The notes under the pieces: generated by a model
The model's database searches: none
Told to the model about the DNA's origin: nothing
Seen by the model: only the letters and a program-made list of their open reading frames with translations
Shown: in pieces, positions 1 through 64,000 of the stretch
How positions within the stretch are numbered: the stretch's first letter is position 1
Layout of the letters: every line of letters starts with the position of its first letter
Program-made: the position numbers and the translations under genes
Assembly: GCA_963813535.1 (NCBI GenBank)
Contig: CAWEZH010000003.1
Location: forward strand, 320,001-384,000
DNA from: an uncultured Chloroflexia bacterium
GTDB lineage: Bacteria > Chloroflexota > Limnocylindria > Limnocylindrales > CSP1-4
Reading direction: 5' to 3'
DNA: 64,000 nt

Positions 1-306
1 CGCCTGCGCAGACCGCCCGATAACGATGTCGTCCTCCGGGTGTCGCTTCAGGTAACTCTGGACATATGGACACATGGGGATGACCCGCAGCTCCCGCCGA
101 CGGGCGTCCTCGAGCGCGAAGCGGACGAGCGCGGAACCCACGCCCCGGCCCTCATGGACTGGTAGCACCTCCGTGTGGATGAGGGCGATCCGCCCGCGCG
201 TGACCTTGTATTCGAGGACGCCCGCGAGCTCACCGTCGAGGTGGGCCTCATAGCGCTCGCGCTCGGACGCGTCGGTGATGACGGGTCGCGCAGGCGAAGG
301 ACTCAT
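1..306 (-). CDS. GNAT family N-acetyltransferase (YjdJ-like), 3' end runs off the window
   Basis: Not in the ORF track. Hand translation from ATG at 306 gives MSPSPARPVITDASERERYEAHLDGELAGVLEYKVTRGRIALIHTEVLPVHEGRGVGSALVRFALEDARRRELRVIPMCPYVQSYLKRHPE, with the HTEV, GRGVG and CPYV motifs of this family. Confidence 0.85.
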   Translation of the reverse strand, partial: MSPSPARPVITDASERERYEAHLDGELAGVLEYKVTRGRIALIHTEVLPVHEGRGVGSALVRFALEDARRRELRVIPMCPYVQSYLKRHPEDDIVIGRSAQA

Positions 307-316
307 GGCCACCATG

Positions 317-1039
317 CTAGGCGCGGACCGGGCCTAGGCGGACGCGATCGAAGCCGACTAGATGACAGGCGCGTCGTCCGGGTTTGTCGGGCTTGTCGGG
401 CTTCTCGGGCTTGTCGGGCTTCTCGGGCTTGTCGGGCTTGTCGGGCTTCTCGGGCTTGTCCGGCTTGTCCGGCTTCTCCGGCTTGTCCGGCTTGTCGGGC
501 TTCTCCGGCTTGTCGGGCTCCTCCGGCTTGTCCGGCTCCTCGCGCGGCTTGGACGCCTCGCGATCCGCATCGGGCGGACGGCCGGGCGTCGAACCGCTGG
601 AGCGCTCCGCCGGCAGGGCAGGTTCCTTCGCCGCCCGCGGCGTGCCGTTCGTCGCCGGAGCATCGTCCGCTTCTCCAGTGGGCGACGGCTCGCTGGGGAC
701 ACCCGGATCTTCGGGGCCGGCCGGGACCCCGGTCGAGGATGGTGTCGCGTCCGTATCAGCCGGCAGGATCACCATTGCCAGGCCGTCTGGGCTCCGGACC
801 GGCACATGGTCGGCCGCAAGGACCACTCCATCTCGTGACACGGACGAGGTGGCGGCGACCGGCGTGAACACCAGACCGAGGACGGCGGTGACCGCGATGG
901 CGACACCGAGCCCAAGCACTGTCTGGAACCATGACGACTGCACGATGCGACCTCCGACCGCACGACCTGCGCTGCTAACCCTATCCCTACTGGCAATGCC
1001 CTCGCGGCCGGTCTCGCATGGGACGCACCGGGGCTGCAA
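317..1039 (-). CDS. Hypothetical single-TM protein with Pro-rich linker and (K/E)P(D/E) repeat; start uncertain
   Basis: Hydrophobic segment VLGLGVAIAVTAVLGLVF, then a low-complexity region and a KPDKPEKPD tract. Confidence 0.55.
   Translation of the reverse strand: MQPRCVPCETGREGIASRDRVSSAGRAVGGRIVQSSWFQTVLGLGVAIAVTAVLGLVFTPVAATSSVSRDGVVLAADHVPVRSPDGLAMVILPADTDATPSSTGVPAGPEDPGVPSEPSPTGEADDAPATNGTPRAAKEPALPAERSSGSTPGRPPDADREASKPREEPDKPEEPDKPEKPDKPDKPEKPDKPDKPEKPDKPDKPEKPDKPEKPDKPDKPGRRACHLVGFDRVRLGPVRA
379..540. repeat. 9-bp tandem repeat (gggcttgtc/gggcttctc/cggcttgtc), about 18 units
   Basis: Directly visible; encodes KPD/KPE on the minus strand. Confidence 0.9.
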
Positions 1040-1066
1040 ATTCCTTCCGGCACTGCCGCTGACACC

Positions 1067-1699
1067 CTAGGCGCGGCCCGCGGCGGTCTCCTCTTCGCGG
1101 GTGCGGCCGGCCAGCTGGATCAGGTCCTCATGGAGCTCGAACCAGATGCCGTGGTAGCTATCGACTCGGGGTGAGGCGACGAAGCGGCCGTCGCCCGACC
1201 GTGCCGCATCCAACGCTCGCCCGAGCCGGGCACCGTAGTCGCCAAGACGCGGCAGCGCCGCCTCGGTCGGGGCGAGCCAGGCCGTCGCCTCGGCGTGGAT
1301 CGCCGTCAGCTGCTCGAGGACACCAGCGTCGTAGTCGGCGTCAGCGTGGTCGTTGATCGTCTGTGGATCGCGCATCTGCCAGGCGGTGACGACCTCCTTC
1401 ACCCGGTGATCGATCTCGAGGAAGGCATCGAGCGCCGCTGCCGCGTTCTCGGCGCCCCACTTCTCGCGTTCCTCGGTCAGCAACCCCTCGGTACGAGATC
1501 GGCCCGCGTCGGTGAGCTTGTACGCCCCGGCACTGGATGCGACGAGGCCATCCGCGGCGAGTGCATCGATGACGGGGCCGAGCTCCTCCGGTTTCGCCAT
1601 GACCGCGTCGGCGACACCGTCGGCTAGCGCGAAACCCTTGATCGCGATCGCGCGGAGCACGCGGTCGGGCTCGATCGGGCCTCCCGAAGAAACAGTCAT
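1067..1699 (-). CDS. Rv1126c-like conserved protein (winged-helix-like N-terminus), probably the C-terminal part of the upstream PPDK-like gene
   Basis: Motifs VKEVVTAWQMR, NDHADADYDAGVL and DSYHGIWFELHEDLI resemble, from recall, the mycobacterial protein encoded downstream of ppdK. Confidence 0.75.
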   Translation of the reverse strand: MTVSSGGPIEPDRVLRAIAIKGFALADGVADAVMAKPEELGPVIDALAADGLVASSAGAYKLTDAGRSRTEGLLTEEREKWGAENAAAALDAFLEIDHRVKEVVTAWQMRDPQTINDHADADYDAGVLEQLTAIHAEATAWLAPTEAALPRLGDYGARLGRALDAARSGDGRFVASPRVDSYHGIWFELHEDLIQLAGRTREEETAAGRA

Positions 1700-3186
1700 G
1701 TCGGCCGATTCCGGCGGTGAGCCCTCGATCTCGATGCCGGCCTCGCGCGCCCACTGGAGCAGCGTGGCGGCCTCCGGGGCGATCTCGGTGGCACCCGCGA
1801 CCGCGCCCTCGAAGACCTCGCCCGTACCGCCATCGATCGTGACACGTCACCCGCCTCGAGCACCCGCCCGTCGATGCGGATCTCGCCGTCACGGACCTCG
1901 ATGCCCCCAGCGCCGACGACGGCTGGGATGCCCCACCCACGCGCGACGACGGCGGCGTGACTGGCGAGCCCGCCGCGGGACGTGAGGATGCCCGCCGCAC
2001 GCGACATCCCGTGGACATCGTCGGGCGACGTCTCGGCACGGACGAGGATGGCCGGCGTGCCCCCCTCGGCCGACGCCACCGCGGAGTCCGGGTCGGTGAC
2101 GATGGGCCCGCTGGCGACGCCCGGCGAGGCGGCCAGCCCGGTCGTCAGCGGCACGGCGTCGGAGGCATGTCCGGTGGCGACGCGAGGCGGATCCACCAGC
2201 AAGGGCAGCACCCGTCGGACGGCCTGCTCCCGCGTCAACGGGAAGTCCTCGTCGTGTGCCATGTCGACCGCGATCCGCAACGCCGCCTGCGGCGAACGCT
2301 TGCCGACCCGGACCTGGAGCAGCCACAACTTGCCGTCCTCGATCGTGAACTCGATGTCGCACAGGTCGGCGTAGTGGTGTTCGAGCCGCTCGGCCGCGGC
2401 GCGCAGCTCGCGAGCCACGGCCGGCAATCGCGTGTCGAGCACGGCGATCGGCTCGGTCTGGTGGGTGCCGGCGACGACGTCCTCACCCTGGGCGTCGAAC
2501 AGGACATCGCCGTAGAGCGTCGGCTCCCCGGTCGCCGGGTTGCGGGTGAACAGCACGCCCGTGCCCGAGTCGGAGCCGCGGTTGCCGAACACCATGGCCT
2601 GGACCGTCACTGCCGTGCCGAGGTCGTCGGGGATGCCTTCCTTCTGCCGATACGTCCTGGCCCGATCGCTCTGCCACGACCGGAAGACGGCCTCGATCGC
2701 CAAGCGGAGCTGGGCCCATGGATCCTCCGGCACATCCTCGACGCCGACGATCGAGCGGAACGACTCCTCGAACCGCCGCCGGCATTCCTCCGCGAAGTCC
2801 GCATCCCGGGCCACCGCCCCGAGACCGCGCGTCGTCTCGTCGTTGAGCCCGAGATCGAGGACCGTGTCCATCATCCCGGGCATCGACACCGGGGCACCGG
2901 AGCGGACGCTCACGAGCAGCGGGTCCGAGGGATCACCGAAGCGCCGCCCGACCGCCTGCTCGACCGCGGTCATCGCTGTCCGGATCTCGTCCTCCAGCCC
3001 GTCGGGCCAGCCGTCGGCCAGGAACTCGCGGCAGGTCTGGGTGGTGATCGCGAACCCCGGCGGTACGGGCAGCACCAGATCCCGCGCCATCACGCCGAGG
3101 TTGGCCGCCTTGCCGCCGACCAGCGCCTTGGCCTCGTCGAGCGTTTCGCCGTGCGGCTCGTCGAGCGCGTAGACGAACCGGCTCAC
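1696..3186 (-). CDS. ppdK: Truncated pyruvate phosphate dikinase-like protein (ATP-grasp and phospho-His domains, no pyruvate-binding barrel); frameshift near 1843
   Basis: GGKAANL, PLLVSVRSGAPVSMPGMMDTVL, VQAMVFGN, QGEDVVAG, DIEFTIE and GGLASHAAVVARG; the conserved TIDGGTGEV continues in another frame after about 1843. Confidence 0.85.
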   Translation of the reverse strand: MSRFVYALDEPHGETLDEAKALVGGKAANLGVMARDLVLPVPPGFAITTQTCREFLADGWPDGLEDEIRTAMTAVEQAVGRRFGDPSDPLLVSVRSGAPVSMPGMMDTVLDLGLNDETTRGLGAVARDADFAEECRRRFEESFRSIVGVEDVPEDPWAQLRLAIEAVFRSWQSDRARTYRQKEGIPDDLGTAVTVQAMVFGNRGSDSGTGVLFTRNPATGEPTLYGDVLFDAQGEDVVAGTHQTEPIAVLDTRLPAVARELRAAAERLEHHYADLCDIEFTIEDGKLWLLQVRVGKRSPQAALRIAVDMAHDEDFPLTREQAVRRVLPLLVDPPRVATGHASDAVPLTTGLAASPGVASGPIVTDPDSAVASAEGGTPAILVRAETSPDDVHGMSRAAGILTSRGGLASHAAVVARGWGIPAVVGAGGIEVRDGEIRIDGRVLEAGDVSRSMAVRARSSRARSRVPPRSPRRPPRCSSGRARPASRSRAHRRNRPT

Positions 3187-5453
3187 GACACGGAGTCCCC
3201 GCCCCGCTCGCCCGCCTCCTGCAACGCCCGCCAGACGCGCTCGGGCGACAGCGGCAGGTCGCGGATGACCGCGCCCGTCGCATCCGCCACAGCGCCGGCG
3301 ACGGCGGGAGCGACCGGCAGCAGGGCACCCTCGCTCATGCCCTTCGCTCCGTACGGTCCGGGACCGTCCGCGTTCTCGACGATGTCGCTCTGCGTTTCGA
3401 GCGGGAGGTCCATCGACGTCGGGATCCGGTAATCGATCGCGCCGAGATTCCGGATCCGACCGGCGTCATCCCAGATGTAGTGCTCCATCAGCGTGTGCCC
3501 CAGCCCCATCACGGCGGCGCCCTCGTCCTGGCCGCGGACCTGCAGCGGATTCAGCGCCGTGCCGACGTCCGACACGGTCACGTACCGGGAGATCGAGATG
3601 TCACCGGTCTCGCGATCGACCTCGACCTCGACCGCGGTGGCATTGAACTCATAGAACGCGGCGGTGCCGCCGAGGGGATGGTCGGGCTCGGCGTCCTTGC
3701 GCATCTCACCGACGCCGATGATCTCCCCGCCGAGGCGCCCGAGCCCGCGTTTCACGACGTCGCCGATCGGGAGCGTCCGCTCGCCGATGCGGACCTCGCC
3801 GTGCTCGACGGTGATCGACGCCTCGTCGACCGACTCGAGCCGCGCCGCCATCGACCGGACCTTCACCTGGATGTCGCGACATGCGCGCAGGACCGCGTTC
3901 CCCATGAACACCGACGATCGACTGGCCGACGTCTGCTGGTCGTACGGGACGACCGCGGTGTCGCCGCTGACGACGGTCACCCACTCCAGCGGTGCGCCGA
4001 GCTCGTCGGCCGCGATCTGGGCGAAGATCGTCCGTGCGCCCTGGCCCATGTCGGACGTGCCCGCGTAGACCACGACGCTGCCGTCGACCAGGAGCCGGAC
4101 CGTCGAGTAGGACAACCCCGTCGTCGGGCCCGATTTCAGCCCGACGGCGATCCCTCGGCCGCGACCCTCGGGCGTGGGCGAGCCCCAGTCGATCATCTCG
4201 GCTGCGCGCCGCACGGCCACCGCCCAGTCCCCATCGGCCGGCGTGTCGCCGGGGATGAACTCGTCGCCGGGACCCGCGAGATTGCGCAGCCGGAGCTCGA
4301 GCGGGTCGATGCCGAGCTCCCGGGCCGCCTCGTTCATGTTCGACTCGACCGCCCAGATCTGCTGCGGATTGCCAAACCCACGGAACGCCGTGGACGGCAC
4401 GGTGTGGGACAGCACGCTCCGGGCGACGATCCGCACCGACGGACATCGGTACGGCCCCATCGAGGTGTAGCTGCCCTTGGCCACCGTCCGATCGGCGATG
4501 TCGGCGTACGCGCCGATGAGGTAGTTCGCCTCGAGATCGCGGAAGACGAGCGTCCCATCACGCTGGAAACCCGTCCGGACATGGACCTCGGCCGCTCCCC
4601 GGCGGACGGCCTGGAACGTCTCCTCGAGGGTGAGGACGAGGCGCACCGGTCGGCCCGTCGCGCGGGCCATGAAGGCCAGCAACGGCTCGTACTTCGCGTG
4701 CTGCTTGCCACCGAACGCCCCACCCGGATCGGGCGCGTGGATGCGGACCTTGGCGAGCGGGAGCTGGAGAAGCTCGGCGGTCACCCGCTGGAGCCAATTC
4801 GGATGCTGGATGGCGCTCCAGACGGCGATGCCGTCCCCATCCGGCGCGGCCATGAACGCATGCGGCTCGATCGCGAACTGCGTGACCATCGGGAAGTGAT
4901 ACGTGCCCTCGACGACGACCTCGGCGGTGGGCGCGGCCGCGTCGACGGCTTCGCCCCAGGCATGCCGGTGCTCGTGGAGGACGTTGCTGGTCGCATGCGG
5001 ATCGTCGGGGCGCAACGCGGGGTCCTGGACGAGCGGGGCATCCGGTGCCAGGGCGGCCGCCAGCGTGTGCAGGGCGGGCAGCTCCTCGAACTGCACCTCG
5101 ACCAGGCCGGCGCCCTCCTCGGCGGCATCCCTGGTCTCCGCGGCGACCGCCGCGACCGGATCCCCGTGGTATTTGGTCTCCCCCGATGCGATGACCGGTC
5201 GGTCGCGTCGTTGCGGCCCGAACCGGGGGATGGGCTGCGGCAGGTCGGCGGCGGTCATGACCATCCGGACGCCCGGCACCGCGCAGGCCGCAGTCGTGTC
5301 GATCGGCCCGATGCGTGCCCGGGCGACCGGCAGCGTGACGAGCTTGACGTGGAGGACGTCGTCGAGCGGGATGTCGGCGACGTACGCCTGCCGTCCGGTG
5401 ACGCGATCGAGGCCGCCGACGCGCACGGCCGGGTCGCCGACGACGCGGCTCAT
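3183..5453 (-). CDS. Xanthine dehydrogenase family molybdopterin-binding large subunit
   Basis: Start MSRVVGD at 5453 (ATGA overlap with the 2Fe-2S gene); motifs GGAFGGK, AFRGFGNPQ, DMGQGARTIFAQIAA and GAKGMSEG. Confidence 0.9.
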   Translation of the reverse strand: MSRVVGDPAVRVGGLDRVTGRQAYVADIPLDDVLHVKLVTLPVARARIGPIDTTAACAVPGVRMVMTAADLPQPIPRFGPQRRDRPVIASGETKYHGDPVAAVAAETRDAAEEGAGLVEVQFEELPALHTLAAALAPDAPLVQDPALRPDDPHATSNVLHEHRHAWGEAVDAAAPTAEVVVEGTYHFPMVTQFAIEPHAFMAAPDGDGIAVWSAIQHPNWLQRVTAELLQLPLAKVRIHAPDPGGAFGGKQHAKYEPLLAFMARATGRPVRLVLTLEETFQAVRRGAAEVHVRTGFQRDGTLVFRDLEANYLIGAYADIADRTVAKGSYTSMGPYRCPSVRIVARSVLSHTVPSTAFRGFGNPQQIWAVESNMNEAARELGIDPLELRLRNLAGPGDEFIPGDTPADGDWAVAVRRAAEMIDWGSPTPEGRGRGIAVGLKSGPTTGLSYSTVRLLVDGSVVVYAGTSDMGQGARTIFAQIAADELGAPLEWVTVVSGDTAVVPYDQQTSASRSSVFMGNAVLRACRDIQVKVRSMAARLESVDEASITVEHGEVRIGERTLPIGDVVKRGLGRLGGEIIGVGEMRKDAEPDHPLGGTAAFYEFNATAVEVEVDRETGDISISRYVTVSDVGTALNPLQVRGQDEGAAVMGLGHTLMEHYIWDDAGRIRNLGAIDYRIPTSMDLPLETQSDIVENADGPGPYGAKGMSEGALLPVAPAVAGAVADATGAVIRDLPLSPERVWRALQEAGERGGDSVS

Positions 5454-5998
5454 TGCGGCGCGACCGAGGCGTCGGGGGTCGATGCGACGTCCACCGGGGC
5501 CGGCACGGGATGGGTCGCATCCTCGCCGCTCCGCCGCTCCGCGGCCATGGCCACGGCCTCGATGATCTGCTCGTAGCCGGCGCAGCGGCAGAGGTTGCCG
5601 GCGAGGCCTTCCTCGATCTCGGCACGGTTCGGATGGGGGATCTCCGTCAACAACGCCCTCGCCGACACGAGCTGGCCCGGGATACAGAAGCCGCACTGGG
5701 CGGCACCGGTCTCGAGGAACGCGTCCTGGAGGGGGTCGAGCCGGTCGCCGACGGCAAGCCCCTCGACCGTCGTGACCGCGGCGCCATCGGCCTCGACGCC
5801 GAGCATCAGGCACGAGTCGACGCTCTCACCGTCGACGATGACGGTGCACGCGCCGCACTCCCCGACCAGGCAGCACTCCTTCGTGCCGGTCAGACCGAGG
5901 TCGTCGCGCAGGACGTCGAGCAGCGTGTGGTGGACCTCGACGTCCACGGATCGGGCCCGGCCGTTGACGGTGACGTCGATGCGGCGGGTGGTCATCAC
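5450..5998 (-). CDS. Xanthine dehydrogenase family (2Fe-2S) small subunit
   Basis: TGTKECCLVGECGACTV, DSC, QCGFCIPG and GNLCRCAGY motifs. Confidence 0.93.
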   Translation of the reverse strand: MMTTRRIDVTVNGRARSVDVEVHHTLLDVLRDDLGLTGTKECCLVGECGACTVIVDGESVDSCLMLGVEADGAAVTTVEGLAVGDRLDPLQDAFLETGAAQCGFCIPGQLVSARALLTEIPHPNRAEIEEGLAGNLCRCAGYEQIIEAVAMAAERRSGEDATHPVPAPVDVASTPDASVAPQ

Positions 5999-6876
5999 AG
6001 GACGACCTTTCCGCTCAGCCCCGCGCGAAGCCGGTCGATCGCGATGTCGACCGCGCGCATCCCGAGCAATCGGAGCATCGCCAAGCGGTATTCCGGGCTC
6101 GCTCGCATCGAGGTGGGTGACGGGGCAGCCTCCGCGAACAGCTCGGCAAGCCGCTCGGCCCTCGCGTCCGGCGCCGCAGCCGGGTCGGCGAGCACACCCG
6201 AGTCGTCGACGACCAGCACCGGCCGCGGACCGACGCTCCCGTACGACAGGCGCGTCACCCCGTCCTCCCCGATCGCGCAGGCCATCGTCACCGACGCGAG
6301 GTCGTGCCCGCGCCGCCGCGTCCGCCGAAGGGCGACTGCCCCGCGCGGTCCCTCCGGCAGCGGCAGTTCGATCGCCGCGACGAGCTCCCCCGGGGCCAGC
6401 GTGGTGACGCCCGACCGGACGAAGAACCGGTCCACGGGGATCGTCCGACGTCCGCCCGGCCCGACCGCCACGACCCGCGCGCCGTACACGAGGAGTGCCG
6501 GGGCGGTGTCGGCCGCCGGCGACGCGTTGCAGATGTTCCCAGCCAACGTCGCTCGGTTGCGGATCTGCACCGACCCGACGACCGCCGCTCCCTCGGCCAG
6601 TGCCACGTAGTCGTGCTGGATCCGCTCGTCACGCATGAGGTCGGTCATCACGGTCCGCGCGCCGATCGTGAGCCAGCCGTCGCCAGCCCGGATCTCGCGC
6701 GCGAACTCTTCGATCCGCTTGACGTCGACGACCGTCGTCGGCCGGATCGACCCGTCTCGGATGCGGATGATCAGGTCGGTGCCACCGGCCAGCGGCCGCG
6801 CATCCTCACCGCGGTCGGCCAACAGCGCCAGCGCGTCGGCGAGCCGCTCCGGCCGCTCGTAGGCGAACGCGCGCAT
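5995..6876 (-). CDS. Xanthine dehydrogenase family FAD-binding medium subunit
   Basis: PLAGGTDL and QIRNRATLAGNICNASPAAD motifs. Confidence 0.92.
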   Translation of the reverse strand: MRAFAYERPERLADALALLADRGEDARPLAGGTDLIIRIRDGSIRPTTVVDVKRIEEFAREIRAGDGWLTIGARTVMTDLMRDERIQHDYVALAEGAAVVGSVQIRNRATLAGNICNASPAADTAPALLVYGARVVAVGPGGRRTIPVDRFFVRSGVTTLAPGELVAAIELPLPEGPRGAVALRRTRRRGHDLASVTMACAIGEDGVTRLSYGSVGPRPVLVVDDSGVLADPAAAPDARAERLAELFAEAAPSPTSMRASPEYRLAMLRLLGMRAVDIAIDRLRAGLSGKVVL

Positions 6877-6886
6877 CGGTCCGGGC

Positions 6887-7777
6887 CTAGAGGACCCGCT
6901 CCACCTCGTCGAGGAGCACCTGCGGCGTCGCGGCCCGCACGAAGTGGTACGGGCGCTCGGTGAATCGCTCCACGAACCCGGCCCGCGCTGCTCGCCGCTC
7001 CGTGGTGTCGACCATCGGCATCGGATGGCCCGGTGCCAGCAGCTCGTTGAGCAGGAAGTAGTTCTGCAGCGAGTGGAACGTCTGGAACTGCCGCTCGAAC
7101 GGGATCATGTCGACGGTCGAGGCATCGAAGTTGCCGTCGATCGCGGGGACGATGACGACATCGACCGGATCGGGTTCCGTGTACAGGTCCCAGGTCGGCA
7201 TCTCGCCGAAGAACTTCTCGACGCCCCGCTCCGGGGCGGCCTTGTCGGCGCGCTCCGTCCCGACGTTGCGTTTCTTCAGGAACGGGTGCTTCGAGCCATC
7301 GATCACGCGGCCGTCCTCGTCGATGACGGTCGTCTCGGTCGAGACGAGGAGTGCGCCACGACGACACGCCTCGATCTGGCCCATCGACTTGCCGTGGTTC
7401 GACTCGCCGCCGAGGAACATGATCGTCTTGTCGCGAAAGCGGACCGCCGAGGCGTGGAAGGGATGCAGGCCGGCCGACTCCATCCGCAGCGCGAGCATCG
7501 TCACGACGACCTTCTGCATCGGGCCGGAGGGCCAATCGCCACTGAACGTCATCCGGCGCCCGTCATAGGCGATGCCCTTGGGCCGATCCCGATCCCACAC
7601 GATGTCGGGCTCGGTGAGCGTGGGCTCGGCGGCGATCCCGACGTCGGCGAGGCGGTAGTCGAGAAAATCCTTGTCGGCGAGCGCGTCGCCGACAGGCTCC
7701 GAGCCGTAGACGTCGATCCGCAGCCGGGCGGGTCCGGCCACGAACTCCTGCGAGAGCTGGAGGGTCTCGGTCGTCAC
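6887..7777 (-). CDS. HPr kinase/PEPCK-superfamily-like P-loop protein of unknown function
   Basis: Probable GTG start at 7777 overlapping the upstream stop (GTGA); segment HASAVRFRDKTIMFLGGESNHGKS...RRGALLVSTETTVID resembles the HPrK His/Walker-A/acidic-loop layout. Confidence 0.6.
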   Translation of the reverse strand: MTTETLQLSQEFVAGPARLRIDVYGSEPVGDALADKDFLDYRLADVGIAAEPTLTEPDIVWDRDRPKGIAYDGRRMTFSGDWPSGPMQKVVVTMLALRMESAGLHPFHASAVRFRDKTIMFLGGESNHGKSMGQIEACRRGALLVSTETTVIDEDGRVIDGSKHPFLKKRNVGTERADKAAPERGVEKFFGEMPTWDLYTEPDPVDVVIVPAIDGNFDASTVDMIPFERQFQTFHSLQNYFLLNELLAPGHPMPMVDTTERRAARAGFVERFTERPYHFVRAATPQVLLDEVERVL

Positions 7778-9567
7778 GAGCCGATCGCCGCGGTCTCGGC
7801 CCCTGCCGACGTGCTCGGCGCGGCCGTCTCGGTCGAAAGGATCTCGACGATGCCGTTCGACCCGTCGACCCGGATCCGGTCGCCCGTCCTGATCCGCTTC
7901 GTCGCGATCGACGTGCCGATGACCGCGGGGATCCCGAACTCCCGCGACAGCACGGCCGGATGGGACGTCGTGCCGCCGGTGTCGGTGACCAGGCCGGCGA
8001 TCTTGGTGAACAGCACGACCCACGCCGGGTTCGTCATCTGGCAGACGAGGATGTCGCCGTCGCGGACCTGGTCGAACTCGTCCACGGTCATCACGACGCG
8101 GGCGACGCCCTCGATCGTTCCGGGCGAGCCCGCGATACCGGTGATCTGGCTCTCATCCTCCGACTGCTGGCGTTCGAACCGCTCCGGATAGCCCCAGTTG
8201 ACGAGGTACGGGAAGGCGAGTTGCGTCGGCGTCACCGTCCCGATCCAGTCGCGCGGCTGCACGTTCCGGGCGGCGTCGCGCTCGGCCCGGCGCGTCGCGA
8301 CGACCGACCGTGCATCGAGCGCCTCGGCGTCACCGATGAGCATCCGCAGCTCGTTGTAGCGCAGGAACAGGACGTCGTCGGGCGTGTCGAGCCGGCCCGC
8401 CTCGACCAGCTTTCGCCCGACGGCCAGCAGGACCAGGCGCATGTGGGCATTCGCGCCCTGGTCGATGTAGAAGTGGTGGTCGGGCGTCAGCGGCGCCATC
8501 CGGAGGTTGACCTCGTTGGCGGTCCGCATCTCGTCAAGGGCATCGCCCTGCAGTCCGGCGAGGATCTCCGCGGACGCGGCCTCGATGTCGCGGCGCATGG
8601 CGTCGATGGCGGTCGGGAAGTCGTAGTCGCTCACGAGGTAGCCGCGGATGAGCTCGAGGACCGGGCCCATCTCCTCGCGCACGGTCGGGAAGATGAACTC
8701 GTGGCTCCAGACGGCGTGCCAGCCGAACTCGCGCTGGTAGGGATCGATCCGCTCGGCGATGAACCGGCGTCCCCGGTCGCTCGCCTGCAGCGCCCCCGCG
8801 ATCGCCTTGGTGTCCTCGGGCTCGAAGGCGGCTCGGAGCTCGGCGTCGTCGCGGACCTCGTTCTTCATCCTCCACAGCGACTCGATGGAGTCCCAGTTGC
8901 GGTCCGACGCCGAGTTCTGGAGCCGGCCGAGGAGCTCTTCATCGATCGATCCGCGGGTCTTCTCCATCACCGCCCGGAGATTCAGCGTCGCCGACAGCTG
9001 GGCGAAGTTGAGCATCCAGTGGATCTTCCAGTGCCGGTCGTGGACGTCGATGGCGTCCTCGAGCAGGGTCGCCGTCTCGGCGAGCGACATGGCGCCGGCG
9101 GCGTCGAGCTGCTCCTCGAGGTAGGCGAAGTTGCGCTGCATCTCAGGCACCAGCCGGTCATGCCACCAATCGGCGAAGTGCTCGCCGTAGACCGGCAGGA
9201 CGGTATCGAGGTAGGCGCCCATCCCCGCCGCGAACGACGCGTCGCGCGGTACACGCGCCTGGTAGCGCGAGCTGTATTCGGTGCCCTCGATGTGGATGTC
9301 GGGGTCGGCCGGGATGGCGGTCGTGTAGACGTAACCGTTGACGTTCTTGGCCAGCCAGTCGACCGCGAACGGTGTCCCGAACCGGCGGAACATGTGGTCG
9401 CAGCTGAGCCACCAGCCGCCGATGTCGAAGAACATCGGGCTGACCGGGTGCGGGATGTGCAGGTCGTCGTAGACCCAGAAGAAGTCCTTCTCGACCTCCG
9501 AGTCCCACGTGACCGGGAACGACTCGTCACCCAGGAACTGGCCGAGCACCTCCTCGGTCACTGCCAC
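7774..9567 (-). CDS. PEP-utilising enzyme with C-terminal phospho-His swivel domain (phenylphosphate synthase alpha/CreH-like architecture)
   Basis: GIAGSPG, GDILVCQMTNPAW, GGTTSHPAVLSREFGIPAVIG and RIRVDGSNG at the C-terminus; long helical N-terminal part with no ATP-grasp motifs. Confidence 0.85.
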   Translation of the reverse strand: MAVTEEVLGQFLGDESFPVTWDSEVEKDFFWVYDDLHIPHPVSPMFFDIGGWWLSCDHMFRRFGTPFAVDWLAKNVNGYVYTTAIPADPDIHIEGTEYSSRYQARVPRDASFAAGMGAYLDTVLPVYGEHFADWWHDRLVPEMQRNFAYLEEQLDAAGAMSLAETATLLEDAIDVHDRHWKIHWMLNFAQLSATLNLRAVMEKTRGSIDEELLGRLQNSASDRNWDSIESLWRMKNEVRDDAELRAAFEPEDTKAIAGALQASDRGRRFIAERIDPYQREFGWHAVWSHEFIFPTVREEMGPVLELIRGYLVSDYDFPTAIDAMRRDIEAASAEILAGLQGDALDEMRTANEVNLRMAPLTPDHHFYIDQGANAHMRLVLLAVGRKLVEAGRLDTPDDVLFLRYNELRMLIGDAEALDARSVVATRRAERDAARNVQPRDWIGTVTPTQLAFPYLVNWGYPERFERQQSEDESQITGIAGSPGTIEGVARVVMTVDEFDQVRDGDILVCQMTNPAWVVLFTKIAGLVTDTGGTTSHPAVLSREFGIPAVIGTSIATKRIRTGDRIRVDGSNGIVEILSTETAAPSTSAGAETAAIGS

Positions 9568-9596
9568 GCGCTCCTCCTCCGATCGGGTGGCTGGAT

Positions 9597-10304
9597 CTAG
9601 GCCCGCGCTTCGGTCGGCTTGATGTCCTCGGGTGCCTTGCCGGTTCGCTCGGCGAGCGCCTTGCGCGCCTTGTCCCAGTCGGAGCGGAACTGCGTGATGC
9701 CCTTGTCTGTCAGCGGGTGATGGACCAACTGCTGGAGGATCTTGAACGGCACCGTGGCGACGTGCGCCCCGGCGAGGGCGGCCTGGGTCATGTGCACCGG
9801 GTTGCGGATCGAAGCCGCCAGGACCTCGGTGTCGAGCTCGTGGATGGCCACGATCTCGGCCAACTCGCGGACGACGATCATCCCGTCCTGGTTGATGTCA
9901 TCGAGCCGGCCGACGAATGGGGACAGGAGCGACGCTCCGGCCTTCGCCGCGAGGAGCCCCTGGTTCGCGGTGAAGATCAGCGTGCAGTTCGTCTTGATCC
10001 CTTCCTCGGCGAAGCGGCTCATCGCCTCGAGCCCTTCCTCGCTCATCGGGACCTTCACCACGATGTTCGGGGCGAGCTTGGCGAATGCACGACCCTCCTC
10101 GAGCATCCCGTCCACGTGTTCGGCAACCACCTCGGCCGACACCGGGCCGCTCGTGATCGTGCAGATCTCCTTCAGCACCTCCTCGTAGGAGCGGCCGCTG
10201 GTCTTGGAGAAGAGCGTCGGGTTGGTCGTGACCCCGTCGAGGACGCCCCACCGCGCGACGGTGCGGATCTCTTCGATGTCGGCGGTGTCGAGGAAGATCT
10301 TCAT
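9597..10304 (-). CDS. tal: Transaldolase (short TalC/FSA fold)
   Basis: FLDTAD, GVTTNPTL, GPVSAEV (Glu), VVKVP (Schiff-base Lys) and SPFVGRLDD (Phe); Glu/Phe indicates transaldolase rather than FSA. Confidence 0.9.
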   Translation of the reverse strand: MKIFLDTADIEEIRTVARWGVLDGVTTNPTLFSKTSGRSYEEVLKEICTITSGPVSAEVVAEHVDGMLEEGRAFAKLAPNIVVKVPMSEEGLEAMSRFAEEGIKTNCTLIFTANQGLLAAKAGASLLSPFVGRLDDINQDGMIVVRELAEIVAIHELDTEVLAASIRNPVHMTQAALAGAHVATVPFKILQQLVHHPLTDKGITQFRSDWDKARKALAERTGKAPEDIKPTEARA

Positions 10305-10402
10305 GGCGGGCGGCTCCGGCTATGGGCGAGGGAACCGGATTCTACGCGCGTAGCCGGTCGACGGGCCGTATCGGCGATGTATGCATGCGACACGTCTGTA
10401 TG

Positions 10403-10434
10403 CAGAAGGGCCGCCCAGCTGGGCGGCCCTTCTG
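10403..10434. terminator. Perfect 32-bp palindrome, probable terminator of the subtilase gene
   Basis: cagaagggccgcccag/ctgggcggcccttctg lies about 22 bp past the subtilase stop; U-tract is weak. Confidence 0.6.
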
Positions 10435-10456
10435 AGTGTTCGCGATGCGAACCCGG

Positions 10457-11746
10457 TTACTTGGAGGCCGCCCGCAGGGCGTTGACCATCCCCGCACCGA
10501 AGTACGTGGTGTTGCCCGGACCGCCGGAGCAGCGTGCCAGGTTCGGGTCAGCCGGGCTCGGGCAGGCCATCGGCGTCGCCGACGACTTGACGTTCGCCGT
10601 CACCGATCCCGGCATCCGGCCAGGATGGTTCTCCCGGATCAGCGCCGCGACGCCAGCCGCGTGGGGCGAGGCCATCGAGGTGCCGCTGATCCAGACCCAC
10701 CGGTTGCCGTCGGCGTCCTCTACGGCTCGGCCGGCGGCAACGAATGCTTCCCATTGGCCCGACTTATCCGTGCGCGACCAGCCGGCAAGGATCCGGCCGA
10801 AGGTCGTGCCCGGCGTTTGGGCCGCATCGCCACCAGGTGCGGTGACGTCGATCGGATTCCCGACGTTGGAATAGCTCGCCAGCGTCGTGACACCAGACGC
10901 GGACACCGTCAGGACACCCGGCAACTCCGCCGGTGCGACGCGGCAGTTGTTGCGGATCCGCCGGGTCTCGGCGGTGTCCGGCGGCCAGTCGGGGCTGATC
11001 TCATCGGTCACGGGGTGACCGAGGTCGTCGGCCTCGTTGCCGGCTGCAGCGACGATCACGACGCCGCGTTGCTGCGCGTACTTGGCTGCGTCCTTCATCT
11101 GCTTGTACATCGCCCGCTGGCCGGCGTCGTTGCTGCAGTAGTACAGGTACGGATCGGCGAACAGACTCAGGTTGACGACGTCGATCTGGTGGTCACCGGC
11201 GTAGCGCAGCGCGGCCGCCACCGAGTCGATGAAGCAGAAGCCCGCGACGGTGCAGGCCTTAAGGCCGACGATCGTCGCGTCGGGTGCGACCCCGACGATA
11301 CCGCGGCTGTTGAGCGCGCCGGCGATCGTCGTCGCCACATGGGTGCCGTGGCCCTGCAGATCCTGCACCGCAGCCTTGTTGGAGCAATCGCCGTTGGCGA
11401 TCTCCGCCGGGTCGGCCGTAGGCGTGTCGGTGTTGATGAACGAGCACGACAGGGCGGTGTCGATGTTCGCGAGGTCGACGTGGGTGAAGTCGATGCCGCC
11501 GTCGATCACGCCAACGGTCACGCCATCACCCGTTGCCTTCGCCCGGGACGCGCTGTTGGCCTCGATCGCGCGCATGCCCCACTGGCAGGCGGACAGGGGC
11601 TCTGGACCAGCCGCCACGCCGAAGAACGTGGCACAGACAGCGCTCGCTCCGGGTGGGTCGTACGCAACTGTTTGGCTCGCAAGGGCCGACGGTGCGGCAC
11701 CGAGGAGCAGGATCGAGACGGCCAGGGTGGCCAGGAGCCTACGCAT
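10457..11746 (-). CDS. Secreted S8 (subtilisin-like) serine peptidase
   Basis: AGGAGG before ATG 11746; signal peptide MRRLLATLAVSILLLGAAPSALA; catalytic motifs VIDGGID, GHGTHVA, AAAGN and GTSMASPH. Confidence 0.92.
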   Translation of the reverse strand: MRRLLATLAVSILLLGAAPSALASQTVAYDPPGASAVCATFFGVAAGPEPLSACQWGMRAIEANSASRAKATGDGVTVGVIDGGIDFTHVDLANIDTALSCSFINTDTPTADPAEIANGDCSNKAAVQDLQGHGTHVATTIAGALNSRGIVGVAPDATIVGLKACTVAGFCFIDSVAAALRYAGDHQIDVVNLSLFADPYLYYCSNDAGQRAMYKQMKDAAKYAQQRGVVIVAAAGNEADDLGHPVTDEISPDWPPDTAETRRIRNNCRVAPAELPGVLTVSASGVTTLASYSNVGNPIDVTAPGGDAAQTPGTTFGRILAGWSRTDKSGQWEAFVAAGRAVEDADGNRWVWISGTSMASPHAAGVAALIRENHPGRMPGSVTANVKSSATPMACPSPADPNLARCSGGPGNTTYFGAGMVNALRAASK

Positions 11747-12061
11747 GGGCATTCCTCCTACCAGGCGTGCGGCAATAAAGGCCGCTTTTGGGGACGGTGC
11801 ACCGGTGTGAGGTGACCGCAGCGGCCCGCCGTAGTGGGCCAATCTTGGCCTTGTCGTGACTGTCATGCCGGACGGCCCAGAGTTCGTCCCCTGCGTGATG
11901 GTGCGGTGCCGCACCACTTGGTCAGACGACGTCGACTATTTCAGGCTCTCGATGTCGCCGACGGTCCCGCCGACCAGATCCGGGGTCGCTTCGGGCCTGA
12001 CAACTACGATGCCCGCATGCACGGTCGCAGCGAGTCCCACCTGGAATGCCGGCACCCCGTG

Positions 12062-12955
12062 ATGCCACACGCGCATGGGACCGCTGCGTCGGCGAACCGT
12101 GGGCGGCTCGTCGCGGTCTTCGCCCTGACGCTGAGCGTCTTCCTCGTCGAGCTCGTCGCCGCGGCACTCTCGAACAGTCTTGCCCTCCTGGCCGATGCGG
12201 GGCACATGTTCACCGACGTCGGCGGGATCGGCCTGGCGTTGCTGGCGATCTGGTTCGCCGCCCGTCCCGCGAGCGTCGGCCGCACCTTCGGTTACCTGCG
12301 GCTCGAGATCCTCGTCGCCGTCATCAACGCGGTGCTCCTGTTCGGCGTCGCCGCGTTCATCCTGGTCGAAGCCTGGCGCCGACTGTCGGCCCCACCCGAG
12401 ATCGCCACCGGCCTGATGCTTGCCGTCGCCATCCTCGGGCTCGCCGCCAACGCGGTCTCCCTGTACCTGTTGCGCGATGCCCAGCGGGTTAGCCTCAACA
12501 TGCGCGGCGCCTATCTCGAGGTCATGGGCGACTTCGCGGGCTCGGTCGCGGTCATCGTGGCCGCGATCGTCATCGCCCTGACCGGCTGGACTCCCGCCGA
12601 CGCTGTCGCGTCTGCCCTGATCGGGTTCCTCATCATCCCGAGGACGTGGAGGCTGCTGCGCGACGCGGTCGACGTCCTGCTCGAGGCCGCCCCGAAGGGC
12701 ATCGACCTCGAGGAGGTCCGGACCCACATCCGCGACGTCCCTGGTGTCGCCGATGTCCATGACCTCCATGCCTGGACGATCACGTCGGGGGTGAACGTCC
12801 TGTCCGCCCATGTGGTCCTCGACGAGCGTGCCGACCCGCCGGCCGTCCTCGACGAGTTGTGCAGCTGTCTATCGGGTGACTTCGACATCGAACATTCGAC
12901 GTTCCAGCTCGAGACATCCGATCGGCGTCGGCTCGAGGAGGCGCGGCACGCGTGA
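12062..12955 (+). CDS. Cation diffusion facilitator (CzcD/ZitB-like Zn/Co/Cd exporter)
   Basis: SLALLADAGHMFTD, TFGYLRLEIL, SLNMRGAYLEVMGD, VHDLHAWTIT and HSTFQLE motifs. Confidence 0.92.
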   Translation: MPHAHGTAASANRGRLVAVFALTLSVFLVELVAAALSNSLALLADAGHMFTDVGGIGLALLAIWFAARPASVGRTFGYLRLEILVAVINAVLLFGVAAFILVEAWRRLSAPPEIATGLMLAVAILGLAANAVSLYLLRDAQRVSLNMRGAYLEVMGDFAGSVAVIVAAIVIALTGWTPADAVASALIGFLIIPRTWRLLRDAVDVLLEAAPKGIDLEEVRTHIRDVPGVADVHDLHAWTITSGVNVLSAHVVLDERADPPAVLDELCSCLSGDFDIEHSTFQLETSDRRRLEEARHA

Positions 12956-13126
12956 CGCCTCGGCCGGCTCGACGACCGTGGTACGCGACCGGCCGGGTGA
13001 CGCAAGTCACCACTTGACCGCACTGCAATGCACCGGACATGACCTAAATGCACGCGATGGCCTACCATCCGTCGTCCGCAGGGGGAGTTGCTGTCGCATG
13101 CCCAGACAGCGCGGGCAGGACCCGAT

Positions 13127-14440
13127 TTGAAGCATCGAGCGTCGTCCGGCCACCAGGTCCTCATCGTCCGGGATCGACTACCGTCACCGGGGCTGACTGG
13201 GATCGGTCCGTACACGGCTGGCCTTGCTGAGCATCTGACCACTCGCGGTGATCACGTCACCGTGGTCACCGGCCTGCCCCACTACCCCGATTGGCGGATC
13301 GCCAAGGACGTGCCACGCGAGTTGATGCAATCGCAATCCATGAACGGCGTGACCGTCATCAGGGCCGCCCACTACGTGACCAAGCCGGCAAGATGCCGTT
13401 CGACGCGCGACCTACGAAGGAACATTCGGCCTGACGGCTCTACTTGCCGGGCTGCGTCTGCACCGTCCTGACGCCATCCTCGGAATCGTGCCAAGCCTGT
13501 CCGGTGGCGTGCTCGCCCGGGTACTGTCGGCCCGTTACGGGACGGCGCCCTTCGGGCTCCTGTTCCAGGACCTCATGGGCCCAGCTGCCGGTCAATCTGG
13601 GATCGCCGGCGGTGGCGCTGTCGCAAACGCGACGGCGCGCGCTGAGGCCTGGGCAGTCACGGGGGCTCGCGCTGTTGGCGTGGTTTCCATGGCATTCGAG
13701 CCTTATATCCGTCATCGATCAATGTGCCCGGGCGGATCGACTCCGAACATGTTCCCAATTGGACCACCGTGGCCGAACCTGCGATGGGAGTCGCCGGGAC
13801 GCGAACGCACTTCGGCTGGACGGATGAACAGCAGATCGTTCTCCACGCAGGCAACATCGGATACAAGCAGGGCCTCGAACAGGTAATCCGAGCCGCGCAC
13901 GTGGCTGCCGATCGAGACAAGGCCGTGCAATTCGTGTTCTCAGGCGGCGGGAATCAGGCGCTCGAGATGCAGCAAGCCGCTCGAGGGCTACCCAACGTGA
14001 GCTTCCTCGGGGTCCAACCTGACGGGATGCACGCCAGTCTGCTGGCCGCCGCTGATGTTCTCTTGCTTTCGGAGACGCAAGGCACAGATCGACATGAGCC
14101 TTCCAAGCAAGCTCACGGCCTACTTCGCCGCGCGCCGACCGATCGTCGCAGCGGTCCCCAAGAACGGAGCTTCGGCGCGCGAGGTGGAGCGGTCGGGAGC
14201 TGCCCTGCGGGTGGAGGCCGGCGATACCAATGGGCTCCTGGCTGCGTTGGCGCGGCTTCAGACCGATCAGCCGCTGCCCGAGCTCGGAACGGGCTGGCGG
14301 GGCGTACGCCGAGCGGAACGCGATGAGAAGATCAGCGGCGGCTTTGAACTAGTCATTCGAGAGGCCGTGACGTCGCGCGGTCGCTCGCGGCAAAGCGTGC
14401 GACTCATCGGGGCTGCTCTCGGACGCGATCCTGACTGGGT
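13127..14440 (+). CDS. Glycosyltransferase family 4 (WcaI-like), split by several frameshifts; ends approximate
   Basis: Fragments TGIGPYTAGLAEHL...PHYPDWRI, PSLSGG...QDL, LHAGNIGYKQGLE and MSLPSKLTAYFAARRPIVA lie in different frames. Confidence 0.75.
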
Positions 14441-14469
14441 GACGCCAATCGGCAGGCGAGGGCGGCCGC

Positions 14470-15504
14470 ATGAAGAAGGCGCTCATCACCGGGATCACGG
14501 GGCAGGACGGGAGCTACCTGGCCGAGCTCCTCCTCGACAAGGGCTACGAGGTGCACGGCCTGATACGCCGCGCCAGCCAGTTCAACACGCAGCGGATCGA
14601 TCACCTTTATGTCGATCCACACGAAGCTGAGACGAAGCTGTTTCTTCACTACGCGGACCTGACGGACTCCTCGTCCCTAATCGGTCACCTGCATCGCGTG
14701 AAGCCCGACGAGGTGTACAACCTGGGCGCCCAGAGCCACGTAAAGGTGAGCTTCGAGATGCCTGAGTTCACCGCTGAAACGGCGGCGATGGGCGCACTGC
14801 GAATGCTCGAGGCGGTTCGGACGGCGGACTGGCCGATTCGCTTCTATCAGGCAGGCAGCTCAGAGATGTACGGCCAATCGCTGGAGTCTCCGCAACGGGA
14901 AACGACGCCCTTCAATCCTCGATCGCCGTACGCGATCGCCAAGGTCTTCGCGCACTTCATGACAGTGGACTACCGCGAGGCATACGGGCTGCACGCCAGC
15001 AACGGGATCCTCTTCAATCACGAGTCTCCGCGAAGAGGCGGGACGTTCGTGACGCGCAAGGTGACTCGCGCCGTTGCGGCGATCATCAAGGGAGAGCAGG
15101 AGCACCTATTCCTGGGCAACCTCGATGCCAAGCGCGATTGGGGGTACGCCCCCGAGTACGTCGAAGCCATGTGGCTGATGCTCCAGCAGCAGAACCCAGA
15201 CGATTACGTCGTCGCGACGGGAGAGATGCATTCCGTCCGCGAACTATGCGAGATCGCGTTCGGATTCGTCGGGCTCGATTGGGAGCGCTATGTCCGCCTC
15301 GATGAACGGTATCGCCGACCGACCGAGGTAGACACACTGTGTGGTGACGCTTCGAAGGCTCGTGAGCTGCTGGGCTGGAGGCCCACGGTCCTTTTCGCCG
15401 AACTCGTCCAAATCATGCTTGAGGCGGATTTGCTGGGGGCTGGGCTTGATCCTTCCCGCTTGATCAACAAGCCGATGCAAGGGCGTCAGCCGATTTCGAC
15501 ATGA
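14470..15504 (+). CDS. gmd: GDP-mannose 4,6-dehydratase
   Basis: [38 protein letters not shown] and [10 protein letters not shown]; frame is intact. Confidence 0.97.
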
Positions 15505-16718
15505 CACGACTGGCCTATGTCACGACCTACGACGCGTCCAGGATCAGCAGCTGGTCAGGGACCCCTTATCACATGACACGGGCTCTTCTGCGCGCGGGAG
15601 TCCAGCTGGACTACGTTGGCCCGCTTCACAAGCCGATCACACCACTCGTGCGAGGGCGGCAAGTTCTTGAGCGCATGCGTGGTCGTCGGTACCTGTTCGA
15701 CCGCAATCCCAGCGTCTTGCGGGGTTACGCCCGCGATGTGGCGAAACAGCTTGCGAACCTCGATGTCGATGCCGTTCTCAGCCCCGGTACGATTCCGATT
15801 GCGTACCTTGAGACGGAGCTTCCCACGGTCTTCTGGACGGACGCGACCTTCGCAGTGATGGTCGACTACTACCCCGGGTTCTCCGGCCTTTGCGACGCGA
15901 CTGTTCGCGAAGGCAACCAAATGGAAGGCTCGGCGATCACGCGCTCGAGCGCGGCCGTCTACTCGTCCTCGTGGGCAGCTGAGTCTGCTGTGGACGCGTA
16001 CGAAGCCGTCCCATCGAAGGTATCGGTCATTCCATTCGGTGCCAACTTGGCCGACGAGCCGGATGACGACCAAGTAGCGGAATGGATCGAGAGTCGACGT
16101 GGCGGTGAGTGTCGGCTGATATTCCTGGGAGTTGACTGGCGCCGAAAGGGCGGGGACAGAGCCCTCGATGTCGCGCTGGAATTGTCGAATTTGGGTATCC
16201 CGACGCGCCTAACGGTGGTGGGGCCCGCGGCGACCGCGATACCTGATTCAGAGCTTATCGACTATCACGGCCATATCGACAAGTCGACACCGCAGGGCGA
16301 AGCCGAGATTGTGCGACTGCTTGGCGAAAGCCATTTTCTATGCCTCCCGTCCTACGCCGACTGCACGCCGATCGTCCTGTGCGAGGCGAGCGCCTGCGGT
16401 GTTCCGTCGATCTCAATCCGGACCGGCGGCATAGGATCGGTGGTCACGGACGGCACAAATGGCTACCTGTTTGACGAACCATTCTCCGCAAAGGCTGCAG
16501 CGGAGTCCATTGCGACCTGCATGGCCGATTACGACGGCTCATACATTCCACTCGCCTTGACGTCTCGCACGGAGTACCGCGCCCGACTCAACTGGACGTC
16601 GTCGACAGATCCATTCTGGGATCATGGCGACCTTGGTGGCGTGAGCTGGCCGGGGCGTCGACTGCTCTGCCGGCTTTCCATGGCATCGAACGGCAGCAAG
16701 TCAGGAGAGCACGCCTGA
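15501..16718 (+). CDS. Glycosyltransferase family 4; C-terminus probably frameshifted
   Basis: [26 protein letters not shown] and [21 protein letters not shown]. Confidence 0.85.
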
Positions 16719-17452
16719 AACCCGCCTATTCGCGGCGGTTCTACGCCGCACACAATTCTGGTTCATTGGCCTCGGCTGAAGTCGTCGTTCCAATTCTTTT
16801 CATGTTTCCAGTGGAGTCGGCCGTGGATTTTGGCTGCGGAGCTGGCGCCTGGTAGACACGTTCAAGCGGTCGGGAGTGGAGGACGTCCTCGGACTCGATA
16901 GCGACGACCTGCCAATGGACATGCTCCAAATCCCAGCTGACCAATTCAAGGTTGCCGACTTTCGCTCCATCCCGGACATGGACCACCAATCGATATCGCT
17001 TGTTCTCTTGAGGTCGCTGAGCACCTGCCTAACAGCTCTGCCGAGCCTTGGTGCGCGCTTCGTCGACGCCGCTCCGGTTGTTCTGTTCTCAGCCGCAGTT
17101 CCGGGTCAAGGCGGCACCGGTCATGTGAATGAGCAATGGCAAAGCTACTGGGCGCATTTGTTTGCAACCCACGGCTACGTTGCGGTGGATTGCATACGCC
17201 CCGCGATCTGTCGATACGCGGGTCATGTGGTGGTACCGGCAGAACATGCTTGTGTTCTGCCGCCCAGATCGCGTCCCGGAGAGGCAGAGAGTCATTACCG
17301 ATCCATATGACCTAGAGCGCATGGACCCGGCATTCCTTGCTATCGCAGCCGAGACACCTCGAACGACGGCGGTTGTCAGATCGATGTTGGGGATGGTTCG
17401 GACCATAGTCAGGCGCCTAATGCGTAGCCTTCCCCGTGCGTCGCATGGGTAG
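16680..17452 (+). CDS. Class I SAM-dependent methyltransferase, frameshifted
   Basis: Fragments SAEVVVP, DFGCGAGAW, FSAAVPGQGGTGHVNEQWQSYW and WWYRQNML across frames. Confidence 0.7.
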
Positions 17453-17518
17453 GGGACGCGGGCTACAACTAGGCATACGCAGTCCTGCCCGAAACGCGCC
17501 CCGTGGTCGACTCAGGGA

Positions 17519-20677
<3,159 letters not shown>

Positions 20678-20819
20678 GTCAGCGGTCTCATCGGCAATCC
20701 GCGCCCGAGTTGAGGGCCTACCTACCCGTGACACCAGATCAACAAACGGGACTCTGCAGTCTCCACAAGGACGGCCCGCCCTGTTGTCGGCTGCGGGCCG
20801 GCGCACATGCGCCCGATGA

Positions 20820-22175
20820 ATGGATTCACGGATCTTGAGCACTCCGATCCAAGCGCAGGCGGTCAGGTCCGAGCGGCCCCGGGATGTTGCTGATCTTGTT
20901 CGAGGCGCGACGATTGAGGGTCGATCGGTCGATGGGAGCTGGACAGCGCTCGACACTTGGGCATTCCTACTTCCTGCCGTGTCCTTCCTTGAGATTGCCC
21001 TCATTGGGAGGCTTAAGGTCAGCGAGCTCCTCGCAGTCGCGATGCTTCCTTGGCTTCTTGGAAGGCGGGGCCGCCTGCGCGTGCCTCGCTGGTTCATGGT
21101 GGTGTGGGCAGGCTGGTTTATTTCTCAAGCAATTACGGACGTAGCTGTTGGCAGCGCATTTGCGGACTACTCGCGCGGATGGGCCAAGATCCTGGTCACG
21201 CTGACTAGCTTCCTGGCCATCCTGGTTCTGATTTCGACTCCCAAGCGCGCCCGCCTTTTTGCTCTCGGGCTCGCTCTTGCAGGCATCGCTGGCTACGTTC
21301 TGAACCCGAGCGCCGGCGCCGCCGCGGACCCATGGAAATGGGCTCTGGCCCTTCCCATCGGATTGCTCCTCGCCACGGCCGTTTCGGGCACCAGGGGGCC
21401 TGCAATCGCCGGGACTTACCGTGGGCGCCTTCATGCTGTTTGGTGCCCTAAATCTGGTCCTCGGATATCGCAGTCTGGGCGGCGTGGCCCTGATGACCGC
21501 CGCCTACCTGGTGTTGAACAGTCTTGTAGGCCGTTCGGAATCGGCTTTTCGTCCCTCCATCGGCCGCGCATTCGTCGGCGTGGTTTCCTGCGTGGTGATG
21601 GCCGTCAGCGTTCTGGTTGTCTACGACCTGGCAGCGGGCCGTGGCCTGCTCGGCCCCGACGCGCAAGTGAGGTACTACACGCAAGCAGGTTCTCTTGGGG
21701 TTCTCCTCGGCGGAAGGCACGAGTCGCTGGTCTCGACACAGGCAATCCTGCATTCCCCGATCCTCGGACATGGCTCGTGGGCAAGGGATCCGAAATACGT
21801 GGAGTTGCTTTCCGACCGTTTGACGGAGCTAGGGTACGGGGACATCTCCACCGATCCAGCCGACATTCTGGCGTGATTCCAGCCGACTCCTATCTGCTCG
21901 GAGCATGGGTCGAAGGCGGCATCCTGGGTGGATTGTTCTGGCTGGCTGTCGCTGGCTCGGCCGCATGGCTCTTGCTGAATATCTACGCAGTGCGGTGGGC
22001 CTTGACGCCACTGGTCGTGTTCTCCACGACTCTTCTACTTTGGAATATCGCGTTCTCCCCCTACGGGGAGGCCGGCCGTTTGACAGCCCCCTTTGCCATT
22101 GCGCTTTGCCTGCTAGCTTCTCAGTACTTGCGTCCTCTCGACCAGGTAGGTCCAGTCAACAAGTCCCGAGCGTGA
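20820..22175 (+). CDS. O-antigen polymerase/ligase-like membrane protein (Wzy/WaaL), frameshifted
   Basis: Many TM segments; GRHESLVSTQAILHSPILGHGSWA and IPADSYLLGAWVEGGILG resemble the Wzy_C region. Confidence 0.7.
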   Translation: MDSRILSTPIQAQAVRSERPRDVADLVRGATIEGRSVDGSWTALDTWAFLLPAVSFLEIALIGRLKVSELLAVAMLPWLLGRRGRLRVPRWFMVVWAGWFISQAITDVAVGSAFADYSRGWAKILVTLTSFLAILVLISTPKRARLFALGLALAGIAGYVLNPSAGAAADPWKWALALPIGLLLATAVSGTRGPAIAGTYRGRLHAVWCPKSGPRISQSGRRGPDDRRLPGVEQSCRPFGIGFSSLHRPRIRRRGFLRGDGRQRSGCLRPGSGPWPARPRRASEVLHASRFSWGSPRRKARVAGLDTGNPAFPDPRTWLVGKGSEIRGVAFRPFDGARVRGHLHRSSRHSGVIPADSYLLGAWVEGGILGGLFWLAVAGSAAWLLLNIYAVRWALTPLVVFSTTLLLWNIAFSPYGEAGRLTAPFAIALCLLASQYLRPLDQVGPVNKSRA

Positions 22176-23041
22176 AGGTATCGATCGTCACGATTTCCTT
22201 TAACCAGGCGCGCTTCTTGCGGCGCGCAATAACCTCGGTCCTTTCACAGGATTATCCGGACATCGAGTACATCGTTGTTGACCCTGGGTCGACAGACGGG
22301 AGCCGCGAGATCATCAATGCGTACGGGCCCAGGCTCGCAAGCGTCATCTTTGATCCGGACGATGGCCCTGCTGATGGACTCAATCGCGGGTTCCAATTGG
22401 CCACAGGCGATGTCCTTGCATATATCAACGCCGACGATGCCCTGCTCACCCAGGTGCGGTGCGCGAAGCCGTCGACTATCTCAGGGCACATCCAGAGACG
22501 GATGTCGTTTACGGCGATGGCTACATGGTCGATGTCGATGGAATGGTCCTTAGACCAATGAAGATCGTCCTCGTTCAACGTGCGTCGGTATGCGTACGGA
22601 AGCGTGATGGTGCTGCAGCAAGCGACCTTCTTTCGGAAATCAGCATTTGAGCGAACGAGTGGCTTCAATGTCGACAATCGAACGTGCTGGGACGGAGAAC
22701 TACTCGCCGATATTGCGATTGCCGGTGGGCGGCTCGCGCATGTCTCGAGACGATGGGGCGCATTCGCGATCTATCCGGAACATCGATCTACCGGGTCCCG
22801 GCGCGACGCGAGCCAGGCCGTGCGTGACGTTCGGCGCATCTTCCGGAAATTACAGGGGCGGGAGTGGCGCCGGCCCGACCAGTTGATAAGTAGGTTGGTA
22901 AGACTCGAGAAGTGGATATTGTCGCCGGGCGCAACTCTCAGGCGCCTGCGCTTTGCCCTCCTCGGTCCACCTGGGACGCAGCTAGTTGTCGCGGATGATC
23001 AGAGCATCGAATTGGTTTCTGCTGTCCGCCAGAGCAAGTAG
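22172..23041 (+). CDS. Glycosyltransferase family 2, frameshifted
   Basis: GTG at 22172: KVSIVTISFNQARFL...EYIVVDPGSTDGS...ADGLNRG...YINADD, later QQATFFRK in another frame. Confidence 0.82.
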
Positions 23042-24170
23042 ATGACCGGGAAGCGGCGCGCGAATTCCGCAATACAGCCAGCCCTCGTAGCGGGCATCCG
23101 GGTAATGCATGTCATCCCCTGGCCTGTCTATGGGGGGCCCCACAACGAGGCGTTGACCCTGGGCCTACAAGCAGCTCGAATGGGTTGGAGCCTGACGGTG
23201 GTCGTCCCTCGGGATGCTGATGCGGCGGCCCTACGACTTCAGACGCGGGGGATCAAAGTCTTCAGGCTCCAGCTCACTCGCCTTCGGCGAACTCGGAGCG
23301 CTTTCTACTGGCTCCTGTATCCGCTCAGGTTCCTCATTGATGTGTGGCGATTGGCGCGACTGATGAGAAGGGAGGAGGTCGACGTTGTCGAAGGCTCCAG
23401 CGTCAACGTCCAGGCGGCTCTTGCCGCGCGCCTGGCGGGCGCTGGGGTGGTCTGGCGCCTTGCCGATGTTTCGTCCCCGATGATCCTGCGGCGCGCTGTC
23501 GGCCTCCTTGTGCCGGACTTTCTGGCCGACGCAATCCTTGTGAATGGGTACGCCACGCTTGACGAATATCCCGGTCTGGCAAAGGCCGCTGACAAGGTGA
23601 CGGTGGGCTGCCCGATGATCGATGACGCGGCTTTCCGGAATCTGGGGAGTCGGATCAATAGAGGAGGGGCGGTGATCATCGGCATGGTGGCCAATATCAA
23701 CCCCGATAAGGGGATTGACGTCTTTGTCGAGGCTGCGGGGATATTTTGAAGAAGGAATGACTTCCAGTACGTCTAGTCGTGGTGGAGAACCAGGACGCCA
23801 GTGGGATGTCGCGGCGCTGCACGCGCGAGTGCAGGCGGACTCTGCGGGAGCCAATTCGAGTTCGCGCAGGCGGTGACGAAGCGATGTGGCCGACCACATG
23901 CGGCATATGGATGTGTTCGTCGTCGCTCGACCGGGAGAGGAGGCACGACAACGGCGGTGTCGGCATGCATCTGGTTACGGTGACAACGCGACCTGAAGTA
24001 GAAATCGGGCCGTGGTGCGCGACGGTCAGCGTCGTGCACCCCATGGATAGGCGGGCAGGGCCGTGCCGTGCTCTAGACGACAAGCGTTCGCGGGGGTTTG
24101 CCATAGAGAGCCAGAGGCGGATTGAACTAATTTCGCCATCACGAAAACGCCTGTCAACGCGTCCCTCAGT
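23042..24170 (+). CDS. Glycosyltransferase family 4; C-terminal half fragmented, end approximate
   Basis: VMHVIPWPVYGGPHN and IGMVANINPDKGIDVFVEAA. Confidence 0.7.
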
Positions 24171-24289
24171 CTATGGTCCAGTGCTGGGAATTCGACGCCA
24201 TCGAGGGAGGCATACCAAGTCCGGTGGTCAAGGGCAAATGTGCTGCCCCTTCGTCCTGACCCCCCGAGGTAGCACCCAGGCCCCGTCCC

Positions 24290-25330
24290 ATCGGCCGCTG
24301 ATATCGGTTTGTGCCGGGGGGCGACCGGGCCGGTCCCCTAAGGGAGTTGTTGGAGTCGGCCGCGAGCCAAACCGAATCGGACTACGAGATCCTCATTCGC
24401 GAGGATTCGTCTCCTGAACGCCTTACGATCCGCTCAACCGTCGACGATTTCATGCGTTTGAACCCAGATCTGACCGTTCGGTATTCGTGGAGAACGACAC
24501 GAACCTTGGCTACGACGCCAACTTGCGCGCCCTCGTCGACTCGGCCAGAGGGTCCTACTGCTTGTTCATGGGCAACGACGATCTGCTCGCTCCAGACTCG
24601 TTGACCGTCCTAGCGGCCGCGCTAAGAGCCCGCCCGGAGACACAGGTTGTGCTTCGGACCTATGCCACGTTCGACACGGATGGTCGGCAAGTCGTGCATA
24701 GGTACTTCGCCGACACCCGCTACTTTCCGCCTGGAGCAGCATCGGTAGTGACCTTCTTCCGCCGATCAGTCGTGATTTCAGGGCTCTGCGTTCATCGGGA
24801 TAACTCCGCCGCGGTCGCCACGAATCGCTTCGATGGCACGTTGCTTTATCAGCTCTATCTCTCTGGGATGCTTCTTTCACGTGGGCCGGGCCTATCGCTC
24901 CCCGACGTCTTGGCTCTGTAGAGCCAAGGCGGAAAGTGGCCACCTTGATTTTGGAGTCAGCTCATTTGAGCAGGCTTACACGCCAGGCGGAGGTCACTCC
25001 GAGCTCGTCCTTGTCGTTCGTCAAAGGAATGTTGGCCATCACGAAGGAACTCGAACGGCAAACACGACTCAAAGTCTTCCAGCCGATCGTGCATGACCTT
25101 GCCAACTACTCCTACCCCCTTCTCAGAGAGCACGCAGCTCGGCCGGTGCGAGAGTACGGCCCCCTTGTGCGAGGGCTCGTACGACTTGGTCTCGGAGGAG
25201 TCCCCTCTTTTGGTCCTTGTCCTGCTGGTTGGGGCCCTCGGGCCGAGCCGGTCCGATAGGGTGATAGAGAGGATCCGAGTGATGACGAAGGCTACCCCGC
25301 GGCTGGTAGCTTTTCTGGTGGCGGCGCAAA
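24290..25330 (+). CDS. Glycosyltransferase family 2, multiply frameshifted; ends approximate
   Basis: Fragments LISVC, YEILIREDSSP, NLGYDANLR, GSYCLFMGNDD and VISGL. Confidence 0.7.
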
Positions 25331-25462
25331 TGCCGAGATCACGAACTCGCAACTGGCGAATGCCTAGGACGACGACGCCTGAGTCCCCAAACCACGGCGA
25401 GGACCCCGCTGTAACCGTTGCCCAAGAGTGGGTCTTCGTAAGTCGAGATTGCACGGTCGCCA

Positions 25463-27093
25463 TCACCCGCCGCCCATCCTGGTGCCACGGGCTTCGTTGT
25501 GAAGATAGACCGGCCAACCGTCGACGATTTCGGCTAGGTGGTACTGCTGACGTACAAACGCTCGAAGCGGCTCCAAGATATCCAGCTCCCTCCCGTCGAG
25601 AGGCACGACAAGCCGCGGAATCAGCAGTGGCATCCAGCCGGGTTCCCCAGGCTCCACTGATCCGGCGTCGATGATCGCTGTCGGTGCGGGTGCGAGGAAT
25701 ACGAAATGGACGACCAGATCCCCCACCTGCTGCTCAGTCGAGTATCCGGGCGTCGTAAGTGGAAGCGTGGAAGAAATTAATTCGAGGCGGATCGACGATC
25801 CGCAGCGTCGTAAACGTACGGCTGGTTTCCCCACGCAAAGATGGTCGCGTCTGCCGTCGTGTTGGCCCTAACCCAGGCGGCGACAGTGCTGACCTGATCG
25901 CCGTCAGAAGGCTGTTCTCGAAATAGCGCTGCGTTACGACCGACCCGACGACAGTACTGATTAACAGGCCCACGCCTACCACCAGGAGAGCCATTCGGCG
26001 GCGCCTAAAGCCTGTCCGTTGGAATGCTTCGTTGAAGGTTGGCGCGGCAAGCATTGTCAATGGAGGCACTGCGAGCAGGAAGTAATGCGGTGCGATCCGA
26101 CCTTGGGCGGCCGTCAGCAATACAAATGCGCCCAACCATATCCACGCTGCCACCTTGACTCAAGACCCGAGCGCGGCCTCGGCGCGGCGCGTGAATTGCG
26201 AAAAGGCGGCAGGCACAATCAGACAGGCCAAGCATCCGAGCGACAACGCCGTTGGCTAATCAGCCTAAGGCTGATGCTCTGGCGGTTGATCTGAACGTAG
26301 ATGCCGTTATATCTGACGACCGCGTCTACGGCGGAGGGAAACGCTCCGACGATCCACAGCCAAGCAAGCGTCGTCCCGCCGACGATGGCTGACCCAGCAG
26401 GAAGGCACCTGCGGCGCGGATGCGCTTGGTTGAGGAGCGACCTTCAATCGCAAGGTATAGGACCGCGAGCCCCGCCGATGCGGCCTGCGGGTTCACGATG
26501 CAAGCCCATCCTAATGGACCGGCGAGCAGGACGAGGCCGAGACTCGCGCCTCGCCCGACGGCCAGAAAAGCTCCATCACGGCCAACGAAAGAGCGGGAAC
26601 TTCCGCAAGCCCGCCGCCGACCGCCACTGGATAGACCGTTAGGCCCACAGCCGCCGCGCAAAGCGTCAAGCCTATGCGTCCGACGCCGTCGGCACGCAGC
26701 ACTAGTGCAAGAGACAAAAGGGTGGCGAAGGTGCATACCACGGATGCAATCCATGCGCCAATACAAGGAGAAAAGAAGGGCAGCACGGCTTGACTGAAGC
26801 CGTCAAGGAGGAAAATGCCTGGAGGCTTGTGGTCCCACGAATCGACGTAAGAGATCCCACCGGCGCGGAGCGCAGCGCCGACCTCGGAAAATACCGCTTA
26901 AATCAAGGTATGGCCCAGCTACATCGACAGCTCCCGGGAACAGCAGCCCGACGGCGACAATGAAGGAGGGCAGGATGTCCCGCGCTGCAATCGCTCGCGC
27001 CGGTGAAGGCAGTGCTGTCACGTGTGGCATCGGCGGCATCCCGGAAACGGCGCGTCTGTGCGACCCATCTGTTTCGAGCGGCCACTTCATCAT
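25463..27093 (-). CDS. Polytopic membrane protein, GT-C (ArnT/PMT-like) glycosyltransferase candidate, heavily frameshifted
   Basis: Hydrophobic fragments VAVGGGLAEVPAL and QGRIAPHYFLLAVPPL, plus a soluble C-terminus AIIDAGSVEPGEPG...LRAFVRQQY; family assignment is tentative. Confidence 0.5.
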
Positions 27094-27242
27094 GTCCCGC
27101 CACTCTTGACCGTTGACCGCATGGCACCGGGACGACCTGTTCAGGTTGAAATCAGCGCGCTGTATGGGCGCGTGGCGGATGTCGATCGCGCACCGCTGTA
27201 TCGACATCGTTCTGAGTTGCGCCCCAGCTCAGCCGTGGGGCG

Positions 27243-28659
27243 CTAACTTCCCGGTCGGGCGAACACAGCCGGAATGGTCCGTGCCAGGATCTTGAGATCG
27301 AGAGCGAGCGACCAGCGGTCGATGTAGTCGAGGTCGAGCGTGACCCGATCGTCGAAGTGCTCGTCCGACTCTGGACTCGACCTGCCAGAGGCCGCTGATA
27401 CCCGGCTTCATCGATAGGCGCGGCGGTGCCAGATGTCGTAGCCGTCAACCTCACGCGGCGGGGCCGGGCGCGGCCCAACCAAGCTCATCTCGCCTTGAAG
27501 AACATTGATCAGCTGCGGAAGCTCGTCGATGCTGGCCTTCCGAAGGAGCCGACCCAAGCGGGTCACCCTCGGGTCATTGCGTCATCTTGAAAGCCGCGCC
27601 TTTTGTATCGGAGAGGGCAGCGAGCTCGGGATAGCGTTCCTCCGCGTCGGGATCATCGTCCTGAATTTGACGATCGTGAATGGTCGTCCGTGGAGTCCGA
27701 CGCGGGTCTGACGGAACAAGGACTGGGGAGCCGTCCGTCACCCGGATCGCGACTGCCGCCGCCAGAAGCACCGGGCTAAGGAGCAGCAGGCCCGACGATC
27801 GCCCCGACGATATCGATCCACCGCTTGATCACCAAACCCAGAGCGCGCTGGTCATCGCGAAAGACGGACCGAACCAAGAAACCCTCGAACTCCTCTTGAT
27901 GCGTGCTCGGGATGCAGCTCCTCGATCGGGTCAAGGGAATCCGGACCGTCTTGCCTTCATCCGCTGCAAGTCGACTGATCGGCTCCAGGTGATGCGACGA
28001 CGTGGCCGGCAAGCAAACTGCAACTTCATCGATGACGTGCAGCCGAAAGATGGCGTTGATCATCCCCAGGCTGCCAAGGACCGGGCGAGAGACCAGCAAA
28101 TCCGATTCGCCCGGGATAGACACATGCCCGACCACGCGGAATCCCCAGTGCAGGACGGCTCTCGACGCGGTCCGCAAAGCTCTGGGCCAGAGGGGCCCGT
28201 CCCGACAACGAGCATGAACCGCGTGTTGTAGCCGCGCCGGCGAAGGACGCCGAAACACGTAACGAAGGACGGCCCTACCCGGTCAGCGTGACCAGCGGCT
28301 GCACCACGAACAGAAGGACCAGGAACAACCGACTGACATTGTCCAGATGGAAGATGAACAGCGTCGACAAAGTCGATTGCCAGGACCAGGAGTGTGGCTC
28401 GTAGCGATGTCCTTGGCTTCTGTCGCAAAGCGCCAACGGACACGCAATCGGTAAAGACCGAGCGAAACCCAGAGCAGGACCCAGCCCGCAGAGAACAGGG
28501 CAGCGGCCACCAGAGGTCGATACCCATCTGGCGCCACAGTCGTTCGCTGTCGCCGTCGCCAAATCGGACAAGCGATACCAGGACGAAGACCAACGCGGCC
28601 GTGAGCGCGTCGACGACCATGAGTGCTACGCGCAGCATCATCAGGTGCCGTCTGATCAT
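27243..28659 (-). CDS. Priming polyprenyl glycosylphosphotransferase (WcaJ/CpsE-like sugar transferase), frameshifted
   Basis: [18 protein letters not shown]..., [26 protein letters not shown], the [20 protein letters not shown] region and [11 protein letters not shown]. Confidence 0.85.
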
Positions 28660-28798
28660 TCGATCGCAGTCCCCCCTCCCGAGGACCATCGATGGTACCC
28701 CAGAAGTACTAGCTGTCGGTTGCGCTCCGCTCGGCGGCCCATGGTGGAGGCCGCTCCGGTGGCGTGTCGCCGCACGCGCCGATCCAGTCGCCAGCCGG

Positions 28799-29777
28799 CT
28801 AACGACAGGTTCCGAGGCGTATGAGGTAGACCTGCTCCTCGATCCACTGGTAGGTCGAGCGAAGGCCGACTCCTCCAGATCAATCCTGGGCTCCCAGCCA
28901 AGGACTTCTCGAAGCCGTGTGTTGTCCGAGTTGCGGCCGCGAACGCCTTGCGGCCCGTCGACGTGATGTAAGCGCAGATCCCATCCTTGCCCGAGATTCC
29001 GATGATCATCGCGCAAGCTGGTTGATGCTGACCATGCGATCAGTCCCAGAGGTTGAGCGGGTCGCGATGATCCGACATCATCAGCCGGTAGATGCCTTCA
29101 ACGCAGTCGTCGACGTGGCAGAACGAGCGGGTCTGCTCCCCATCACCCCAAACGTCGATCGCACCCCCGGGCTCGTCCAATGCGACCTTCCGGCACAGGG
29201 CGGCTGGCACCTTCTCGCGACCCCCGTCGTAGGTACCGTATGGACCATAGACGTTGTGGAAGCGCGCGATGCGAGTCTCGATCGGGTACTCGTCGGCGTA
29301 GTAGCGACACAGGATCTCCGTCATGAGCTTCTCCCAACCGTAGGCGTCCTGCGGCTGAGCCGGGTATGCATCCTCCTCGCGGAGAGGGCGCACATCCGCA
29401 TCCGTTTGCAGGTACTCGGGATAAACACATGCCGAGGAGCTATATAGGTACCGCTTGACGCCGTTCCGGCGGGCTGCCTCGATCGTGTGCAGGTTGATCA
29501 GGGCATTGTTGTGCAGGATCGTGGCGTGGTTGGCGGAGATGAAGCCCATGCCTCCCATGTCCGCTGCCAGTGCATACACATGGTCGACGTCGCGTGTCGC
29601 GGCGCTGCGCTTCACCTTCGATCCGCAGGTCGCGGATCTCGAACGAGTCGGCGTCGATCGGGTGTACTCAGGCTCCTTGAGGTCGACCCCGCGCACCCAA
29701 TATCCCCGCGCTTTCAGGTACGTCACAAGATGATGACCGATGAAGCCTCCAGCTCCCGTCACCAAGACTCGTTCCAT
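28799..29777 (-). CDS. GDP-mannose 3,5-epimerase-like NAD-dependent epimerase, frameshifted
   Basis: VLVTGAGGFIGHH, LAADMGGMGFI, YSSSACVYPE, PQDAYGWEKL, GGREKVPAALCRK and GPQGVRGRNSDNT. Confidence 0.88.
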
Positions 29778-29880
29778 CTCGCTTCCCCCGCGATCGTATG
29801 CAGGTCTTCCTGACACAGTGCCGGCCTAGAGATGGCAGGCCGCGAGAGTGGGTTCGAGTGGTCACTCATGGATCGTCGAG

Positions 29881-31489
29881 CTACGCAGGCGGCTGCGCCG
29901 GCGTCGGTTGTGAGCTCGCGGCTCCGCCGATCTCTGTGCCTGGGCCTCCATACGCACCGTAGTAGTCGTAGGTATACGCGGCCGCCGCATCGACGCGGTT
30001 CAACACCACCCCCAGAACGCGGGCACTTGCCCTCGCGAGAGCGTCCTGAGCGCTCAGGACGGTGCCTCGATGCGTGCGGCCGGCGTCCACGACGAATAGC
30101 GTCCCGTCGACCATCGAGGACAGGATCGCCGCGTCTGTCACGGCCTGGACGGGTGGGCTGTCCAGGACGACGTAGTCCGCAGCGTTCGCTAGCTCCCGGA
30201 GTACTGCTTTCATCCGTTTCGATCGGAGGAGCTCCGCCGGGTTTGGCGGGAGGGGTCCGGTCGTGATGACCATCAGCTTGTCCTGCTCTGTCGGCTGCAT
30301 CGCTCTTCGATAGCGGCTCGGTCCCGTCGAAGCAGGTTCGACAATCCGGTCGAGTTCGAAAGGTTGAACAGCTTGTGGACGCCAGGCTTACGAAAGTCGG
30401 CGTCCAAGAGGATGGTCCGGTGCCCCGCCTGCGCCATCGCGACGGCAAGGTTGGCGGCGGTCGTCGTCTTGCCTTCGCCTGGGATGGAACTCGTAACCAG
30501 CAACGTCTTCATGGGCGCGTCAACGCTCGCGAACTCTGTATTCGTTCGAAGCGATCGATAAGCTTCTGCTGCCGGGGAGCGCGGATACAGCAGCGTCGCG
30601 AGCCGGTAGATCTCGCTGCGGTCACTTCCGCCCTTCATCCGCGTAATGGCCCCGAGGGTCGGCAGCCCCAGGATGGCCTCGACATCGTCGGCGGACTTCA
30701 GGCGGTCGTCGAGGTACTCGAGTAGGAAGGCCAGAGCGAGCGCCAGCGCCAGGCCCACGATGGCTGCGATCAGCGTGTTGAGCAGGACTCGTGGCGAAGA
30801 TGGCTGGGGCGGGGGCGTTGCCGGGTCGACGACCGTCAGCAGGTTTGCCCCGCTGGTCGACGAGAAATCCAGAATCGTCGCGTAGGTCTGTTCGAGAGTC
30901 ACGACACGAGCCTGGAGAACCTCGAGCCGCTGGTCTTCCGCGGTGGACCGCGAGGACACGTTCGTCAGCCGCTGGATCTCATCCTGGGTATCGCGAATCT
31001 GCGTTTGGATCGACTCGAGGCTCCTCGTCGATGAAGTGCTGGACATCGCTGTCGACACCGGAGATCGCTGGTGAGATCGCTAGCAATTCCTCGGCGAGAG
31101 CATTCGCTAGTGCGGCGGCGCGGCGCGGGTCAGCGTCCTCGACAGTAAGGTGGACGAGAATGGATTCTCGTGGCGCCTCGGCGCGGACTCGGTTTGCGAA
31201 TTCCTCAGGCGTTGGTCTGAAGCCCGTTGTTCGCGATAACGCCTGGAGCTGGGGGCCTGCGACCGCGAGATCCGCGTATGTCTGTGACAGCCGCTGGCTC
31301 GCGAGCAATTGATTGATGTCTGGATTGATCGCTTGAACGCTCTGACCGACCAGGAGAGTCGTTCGAGCTTCGTAGACCTTTGGGAGTGATGGAGATCAGG
31401 AATGCGGCTGCCGCCCCGGTGATCAGTGCGCTAGCAAGCAGTAGCCACCATCGAGAGCGGAGGACGCTTAGCTGCTGTCTGAGTTCCAT
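29881..31489 (-). CDS. Polysaccharide co-polymerase/tyrosine autokinase (Wzc, CpsCD fusion), frameshifted
   Basis: N-terminal Wzz-like part (MELRQQLSVLRSRWWLL); AEAYRSLRTN, TSSIPGEGKTTTAANLA, LDADFRKP, VVLDSPP; Tyr cluster YTYDYYGAY. Confidence 0.9.
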
Positions 31490-31540
31490 GGTGGGTCGGC
31501 AGTATAGGTCGGTCTGGAAGGGTGGAGTCCAGAGTGCGTC

Positions 31541-33490
31541 CTACTCGAAGAGGATGTCGAGCTGGATATCTCGATCGAAGGTGGTCGAGAAGGTTGCAGT
31601 GTTCCCACGACTGGTCACGCCCTCGCTTGCCGAGATGATCCGCCCGCCCGTCGGCAGTCGGACGATCACCGAGAGTGGGCCGGGTAGCAATCCTGGCTGT
31701 TTCTGGATCGTGAGTCTGTAGCGGCGTCCGCTCCCCACGGTCTCGACGACATATGGGCTCGTCCAGATGTACCGAAGACCGCCCTCTCCCGGCGGGATCA
31801 TCAGATAGGTGCCGATCACGGCGCGCCCGGCTTCCTCGTCGACGATGGCCGGGCCGGTGAGCTCGTCCAGGGTCCCTCCCGAGACTTCCTCGACGCGGCT
31901 TCGTTCGGGAACCAGCAGCCGGAAGTACGTCCCGAGGATCCGCAGATCCTCGAGGGTGGGCAACTCGCGGATCGGCGCCCCTGCAGGCGTGTCGATCGGG
32001 TTGTCCCAGCTCACCTCGAGCGTATTCAGCGCGTTGCCGACGTCGTCGAGACTGACGTCGAGGCGCAGGCTGCGCGTGGCGATCGCGTTGATCTTCGAGG
32101 CCGGCGTCACGTTGGCGTCGACCGGATAGAGGAAGTCGCCAGGGTCCTGACGGACGGCGCCGTCGAACCCGGTGGCCGCGGCCATCGCCTGGTCGTCCTG
32201 ATCCTTGAACCACGCAAGGAGCAGCCGCTGGGAACGAAAGCGGTCGACGTGGCCGACCATCTCGGTCCACTTGTTCGGTGGCAACGCGATAAGGCGGGCA
32301 AAGAGCTCATCAGCGAACGCCGACAGAAACGCCTTCCGATCCTCACCAGGTTCCGCGACGCGAGTCAGTTGGAGGGTCTTCAGGGTCGTTTCACCGCTGC
32401 TGATCGTTGCGTCGTATCCCGGGACGGCGACGGGGCCTGTGACCTGGAGAAGCTCGTCGATCGTGTGTGTCGTGATCCCAAGGACGCCGTCGATGTCCGC
32501 GTCTTGCGATTCGCTGGCATAGAGCTTCGCGGCGACCTGGGCGCTCGTCGGGAAGTCGGGCGACCAGTTCGCGTCTGACAACTGCCATCCCTGTCCGGAG
32601 CCCAGCACGTAGTCCTCGAGGTCCTCTGGGGGAGCGATGAACGGGTTGTCTGGCCCATCCAGCAGGAAGACGTCGCGGAACGTGTGCTCGACCACATGCG
32701 CGCGATCGAAGACGACGATGCCGTAACTCCCGATGTACCCGCCCGTCGGTCGGAGCTCGGCCGGGTTCTGCGTAAGGACCAGGTACCGGCGCGGCGCGTC
32801 CCAGCCGAGCATCGCAGGCAAGCGGGCGCTCACCTCGACGTACGCGTCCAGGAGCGGCAGGTAGGTATGGATCTTGTCCGCCATCGTCGAGCGAGCGGCC
32901 TCGATCGGGGCGGCCAGCCCCTTGGGCACCCTGTCCAGTGAAGCGGCTGCGCTCGTCACCGACTGCTGGGCATCGACGGCTGCCGAACGGGTCGTCGCCA
33001 TCAGCTCGACCATGCTCGCAAGCGTGGAATCGCCTGAAGGCGTCGAGGTTGCGCGTTCCTTGAGCTCGACGAAACGTCGGCCGATCAGCAACCCGTGGTC
33101 AGCCGCGTCCAGGAGTCGCCGTGCCGCCTCGAGGATGGCGTCGGCGCCGCGGACGTCAGCGGCGCTCAGCGGCAATGCGCGGGCTAGCCCGATGAGCGGA
33201 TCCGACTCAAGGAGAGTCCCGAGCTGGTCCACTTTGCCGCGGGTCGCGGCGATGCCCTGCTCGACCTCGTCGAGTCCCTGGCGATCGATCTCCATGCCGG
33301 CGCTCTCGACTCGGCTGGCCAGCGACACCACGTCGGCCTGGAGTGACCGCGCTTCGTCCAGTGCCGGCAGGTATCGGTCGAAGGCGAGCCAGCCCAAGCC
33401 GGCTGCCAGGACAACGACGAGGCCTCCTGCCCATAGCGCCCGCCATCGTCTGCGCCTGGTGCGACGGCGACGACGCCTCGTATCCGTCAC
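31541..33490 (-). CDS. DUF4012 domain membrane-anchored protein
   Basis: GTG at 33490 overlaps the sortase stop; Arg-rich N-tail and TM; RRYLVLTQNPAELRPTGGYIGSYG, DANWSPDFPTSA, IDGVLGI and YRLTIQKQPG. Confidence 0.85.
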   Translation of the reverse strand: MTDTRRRRRRTRRRRWRALWAGGLVVVLAAGLGWLAFDRYLPALDEARSLQADVVSLASRVESAGMEIDRQGLDEVEQGIAATRGKVDQLGTLLESDPLIGLARALPLSAADVRGADAILEAARRLLDAADHGLLIGRRFVELKERATSTPSGDSTLASMVELMATTRSAAVDAQQSVTSAAASLDRVPKGLAAPIEAARSTMADKIHTYLPLLDAYVEVSARLPAMLGWDAPRRYLVLTQNPAELRPTGGYIGSYGIVVFDRAHVVEHTFRDVFLLDGPDNPFIAPPEDLEDYVLGSGQGWQLSDANWSPDFPTSAQVAAKLYASESQDADIDGVLGITTHTIDELLQVTGPVAVPGYDATISSGETTLKTLQLTRVAEPGEDRKAFLSAFADELFARLIALPPNKWTEMVGHVDRFRSQRLLLAWFKDQDDQAMAAATGFDGAVRQDPGDFLYPVDANVTPASKINAIATRSLRLDVSLDDVGNALNTLEVSWDNPIDTPAGAPIRELPTLEDLRILGTYFRLLVPERSRVEEVSGGTLDELTGPAIVDEEAGRAVIGTYLMIPPGEGGLRYIWTSPYVVETVGSGRRYRLTIQKQPGLLPGPLSVIVRLPTGGRIISASEGVTSRGNTATFSTTFDRDIQLDILFE

Positions 33491-34056
33491 GGGGCCGGGT
33501 AGGCGATGACGATGAACCGCGGATCCGTAGCGTCCTCTGACGTCGATGTCTGCAGCGTCAGCTGCTCGGTCGGTGTCGGGTGCGTGTACTCGAGCGCGCT
33601 CCAAGGCGCATCGGGGACGATCCTGGCGACGTCATAGGCGTGGGCAGATCCGTTGGCCATGACGATCACGACACGATCGCCCGGTCGTGCCTCCTTCAAG
33701 CGGAGGAACAAGCCTTCTCGGGCATGACCGTAGACGTAGATGTTGGTGCCGTCTCCCGGCCAACCTGAGCCTGGAAAGTGCGCCGCGGTATCCAGCGGTG
33801 CGTCGATCCCGTCGCCCTCGATGATCGGCAGGTCGATCCCGAGTCGTTCATATCGGATCCGGTCGACGGGGACCGGTGACGCGGCCATGCCCGCCGAACC
33901 ATCAGTCGAGGATCCGGGGGCAGAGCCAGAAACAGCCTGGCCGTCTGTCGAAAGCCGCGGGCCTCCGCTCAGCCCGACCGCCACGACGGTTCCAACCAGG
34001 ATCAGCAGCCCGACTAGGGCAACGGACATGAGCAGACGGTGCTGGTGGATCCTCAT
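33487..34056 (-). CDS. Sortase-fold protein with TLQTS in place of TLxTC
   Basis: N-terminal TM; LGIDLPIIEG, AAHFPGSGWPG, NIYVYGH, FLRLKEARPGD, LTLQTS and PRFIVIA. Confidence 0.85.
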   Translation of the reverse strand: MRIHQHRLLMSVALVGLLILVGTVVAVGLSGGPRLSTDGQAVSGSAPGSSTDGSAGMAASPVPVDRIRYERLGIDLPIIEGDGIDAPLDTAAHFPGSGWPGDGTNIYVYGHAREGLFLRLKEARPGDRVVIVMANGSAHAYDVARIVPDAPWSALEYTHPTPTEQLTLQTSTSEDATDPRFIVIAYPAP

Positions 34057-34102
34057 CGACTAGACGTGGTCAACGGGAGGCGCGGCCGTACCCGTTGGCG
34101 GC

Positions 34103-34732
34103 TCAGTGGCGGCGCAGTCGATCCGGCCGGATGAGCAGGCCGATTCCGAGAAGGAGTGCGAGGACCGCGAGGAGCGTCGGTGCCGTGCTAGGGGAGGTCG
34201 AGGTCCTTGGCAACTCACCGATCGCCCGGACCGGGGTGCCCTGCGTCTTTGACGACGATCCGGTGGTCAGGCTGCCGGTGTTCGATCCAGAGCCGACACT
34301 CTGCACGCCCGACCGACCGTACCGATCATCGTCATCGTCGTCGTCGTCCTTGACCTTGACCCTCAGGCTCAGCTTTCCGCTGACATCGTTCCATCTGGCC
34401 TTGATGACCCGCTTGCCCGGCTTGCAACCGAACTCGATGGTCGTCGTTGCCACACCGCTTGCATTGGTCGTTGACTGCTCGGGGCTGATGTCATCCCCCG
34501 CCTTCGACTTCTTGAACGACCAATGGACGACGGCCCCTACCACCGGGGTCCCGTTGGCATTTCGAACGGTGGCGCTGAACGTGAACGACTGGTCGCACTC
34601 CACGGGTCCCCGCGGGCCGCTGATAGCGAGCGACGCGCGCTGCGGGCTCGTCGCGGATGTCGTTCCGACGGCGACCATCGCGACGAAGATGCCGATGAGG
34701 CACCCGAGCAACCAGACTCTGCTTCGGATCAT
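34103..34732 (-). CDS. Secreted Ig-like (Big_1-like) protein with C-terminal sorting signal LPRTS-TM-basic tail
   Basis: Start MIRSRVWLLG at 34732; ATVRNANGTPVVGAVVHW...STTNASGVATT; Asp7 and Ser/Thr/Gly linker; ELPRTS, hydrophobic helix, RPDRLRRH. Confidence 0.75.
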   Translation of the reverse strand: MIRSRVWLLGCLIGIFVAMVAVGTTSATSPQRASLAISGPRGPVECDQSFTFSATVRNANGTPVVGAVVHWSFKKSKAGDDISPEQSTTNASGVATTTIEFGCKPGKRVIKARWNDVSGKLSLRVKVKDDDDDDDDRYGRSGVQSVGSGSNTGSLTTGSSSKTQGTPVRAIGELPRTSTSPSTAPTLLAVLALLLGIGLLIRPDRLRRH

Positions 34733-34848
34733 CCGTCCCCCGTTCGGTCCCGCCTGCATCGCAGGAGGTGCCGACATTCGTGGCAGGTTGACCATACACC
34801 TGCCCACAAGACCCCACAGGCCTGTTCTCGCGGCGGACGGTGCGAACG

Positions 34849-35663
34849 TCATGTCGTCGGCGTCGGTGTCGGCGTCGATACGCTTGTCGGTGCGGGTGTC
34901 GGATTCGAACTCGGTGCGACGACCGCCGGGAAGGCAAGCGGCCCAGGCCGCGCGGCGATGGCCCAGACCGCGGTCAGTCCGAGGGCGAGAAGGGCGACGA
35001 TTGCCGCCAGATCGACCGACCCGCCGTCCACGCCGGCGGCGCAGGGCCGACCGATGTGGACGGTTATCGGCAGCCGGCGAGGCGATCCGTCGAGCGGCGA
35101 TCTCCGCCCGGTCGCGCTGCAACCGGTCATCGAACGCAGCAGGGCCCTCGACGATGTCCGATGCCGGGAAGCGGGGACATGTCTGGAAGGTTTCGGACAG
35201 GCAGTACGCGCCCTGATGCGGCAGGGAGATCTTCTCGACCTTGCCGGCGACATGACATCGATGACCCGGGGAAGCGAACATGAAGTGCGTCGCCGCGTCG
35301 TCGACCAGGCCAAGATAGGGGCATGCGCTTGCCGTCAGGATCTCGCCGCTCGCGCTCGGGGCAACCGGGAGCGTCTCTGGCTCGACGGACTCTCCGGCCG
35401 GAGCTGACCGTGTGGTCTCGTCCTGCATTTCCGTGGCGATCGATGACGCGTCGGTCGGCCCGGCCTCGACGCGCTGCGCTTCGATGGCCGGGCGCCTGAC
35501 CCCCTGGACCACGGCAAGGATGCCGCTCGTGTGACGCGGCATGACTGGGCTCGATCGGACGCGCCAACTCTGTGCTCGGCTCGAAGTCGAACCTGCACTT
35601 CAGGCAATAGCGGAAGGAGCCAGCTCGAGCCGTCCCGCAAACGGAGCATCGTTCGGTGGCCAC
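34849..35663 (-). CDS. Cys/His-rich (putative Zn-binding) membrane protein, frameshifted
   Basis: CSVC...CLKC zinc ribbon; ACPYLG...HRCH...HQGAYCL...CPRF; TM LAAIVALLALGLTAVWAIA and PT-rich tail; pieces lie in three frames. Confidence 0.55.
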
Positions 35664-35777
35664 GGGCCGCTCGACTCACCTCGATCAGGAGTCCGGACGT
35701 GTCCCCCGGTCCGGATGTGGCCCGTGATTGTGCCCGGAGTTTCCCTCGGATACCAGCGGGGCCCTTTCGCGCCAGAG

Positions 35778-36657
35778 TCACGACTGAGGGTCGTGCTCCT
35801 CGTCCGCCTCGATCGGAACGGCTGGCCGCCGGCGGGTCGATCGTCGCGGGATCGGCGGTAGGCAGTCCGGTCCAACCCTTGCGGTCCGTGGATGCGATGT
35901 TCGCCACGCCCCGTTCGACGGCCGCCTGTGGGATCCGCCAACCCCACGCCATCGGCCCGGTGATGCCACGCCGGAAGAGCAGGAAGCGGTCGGCGTCGGT
36001 CGTCGACTCGAGGAGCCGGTAGGAGCCCGCCTCCTCGACGATGTCGAGGACCGGCTTGAAGACCGTCTCGTACCAGTGACGGGCGCCCTCCTCGGGCGAC
36101 AACAGGCGGCCTTCATCGTGGGAGAGGTCCAGCGTGTGGGCCTTCACCGACTCTTCGAGCTCCAGGTATCCATCTGGGTCCGAGAGCGCGAACCGCTTCC
36201 TCGGACACGCCGCCGCAAGACCGGTCACCTTGCGGAACCGGAGCTCGCGCGCCGACGCTCGGATCGACGCCATCGTGGCCCCCGGGCCGACGTGGAGTTC
36301 GGTCTCGAAGCGGTCGACGTCCGCGTCGACCTCCGTCCGCCCGGCGGCGATGACCAGCGACAGGCGCTTGTGTCCGTCCTCCACGAAATAGCCGTGATCG
36401 ACCTGGATCAGCGTGATGGGCTTGTCGATCACGCTCGGGTCGGCGGCACGCTCGCGGATCGCGGTCCGGAGTCCCTTCGTCTTCGGTCGGAAGCAGGCGT
36501 CGAAGTCGTGGACTCGCCCGACGGAGCCGATGATGTCCGCCACCTGCACCTCCCGGCGACCGACCGGGAGGCGCGTCCCGAGGTTCAGCCGGCGGCGGAC
36601 ATCCTCGAATGACAGGAGGTCCCCGCAGTCACGACCGCGCAGCATCGCCTTCGCCAT
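35778..36657 (-). CDS. ParB-like N-terminal domain/DUF4032-type protein; both ends uncertain
   Basis: LLSFEDV, IIGSVGRVHDFD, PITLIQVDHGYFVEDGHKRLS and ARHWYETVFKPV. Confidence 0.7.
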
Positions 36658-36808
36658 GGCATCCCAGTCTCACGCATCTGCACGGGCGTCGTCACGCGGA
36701 ATGCAAGTCAGGTCCCGTGCTCGCAGCCTTCCTGAAGTCGACGGCGGCTACGGTGCCAACACGCAACATCGCGCCAAGCGGATCCAGCAGCGCGAGGAGG
36801 AGACTCGG

Positions 36809-36919
36809 ATGAGGCTCAAGGGGCAGGGATCGAACACCATGCTGTGGATCGCCGCGATCGTGGTTTTGATCGTCGTGGTCGGCCTCGCCTACTACTTCCT
36901 CGTTCTCGCTCCGCGCTAA
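36809..36919 (+). CDS. Small membrane peptide (36 aa)
   Basis: GAGGAGGAG RBS then MRLKGQGSNTMLWIAAIVVLIVVVGLAYYFLVLAPR; ends 12 bp before the PRC-barrel gene. Confidence 0.6.
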   Translation: MRLKGQGSNTMLWIAAIVVLIVVVGLAYYFLVLAPR

Positions 36920-36931
36920 CGGAGGAACGTC

Positions 36932-38332
36932 ATGCGCAAGGGCAAGTCCGTCATCGGGAAGGATGTCTTGTCGCTTGCCGATGGCGTGAAGCTCCAGACG
37001 GTAAGCGACCTCGTGGTCGACGCCGGGGCACGGCGTGTCGTCGCCCTCGTCGTCGAAGAGGGTGGCTTCATGTCGAGCTCGATCGTCGTGCCGACGGAGG
37101 AAGTCGAGAGCTACGGCAGGGACGCGGTCGTGGTCCGCAGCGCCGAGTCGGTGATGTCGGTCGGCGACCACGCCGACCTCCGAGCCCTCGTGGAGCGTCA
37201 CGAGAAGATCATCGGCAAGAAGGTATTCACCACGACGGGCGACGATCAGGGCTCGATCAGCGATCTGTACTTCGACGAGCGGAGTGGCGATGTCCTGGGC
37301 TTCGAAGTTTCCAGCGGCCTGCTGGGCGACGCCGCCAAGGGGACGTCATATCTGGCCAACGACGAGATCACTGGGGTAGGACCGGAGTTGATGTACGTCC
37401 GACCGGAAACGGCGGACGTCCTCGAGGGGCAGGTCGGTGGGCTACAGGGAGTGATGGCGGACGCCGGGTCGAAACTCGGGCAAACCAAGGACGCCGCATC
37501 GAGGAAGCTCGATGAAGGAAGGCCGGAGGACAAGCTGATCGGCCAGCGGACGGGCTCCGATGTCGAAGCTGACGACGGCTCCGTCATCGTCCCGAAGGGC
37601 CGTCGGATCCGAGAAGAGGATGTCGCCGCCGCGCGCGAGGCGGGGAAGCTTCCCGCGCTGAGCTCATCCGTGGCCATGGCTACTGCGCAGAAGGCCGGAG
37701 CAGAAGCGCAGGATGCCCTGGGCACCGTCGGTGACTCAGCCGCCAGCCTGTGGGACAAGTTCACGGCCAAGGTCGGAGAGATGACCGACGCGACCGGGAA
37801 GCGCGTCGACCAGGAGCAGACCAAAAGGCGGCTCTCGGAGATCACGGACGCCATCGGTCGTCCGGTCAAGAAGGTCATCCTCGACCGCGAGGACAACGTG
37901 GTCCTGAACCTTGGCGACATCATCACGCACCAGGCCGTCCAGCGTGCACATGACTCAGGCGGGCTCGATAGCCTCCTGGGCTCCGTCTACAAGGCCGACG
38001 TCGAGTTTTCGAAGGAGGAGATGCGAGCTCCCAAGGAGGCGCCCGCACAGGCCACCGTCGAGAAGGCGAGTGGCGGAGCCGTGGTCGTCGACCAGCTGGA
38101 GACCAAGGTCGAAGTCGCTGAGACTGAGCGCGAGGCCGAGAAGGAGCGGAAGCGGATCCAGTCCGAGGCCGAACGCGAACAGCGCGAGCGGGAGCGCGAG
38201 CAGCGCGGAGCCGAGCGCGATGACGCGAAGGAGGCCCGCGAGGCCGAGGAACGCGAGGATCAGGCCGCTGCGTCGGCTGCAACCACGCAGACGAGCGCGA
38301 CGGCCGTGAAAGCGCGACCCAAGAAGGGCTAG
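36932..38332 (+). CDS. Tandem PRC-barrel domain protein with charged coiled-coil tail
   Basis: GGAGG RBS; VIGKDVLSLADG...VSDLVVD and IIGKKVFTTTGDDQGSISDLYFD barrels; Glu/Arg-rich C-terminus. Confidence 0.85.
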   Translation: MRKGKSVIGKDVLSLADGVKLQTVSDLVVDAGARRVVALVVEEGGFMSSSIVVPTEEVESYGRDAVVVRSAESVMSVGDHADLRALVERHEKIIGKKVFTTTGDDQGSISDLYFDERSGDVLGFEVSSGLLGDAAKGTSYLANDEITGVGPELMYVRPETADVLEGQVGGLQGVMADAGSKLGQTKDAASRKLDEGRPEDKLIGQRTGSDVEADDGSVIVPKGRRIREEDVAAAREAGKLPALSSSVAMATAQKAGAEAQDALGTVGDSAASLWDKFTAKVGEMTDATGKRVDQEQTKRRLSEITDAIGRPVKKVILDREDNVVLNLGDIITHQAVQRAHDSGGLDSLLGSVYKADVEFSKEEMRAPKEAPAQATVEKASGGAVVVDQLETKVEVAETEREAEKERKRIQSEAEREQREREREQRGAERDDAKEAREAEEREDQAAASAATTQTSATAVKARPKKG

Positions 38333-38355
38333 TCCGACCGCCGGTCCTGTCTAAG

Positions 38356-40050
<1,695 letters not shown>

Positions 40051-40268
40051 TCAGGGTTCCTCCGGGGTTTTTCTGATGCTACAGAAAAGCGGCCCAAGAC
40101 GCAAATCCGGGACGGTCCCGGCCGAAGCGCGTGCCTGCTGTCACCGCCGCGTGTCGGAGAGAGGCACTAGCAATACCGTCCGAAGCTATCGAAACGTGGC
40201 TGGTAACCGCATTCGATAGCGTTCACGTCGAGGGACGAACAACGCCTACGACGGAGAACATCGCCGAT

Positions 40269-40538
40269 ATGAGCGAACCGAAGCGCGAACTGGCAGGTCG
40301 GTCCGACAAGCTGCTTGACGCCCTGCGGCATCTCAAGGAGACCGAGGAACGCAAGCGCAAGGTCCCGATCTCCACTCCCGCCTTTCACGAGCTTGCGAAC
40401 GACGTCAACGCGACGAGTCGAGAGATCTTCCGGATCGCTCGCGATCAGGATGACCTGGGCGACGCCATACCGACCGGCTCCGACACGATCGAGGACGTCG
40501 ATCGCGACCGCGCTAACGGATCGGGGCGCGAAACCTGA
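40269..40538 (+). CDS. Hypothetical helical protein (89 aa)
   Basis: GGAGA upstream of ATG 40269; MSEPKRELAGRSDKLLDALRHLKETEERKR...; codon pattern looks like a real gene. Confidence 0.6.
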   Translation: MSEPKRELAGRSDKLLDALRHLKETEERKRKVPISTPAFHELANDVNATSREIFRIARDQDDLGDAIPTGSDTIEDVDRDRANGSGRET

Positions 40539-40555
40539 GTCGCTTCTCGCCCGAG

Positions 40556-40747
40556 CTACTCGCGGCGCGGGGTCGGTAGGTCCGCCGCGTCTGGTTGCGC
40601 AGCCTCATCGGCGCGGGCCTGGTATTCGCGTCGTCGCTCTTCCTCGACGAGCCGCGCCCGGAACCACGGCGCCGTCCGTGGCGCCGTGCCTTCTAGCTCA
40701 CGGACCGCAGCGCGCCACGCGTCGAGTGCCTCCGTGATGAGTCTCAT
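40556..40747 (-). CDS. Hypothetical protein (63 aa), third gene after hsp20-hspR
   Basis: GGGAGA RBS; starts 9 bp after the hspR stop. Confidence 0.5.
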   Translation of the reverse strand: MRLITEALDAWRAAVRELEGTAPRTAPWFRARLVEEERRREYQARADEAAQPDAADLPTPRRE

Positions 40748-40756
40748 GGTCTCCCC

Positions 40757-41101
40757 TCACGGTTCCCTGCTCATGTCTGAAGCCTCATCGATCGCCGTCT
40801 GAAGCTCGGCGGTGGTGGAGTCCGATGGCAATGCGTCCAACCGATCGGCCATCCCTAGCGCGAGCTCGAGACCGGCGATATTGATCCCCCGAACCTCGAC
40901 CAGATGCCGGATCCGTCGCAGGCGTTGGATGTCCTCATCTGAATACAGGCGTTGGTTGCCGTCCTGCCGTGCCGGCGTCAGGAGACCCGCTCGCTCGTAT
41001 TTGCGGAGCGTCTGCGGGTGCATCCCGGTCAGGCGAGACGCGACGGCGATCGAGTAGAGGCCGCCGCTCTCGCCCGCGAGAGGCTCCGTATCAGGAGCCA
41101 T
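40757..41101 (-). CDS. hspR: MerR family heat-shock repressor HspR-like
   Basis: YSIAVASRLTGMHPQTLRKYERAGLLTPAR...RLYS...GINIAG. Confidence 0.8.
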   Translation of the reverse strand: MAPDTEPLAGESGGLYSIAVASRLTGMHPQTLRKYERAGLLTPARQDGNQRLYSDEDIQRLRRIRHLVEVRGINIAGLELALGMADRLDALPSDSTTAELQTAIDEASDMSREP

Positions 41102-41567
41102 TCGAGCCAGCGCCGATCTGTCGCGCCGACCCGACCTTGATCTGCTTGGGCTTGGCGTCCGCGGTCTTCGGCAGGGTCAGCGTCAGGATCCCATCCTCGA
41201 AGGTCGTTTCTGCCTTGTCCGCATCGATGGAGCGGGGCAAGGTGACTTGCCGGATGTACTCCCCGGGCGTCACCTCGTGGACGAGCCAACTGGCACCCTC
41301 GGGGAGCTCCGTTTCCTCGCTCTTCGCCCGAAGCGTCAGGACGCCACCCTGGAACTGGATGTCGATGCCCTCGGGCGCAACCCCCGGAACGACCGCTCGG
41401 ACGACCATGTCATCCGACGTCTCGAAGATGTCGAGCGGCAGGTAATTGGTTCCGGGGGACCACGTCAGCCAGCTGCCTGGGCTGACCCACCGATCCTCGA
41501 ACAACCGATCCATGCCATCCCGCAGGGACATGAAGTCGCGCAGCGGGCTGAAGCCGTGACGAGCCAT
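41091..41567 (-). CDS. Hsp20/alpha-crystallin small heat-shock protein
   Basis: MDRLFED, PLDIFET, PGVAPEGIDI, LPRSIDADKAETTFEDGILTLTLPK; AGGAGG RBS. Confidence 0.95.
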   Translation of the reverse strand: MARHGFSPLRDFMSLRDGMDRLFEDRWVSPGSWLTWSPGTNYLPLDIFETSDDMVVRAVVPGVAPEGIDIQFQGGVLTLRAKSEETELPEGASWLVHEVTPGEYIRQVTLPRSIDADKAETTFEDGILTLTLPKTADAKPKQIKVGSARQIGAGSNGS

Positions 41568-41617
41568 TTCGACGTCAACCTCCTTCTGCTAATAGCGTGG
41601 CGTCATGCCACGTGTCG

Positions 41618-41648
41618 TGTATAGCAATATGACACATAGCATGTCAAG
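41618..41648 (-). promoter_or_regulatory. Sigma70-type promoter (TTGACA-N18-TATACA) overlapped by a HAIR-like inverted repeat CTTGACA-N7-TGTCATA
   Basis: Minus strand reads cTTGACAtgctatgTGTCAtattgcTATACA in an AT-rich patch 50 bp upstream of hsp20. Confidence 0.7.
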
Positions 41649-41792
41649 TTCCCTTCCACGGTCCGCGTTGGGTGGTGCGTCCAGGCACCACGAATCCGAC
41701 GGCAGCACCGCCGTTGGGATGGCCCGACTAACCGCCCGCGGTGTTGACTGGGGTCAACAACCGCATATCGCCGAAAGGCGGGGGAGGATCGG

Positions 41793-43511
41793 ATGTCCAG
41801 CGTCCTCGAGCGACGGCTGAGCCGGCGACGGTTCCTTGGGGCCAGTGCCGCGGGAGGGGCGGCGCTCCTCCTCGCAGGAACCGGATCCTCCGCCCTCGCG
41901 GCATCGCCGCCGACGCTCGCCGACCTGTCGCGACGCGACGAGGACGAGGACTGGTTCGAGGCGTCGATCCCGAGGCTCCAGCGCCTGATGCGGAAGCGGG
42001 AGATCACGAGCGCGGGCCTCACGAAGGCCTACCTCCGCCGGATCCGAAGGCTCGATCCGGTGCTCGGCTCGGTCATCGAGACCAACCCGGACGCCCTCCG
42101 GATCGCGGCCCAGCGCGACCGCGAGCGGCGACGTGGCCACGTCCGTGGTCCGCTCCATGGCATCCCGATCCTCGTGAAGGACAACGTCGCGACGCGCGAC
42201 AAGATGGAGACGACCGCCGGATCGTTCGCCCTCGAGGGGAGTCGCGTCCCCCGGGATGCGGAGATCGTCCGTCGATTGCGCCGGGCCGGCGCCGTCATCC
42301 TCGGCAAGGCCAACCTGTCCGAGTGGGCGAACTTCCGCGGCTTCATCCCGCCGGGGTTTCCCAATGGTTGGAGCGGACGAGGCGACTTCACCAGGAACCC
42401 GTATGTCCTGAGCTGGGATCCATGCGGATCGAGCTCGGGTTCGGCGGTCGCGGCGGCCGCGAACCTCGCCTCCGTGACGATCGGGACGGAGACCGACGGC
42501 TCCATCCTGTGTCCGGCCGGCAACACCAACGTGGTCGGGTTGAAGCCGACCCTCGGACTGGTGGCCCAGAACGGGATCATCCCGATCGCGCACTCGCAGG
42601 ACACGGCGGGGCCCATCACCCGGACGGTCACCGACGCCGCGATCCTGCTCAATGCCATCCGCTCGCCGTTCGGTCCGGTCAAGGGCCACAAGCTGCCGCG
42701 CGACTACACCAAGTTCCTTCGCCGGGGCGCGCTCAAGGGCGCCCGGATCGGTGTCGATCGATTGAACTTCCAGGAGGACTACTTCGCCGTCCCGGAGCTC
42801 AATCTCGTGACCGAGCAGGCGCTCGATGTCATGGCCGACGCGGGCGCGACGATCATCGACATCGAACCGGCCGACTGCCCCGACCCGAACACCTGGTTCG
42901 ACCCGGAGTTCGCGGTCCTGCTCAACGAGTTCAAGCACGACATCGCCGCGTACCTGAAGCCGGTCAGGCGGACCGAGATGCGCGATCTGGCCGATCTGAT
43001 CGAGTTCAACATCGAGCACTGCGCCGAGGAGATGACCTACTTCGGACAGGAGATCTTCGACATGGCGCAGGCGATGTCCGGGAGTCTCACTGATCCGGCG
43101 TATCTGGCGGCACGTGCCGAGAGTGTCCGGCTGGCAGGCCCCGAGGGGCTCGACCGCGTGCTCGACGAGCACGATCTCGACGTGCTGGTCTCGCCGGCGT
43201 ATTCCGTCGGGTACTCGGCGGCGGCCGTCGCGGGCTATGCCAGCATCTCGGTCCCGGCCGGGGTCGCGGCGGACGGACGTCCGGGTTGCGTCTGGATGTC
43301 CGGGCGCTTCCTCGACGAGCCGAAGCTCATCCGGCTCGCCTATGACCTCGAGCAGGAGCTCGGACGACGAGACATCCCGAAGTACCTCGGGACCGTGCCC
43401 GGGCCGTTCGCGGATGCCGGCATCTGCGCGGCGCTGCCGGCCTCGTCGGAGCGGGCGGGGGCGGTCCAGCGCGAGACCGTGGCCATGCCCCGAAGGCGGA
43501 TGCCGTTGTAG
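41793..43511 (+). CDS. Tat-exported amidase-signature family enzyme
   Basis: SRRRFL twin-Arg signal; PLHGIPILVKDN, GKANLSEWANFR, CGSSSGS and GTETDGSI. Confidence 0.92.
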   Translation: MSSVLERRLSRRRFLGASAAGGAALLLAGTGSSALAASPPTLADLSRRDEDEDWFEASIPRLQRLMRKREITSAGLTKAYLRRIRRLDPVLGSVIETNPDALRIAAQRDRERRRGHVRGPLHGIPILVKDNVATRDKMETTAGSFALEGSRVPRDAEIVRRLRRAGAVILGKANLSEWANFRGFIPPGFPNGWSGRGDFTRNPYVLSWDPCGSSSGSAVAAAANLASVTIGTETDGSILCPAGNTNVVGLKPTLGLVAQNGIIPIAHSQDTAGPITRTVTDAAILLNAIRSPFGPVKGHKLPRDYTKFLRRGALKGARIGVDRLNFQEDYFAVPELNLVTEQALDVMADAGATIIDIEPADCPDPNTWFDPEFAVLLNEFKHDIAAYLKPVRRTEMRDLADLIEFNIEHCAEEMTYFGQEIFDMAQAMSGSLTDPAYLAARAESVRLAGPEGLDRVLDEHDLDVLVSPAYSVGYSAAAVAGYASISVPAGVAADGRPGCVWMSGRFLDEPKLIRLAYDLEQELGRRDIPKYLGTVPGPFADAGICAALPASSERAGAVQRETVAMPRRRMPL

Positions 43512-43596
43512 GGAGGGTCTCGCGGCGGGCGGCGGCGGCGGGGGGTGCCGCGCTCCGCTGGTGCCGCCCCGCCGGGCGCGGGGGCTCGCCGGCGTT

Positions 43597-43934
43597 TGGA
43601 ACATCACGTGTTACGTCCGACCGCCAAGGTCCCCTGATCCGGGACCTTGGCGGTCATATGGAACATCACGTGTTACGAACGGCACCTGAGCGGGGCTTCG
43701 CCGGTCGCACGTAACACGTCAGGTTACAAAGGGCACCTGAGCGCTCCCGCGGGCCGGTGGAACATCCCGATGTTCCAAGTGACCGCTGAGCGGACCAGGC
43801 CGAGGGTTGGAAGGGTCCGATCGGTACCTTCCCCGATCGTTTGGCACCTCCAGGAGGTTCCAAACGACTGCTGGGACCGCCGCTGACGATCCGCCTGGAG
43901 GCTCGCCGGTCAGTCGGAACATGGGGAGGTTCCA
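43597..43934. repeat. Cluster of six related palindromic ~19-31-bp elements (TGGAAC-N7-9-GTT(A/C)C core), REP/BIME-like
   Basis: Identical 19-mers at 43597 and 43659, inverted copy at 43710, palindromic variants at 43758, 43837 and 43915, plus a 15-bp-stem hairpin at 43619-43655. Confidence 0.75.
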
Positions 43935-43963
43935 ACCGTGAACGGGCATCGCCCGGCGGCCAC

Positions 43964-44788
43964 TCAGGCCGGCGGCCACGACCCCGGCGGCGGATCCACC
44001 AGGCCCTCGCCCCACACTTCCGGGCCGCAGAAGAAGCCACGCGGCGGCAGAGCGTCGACAGGCACTCGTGGGAGCGTTGCCGGATCGGCTCGCCACGCAT
44101 CCAGCGTCTCCACCAGCCACGACTCGATCTCGTTGAACGCCGTCCATCGATGGAATGCCCAGCCGGCCTCGAGGCAGATCCGCTCCAGGGACCGCTTCGC
44201 GAAGACCACGTCGCTGTAGCCCGCCGCATATCGGTCGCTCTCGCCGTCACCGATGTACACGACCCGCCGGCCCGCGGCTCGATGCGCCAGCACCCGCTCG
44301 CGCTTGCACGTGCCGCACACGAGACAGGTCGGGTGGCCGTTCGGGAACTCGATGGACGGGCGACGGTCAGCGAACGTGGTCCGCGCGGTCACGATCGGGA
44401 GATCGCCGACGCCGAGCGCGTCCAATGCCGGCTGGATGAAGAACCCGTACCCGTCGGACACGATCTCGATCGGGATGCCCGCCGACCGGGCACGCCGCAC
44501 GAACGGCACGAACCCTGGGTCGTGCGGCTGGGCCGCAGCGGTCGAGCGCAGGATCGCCGGGTCCGCCTCGATCAGCGACACCTCCCAGGCCATGAGCCGG
44601 CGCGACCCCATCCGACCCGCGTCGTAGTCGACCTCGGCGTCCTCCCAGACGGCACCGGCAACATGTTCCGCGAGCAGGATCTCCGTGACGTCGGTCAGGG
44701 AGATCGTCCCGTCGTAGTCGATCAGGATCGACAGGGGTGGTGTCCCCGCGCGCGCCGGCGGCACAGGCGGATCGACGACGAACGTCAT
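43964..44788 (-). CDS. HAD-IB family phosphatase (MtnX-like)
   Basis: IDYDGTI, IVSDGYGFFI, CLVCGTCK and YIGDGESD. Confidence 0.85.
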   Translation of the reverse strand: MTFVVDPPVPPARAGTPPLSILIDYDGTISLTDVTEILLAEHVAGAVWEDAEVDYDAGRMGSRRLMAWEVSLIEADPAILRSTAAAQPHDPGFVPFVRRARSAGIPIEIVSDGYGFFIQPALDALGVGDLPIVTARTTFADRRPSIEFPNGHPTCLVCGTCKRERVLAHRAAGRRVVYIGDGESDRYAAGYSDVVFAKRSLERICLEAGWAFHRWTAFNEIESWLVETLDAWRADPATLPRVPVDALPPRGFFCGPEVWGEGLVDPPPGSWPPA

Positions 44789-45690
44789 CGCGGCGCCGGT
44801 CCGGCTGCGGCTCGTCGCAACGGTCGCGACGACGGCGGGTGCGTCGACGCCCGGCGGGTGAGCGCGACGCCCGCCAGGATGATGAAGCCACCGACCACCT
44901 GGGCGGGCCGTATCGGCTCACCGAGGAAGACGAAGGCGAGGACGACCGCCATCGCCGGGACGAACGACTGGAGCGTGATGACGCGGGTCGGGCCGAGCAG
45001 TCGGACGCCGTTGAACACGACGACGTTCGCAAAGGCTGCCGCGAGCACCCCGGAATAGACGATGGCCAGGACGATCGGGACGATCGCCGCCGCCTGCTCC
45101 GGCCCGAGCGCCCCGGGCGCGAGCAACTGCGCCATCCCCAGCGGGAGCAGCACGATCGTCCCGCCGATCGTGGCCCACGTCGTCAGGACGAGCGGCGAGT
45201 GGCGTCGGAGGACCGACGCGGCGAACGCCGTGTACGTCGCCCAGCACGCCGCTGCCGCGAGCGTCAGCAGACTGCCGGCCGTCGAGCCGCTCATCGAGAT
45301 CCCGACGCCGGCGCCGATGACGACCACGACCCCGAGGAACGACAGCGAGGCACCCACGAACTTCATCGGCGTGAGCGTGTCGGAGCCGGCGACGACGGCC
45401 AATACGGCGACCAGCACCGGCGTCGACGCGATGATCAGCGCGCTGTCGCCAGCCGGGATCGATGTCAGACCTGTCGTCCACAGGATCTGGTAGACCCCGA
45501 ACCCGAGTCCGCCCAGGACCAGGATCCGCGCGACATCGGGCCGGGGCAATCGGACGGAACCCTCGTACCAGCGCAGGATCACGAGCAGGGCGATGGATGC
45601 CAGGCCGTAGCGCAGCATCGTGAACGCGACGGGCGGCAGGACCGTGAGTGCGCCCTTGACGACGATGAAGTTCGCCGCCCAGACGACCAT
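44785..45690 (-). CDS. DMT/EamA family transporter (true start probably further upstream)
   Basis: VWAANFIVVK, about 10 hydrophobic segments and FLGEPI. Confidence 0.9.
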   Translation of the reverse strand: MVVWAANFIVVKGALTVLPPVAFTMLRYGLASIALLVILRWYEGSVRLPRPDVARILVLGGLGFGVYQILWTTGLTSIPAGDSALIIASTPVLVAVLAVVAGSDTLTPMKFVGASLSFLGVVVVIGAGVGISMSGSTAGSLLTLAAAACWATYTAFAASVLRRHSPLVLTTWATIGGTIVLLPLGMAQLLAPGALGPEQAAAIVPIVLAIVYSGVLAAAFANVVVFNGVRLLGPTRVITLQSFVPAMAVVLAFVFLGEPIRPAQVVGGFIILAGVALTRRASTHPPSSRPLRRAAAGPAPR

Positions 45691-45814
45691 GACACCGAGG
45701 ACGGCGGCCTCGGCGACCCGTCGATCGGCGGACAGTCGAACGCCCGCCGGTCGATCGGCGGGCGTCGGTGCGGCCGCGGGGATGTCGGGGTCGATCAGGC
45801 GCCGTCGCGATCGA

Positions 45815-45970
45815 TCAGACGGCGTCGCGGTCGAGCTCGAGGAGCTCCTCGTCGTCCTCTTCGGTCAGCTTGAGCCAGACGAACAGGCCGGCCAGGACGG
45901 CCAGCGGGATGACGATCAGCGCGGCCAGCGTGATGCCGAGCGCGACAGCGACAGTCTTGAGGGCTTTCAT
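45815..45970 (-). CDS. Small single-TM protein (51 aa) with acidic tail
   Basis: Not in the ORF track; GGAGGT RBS then MKALKTVAVALGITLAALIVIPLAVLAGLFVWLKLTEEDDEELLELDRDAV. Confidence 0.7.
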   Translation of the reverse strand: MKALKTVAVALGITLAALIVIPLAVLAGLFVWLKLTEEDDEELLELDRDAV

Positions 45971-45984
45971 GGGCCTACCTCCGA

Positions 45985-46521
45985 TCAGGCGCTGGTGGTC
46001 GTGCCGCGACCGGCTCCCGGGATGGAAACCGGGTTCCGGAGCGACGGGCCCCGAGCGACCAACTGCGCGATGTCCTCGCGGGTGAATTCCGCGAGCTGGT
46101 GCTGGCTGCCGGCCTGGCCGGACAGCAGGAGCCGGACGACGAACGCGCCGTCCTGCTCGAAGAAGAACACATCCCGCGGCTTCTGCTCATCCATGTAGCG
46201 GCCGAGGACGCGGAACGCGGTCTCGTAATGCCCGGCATCGCTCGCCGGCGCAGGGTTCGACCGACCGCGCCGGGCGGCCGCCTCCTCCATGAACCGGGCG
46301 ATGTCGTCGTCGAGGAACGTCAGGGTCTCCTTGATCTGTGTCCCCAGCGAGTCTGACCAGGCGCTTGTCGATGGCGTCGTCATGACGAGACCCTGGACGA
46401 TGAACCCATCCGGCGCCTCGACCAGCAGGACGTCTTTCATGCCGCGCTGATCGAGGAACGCGCCGATCGAGCGGAAGACCTCCTCGAAGTCCTGACGCGG
46501 GCTGCCCTCGTAGATACGCAT
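45985..46521 (-). CDS. Hypothetical protein with internally duplicated domain
   Basis: GGAGGT RBS before ATG 46521; FEEVFRSIGAFLDQRGMKDVLLVEAPDGFIVQ versus YETAFRVLGRYMDEQKPRDVFFFEQDGAFVVR. Confidence 0.75.
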   Translation of the reverse strand: MRIYEGSPRQDFEEVFRSIGAFLDQRGMKDVLLVEAPDGFIVQGLVMTTPSTSAWSDSLGTQIKETLTFLDDDIARFMEEAAARRGRSNPAPASDAGHYETAFRVLGRYMDEQKPRDVFFFEQDGAFVVRLLLSGQAGSQHQLAEFTREDIAQLVARGPSLRNPVSIPGAGRGTTTSA

Positions 46522-46692
46522 GCGGCGCCGACCTCCAGGACCCGGTGGCTCGGGCTCGCGGCTCACGCCACCTTGGCGCAGCGATGCTCGCGCGGTGACC
46601 CCCAAGCTCGGCGAGTGTACCGACCTCAGATAGCGGCGGCAACATCACCATCGTTCCGTTTCTCGGTACGACCGTTGCTGGTGTCTCTCCCG

Positions 46693-47673
46693 TCAGCGAT
46701 CGGGGGCAGCGGATCGGGCCGCCGCCAGCACGGCTGCCAATCGGCCGGCGGTCCGCGCGTTGTTCACGATCAGGGCCGTATTCGCGGGCACGGATCGACC
46801 ATCCGTCAGCTCGGCGATCCTGGCCAGCAGCCACGGCGTCACCGCCGGACCGACGATGCCGGCCGCCTCGGCGTCGTCGATCGCTCGCGCGACCGCGTTC
46901 CGGGCGAGGTCATCGGGGAGTGCCATGTCGGCCGGCACGGGTACGCAGACCAGGGCCCCGCTGCCGAGCCCAAGGCCGAGGTGGGCGGCGACGATCCGAG
47001 CCGCGCCAGCGACGTCCGGCGCCGACGCCGGTGCTTGGATCCCGGAGGAGCGCGCGAAGAAGCCGGGCACCTCTGGCTGCCCGATCACGATCACCGGCAC
47101 GCCCCGCGTCTCCAGGTACTCGAGCGTGGCCGGCACATCGAGGATCGCCTTCGGCCCCGCGCACACGACGGCCATCGCCGTCCGGCCCAGCTCCTCGAGA
47201 TCGGACGAGATGTCGAGGGAGGCCGGGACGCCGTCCGATGCATCGAGGGCGCCGCGATGGACGCCCCCGATGCCGCCCGTCGCGAAGACCGTGATGCCGG
47301 CAGCCGCAGCCGCGATCATCGTCGCCGAGACCGTCGTCGCCGCCCAGCCGCCCTCGGCCAGGGCGATCGCGAGGCTGGGGCGTGCCGCCTTCCGGACCGA
47401 GCCGAGGGGCGCCGTCGCGAGGGCCTCGAGGGTAGAGGCATCAAGCCCGACGAGCAGGCGACCGTCCCGCACAGCGACCGTCGCCGGGACCGCATCCGCA
47501 GTCTCCCGGACCGCAGCTTCCGACGCGGTGGCGACCTCGAGATTCTGCGGATACGGGAGGCCGTGGCTGATCAGCGTCGATTCGAGCGCGACGACCGGGC
47601 GCCCTTCCGCGAGGGCCGTGGCCACCTCGGGCGCGACGACGAGTCGATCGGCGACGGACATCGGGACGGCCAT
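46693..47673 (-). CDS. psuG: Pseudouridine-5'-phosphate glycosidase
   Basis: PVVALESTLISHGLPYPQN, ATTVSATM, FATGGIGGVHRG, DISSDL, GPKAILD and VTPWLL. Confidence 0.95.
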   Translation of the reverse strand: MAVPMSVADRLVVAPEVATALAEGRPVVALESTLISHGLPYPQNLEVATASEAAVRETADAVPATVAVRDGRLLVGLDASTLEALATAPLGSVRKAARPSLAIALAEGGWAATTVSATMIAAAAAGITVFATGGIGGVHRGALDASDGVPASLDISSDLEELGRTAMAVVCAGPKAILDVPATLEYLETRGVPVIVIGQPEVPGFFARSSGIQAPASAPDVAGAARIVAAHLGLGLGSGALVCVPVPADMALPDDLARNAVARAIDDAEAAGIVGPAVTPWLLARIAELTDGRSVPANTALIVNNARTAGRLAAVLAAARSAAPDR

Positions 47674-47708
47674 ACCCGAAGCCTAGCGGCGCGGCTAGGC
47701 TGTCGCGC

Positions 47709-49773
47709 ATGCCCCGTCGACGCGCGATGACACCCGAGGACATCCGGCGCATGGTCGTGGTCGAGGAGCTCGACCTGTCCGTCGATGGCCGGACCGCGGT
47801 GGTCGTCAGGCGCTCGATCCGGGGCAACCGCTACCTCGGCCACCTGTTCGCGATCGACCTCGCGTCCGGCCGCGACGTCCCGTCCCCGCGTCAGCTGACT
47901 CGCGGGGCGATCCGCGATACCAAACCGCGTCTCTGCCCCGACGGCCATACGCTCGCTTTCATCCGAAGCGACCCGACCGACGACGACTCGGTCGCCTCGA
48001 TCGGCATCCTCGACATCCGCCGACCGGACCGGGTGCATATGGCCCGAGTCGGGGGCCACGGCGCGATCGGCGAGGTCGCATGGTCGCCGGACGGTATGCG
48101 ATTGGCCTTCACCGCCGAGGTCGACCCGCCCCGGTTCATCAGCGGCAGGACCCGGCCCATCTCGCGCCGAGGTCCGGCGAACGGAGCGGATGCCGAGACG
48201 CCCCTGGCCCGCCACATCACCAGGACGGACTGGCGCTGGGACGAGGAGGGGCATCGCGACCGATGGGCGCATCTGTTCATCCTCGACATGCCCAACGGCC
48301 GGCCACGGCAGGTGACGAGTGGCGACTGGGGGGTCGCGGAGATCGCCTGGCACCCCGACGGACGGACGATCGCCTTCTCCAGCGACCGCGGCCCGGAACC
48401 CGATCTCCACCCGCGGACGACGATCTGGACCGTCGACGTCGACGACCCAGATACCGAGCCGCGCGAGGTGCTCGGTCCAGGCGGCTGGGCACTGCAGCCG
48501 GCATGGTCGCCGGATGGCCGCTGGATCGCCGCCCAGGGCCTCCTCGACCCGGACCCGATCGATGACGTCAGCCCGGGCGTCCTCCTTGGTCCGGCCGATG
48601 GCTCGCGACCACCCCGGCTCGTCGCGCCGGACCTCGACCGGCCCGTCGGCAACTGGGTCGACTCGGATCTCACCGGCTGGTTCGTTTCCGGCTACAACGG
48701 GCCGTCCTGGCTCGATGACCACCGGATCGTGGCGAGCATCTCGGACCGTGGCCGGTCGCGGCCGTGGGTGTTCGTCGTGGACGACATGGGCGCCGACGTC
48801 GAGTGCTACCCGGCCGCGGACGGCGAGCTGGTGACCCACACCATCGCGGTCGGGCCGGAACACATCGTGTTCCTCGGGACGCAGGGCACTCGGGCGATGG
48901 AGCTCATGACGGTCGCCGTCGGCGACGGGCGCGATGCCGCGCCGCGAACGCGCTCACGGATCGGGTCGCGTTGGCAGGCCGCGTTCGAGATGCCCGAGAT
49001 GCAGCTCGTCCAGGCGCCCGGACCGGCCGGCCCGATCGACGTCTGGATCGCATCGCCGCCGGGCGCCGGCGACGAACGCCTGCCCACCGTCGTCGACGTC
49101 CATGGCGGCCCGCTCGGCGCGTGGGCGCCCGCGCCGCACGTCGAGGTCATCCTCCTCGCGTCTGCGGGCTACCGCGTGATCCTGCCGAACATCCGGGGGT
49201 CGGCGACCTACGGCCGCGACTGGATCACGCCACAGCTCGGCGACTGGGGCGGCGTCGATGCCGCCGACGTCCACGCCGCGGTCGACCACGTCGTGGACCT
49301 TGGCCTGGCCGACCCTGCATCGGCTCGGCGTCATGGGGTTGAGCTACGGCGGCTTCATGGTGCACTGGCTGGTCGGCACGAGCGACCAATTCACGGCCGC
49401 CGTATCGGAGAACGGCGTGACCAACCAGATCACCAGCTGGGCCAACTCGGACAGCGGTCCGGAATACGACCGGGCCTCTCTCATGGGCGATCCGCTGTCG
49501 CCCGAGGGCATCGACAAGCTCTGGCGGCAGTCGCCGTTGCGCAACGTCGCCAACGTGCGGACGCCGTTGCTGATCCTCCAAGCAGAGGCCGACCAGCGCT
49601 GCCCGGCGCCCGACAACGAGCAGTTCTTCGTCGCGCTCCGCCACCTCGGACGCACGGTCGAGTACGTCCTCTATCCCGACGAGTACCACGTCTACGCATC
49701 GGCGGGCCGGCCCGACCGCCGGATCGACCGCAATCGACGGATCATCGACTGGTTCGACCGCTACCTCCGCTGA
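47709..49773 (+). CDS. S9 family peptidase (acylaminoacyl/dipeptidyl peptidase), frameshift near 49315
   Basis: WSPDG propeller repeats, VHGGP and PNIRGSATYG; GLSYGG, DQRCP and EYH follow in the shifted frame. Confidence 0.9.
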
Positions 49774-49876
49774 CGCCGCGCGCGGCGAGACGGACGCCGC
49801 CCCGGACGTTTCGCCCACCGCCGAGTGGCCCCATCCCGGCATCGCGGCGGCTGGACATCCCGGTCATCATCGATCC

Positions 49877-51484
49877 ATGACGCGCACGCGCCGCCCCCGA
49901 GCCCGTGCCGCCGCCGTCGCGGTCGCCGCGCTTGCAGCCCTCATCGTCGTCCCGAGCACGGCCCTCGCCTGGGCCGAGTTCCCCAAGGGTTACGAGGGGT
50001 ACCACACCCACTCCGAGATCACGGCCCTGACGAAGTCGGTCGCCGACGCGCACCCCGCCATCGCATCGCGCTTCAGCATCGGGAAGAGCTATCGCGGCCG
50101 CGACATGTGGGCCATGAAGATCTCGGACAACGTCGCCACGGACGAGGCCGAGCCCGAGGTCCTGTTCGACGGCGGCCATCACGCCGACGAGCACATGGGC
50201 GTCGAGATGATCATCAAGATCATGCGCTGGCTGGTCGATGGGTACGGCACGAACTCGCGCATCACGAACATCGTCAACGGCCGCGAGATCTGGCTCGTCT
50301 TCTCGGTCAACCCGGATGGCGCCGACTACGACATCGGCAACGGCCAATTCCATTACTGGCGGAAGAACCGCCAGCCGACGCCTGGGACCGGCTACATCGG
50401 CACGGACCTCAACCGCAACTACTCCTACAAGTGGGGCGGTGGCGGGCGAACGAGCTCGAACCCCGCGGCGATCACGTACCGTGGCCCGAGATCGTTCTCG
50501 GCACCCGAGACCCGCGCGATGCGCGACTTCCTGGCGAACCGCGTCGTCGCCAGCCGCCAGCAGATCCGGGCGCACATCACCTTCCACGAGGCCGGCCGGC
50601 TGGTGATGTGGCCGTACGGCTACACCTACACCAACCTCCCCGGTGACATGACCGCCCAGGACTACCAGGCGTTCGTCCACATGGGCCGCGCCATGGCCAA
50701 GACGAATGGCTACCGGCCCCAGCAGGCGAGCGACCTGTACATCTCCTCCGGGACGACCCGTGACTACGCCTACGGCGTCTACCGGACCTTCTCGTACACA
50801 TTCGAGATGTCCAACCGCGACTACATGGACGACAGCCTCATCGCGTCGGAGACAGGCCGGAACAAGAGCGCCGTGCTCTACCTGGCGGAGCGGGCATGGT
50901 GTCCGTACTCGGTGCTTGGTGCGTCCTACGTGACGTGGCGTTGCGGCGCATTCGACGACGACTTCGAGGCGGCTCGCGGTTGGGTCACGAATCCCGGTGG
51001 CAGCGACACGGCGACGAGCGGCGCGTTCGCACGCGGCAACCCCGAGGGCACGTCGTCGAGCGGGGCCAAGCAGCTGGGGACGGTGCCGTCGGGTTCCCGG
51101 GCGCTGACCACCGGCCTGCTGGCCGGATCCTCGGTCAACGCCAACGACCTCGATGGGCGGACGACCGTTCGCTCGGCGCCGATCAAGCTCCCGACGACGA
51201 ACGGCCAGCGGCTGTTCTTCCGCTACGTCTTCGCCCACCGATCGAATGCCTCGTCGGCCGATCGACTGGTCGTGTCCGTCGAGGAGTCAGGCGGCGCGCG
51301 GACGGCGGTCTTCACCAAGACCGGCTCGGCGACCGACGTCGACGGCGCGTGGCGCAACGTCTACGCCGCTCTCGACGCGTGGAAGGGCCAGACCATCCGG
51401 ATCCACATCGAGGCGGTCGACGGTGGCTCGAACAGCACGATCGAAGCCCAGATCGACGACGTACGGGTGACGCGCGGGACCTGA
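49877..51484 (+). CDS. Secreted M14 zinc carboxypeptidase (carboxypeptidase T-like) with C-terminal beta domain
   Basis: Signal peptide; GHHADEH, VNPDG, WRKNR, DLNRNY, FSAPET, TFHE and FEM. Confidence 0.92.
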   Translation: MTRTRRPRARAAAVAVAALAALIVVPSTALAWAEFPKGYEGYHTHSEITALTKSVADAHPAIASRFSIGKSYRGRDMWAMKISDNVATDEAEPEVLFDGGHHADEHMGVEMIIKIMRWLVDGYGTNSRITNIVNGREIWLVFSVNPDGADYDIGNGQFHYWRKNRQPTPGTGYIGTDLNRNYSYKWGGGGRTSSNPAAITYRGPRSFSAPETRAMRDFLANRVVASRQQIRAHITFHEAGRLVMWPYGYTYTNLPGDMTAQDYQAFVHMGRAMAKTNGYRPQQASDLYISSGTTRDYAYGVYRTFSYTFEMSNRDYMDDSLIASETGRNKSAVLYLAERAWCPYSVLGASYVTWRCGAFDDDFEAARGWVTNPGGSDTATSGAFARGNPEGTSSSGAKQLGTVPSGSRALTTGLLAGSSVNANDLDGRTTVRSAPIKLPTTNGQRLFFRYVFAHRSNASSADRLVVSVEESGGARTAVFTKTGSATDVDGAWRNVYAALDAWKGQTIRIHIEAVDGGSNSTIEAQIDDVRVTRGT

Positions 51485-51520
51485 GCGAGACGAACGCAGG
51501 GCGCTTGCCTCCGCTGCAGG

Positions 51521-54500
51521 TCAGCGGCGGGGCCTCGCGCGCGGGGACTTGCGATGCCGTCGATCCGGGCTCCGATCGAGACGACGGACGGCGATCAGGA
51601 ACGACCCACAGACGACGAGCAACGCGGCGATCAACGAGAGCGCAGCCGTGGTCGGACCAGCCGGCAGGAGCGTGCCCGTTTCCGGAGCCTGGCCTCCCCC
51701 GCCGGGCGCAGACGATTCGATCACGGTGGTCGTGTCCGACGCGGTGTCGTTGGTCGGATCGGCATCGATCAGCACGCTCGACACCCTGACGGTCGCGGTC
51801 TGGACACCCGCCGGCGCAGTGGCCAGCACCGTGTACTCGACGGTCACGGTGGCGCTCCCGCCGGCCGCGATGGTGCCCAGGGCACAGCTGAAGTCGGGGC
51901 CCGCGCCGAGCGGGCCGCAAGACCCCTGCGATGGGCTGATCGCGCCCTGACTGAAGGCCGCCGGCCAGCTATCGGTGAGGCTGACCAGCGTCGCATCCGA
52001 CGGGCCGCCGTTGGTGACGATGATGGTGTAAGCGTGGGTCAGGCCATCGCCTGCGACCACGCTGGCCAGGCCATCGCTGACGCTGACGGCGAGATCGCCG
52101 GAGCCGACGATGGCGGTCGCGTCCGAGCCCGTGATACCGCCCGGGTTCTCGGCGCTGGTCGCACGCGCCGTATTGGTCACGGTCCCGGGCGTGGCTCCCG
52201 GGCCGACGGTGTAGGGGACCGTGACCGTCCAGGTCGCACCGACCGCCAGGCTGGCCGGGAGCGCGCACGCGATGGTGTTGCCGAGCGAGCCCGTGCAGTC
52301 GCCCCCGAGATCGGCGCTCGGCGTCCCCACTGTGAGCGCCGCCGGGACGACGTCGTCGAGGGCGACGCTGTCGGCGTCGGACGGGCCGGCGTTGCTGACC
52401 GTGACCGTGTAGGCATGGCTCAGGCCGTCACCGGCCACGGCGCTGGCGAGGCCGTCGTCCTTGACGACCGTGAGCGCGGACAGCTCGATCACGGTGGTGG
52501 TATCGGACGCCGTGTCGTTGGTGGGGTCGGCGTCTACGAGCGCGCTCGACACGCTGACCGTCTCGGTCTGGACGCCAGAGGCGGCGTCGGCCGGTACGGT
52601 GTAGGCGACGTTCACGGTAGCGCTTCCCCCGGCGGCGATAGTGCCCAGCGCACAGCTGAAGTCGGGGCCCGCGCCGATCGGGGTGCAGCTGCCTTGGGAG
52701 GGACTGATCGTGCCCTGCACGAAGCCCGTTGGCCAGCTGTCGGACAGGCTGACCAGGGTCGCATCGGACAGCCCACCGTTGCTCACGGTGATCGTGTAGG
52801 CATGGGTCACGCCATCGCCGGCGACAACGCTGGCCAGGCCGTCACTGACGCTGACCGCGAGATCGACGGTCGGCTCACCCACGGCAAACTCGCTGAACGA
52901 CGTGAGACCAAACGCCTGCGTGCTCGTGGCGGTCCGCGTGCCGGGCGGCGTGAGCGTCCAGCTCGTTCCGTCGCGCTTGCCAACGACGAACACGGCCGTC
53001 GTCGAGCCCGGGTCGACGTCGGCAGGGACGAATGTGAACGTCGCGTCGTAAGTGGTGAACAGCAATCCGGCGTTGCTCAGGGTCCACCAGCGATTGACGC
53101 TTCGGGTCGGGGCCAGGCCCGAGTTGGCGATATCTGGATGGTCGCCCGGCGTGGTGCTCGCGACGATCTCACCAGTCGACGTGATGCTCGCGAAGAGCAG
53201 CGTCACCGGTGCGTATCTGGCGGCGTCGCCGATCTCGAACGTGGCCGGCACCGCCGCGCCCGTGTTGAGCGTCTTGCCGAGCTTGCCGACGACCCGGCCG
53301 GTCGTCCGGACCACCGTCCCCGTGAGGGCGATGTGGATCGTCGCCGTCCCGTCCGTCACGGGACCACCTGACAGCGTCAACGTGCCGCCGATCGTGAGAT
53401 CCATTGACACGGCGAGTCCGCTGGTGTTGGTCACGGTCAGGTTGTTGAGCAACGTGACGCTGGTCGGCAACGTGATGCCAGCGGCGGCGCCGGCAACCGT
53501 GATCGACGAGTTCGCACCCGTCACGAGGTTGGTGCCCGTACCGGCGATGGGGTTGTTGATCGTCAGACGACGGTTTGAGAGGTTGAAGCTCCCACTCGTC
53601 AGGGTGAGCGTGCCGGTCGTGACCACGTCCGTGGCGAGCGTTACGCCCGCCGGGTCGTCGACGACGAGGTTGAACGCCGGAAGGGACGAGCTGCCGGAGA
53701 TCGTCTGGCCCAGTGATCCGTTCAACGTGAGCGTGCTGGTGCCCTGGAACGATCGTCCCGTTGTTGACGATGTTGCCGGCGACCGAGACGCTGCTGCCGT
53801 TCTCACGGAATGTACCGACGACCGTGAGGCTCCCGGAGATCACGAGAGCGAAGTTACTGGCCGACGTCGTGAACGTGCCCGCGTTCACGGACAGGTCATG
53901 CAGGACCGTCATCGCGGTCCCGAGCGTGGTCGTGCCCCCATTGCCGACGACGTCGTAGAAGGCCATGCCCACGCTGCGGACAGTGCCGCCCGCGAAGACG
54001 AGCGTCGAGCTGCCCGGGTCGACGGTTCCCGCGGTGTACGTCCAGCCGGTGGCGGTGCGGATCGTGCCGGCCAGGGTGAGCGTGCCCGAGGGCTTGTTGA
54101 TGACGACGGGCGGCAGCGCCCCGGCGGCCGTCGTGGCGGCACCCGTGAAGGTCTGCGCGCCGGCGCCGTTGATGAGCAGGGTCGCCGTCCCGCCGGTCGT
54201 GGTGGAGGCCTGGCTGATCGATCCCTGGGCGGCCAGCGTGCCGGTCCCGTTGAGCGCGCCGCTGGTCAGGCTGAGCGAGCCCGTCACGGTCAGCGTGGTT
54301 CCGGCGGCGATCGACGTTGTCGCACGGAAGTCGACGGCGTTGAGGCTGTGCGACCCGCTGATCGTGCCGCCCGCGAAGACGACCGTCGAGCTGCCCGGGT
54401 CGACGGTACCCGCGGTGTACGTCCAGCCGGTGGCGGTGCGCAGAGTACCGGCCAGGGTGAGCGTGCCCGACGGCTTGTTGATGACGACGGGCGGCAGCGC

Positions 54501-56418
54501 CCCCGCGGCGGTGGTGGCGGCACCGGTGAAGGTCTGCGCGCCGGCGCCGTTGATGAGCAGGGTGGCCGTCCCGCCGGTCGTCGTGGAGGCCTGGCTGATG
54601 GATCCCTGGGCGGCCAGCGTGCCGGTCCCGTTGAGCGCACCGCTGGTCAGGCTGAGCGAGCCCGTCACGGTCAGCGTGGTCCCGGCGGCGATCGACGTGG
54701 TCGCTCGCAGGTCGACCGCGTTGAGGCCGTGCGAGCCCGTGATCGTGCCGCCCGCGAAGACGAGCGTGGAGGTGCCCGGGTCGACGGTTCCCGCGGTGTA
54801 CGTCCAGCCGGTGGCGGTGCGGATCGTGCCGGCCAGGGTGAGCGTGCCCGAGGGCTTGTTGATGACCACCGCCGGCAGGTTGCCGCTGGCCGTGGTCGAC
54901 GCCCCGGTCAGGGTCTGGGCAGCGCCCCCGTTGACGAGCAGGGTCGCGCTGCCGCCGCCATAGCCGAGCGCCTGGTTGATCGCTCCCTGCGCAGCGAGGG
55001 TGCCGATGTTGAGGGTGCTCGCGGTTAGCGTGGTCGTGCCGAGCGCGGTGAGCGTCGTCCCGGCGGCGATCGTCGTGGCTCCCCGGAAGTCGAGCGCGTT
55101 GAGGCTGTGCGACCCGCTGATCGTGCCGCCCGCGAAGACGACCGTCGAGCTGCCCGGGTCGACGGTACCCGCGGTGTACGTCCAGCCGGTGGCGGTGCGC
55201 AGAGTACCGGCCAGGGTGAGCGTGCCCGACGGCTTGTTGATGACGACGGGCGGCAGCGCCCCCGCGGCGGTGGTGGCGGCACCGGTGAAGGTCTGCGCGC
55301 CGGCGCCGTTGATGAGCAGGGTCGCCGTCCCGCCGGTCGTCGTGGAGGCTTGGCTGATGGATCCCTGGGCGGCCAGCGTGCCGGTCCCGTTGAGCGCACC
55401 GCTGGTCAGGCTGAGCGAGCCCGTCACGGTCAGCGTGGTCCCGGCGGCGATCGACGTTGTCGCTCGCAGGTCGACCGCGTTGAGGCCGTGCGAGCCCGGT
55501 GATCGTGCCGCCCGCGAAGACGAGCGTGGAGGTGCCCGGGTCGACGGTTCCCGCGGTGTACGTCCAGCCGGTGGCGGTGCGGATCGTGCCGGCCAGGGTG
55601 AGCGTGCCCGAGGGCTTGTTGATGACCACCGCCGGCAGGTTGCCGCTGGCCGTGGTCGATGCCCCGGTCAGGGTCTGGGCAGCGCCCCCGTTGACGAGCA
55701 GGGTCGCGCTGCCACCGCCATAGCCGAGCGCCTGGTTGATCGCCCCTTGCGCAGCGACCGTACCCACCCCGTTGATCGAACCACCGGTCAGGCTCAGCGT
55801 GCCGCCGACACTGAGCGTCGTGCCAGCAGCGATGGTCTTCGTCGCGTTGAACGCGGCGTTGTTGAGCGAGACCAGCCCCGCCGTATCGATCGTCGCAGCA
55901 CCGCCACTGAAGGTAGCGCTCCCACCGTTCGCGTTGAACGTCCCGCCGGTGACGGTCGTGGCGCCCGTGACAGTGAGTGTCCCGGAGGTAGCGGTAAACG
56001 AGCCACCGCTCAGGCTCAGCGGTCCGTTGAGGGTGATGTTCGAAGTCCCACCCACGAAGGCCGCCCCAGTCTGGGTGAAGCCCGCCGCACCCACTGTCAT
56101 CGCGACACCGGCGGCCTGCGTGACGCTTCCGCCGTATGCGGACGTGACCGATAGCCCACTGACGTTGACCGCCACATTGATCGTGGCGTTCTTTGAGCCG
56201 GTCGCGTCGAAGGTCGCTACATCCGCGGCGCCCGGGATGAGCCCGCCGAGCCAGTTGGCCGCCTCGTTCCAATTGTTCGTCAGACCGAGCCCGCTCCAGG
56301 TTCTGACCGCACCCGAGACCGGCCTCGACGCGAACGCGAGCATGCCGACGAACGCGACAACAAGGGCGATGCCTAGCAAGGCGAATGCACGCCCAGGGGA
56401 GTCGTAGCGGAGGGACAT
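51521..56418 (-). CDS. Large surface adhesin-like protein: beta-strand repeats, DUF11-like Ig domains and APETG sorting signal; frameshifts near 55497 and 53750
   Basis: Signal peptide and TWSG...NNWN...NW start; five ~127-aa T/G/A-rich repeats; three DUF11-like units (YTITVSNGG/AGPSDA...NDTASDTT); APETG-TM-basic tail. Confidence 0.8.
53983..55880. repeat. Five near-identical 378-382-bp tandem units in the adhesin gene
   Basis: Anchor gtgccgcccgcgaagacg recurs at 53983, 54364, 54745, 55123 and 55505 (periods 381, 381, 378, 382). Confidence 0.9.
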
Positions 56419-56702
56419 ACCGTCTCTCAACTCCCCCTCTATGCGGTTCTACGCCTCACTCCCACACGTGCTACGGATCGCGGAGCGATGAGACGCGCCA
56501 GCAAGACCGCGCAACCCCGAAGTGAGACGGCCCTGGAAATTGATCTCGCGTCGAGAATCGGGACGGCGAGTGATGGGGGCTCCGTCCGGAGTTCGCGAAG
56601 GCGTGAGGATACTCTCGGTGTGGTCCCGAGATGCTTCCAATCAGTCTCCCGCACCGCGTCAAGCCAGACTCGCACAGCGGGATGGCTGGCGACCGGTCCT
56701 CC

Positions 56703-57662
56703 CTACGCCAGCGGGAGCTCCTGCCGGGGTGTCGACAGCTGGCGCGCAGCAGCGCGATGGCCGGCGAGCGCCGCTCGCTGCAGTGACGCCGGAAGGGACT
56801 TGCCCGCCGCCCTGGACGTGAACCAGCCGACGAGGAAGCCGGCATCGAACGCATCGCCGGCACCGGTCGTGTCGGTCGTCGCGATAGGTGTCGTCGCGAC
56901 CTCGAATCGGAGGCGTTGATCGCCGTCCCGTGCGAGGACCGTGGCCCCCTTCGGTCCGCGCTTGACGACAGCGATCGCGGCAACGTCCAACAAGCCTTCG
57001 ACAGCGTACCGGCCGAGCAGGGCTTCGGCCTCGGACGCGGTCGCGAACAGCATGTCCGGGGCGATGTCGTCGATCAGCGCGCGGGCCGCTCGACGCCCGC
57101 GGGCCAGCAGCGGACCGATCGAGGCGAGGTCGATGCAGATCGCCGCATGCCCGGACCGGCCGAGCTCGATGCCACGGCGGCCGGCCAGGCTGAGCGGCTC
57201 GTCGAGCAGCGAATAGACCGGCAGGTGCACGGCGTCGGCCCGCGCGAACCAGCTCGCCTTGAGGTCATCCGGTCCGAGCTGCAGCGCCGCGGCGCGGTCC
57301 TGGACGAACGACCGCTCGCCATCGGGCGCGACGAGAACGCCGATCCGTCCCGTCCGAACACCGGCGACCCGGGTGACGCGCGGCGTCACGCCATCGCTCC
57401 GCAGGGCATCGACCAGCGCGCGGCCTGCCGCATCACGCCCCACCGCGGCGACGAGCGATGACCGTGCGCCGAGTCTCCCGAGCCAGCGCGCTGCGGTCGC
57501 TGCCGAACCACCCTGCGCGAGGATCACCCGACCCGGGACGTCGCTCCCATGCTCGAGTGAGCGCTCCGGTCGGAGCACGACGTCGACGACGAGGTCGCCG
57601 ATCACGACGATCCGAGGCCGCCCGGGTGCGCGTCGGGGCCGGCTCGGTCGGAGGGACGGCAT
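56703..57662 (-). CDS. PfkB family carbohydrate kinase (possible pseudouridine kinase)
   Basis: [26 protein letters not shown] and [13 protein letters not shown]; ATG at 57662. Confidence 0.88.
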
Positions 57663-57746
57663 GCATCGAGGATACCCGCCGCCTCCACCTACAATGGCCG
57701 TCCGACCGGCATACCCCCAGGCGGTCGCGCACCGGGAGTGCTGCCC

Positions 57747-59882
57747 ATGGCCGCCGTGACGACCGATCTCGACCGCCTCGCCATCGACACGATCCGGACC
57801 CTGTCGATCGACGGCGTCCAGGAGGCGAATTCCGGCCACCCTGGGGCGCCGATGGGCGCGGCCCCGATGGCGTACGTCTTGTGGACGCGCTTCCTGCGCC
57901 ACGCGCCGACGCATCCGGACTGGCCTGATCGTGACCGGTTCGTCCTGTCGGCCGGGCACGCATCGATGCTGCTGTACTCGCTGCTCCACCTGACGGGCTA
58001 CGACCTGCCCCTCGACGAGTTGCGCTCGTTCCGGCAGTGGGGATCGCGGACGCCGGGGCATCCAGAATCGGGGCTGACGCCGGGGGTCGAAGCGACGACC
58101 GGGCCGCTCGGCCAGGGCTTCGCCAACGCCGTCGGCATGGCCATCGCGGAGCGGCGGCTGGCGTCCGAGTTCAACCGCGACGGCCACGAGATCGTCGATC
58201 ACTGGACGTACGTCATCGCGTCGGATGGCGACCTCCAGGAGGGCATCGCCTCGGAAGCTGCGTCGCTGGCCGGCCACCTTCGACTGCGCAAGCTCGTGGT
58301 CCTCTATGACGACAATCACGTCCAGCTCGACGGGCCGACATCGATGGCCTGGTCGGAGGACGTCCCGAAGCGCTTCGAGGCGTACGGCTGGCACGCGTCC
58401 CGGGTCGACGATGGCAACGACCTTGCCGCGATCGAGTCGGCGATCCGGGAGGCCCGTGAGGACGACCGACCCAGCCTGATCGCGGTGCGCACGCATATCG
58501 GGTTCGGCAGCCCGAACAAGCAGGATTCGCAGAAGGCGCATGGTTCGCCGCTTGGCCCCGACGAGGTCCGGCTCACCAAGGAGGCCTACGGCTGGGATCC
58601 CGATCGCACGTTCTACGTGCCGGCCGATGCGCTGTCCGTGTTCCGCCAGGCCGTGCAGGACGGGGAGCGGCGGTACGAGGAGTGGAACGAGAAGCTGGCA
58701 CGGTACGCGGACGGCCACGTCGACCAGGCCGAGGAGTTCCTGCGGCGGATCGCGGGCACGCTACGCCCGGGCTGGGATGCGGGTCTCAAGACCTACGCCG
58801 TCGGCGAGGAGATCGCGACGCGCAACGCGTCGCAGGACGCCATCCAGGCCCTCGCCGGTCCGGTGCCCGAGCTGTTCGGCGGCGCGGCCGACTTGTCCGA
58901 GTCGAACCTGACCGATGTCAAGGGCGAACCCCAGTTCGGTGCCGACGATCCGGGACGAAACCTGCGGTTCGGGGTCCGGGAGCACGGGATGGGTGGTGCG
59001 GCCAATGGCATCGCCTACCACGGCGGGTTCATCCCGTACGACGCCACGTTCCTGACATTCAGCGACTACATGCGCGGATCGGTCCGGCTCGGCGCGCTGG
59101 CTGGCCTGCACGTCATCCACGTCTGGACGCACGACTCGGTCGGGCTGGGCGAGGACGGACCGACCCACCAGTCGGTCGAGCACTACGCGGCCCTCCGCGC
59201 CATCCCGAACCTGTGGTTCGTCCGACCGGGCGACGCCAACGAGGCGACCGCAGCATGGGCGCTTGCCGTGGAGCGCCAGGACGGGCCGGTCGCGCTGGCA
59301 CTCACCCGCCAGAAGCTCCCCGTCCTGGCCGGCACGGCGGAGAAGGCACGTGACGGCGTCCAGCGGGGCGGCTACATCCTGCGCGAGGCTCGCGATGGCA
59401 CGCCCGACCTGATCCTCATGGCGACGGGTTCCGAGCTGCAGCTGGCGTTCGTCGCCGCCGAGGCCCTGGAGAAGGACGGGATCGCGACCCGCGTCGTGTC
59501 CCTCCCCTGCTGGGAGCGTTTCGACGCGCAGGATCAGGCGTATCGCGACGAGGTGCTGCCGCCGTCCGTGCGCAAGCGGGTGAGCGTCGAGGTCGGCGTG
59601 TCACTCGGCTGGGAGCGCTGGGTCGGCGACGAGGGCGCGATCATCGGGCTCGACCACTTCGGTGCCTCGGCGCCGGCCGGCACGATCTTCGAGCACTTCG
59701 GGTTCACGCCCGACCGGGTCGCCGACGTCGGGCGCCGGGTCGTTCGGGATGGCCTGAAGGGTCGCATCGGCACGCTCGACGGCGGCCATTTCGGGCACAT
59801 GGCCGGCAGCTCCCATCCGACGGTCAAGCCAGGGGAATCCGGGGTCGACCGGACGGGCGGGAGCGATCCGGGCCACAGCTGA
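57747..59882 (+). CDS. tkt: Transketolase
   Basis: [49 protein letters not shown] and [15 protein letters not shown]. Confidence 0.97.
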
Positions 59883-59910
59883 CCTGGACGACCGCTTCGT
59901 GCGGCCGTCG

Positions 59911-62410
59911 TCAGCTCCGCAACCGCTCCCCGCGCGGGTCGTAGAACGGCTCGCGGCTGACCGCACACGGGAACGGGTCGCCCCCGACCTCGACGCACCA
60001 GTCGTCGCCCTCGAGCGGACCGCGGACCCATGCCAGCGCAATGGACCCGCCGAGGGTCGGCGCGATCGAGGCACTGGTCACGTACCCGACCCGCTCGGGA
60101 CCTCTGAGCACGGACTCGCCATGCCAGAGCACCGCTGACGGGGCATGGAGCGACACGAGGCGACGCCGCCGCTCCCCTGCCGGCACGTCGCGCAGGCGTT
60201 CGAGGGCCGCCCGACCGACGAAGTCGACGACCTTCCTGCGAGAGACCGCGAAACCCAGACCGGCCGCGAAGGGGTCGTCGAGCGGACCCATGTCGTGGCC
60301 CCATGACCGGAAGCCCCGTTCCAGACGCGCAGCCTCGAACGCATATGCGCCCGCGTGCCGGAGCCCGAAGTCGGCGCCCGCGGCGAGGACATGCTCATAG
60401 AGGTCCGCGGCGAACTCGGTCGGCACCAGCAGCTCCCAGCCGAGCTCGCCGGTGAACGAGACGCGGAGCGCGAGAGCCTGCCCGCGCCCGACCTCGATCT
60501 CGCGCGCCTCGAGGAACGGCCACGCATCGTTCGACACGTCGGTGTCGGTGAGGTGGGCGAGCAGCTCCCGCGATCGCGGTCCGGCCAGATGGATCGTGGC
60601 CCAGCCCGACGTCACGTCGGTGACGACGGCACCGCCGAAGCTGCCGCTGGCCAGGCCGGCCCGGAGCAAGCCCTCGGTCCGGCGTTGGGTGACCGTCGGG
60701 GCAAGGACGAGGAACCGATCGTCATCGAGGCGGGTGATCGTGGGGTCCATCAGGATCCCGCCGCGCTCATCGGCGAGGATCGTGTAGACGATCCGGCCCA
60801 CGGGCACGTCGATGTCGGACGTGACGAGCCGCTGCAGGCCGGCCATCGCGCCCGGCCCCGTCACCTCGAACTTCGCATACGTCGTCAGGTCGTACACGGC
60901 CACGCCGTCGCGGGTCGCCCGGACCTCGTCGCCGACGGCGGGGAACCAGGACGGCTCGGTGTACGAGTATCGGACCGATGGGCCCGGCACTCCCCGCCGA
61001 CGGCTCGAACCACAACGGCCGCTCCCAGCCAGCGACCTGTCCCATCGCCGCACCCGCCGCCCGATACGCCGCATCCAGTGGCAGGCGCCGCACGCCTCGC
61101 GCCGTTTCGGGCTGCTTGCCGGGCCAGTGCATCGCGTAGAGCCCACCGAGCGTCTCGACCGTCCGCTCGTGAAGCCAGCGCCGCTGGCTCGCCCAGCGAC
61201 CCATCCGCGCGACATCGACCTCGACGAGGTCCATCGTCATCTGTTCGTTCAGGATCCACTCGGCCGCCGCTCGCCCCACGCCCGGGCCGAAGATGATCCC
61301 CTGCGAATTCAGGCCGGCGGCGACGAAGAGGCCGGGCACCTCGGGCACGAAGCCGAGCTGGAAGTTCGCGTCCGGCGTGAAGCTCTCCGGCCCGCGGAGG
61401 AAGTGTCCGAAGCCGAGGTCACCGAGTGCCGGCACCCGCGCCCGCGCCGCCGCCAGCACCGGGCCGAAGTGGTCCCAGTCCGGCCCGAGCTCGGCGAAGC
61501 CGTCGGTCGGGACGCCGGTCGGCGCCCACGGCTTGCCGTTCGGCTCGAACGCGCCGATGACGAACCGGCCCCCGTGATGGCGGATGTACAGGTAGCCGTC
61601 GAGGTCGCGCAGGAACGGGAGGTCCTCCGTCGCAGCCGGCGTCTCGTCGGTCATGACCCAGACGTGCTCGGCGGGGTACAGCGCGACGCTCGCGTCGGCG
61701 AGGCGTGCCAGCTCGGAGGTCCACAGGCCGGCCGCCAGGACGACGACCTCTGCCTCGACATCGCCGGCGGCCGTCGTGATGCCCGTGACGCGACGAGCGC
61801 CAGGTTCGCGACGGAACCCTGTGACCGTCGTCCCGGGCACGTACCGGACGCCGCGATCGACCGCGGCCCGCGCAAGCGCGAGGGCGGCCGCCCCCGGATT
61901 GATCGTGCCGTCGTCCGGGAAGAGCACGCCGCCGACGAGGTCGTCGACCACGGCCGCCGGCCACAGGGCACGGATGCGCTCGCGGTCGACGATCTCCGAT
62001 GGCAGTCCTGCGTCCCGCGCGATCGACACCGGCCGGCGGATCTCCTCGAATCGCTCCTCGGTCCGCGCGACCGTCAGCGACCCGACGCGGCGGAACCCGG
62101 GGTCGATGCCGGTCTCGCGGCCCACTCGCTCGTAGGTCTCGGCATTGATCCGGGCGAGCTCCGTGAGCGCGTGCGTGCCGCGCACCTGCGACACGAGCCC
62201 GGCCGCATGCCAGGTCGTCCCGTTCGTCAGGCTGCCACGCTCCACGAGCACGACGTCGGACTCGCCGGCCTGAGCGAGGTGGTACGCGATCGATGCCCCG
62301 ACGATCCCACCGCCGACGACCACGATCCGCGCGGCTGACGGCAGGGGCGAAACGGGCAGCATCGACGCGACGTCGAGATCACGGTTCGCCAGGTGTTCCG
62401 GAGCCGTCAT
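59911..62410 (-). CDS. FAD-dependent oxidoreductase, GcvT family (dimethylglycine/sarcosine dehydrogenase-like), frameshift near 60990
   Basis: [26 protein letters not shown] and GWERPLWF, then [28 protein letters not shown] and PFYDP. Confidence 0.9.
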
Positions 62411-62442
62411 CGCCGCGCCAGCGTACTGACTATCCTTCGGCC

Positions 62443-62901
62443 ATGCGCATCGCGTTCGCGGCCGACCACGCCGGGGCCGCCCTCAAGGACGAGCTGCTCC
62501 GTCGGATCGGCGAGGCGGATCTGGGTCATGAGCTCATCGATCTCGGCGGCGATGGCTCCGATCCCGCTGACGACTATCCCGACTTCGCCCAGCGCCTGGG
62601 TACGGCCATCCAGGCAGGCGATGCCGACCGCGGCATCCTCATCTGCGGCTCGGGCGTCGGGGCAAGCGTGGCCGCCAACAAGATGCGCGGCATCCGCTCG
62701 GCGGTGTGCCATGACACGTACTCGGCGCACCAGGGTGTCGAGCACGACGACATGAACGTGCTCACGCTGGGATCACGCGTCATCGGTCCCGAACCGGCAT
62801 ACGAGTGTGCTCTGGCATTCCTCGGCGCGACCTTCAGCGGCGAGCCGCGCCACAAGCGTCGCCTCGAGAAGGTGCTGGCGATCGAGGCTGCCGCCGACTG
62901 A
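62443..62901 (+). CDS. rpiB: Ribose-5-phosphate isomerase B
   Basis: [39 protein letters not shown] and RHKRR. Confidence 0.96.
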
Positions 62902-62925
62902 CGCCGTCCCGCTCGGTCGGTCCGG

Positions 62926-64000
62926 CTAGTTGGTGGCGGCCGTCGAGTTCGCGACGACGATCGCGCTTCGGCCGATCCCGTCGTCGCCGTAGAGCGCGCC
63001 CACGGCGACGATGACGTCGCCGGCCACGACGGCGTCTGCCACCGACATCGACCCGTCGCCGGGCTCCGGCAAGGGTCGCCAGGCCCACCCATCGGGACTC
63101 GCCCACGCGCTCGCCCCGTCGATCGCCAGGACCCCGTGCTCGCCGGCGTCGACGATGATCGAGCCGCCATTCCCGACCGGCGAATCCTTCTCGGGCAACC
63201 GTGCCCAGGTCGTCCCGTCGCCGGACCACCAGCCGATCGGCTGCTCGGCGCACGCGGGATCCTCGGCGCTCGCGGCATTCGCTGCGCACTTGGGAGCCCA
63301 GAGCCCCTGCACGACATAGCCCCACCGACCGGTGACCAGTCGTGTCGCCACGACATCGGGCGTGGCGTCGATCGGAGTCGCGTCCCATGTCTCCCCATCG
63401 TCGGATCGGAGCAGGACCGGGGGCCCGCTCTCGGACCCGAGGGCGAAATAGCCCCGCTTCGTGGCATGCGGGTCGGTGACGGCGTCCGTGGCCGGCCCTC
63501 CGATCGGGACCTGCTCGAAGACCCGGCCGTCACGGGAGCGCCACACCACGGTCGCATCGTCGACATCGCTGCCGACGGCGATGACGCCCTCATCGCTGCC
63601 GGTCAACCAGCCCGGGTACGCACCGGCCGACCCGGGCACCTCGGTCAATCGCTCCCATGTCCGTCCATCGGGCGATCGGAAGAAGACCGCATGTGGCCGC
63701 TCAGCGGGGGCGCCGAGCGTCCCGACGCCGAGCGCGACGAATCCATGTGGCGCGGGCGTGACGTCGAGCATCTCGACCCCGTCGAACTCGCCCGGGGCGC
63801 CGACCGCCGACCACGTCTGGCCATCGAGCGAGAACCACGCCAGTCCATCGCGGGTCGCGCCGACGTCGCGGTACCCGACGGCAACGAACCCCTCGGGACC
63901 GGCGGTCACCGCGACGGCCTGCTCGCCGTCGCCCGGGTCCGGCGCGGCGACGCCGTCGGCGACGGACCACACGACGTCGGGCCACGGGATCACGTCGGCG
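62926..64000 (-). CDS. Exported beta-propeller/BNR-like repeat protein; 5' end outside the window
   Basis: Repeated GFVAVG...W.S.DG.TW motifs. Confidence 0.7.
   Translation of the reverse strand, partial: ADVIPWPDVVWSVADGVAAPDPGDGEQAVAVTAGPEGFVAVGYRDVGATRDGLAWFSLDGQTWSAVGAPGEFDGVEMLDVTPAPHGFVALGVGTLGAPAERPHAVFFRSPDGRTWERLTEVPGSAGAYPGWLTGSDEGVIAVGSDVDDATVVWRSRDGRVFEQVPIGGPATDAVTDPHATKRGYFALGSESGPPVLLRSDDGETWDATPIDATPDVVATRLVTGRWGYVVQGLWAPKCAANAASAEDPACAEQPIGWWSGDGTTWARLPEKDSPVGNGGSIIVDAGEHGVLAIDGASAWASPDGWAWRPLPEPGDGSMSVADAVVAGDVIVAVGALYGDDGIGRSAIVVANSTAATN

Follow-up and report, generated by a model that had tools for sequence, protein, structure and literature searches.

A Chloroflexota sortase with serine at the nucleophile position, in a polysaccharide locus: probably an active serine form of an enzyme regarded as "cysteine-only"

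Teaching, classification and drug design all treat sortases as cysteine transpeptidases, and thiol-directed inhibitors and probes depend on the Cys being there. The Pfam family PF04203 is taken here to be MEROPS C60. Laboratory mutants of the sortase nucleophile are generally described as inactive. Ser and Cys nucleophiles have been exchanged within other protease folds. Class GN ("marine") sortases (TIGR03784) are found in Proteobacteria and have the Cys; as in the locus described here, a single sortase gene lies beside a single target gene. The class GN target signal, LP[QK]T[AS]T, is close to LPxTST, and the target has domains other than those of the substrate described below. In Actinomyces oris (SrtA-GspA-LcpA), an LCP-fold enzyme is reported to glycosylate a sortase-anchored surface protein (PMC6381275). 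Replacement of Cys by Ser in TEV protease is reported to have a cost of ~10^4-fold, recoverable by evolution (PMC4576821). Sortase C184S serves as a cys-less background in PMC5578623. No natural serine sortase was found in the main texts of the open-access papers searched.

The window is the whole stretch of DNA that was analysed (64,000 nucleotides, uncultured Chloroflexia bacterium). It encodes a sortase with the following features, sorted from the N terminus of the protein.

33487..34056, minus strand: Ser-type sortase gene; intact ORF, 189 aa + stop, 0 Cys (Pfam PF04203; AF2 model, Foldseek)
33970..34047, minus strand: N-terminal membrane anchor, residues 4-29 (hydrophobic stretch; helix 4-29 in the AF2 model)
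33490..33867, minus strand: sortase catalytic domain, residues 64-189 (AF2 strands from residue 64, pLDDT blocks 79-97; Pfam 70-187)
33724..33726, minus strand: His111 codon CAT in YGHAR (DNA read; row conservation)
33544..33546, minus strand: Ser171 codon TCG in TLQTS, at the position of the nucleophile Cys (DNA read; profile alignment to PDB sequences)
33517..33519, minus strand: Arg180 codon CGG in PRF (DNA read; row conservation)

A previous reading of the DNA, made from its letters only (the sequence-only reading), had reported an intact sortase frame, a retained His (YGH) and Arg (PRF), TLQTS with TCG at 33544-33546 and a protein devoid of Cys; all of these are found in the DNA and its translation. 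The context of Ser171 is CTG ACG CTG CAG ACA TCG ACG TCA (L-T-L-Q-T-S-T-S). PF04203 matches residues 70-187 (profile positions 4-124/125; E 5.1e-16; 59 bits, cut-off 26.6), and all top PDB matches listed by Foldseek for the AF2 model are sortases. When the family profile is aligned with PDB sequences, Ser171 falls under the Cys of ITLITC (5k9a) and MTIVTC (4d70). The protein thus belongs to the sortases by domain sequence and fold, His, Arg and anchor, and lacks the Cys of TLxTC. It scores 30.4 with the general sortase model TIGR01076 (cut-off 39.35), and none of the NCBIfam class models (A-F, GN) comes anywhere near its cut-off: class D, the best, 25 vs 165; SrtD, 24.5 vs 140; class E, 21.1 vs 160; GN, 20.4 vs 158.25; class C, 16.9 vs 160; class F, 16.3 vs 166. 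The eight-stranded barrel is shared with the classical Cys sortases (Corynebacterium diphtheriae SrtA, 5k9a and 6bwe; Clostridium perfringens SrtD, 4d70; Streptococcus pyogenes SrtA-LPATS, 7s4o), which are matched with E values of 4e-9 to 4e-8 and TM by target of 0.51-0.76. Also shared are the His, the Arg, TLxT in register, the N-terminal anchor, whose predicted helix would place the domain outside the cell, and a substrate with LPxT.., helix and basic tail. In contrast to classical enzymes, the sortase of the window has Ser at the nucleophile position and no Cys, goes with a signal LPxT[S/D]T instead of LPxTG, and has a putative substrate of its own encoded next to it as well as a DUF4012 gene coupled to its gene.

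Close homologues mostly have Ser. The site reads TLQTS in 110 of the 120 closest homologues and TLQTC in the other 10; of the 110 with Ser, 105 are entirely free of Cys, and Y-x-H-A-[RQ] and PR[FLYM] are kept in all 120. The site was also read in 151 aligned representatives (Cys in 82, Ser in 51, a gap in 8 and something else in 10, the last being in many cases fragments or partial matches and several being devoid of His or Arg in that alignment); in complete sortase domains it is occupied by Ser or Cys only. At 63 genome loci the codon encodes Ser 48 times (TCC, 24; TCG, 22; TCA, 1; TCT, 1) and Cys 15 times (TGC, 14; TGT, 1). TCG is indeed two changes from TGC or TGT, as previously pointed out; yet TCC, one change from TGC, is about equally frequent in relatives. 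His is found at position 111 in all 159 rows compared (Ser rows, 93/93; Cys rows, 66/66) and Arg at position 180 in 154 (Ser rows, 88/93, with Lys in 4; Cys rows, 66/66). Thr170 is invariant (93/93 and 66/66). The surroundings of the site are fixed more tightly in Ser than in Cys rows: Q169, 93/93 vs 46/66; T172, 90/93 vs 30/66; A112, 92/93 vs 46/66; W121, 88/93 vs 29/66. In these rows, position 171 is the only one at which Ser and Cys forms are categorically set apart.

The dN/dS ratio of 531 pairs of relatives has a median of 0.253 and a maximum of 0.556; that of close pairs is 0.05-0.2 (Ser-Ser) or 0.07-0.12 (Cys-Cys). The loci include only distant DNA relatives of the gene of the window (at best 65% aa identity), and the ratios were therefore measured on these relatives; they indicate that Ser-type genes are under purifying selection comparable to that of Cys relatives. 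Relaxed selection, which the sequence-only reading named as refuting if combined with close homologues that all have Cys, was not seen in the relatives. A tree of the 159 rows was built from 140 columns, the column of the site being left out; it is poorly resolved (74/156 inner branches open). At least 11 changes between Ser and Cys are needed on it, 4 of which are forced by starred branches, whereas shuffled labels need a mean of 51 (0/500 shuffles as low as 11). Four changes lie inside the 70-row cassette clade. On this tree Ser and Cys forms interleave, which points to an interchange of the two residues within one family.

The sequence-only reading also mentioned an adjacent putative substrate gene. 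It is present, 46 nt upstream of the sortase gene, and includes the following features.

34103..34732, minus strand: putative substrate gene, 209 aa + stop (signal peptide, Big_1, acidic and Gly/Ser-rich linker, sorting signal)
34391..34591, minus strand: Big_1 (bacterial Ig-like) domain of the substrate (Pfam PF02369, 38.5 bits vs cut-off 34.9)
34196..34213, minus strand: sorting motif LPRTST (alignment of 39 substrates)
34106..34195, minus strand: spacer, hydrophobic helix and basic tail of the sorting signal, SPSTAPTLLAVLALLLGIGLLIRPDRLRRH

The start of the substrate gene (ATG 34732) is placed according to homologues; the stop-free frame extends upstream to 35599 and its first ATG is at 35542. 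The protein ends in ELPRTSTSPSTAPTLLAVLALLLGIGLLIRPDRLRRH, i.e. LPRTST, the helix and RPDRLRRH. In 39 aligned substrates the L, P and T of the motif are invariant and the second T is found in at least 90%; the signal motif in the cassette family is LPxT[S/D]T, not LPxTG. An upstream protein with LPxT.., helix and basic tail is encoded at all assessable Ser loci (45/45: 42 by strict pattern, 3 by eye) and at all Cys loci (15/15: 12, and 3 fusions). Substrate-sortase fusions (signal peptide, Big_1, LPxT.., sortase domain) are P0126, P0130, P0137, P0138, P0150 and P0134, the last being itself a Ser form; in these, no membrane helix separates LPxT.. from the enzyme part. After the putative cleavage Thr, Thr is found in Cys forms only (LPNTTT, LPPTTA; 4/12) and Asp in Ser forms only (LPRTDT, LPRTDV; 9/45), a split that may come from kinship alone. 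Pilin-type polymerisation was considered and rejected: 38 aligned substrates have no conserved Lys, so that a pilus-like Lys acceptor is unsupported. APETG, previously suggested as a second substrate peptide, belongs to a separate protein (51521-53806, minus strand) about 17 kb away, which is at most a hypothetical substrate of the sortase. Prediction of the complex between the catalytic domain and the last 50 residues of the substrate gave a score of 0.39 (best of 3 controls: 0.00; contacts of the runs agreeing to at least 76%; partner pLDDT of at least 52), rated as weak support: the mark is passed by 116/157 solved complexes and 2/215 mismatched pairs, and passing scores of 0.60 or less include only 18/157 solved complexes but both passing mismatches. 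This pass may be memory, because sortase-peptide complexes have already been solved.

The third gene encodes a DUF4012 protein and is followed by pieces of other genes.

31541..33490, minus strand: DUF4012 membrane protein, 649 aa (Pfam PF13196, 102 bits)
32171..32803, minus strand: residues 230-440 of the DUF4012 protein, candidate LCP-like core (VIA-align with LCP enzymes, Z 8.4-10.6)
29881..31489, minus strand: immediately downstream, Wzz/GNVR and P-loop tyrosine-kinase-like pieces spread over several frames (ORFs; Pfam GNVR, CbiA, ParA, AAA_31)

The GTG start of the DUF4012 gene overlaps the stop of the sortase gene (GTGA), and a 4-nt overlap is likewise found in 25/31 loci. A DUF4012 gene follows the sortase gene in 62/65 family loci. 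Judged by gene content, Ser and Cys forms share one conserved three-gene cassette: Big_1 LPxT[S/D]T protein, sortase, DUF4012 protein. The Cys members of the cassette family (L020, L033, L040, L043, L050; P0025, P0055) are 49-57% identical over the matched stretch; they have in common the TLQT-x-TS context, the upstream Big_1-LPxTST gene and the downstream DUF4012 gene, and differ by TGC or TGT in place of TCN at a single codon. The genome of the window also encodes a Cys-type sortase (C2:1169167-1170111, TLQTCVG). Among the five cassette-bearing genomes searched, a Cys-type sortase was not found in G031 and G035, in which all sortase matches are Ser-type (locus L012 of G031 comes from a record titled "chromosome: 1"). 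Peptidoglycan genes are present (PBP transpeptidases, 5 matches; Mur ligases, 7 matches). A gene of the query type was found in only one (G013) of 18 other genomes of the genus searched, a patchy distribution that makes the cassette dispensable; most of these genomes have the Cys paralogue and not the cassette.

Of the two alternatives of the sequence-only reading, the sequence evidence favours a subclass with a serine nucleophile rather than a non-catalytic sorting chaperone, since complete domains have only Ser or Cys at the site, the His and Arg are fixed, and the two forms alternate beside the same substrate gene. A sortase-fold pseudoenzyme presenting the substrate to another enzyme (the Cys paralogue or the DUF4012 protein) is given a small chance: it would fit the loss of the defining Cys, and the Cys-type sortase elsewhere in the genome could in principle do the chemistry. 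However, binding alone would neither limit the site to Ser and Cys nor be expected to keep His111 and Arg180 (or Lys) as observed; moreover, Ser is kept via four synonymous codons, Ser and Cys have replaced each other repeatedly within one family while the partners stayed as they were, dN/dS is the same as in Cys relatives, and G031 and G035 yielded no Cys-type sortase. A small but real chance is left to an enzyme that is a processing protease only, i.e. one that cuts LPxT[S/D]T and hydrolyses the ester, the Ig-like protein being released or passed to the DUF4012 protein without transpeptidation to the wall. By general chemistry, an ester acyl-enzyme of Ser would be less prone to aminolysis than a thioester; the fusions devoid of a helix between LPxT.. 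and the enzyme fit self-cleavage and release, and the long acidic, Gly/Ser-rich linker of the substrate of the window agrees with this too. Yet separate substrates keep the full helix and basic-tail retention signal, like wall-anchored proteins, peptidoglycan genes are present, and Ser forms share their substrates with Cys forms, Cys sortases being transpeptidases.

The chance that the enzyme is active but uses another nucleophile, such as Thr170 or Thr172 of T-S-T, Ser171 being structural only, is decidedly slim. The invariance of Thr170 and the near-fixation of Thr172 in Ser forms but not in Cys forms would suit such a role; against it, Ser171 is the residue aligned with the Cys of solved sortases, and position 171 alone distinguishes the two forms categorically. 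The probability that the Ser codon is due to faulty sequencing or assembly, or that the gene is a decaying pseudogene, is close to nil. The frameshifted look of the neighbouring BY-kinase and glycosyltransferase pieces makes indel errors plausible, but a change of TGC to TCG takes two substitutions, not an indel, and the frame of the gene is intact. Ser is found in most close homologues, from many sources, including P0002, which is 91% identical to the sortase of the window and has the same TLQTS motif; relatives are under purifying selection. Short Logan contigs of two other soil runs also cover the codon (X2 record 5, 33331-33581; X3 record 8, 33423-33747), and none of the differences listed for them (40 of 60) lies at 33544-33546; with word shares as small as 0.11-0.18, this comparison is supportive, not decisive. 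An error or pseudogene is refuted as far as sequence data allow.

The best explanation, on balance a probable one, is a catalytically active transpeptidase that works with Ser, His and Arg and serves only the neighbouring LPRTST protein, in a polysaccharide locus. The enzyme would be an extracytoplasmic sortase with a type-II membrane anchor, where Ser171 replaces Cys as the acyl-accepting nucleophile, His111 acts as general base/acid, and Arg180 holds the substrate and the oxyanion; D82, D127 and E164 might provide a third, acidic residue, if there is one. Once exported by Sec, the substrate would stay in the membrane through its C-terminal helix and its basic tail; LPRTST would then be bound and cut after the first Thr, giving an ester (not thioester) acyl-enzyme; an amine, most probably that of a peptidoglycan precursor, would finally accept the protein. 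As in the TEV protease swap, Cys or Ser may do equal acyl-transfer chemistry once their surroundings adapt; unlike that swap (laboratory evolution, unrelated fold), the one in sortases arose in nature, more than once, and has become fixed in a clade. If the proposal is true, the sortase fold can carry out transpeptidation via an ester, or else it represents a signal-processing serine protease of a new kind; and since sister enzymes with Ser and with Cys have one substrate in common, extant intermediates would let the evolutionary path between the nucleophiles be read. Protein engineers might then obtain an oxidation-insensitive, thiol-free ligase with a new motif, LPxTST. A broader proposition could go either way: that sortases are not obligately cysteine enzymes, that soil Chloroflexota have large active Ser-His-Arg families with several swaps to or from Cys, and that a module of Ig-like carrier, Ser-sortase and LCP-like DUF4012 protein ties polysaccharide to a wall-anchored carrier.

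By analogy with the A. oris pathway, the translationally coupled DUF4012 protein, whose core may be LCP-like, probably joins a glycopolymer either to the carrier protein or to the wall. The A. oris pathway and the present locus both combine a sortase with a substrate, known or putative; here the DUF4012 core is a candidate counterpart of the LCP enzyme, and polysaccharide genes adjoin. The present locus differs by a DUF4012 protein that is outside the LCP family by sequence and by a sortase that is dedicated, translationally coupled and Ser-type. If the proposal is true, DUF4012, a widespread envelope family, can be tested for a role in attaching polysaccharide together with a carrier that a sortase anchors. 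The VIA-align Z of the core is 9.9 with 5v8c_A (Actinomyces oris LCP; rmsd 3.7, 163 residues), 9.6 with 2xxp_A, 9.2 with 6uex_A, 8.5 with 6uf6_A and 8.4 with 9gn3_A, values only moderately above the background of the tool (7-8) and obtained with a domain range of the whole-protein model. The LCP match was found only by VIA-align on domain ranges, Foldseek with the whole model giving only low-TM beta-sandwich matches; in Pfam the protein matches DUF4012 and, weakly and below cut-off, DUF6338, and no LCP family. Invariant or nearly invariant residues of the core are R235, R247, D278, D312, D334, D345, R377, R385 and K386; a long helical N-domain and a C-terminal beta-sandwich are added to it. 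A scan of 29000-37000 gave 0 promoter-like and 2 terminator-like signals, no excess over shuffles, and is uninformative on operon limits. No RNA record was listed for 33300-35000. The cassette adjoins polysaccharide genes; BY-kinase and glycosyltransferase pieces near it look frameshifted.

The cassette consists of a substrate gene, a sortase gene (the query, to which residue numbers refer) and a DUF4012 gene. The features, in window coordinates, are as follows.

34103-34732, minus strand: putative substrate gene (209 aa), on the same strand as the sortase gene and 46 nt upstream of it
33487-34056, minus strand: sortase ORF, intact, 189 codons (ORF reading)
33726-33724, minus strand: His111, codon CAT, within Y-G-H-A-R (DNA reading)
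33546-33544, minus strand: Ser171, codon TCG, within L-T-L-Q-T-S-T-S (DNA reading)
33519-33517, minus strand: Arg180, codon CGG, within P-R-F (DNA reading)
31541-33490, minus strand: DUF4012 gene (Pfam, 102 bits), GTG start within the sortase stop (GTGA)

The query matches the Pfam Sortase model over residues 70-187 (59 bits; cut-off, 26.6). None of the NCBIfam sortase class models comes near its cut-off, the best being class D (25 versus 165). In a search of PDB sequences with a profile of 27 family members, Ser171 aligns with the catalytic Cys both in SrtA of C. diphtheriae (ITLITC) and in SrtD of C. perfringens (MTIVTC); His and Arg also line up. The AlphaFold2 model (mean pLDDT, 78.6; catalytic domain mostly 79-97) shows a membrane helix (residues 4-29), then a disordered linker, then a beta-barrel. 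Only sortases are found among the top Foldseek matches listed against PDB (6bwe_B, E 4.4e-9; 3rcc_Q, TM by target 0.76). The serine that the sequence-only reading had placed at the nucleophile position (TLQTS) is thus borne out by DNA reading, Pfam match, profile alignment and fold; so are, by DNA reading and protein composition, the retained His (YGH) and Arg (PRF) and the absence of any Cys (0 residues). The query differs from the cysteine transpeptidase family in a defining residue (Ser171 instead of Cys), whereas the sortase domain, His and Arg are present. Because the defining Cys was tested for and is absent, the query is filed as a homologue, not as a plain family member; it probably works like a sortase.

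Short contigs from two other soil metagenome runs span the Ser171 codon without a change there among the differences listed (40 of 60), which supports TCG as the true sequence. A word-indexed search gave 591 homologues (E <= 1e-3). Among the best 120 of these 591, L-[TS]-[LIV]-Q-T-S is found in 110 and the corresponding Q-T-C in 10; Y-x-H-A-[RQ] and PR[FLYM] are present in all 120, and 105 of the 110 Ser forms are Cys-free. This predominance of Ser in the best 120 answers the earlier proposal to collect TLQTS homologues: Ser171 is not a lone mutant. An artefact is practically excluded. An exhaustive representative search (1038 proteins at E <= 1e-3) gave 151 aligned rows, i.e. 150 representatives among the matches listed plus the query, with Cys at the site in 82, Ser in 51, a gap in 8 and another residue in 10 (many of them fragments or partial matches, several without His or Arg in that alignment).

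Eighty loci were taken from species-representative genomes, nearly all labelled Chloroflexota MAGs (many Limnocylindria/Limnocylindrales). The query's own family accounts for 65, and the site codon is readable in 63; L065 is truncated where its contig stops, and L067, which reads TLQTSTG, is frameshifted. The 63 codons comprise 48 Ser (TCC, 24; TCG, 22; TCA, 1; TCT, 1) and 15 Cys (TGC, 14; TGT, 1). Every Ser codon is of the TCN type, and half of them lie a single step away from TGY. Since four synonymous codons leave the residue unchanged, they are direct evidence that selection acts on Ser at the nucleophile site.

Nei-Gojobori dN/dS was calculated on 76 catalytic domains (532 pairs of equal length and identity >= 70%). 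The 531 pairs with dS 0.05-2, i.e. all but L053/L055 (dS 0.014), have a median of 0.253 and a maximum of 0.556. Close Ser-Ser pairs (0.05-0.2) are similar to Cys-Cys pairs (0.07-0.12). The query's nearest relative among the loci, L004, shares 65% aa identity; as no close DNA relative is found there, the purifying selection proposed for TLQTS homologues holds for the family, being measured on relatives and not on the query copy.

A maximum-likelihood tree was built from 159 domains (140 columns, nucleophile column removed): 79 locus domains, the second Ser paralogue of the window's genome and 79 of the 147 representatives P0121-P0267, namely those with a complete domain and S or C at the site (68 omitted as incomplete or with another residue). 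The Ser and Cys forms are clearly interleaved. At least 11 Ser/Cys changes are needed, 4 of them forced by the starred branches alone, and 4 are needed in the 70-row clade of the query (50 Ser, 20 Cys); these counts are rough because the tree is short and many forks are open. Shuffled labels require a mean of 51 changes, and 0 of 500 shuffles was as low as 11. Near the site, Ser rows are more tightly fixed than Cys rows (Q169, 93/93 versus 46/66; T172, 90/93 versus 30/66; A112, 92/93 versus 46/66; W121, 88/93 versus 29/66). His111 is invariant in both, and Arg180 is found in 88/93 Ser rows (Lys in 4) versus 66/66 Cys rows.

The substrate protein comprises a signal peptide, a Big_1 Ig-like domain (Pfam, 38.5 bits), an acidic Gly/Ser-rich linker and the tail ELPRTST-SPSTAPTLLAVLALLLGIGLLI-RPDRLRRH. 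A homologous small protein with LPxT.., helix and basic tail is encoded directly upstream of the sortase across family loci: in 45/45 assessable Ser loci (42 by strict pattern and 3, L056, L068 and L083, by eye; three loci starting at a contig end are left out) and in 15/15 Cys loci (12 separate genes, 3 fusions). The adjacent putative substrate gene noted earlier thus exists, its signal being kept beside both forms. An alignment of 39 tails shows L, P and the first T without variation; the second T is present in at least 90%. The motifs found with Ser enzymes are LPNTST (17), LPRTDT (8), LPRTST (6), LPSTST (6) and, more rarely, LPGTST (4), LPRTSA (2), LPITST (1) and LPRTDV (1).

The linker between the Ig domain and LPRTST contains an eight-Asp codon run (34300-34330, minus strand), where one contig (X1) has a 6-nt insertion. 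The Asp run and the Gly/Ser-rich linker are missing from most substrate homologues; the linkers of L004 and L035 are charged or His/Asp-rich. The substrate frame stays open for about 290 more codons upstream (34733-35599, minus strand; first ATG, 35542), with a Cys-containing stretch (…CPYLGLVDD…HRCH…) without Pfam match; this is either a separate upstream gene joined by an indel or a spurious high-GC frame.

Six proteins (P0126, P0130, P0134, P0137, P0138, P0150) combine signal peptide, Big_1, LPxT.. motif and sortase domain in a single chain of about 295 aa, without membrane helix between LPxT.. and sortase domain. Such fusions are also read in DNA (L051:5512-6402, L059:5515-6411). P0134 is a Ser form (TLQTSLW) whose sisters are Cys. 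The fusions are Rosetta-stone evidence for joint action of Ig-like protein and sortase; each joins a sortase to its own substrate and possibly processes itself. The complex predicted for the sortase catalytic domain and the last 50 substrate residues scores 0.39, against 0.00 for the best of 3 controls; at least 76% of the contacts are shared between runs, and partner pLDDT is at least 52. The mark used is reached by 116/157 solved complexes and 2/215 mismatches, scores <= 0.60 among these being those of just 18/157 solved complexes and both passing mismatches. The prediction weakly supports the pairing, and the pass could be explained by memory of solved sortase-peptide complexes.

In 62/65 family loci the gene after the sortase encodes a DUF4012 homologue, the 3 misses being contig ends. 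The 4-nt stop/start overlap ([AG]TGA; window 33487-33490) is found in 25/31 related loci, which indicates translational coupling of the two genes. The DUF4012 model (30 homologues; pLDDT 83.3, pTM 0.81) comprises an N-terminal helix with a long helical bundle, a mixed core (230-440) and a beta-sandwich (449-649). Foldseek with the whole model was uninformative. With VIA-align (48,161 chains), the core matches LCP glycopolymer ligases: A. oris LCP 5v8c_A (Z 9.9, rmsd 3.7, 163 residues), 2xxp_A (Z 9.6), S. aureus LcpA 6uex_A (Z 9.2), B. subtilis TagU 6uf6_A (Z 8.5) and MsrR 9gn3_A (Z 8.4). Four structural-genomics chains align over the same range (Z 8.9-10.6). The core is no more than probably LCP-like, since Z is moderately above the background stated by the tool (Z 7-8) and the core was taken from the whole-protein model.

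The nearest described analogue of the cassette is the A. oris pathway, with SrtA as anchoring sortase. There, the surface protein GspA, which is anchored to the cell wall, receives its glycan from the LCP enzyme LcpA (PMC6381275). The one paper found on DUF4012 assigns it to a Bifidobacterium capsule/EPS cluster and describes enrichment in Gram-positives and Chloroflexi (PMC6744442). The DUF4012 gene is followed downstream by pieces of Wzz/GNVR and of a P-loop tyrosine kinase, by an NAD-dependent epimerase and, farther away, by glycosyltransferase fragments. The tyrosine-kinase/Wzz genes (29881-31489, minus strand) and glycosyltransferase genes (21833-24918, plus strand) are split over several frames, and sortase or DUF4012 genes are frameshifted in related MAG loci (L063, L067, L068, L080, L083, L120); these look like long-read assembly indel errors rather than decay.

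Ser171 fairly probably replaces Cys as the nucleophile: it would attack the Thr carbonyl of LPRT/ST to give an ester acyl-enzyme, which would hand the Ig-like protein over to an amine that probably belongs to peptidoglycan, while the LCP-like DUF4012 protein would handle glycan. By gene content, the genome makes peptidoglycan (5 PBP transpeptidase and 7 Mur ligase matches). A working nucleophile is argued for by the restriction of the site to Ser/Cys with His and Arg fixed, the synonymous codons for Ser, purifying selection as strong as on the Cys sisters, the recurrent interchange of forms whose partners stay the same, the fusions, and genomes in which no Cys-type sortase was found. A processing protease that only hydrolyses is unlikely, a non-catalytic protein binding the sorting signal is about as unlikely, and a different residue of the T-S-T triplet as nucleophile is quite improbable. 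As biochemical precedent for such a change of nucleophile, only TEV protease was found: replacing Cys by Ser there carries a cost of about 10^4-fold, which evolution can recover (PMC4576821). A search of full texts outside subscription journals and supplements found no naturally occurring serine sortase described.

The window's genome (G000; 3.28 Mb, 3 contigs, 92.9% complete) has three sortase-fold genes, the query and the following two.

C2:1169167-1170111: Cys-type sortase, TLQTCVG
C3:909406-910986, minus strand: second Ser-type sortase, WLQTSQG (L003)

The search of 18 other genomes of the genus (completeness >= 85%) yielded 27 sortase loci: 1 query-type (G013), 11 Cys TLQTC[VIL]G and 15 WLQTS[EQT]G; the cassette is therefore patchy in the genus. 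Five cassette-bearing genomes were searched: the sortase matches found are all Ser-type in G031 (locus L012, on a record with the title 'chromosome: 1') and in G035; G032, G033 and G034 also have a Cys-type sortase, frameshifted in G033.

WLQTS[EQT]G marks a different Ser-type family (L003, L089, L094, L096-L099, L102-L110), present in 13/18 other genus genomes searched. Lys seems to replace Arg in many copies, and no substrate gene was seen within the 1.5-kb flanks. A third Ser clade, TLQTSTG (15 loci: L064, L066, L069-L079, L081, L082), is 40-49% identical to the query; its hosts are Chloroflexota/Limnocylindria MAGs, one labelled Saccharimonadales and one labelled Solirubrobacteraceae. Neither a neighbouring sorting-signal gene nor DUF4012 was found at these 15 loci.

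Three other G000 proteins, none adjoining a sortase gene, have sorting-signal-like tails: a 496-aa protein of no known kind (C2:1516361-1517851, minus strand; LPPTDT), a cupredoxin (C2:1374885-1375544, plus strand; APPTDT) and a CopC-domain protein (C2:1030141-1032405, plus strand; APTTPT). In the window, a 761-aa repeat protein (51521-53806, minus strand), whose repeats we take to be DUF11-like, ends in APETGT, a hydrophobic helix and a long basic tail. The APETG motif that the sequence-only reading had proposed as a substrate thus exists, and this second candidate sorted protein is probably served by another sortase.
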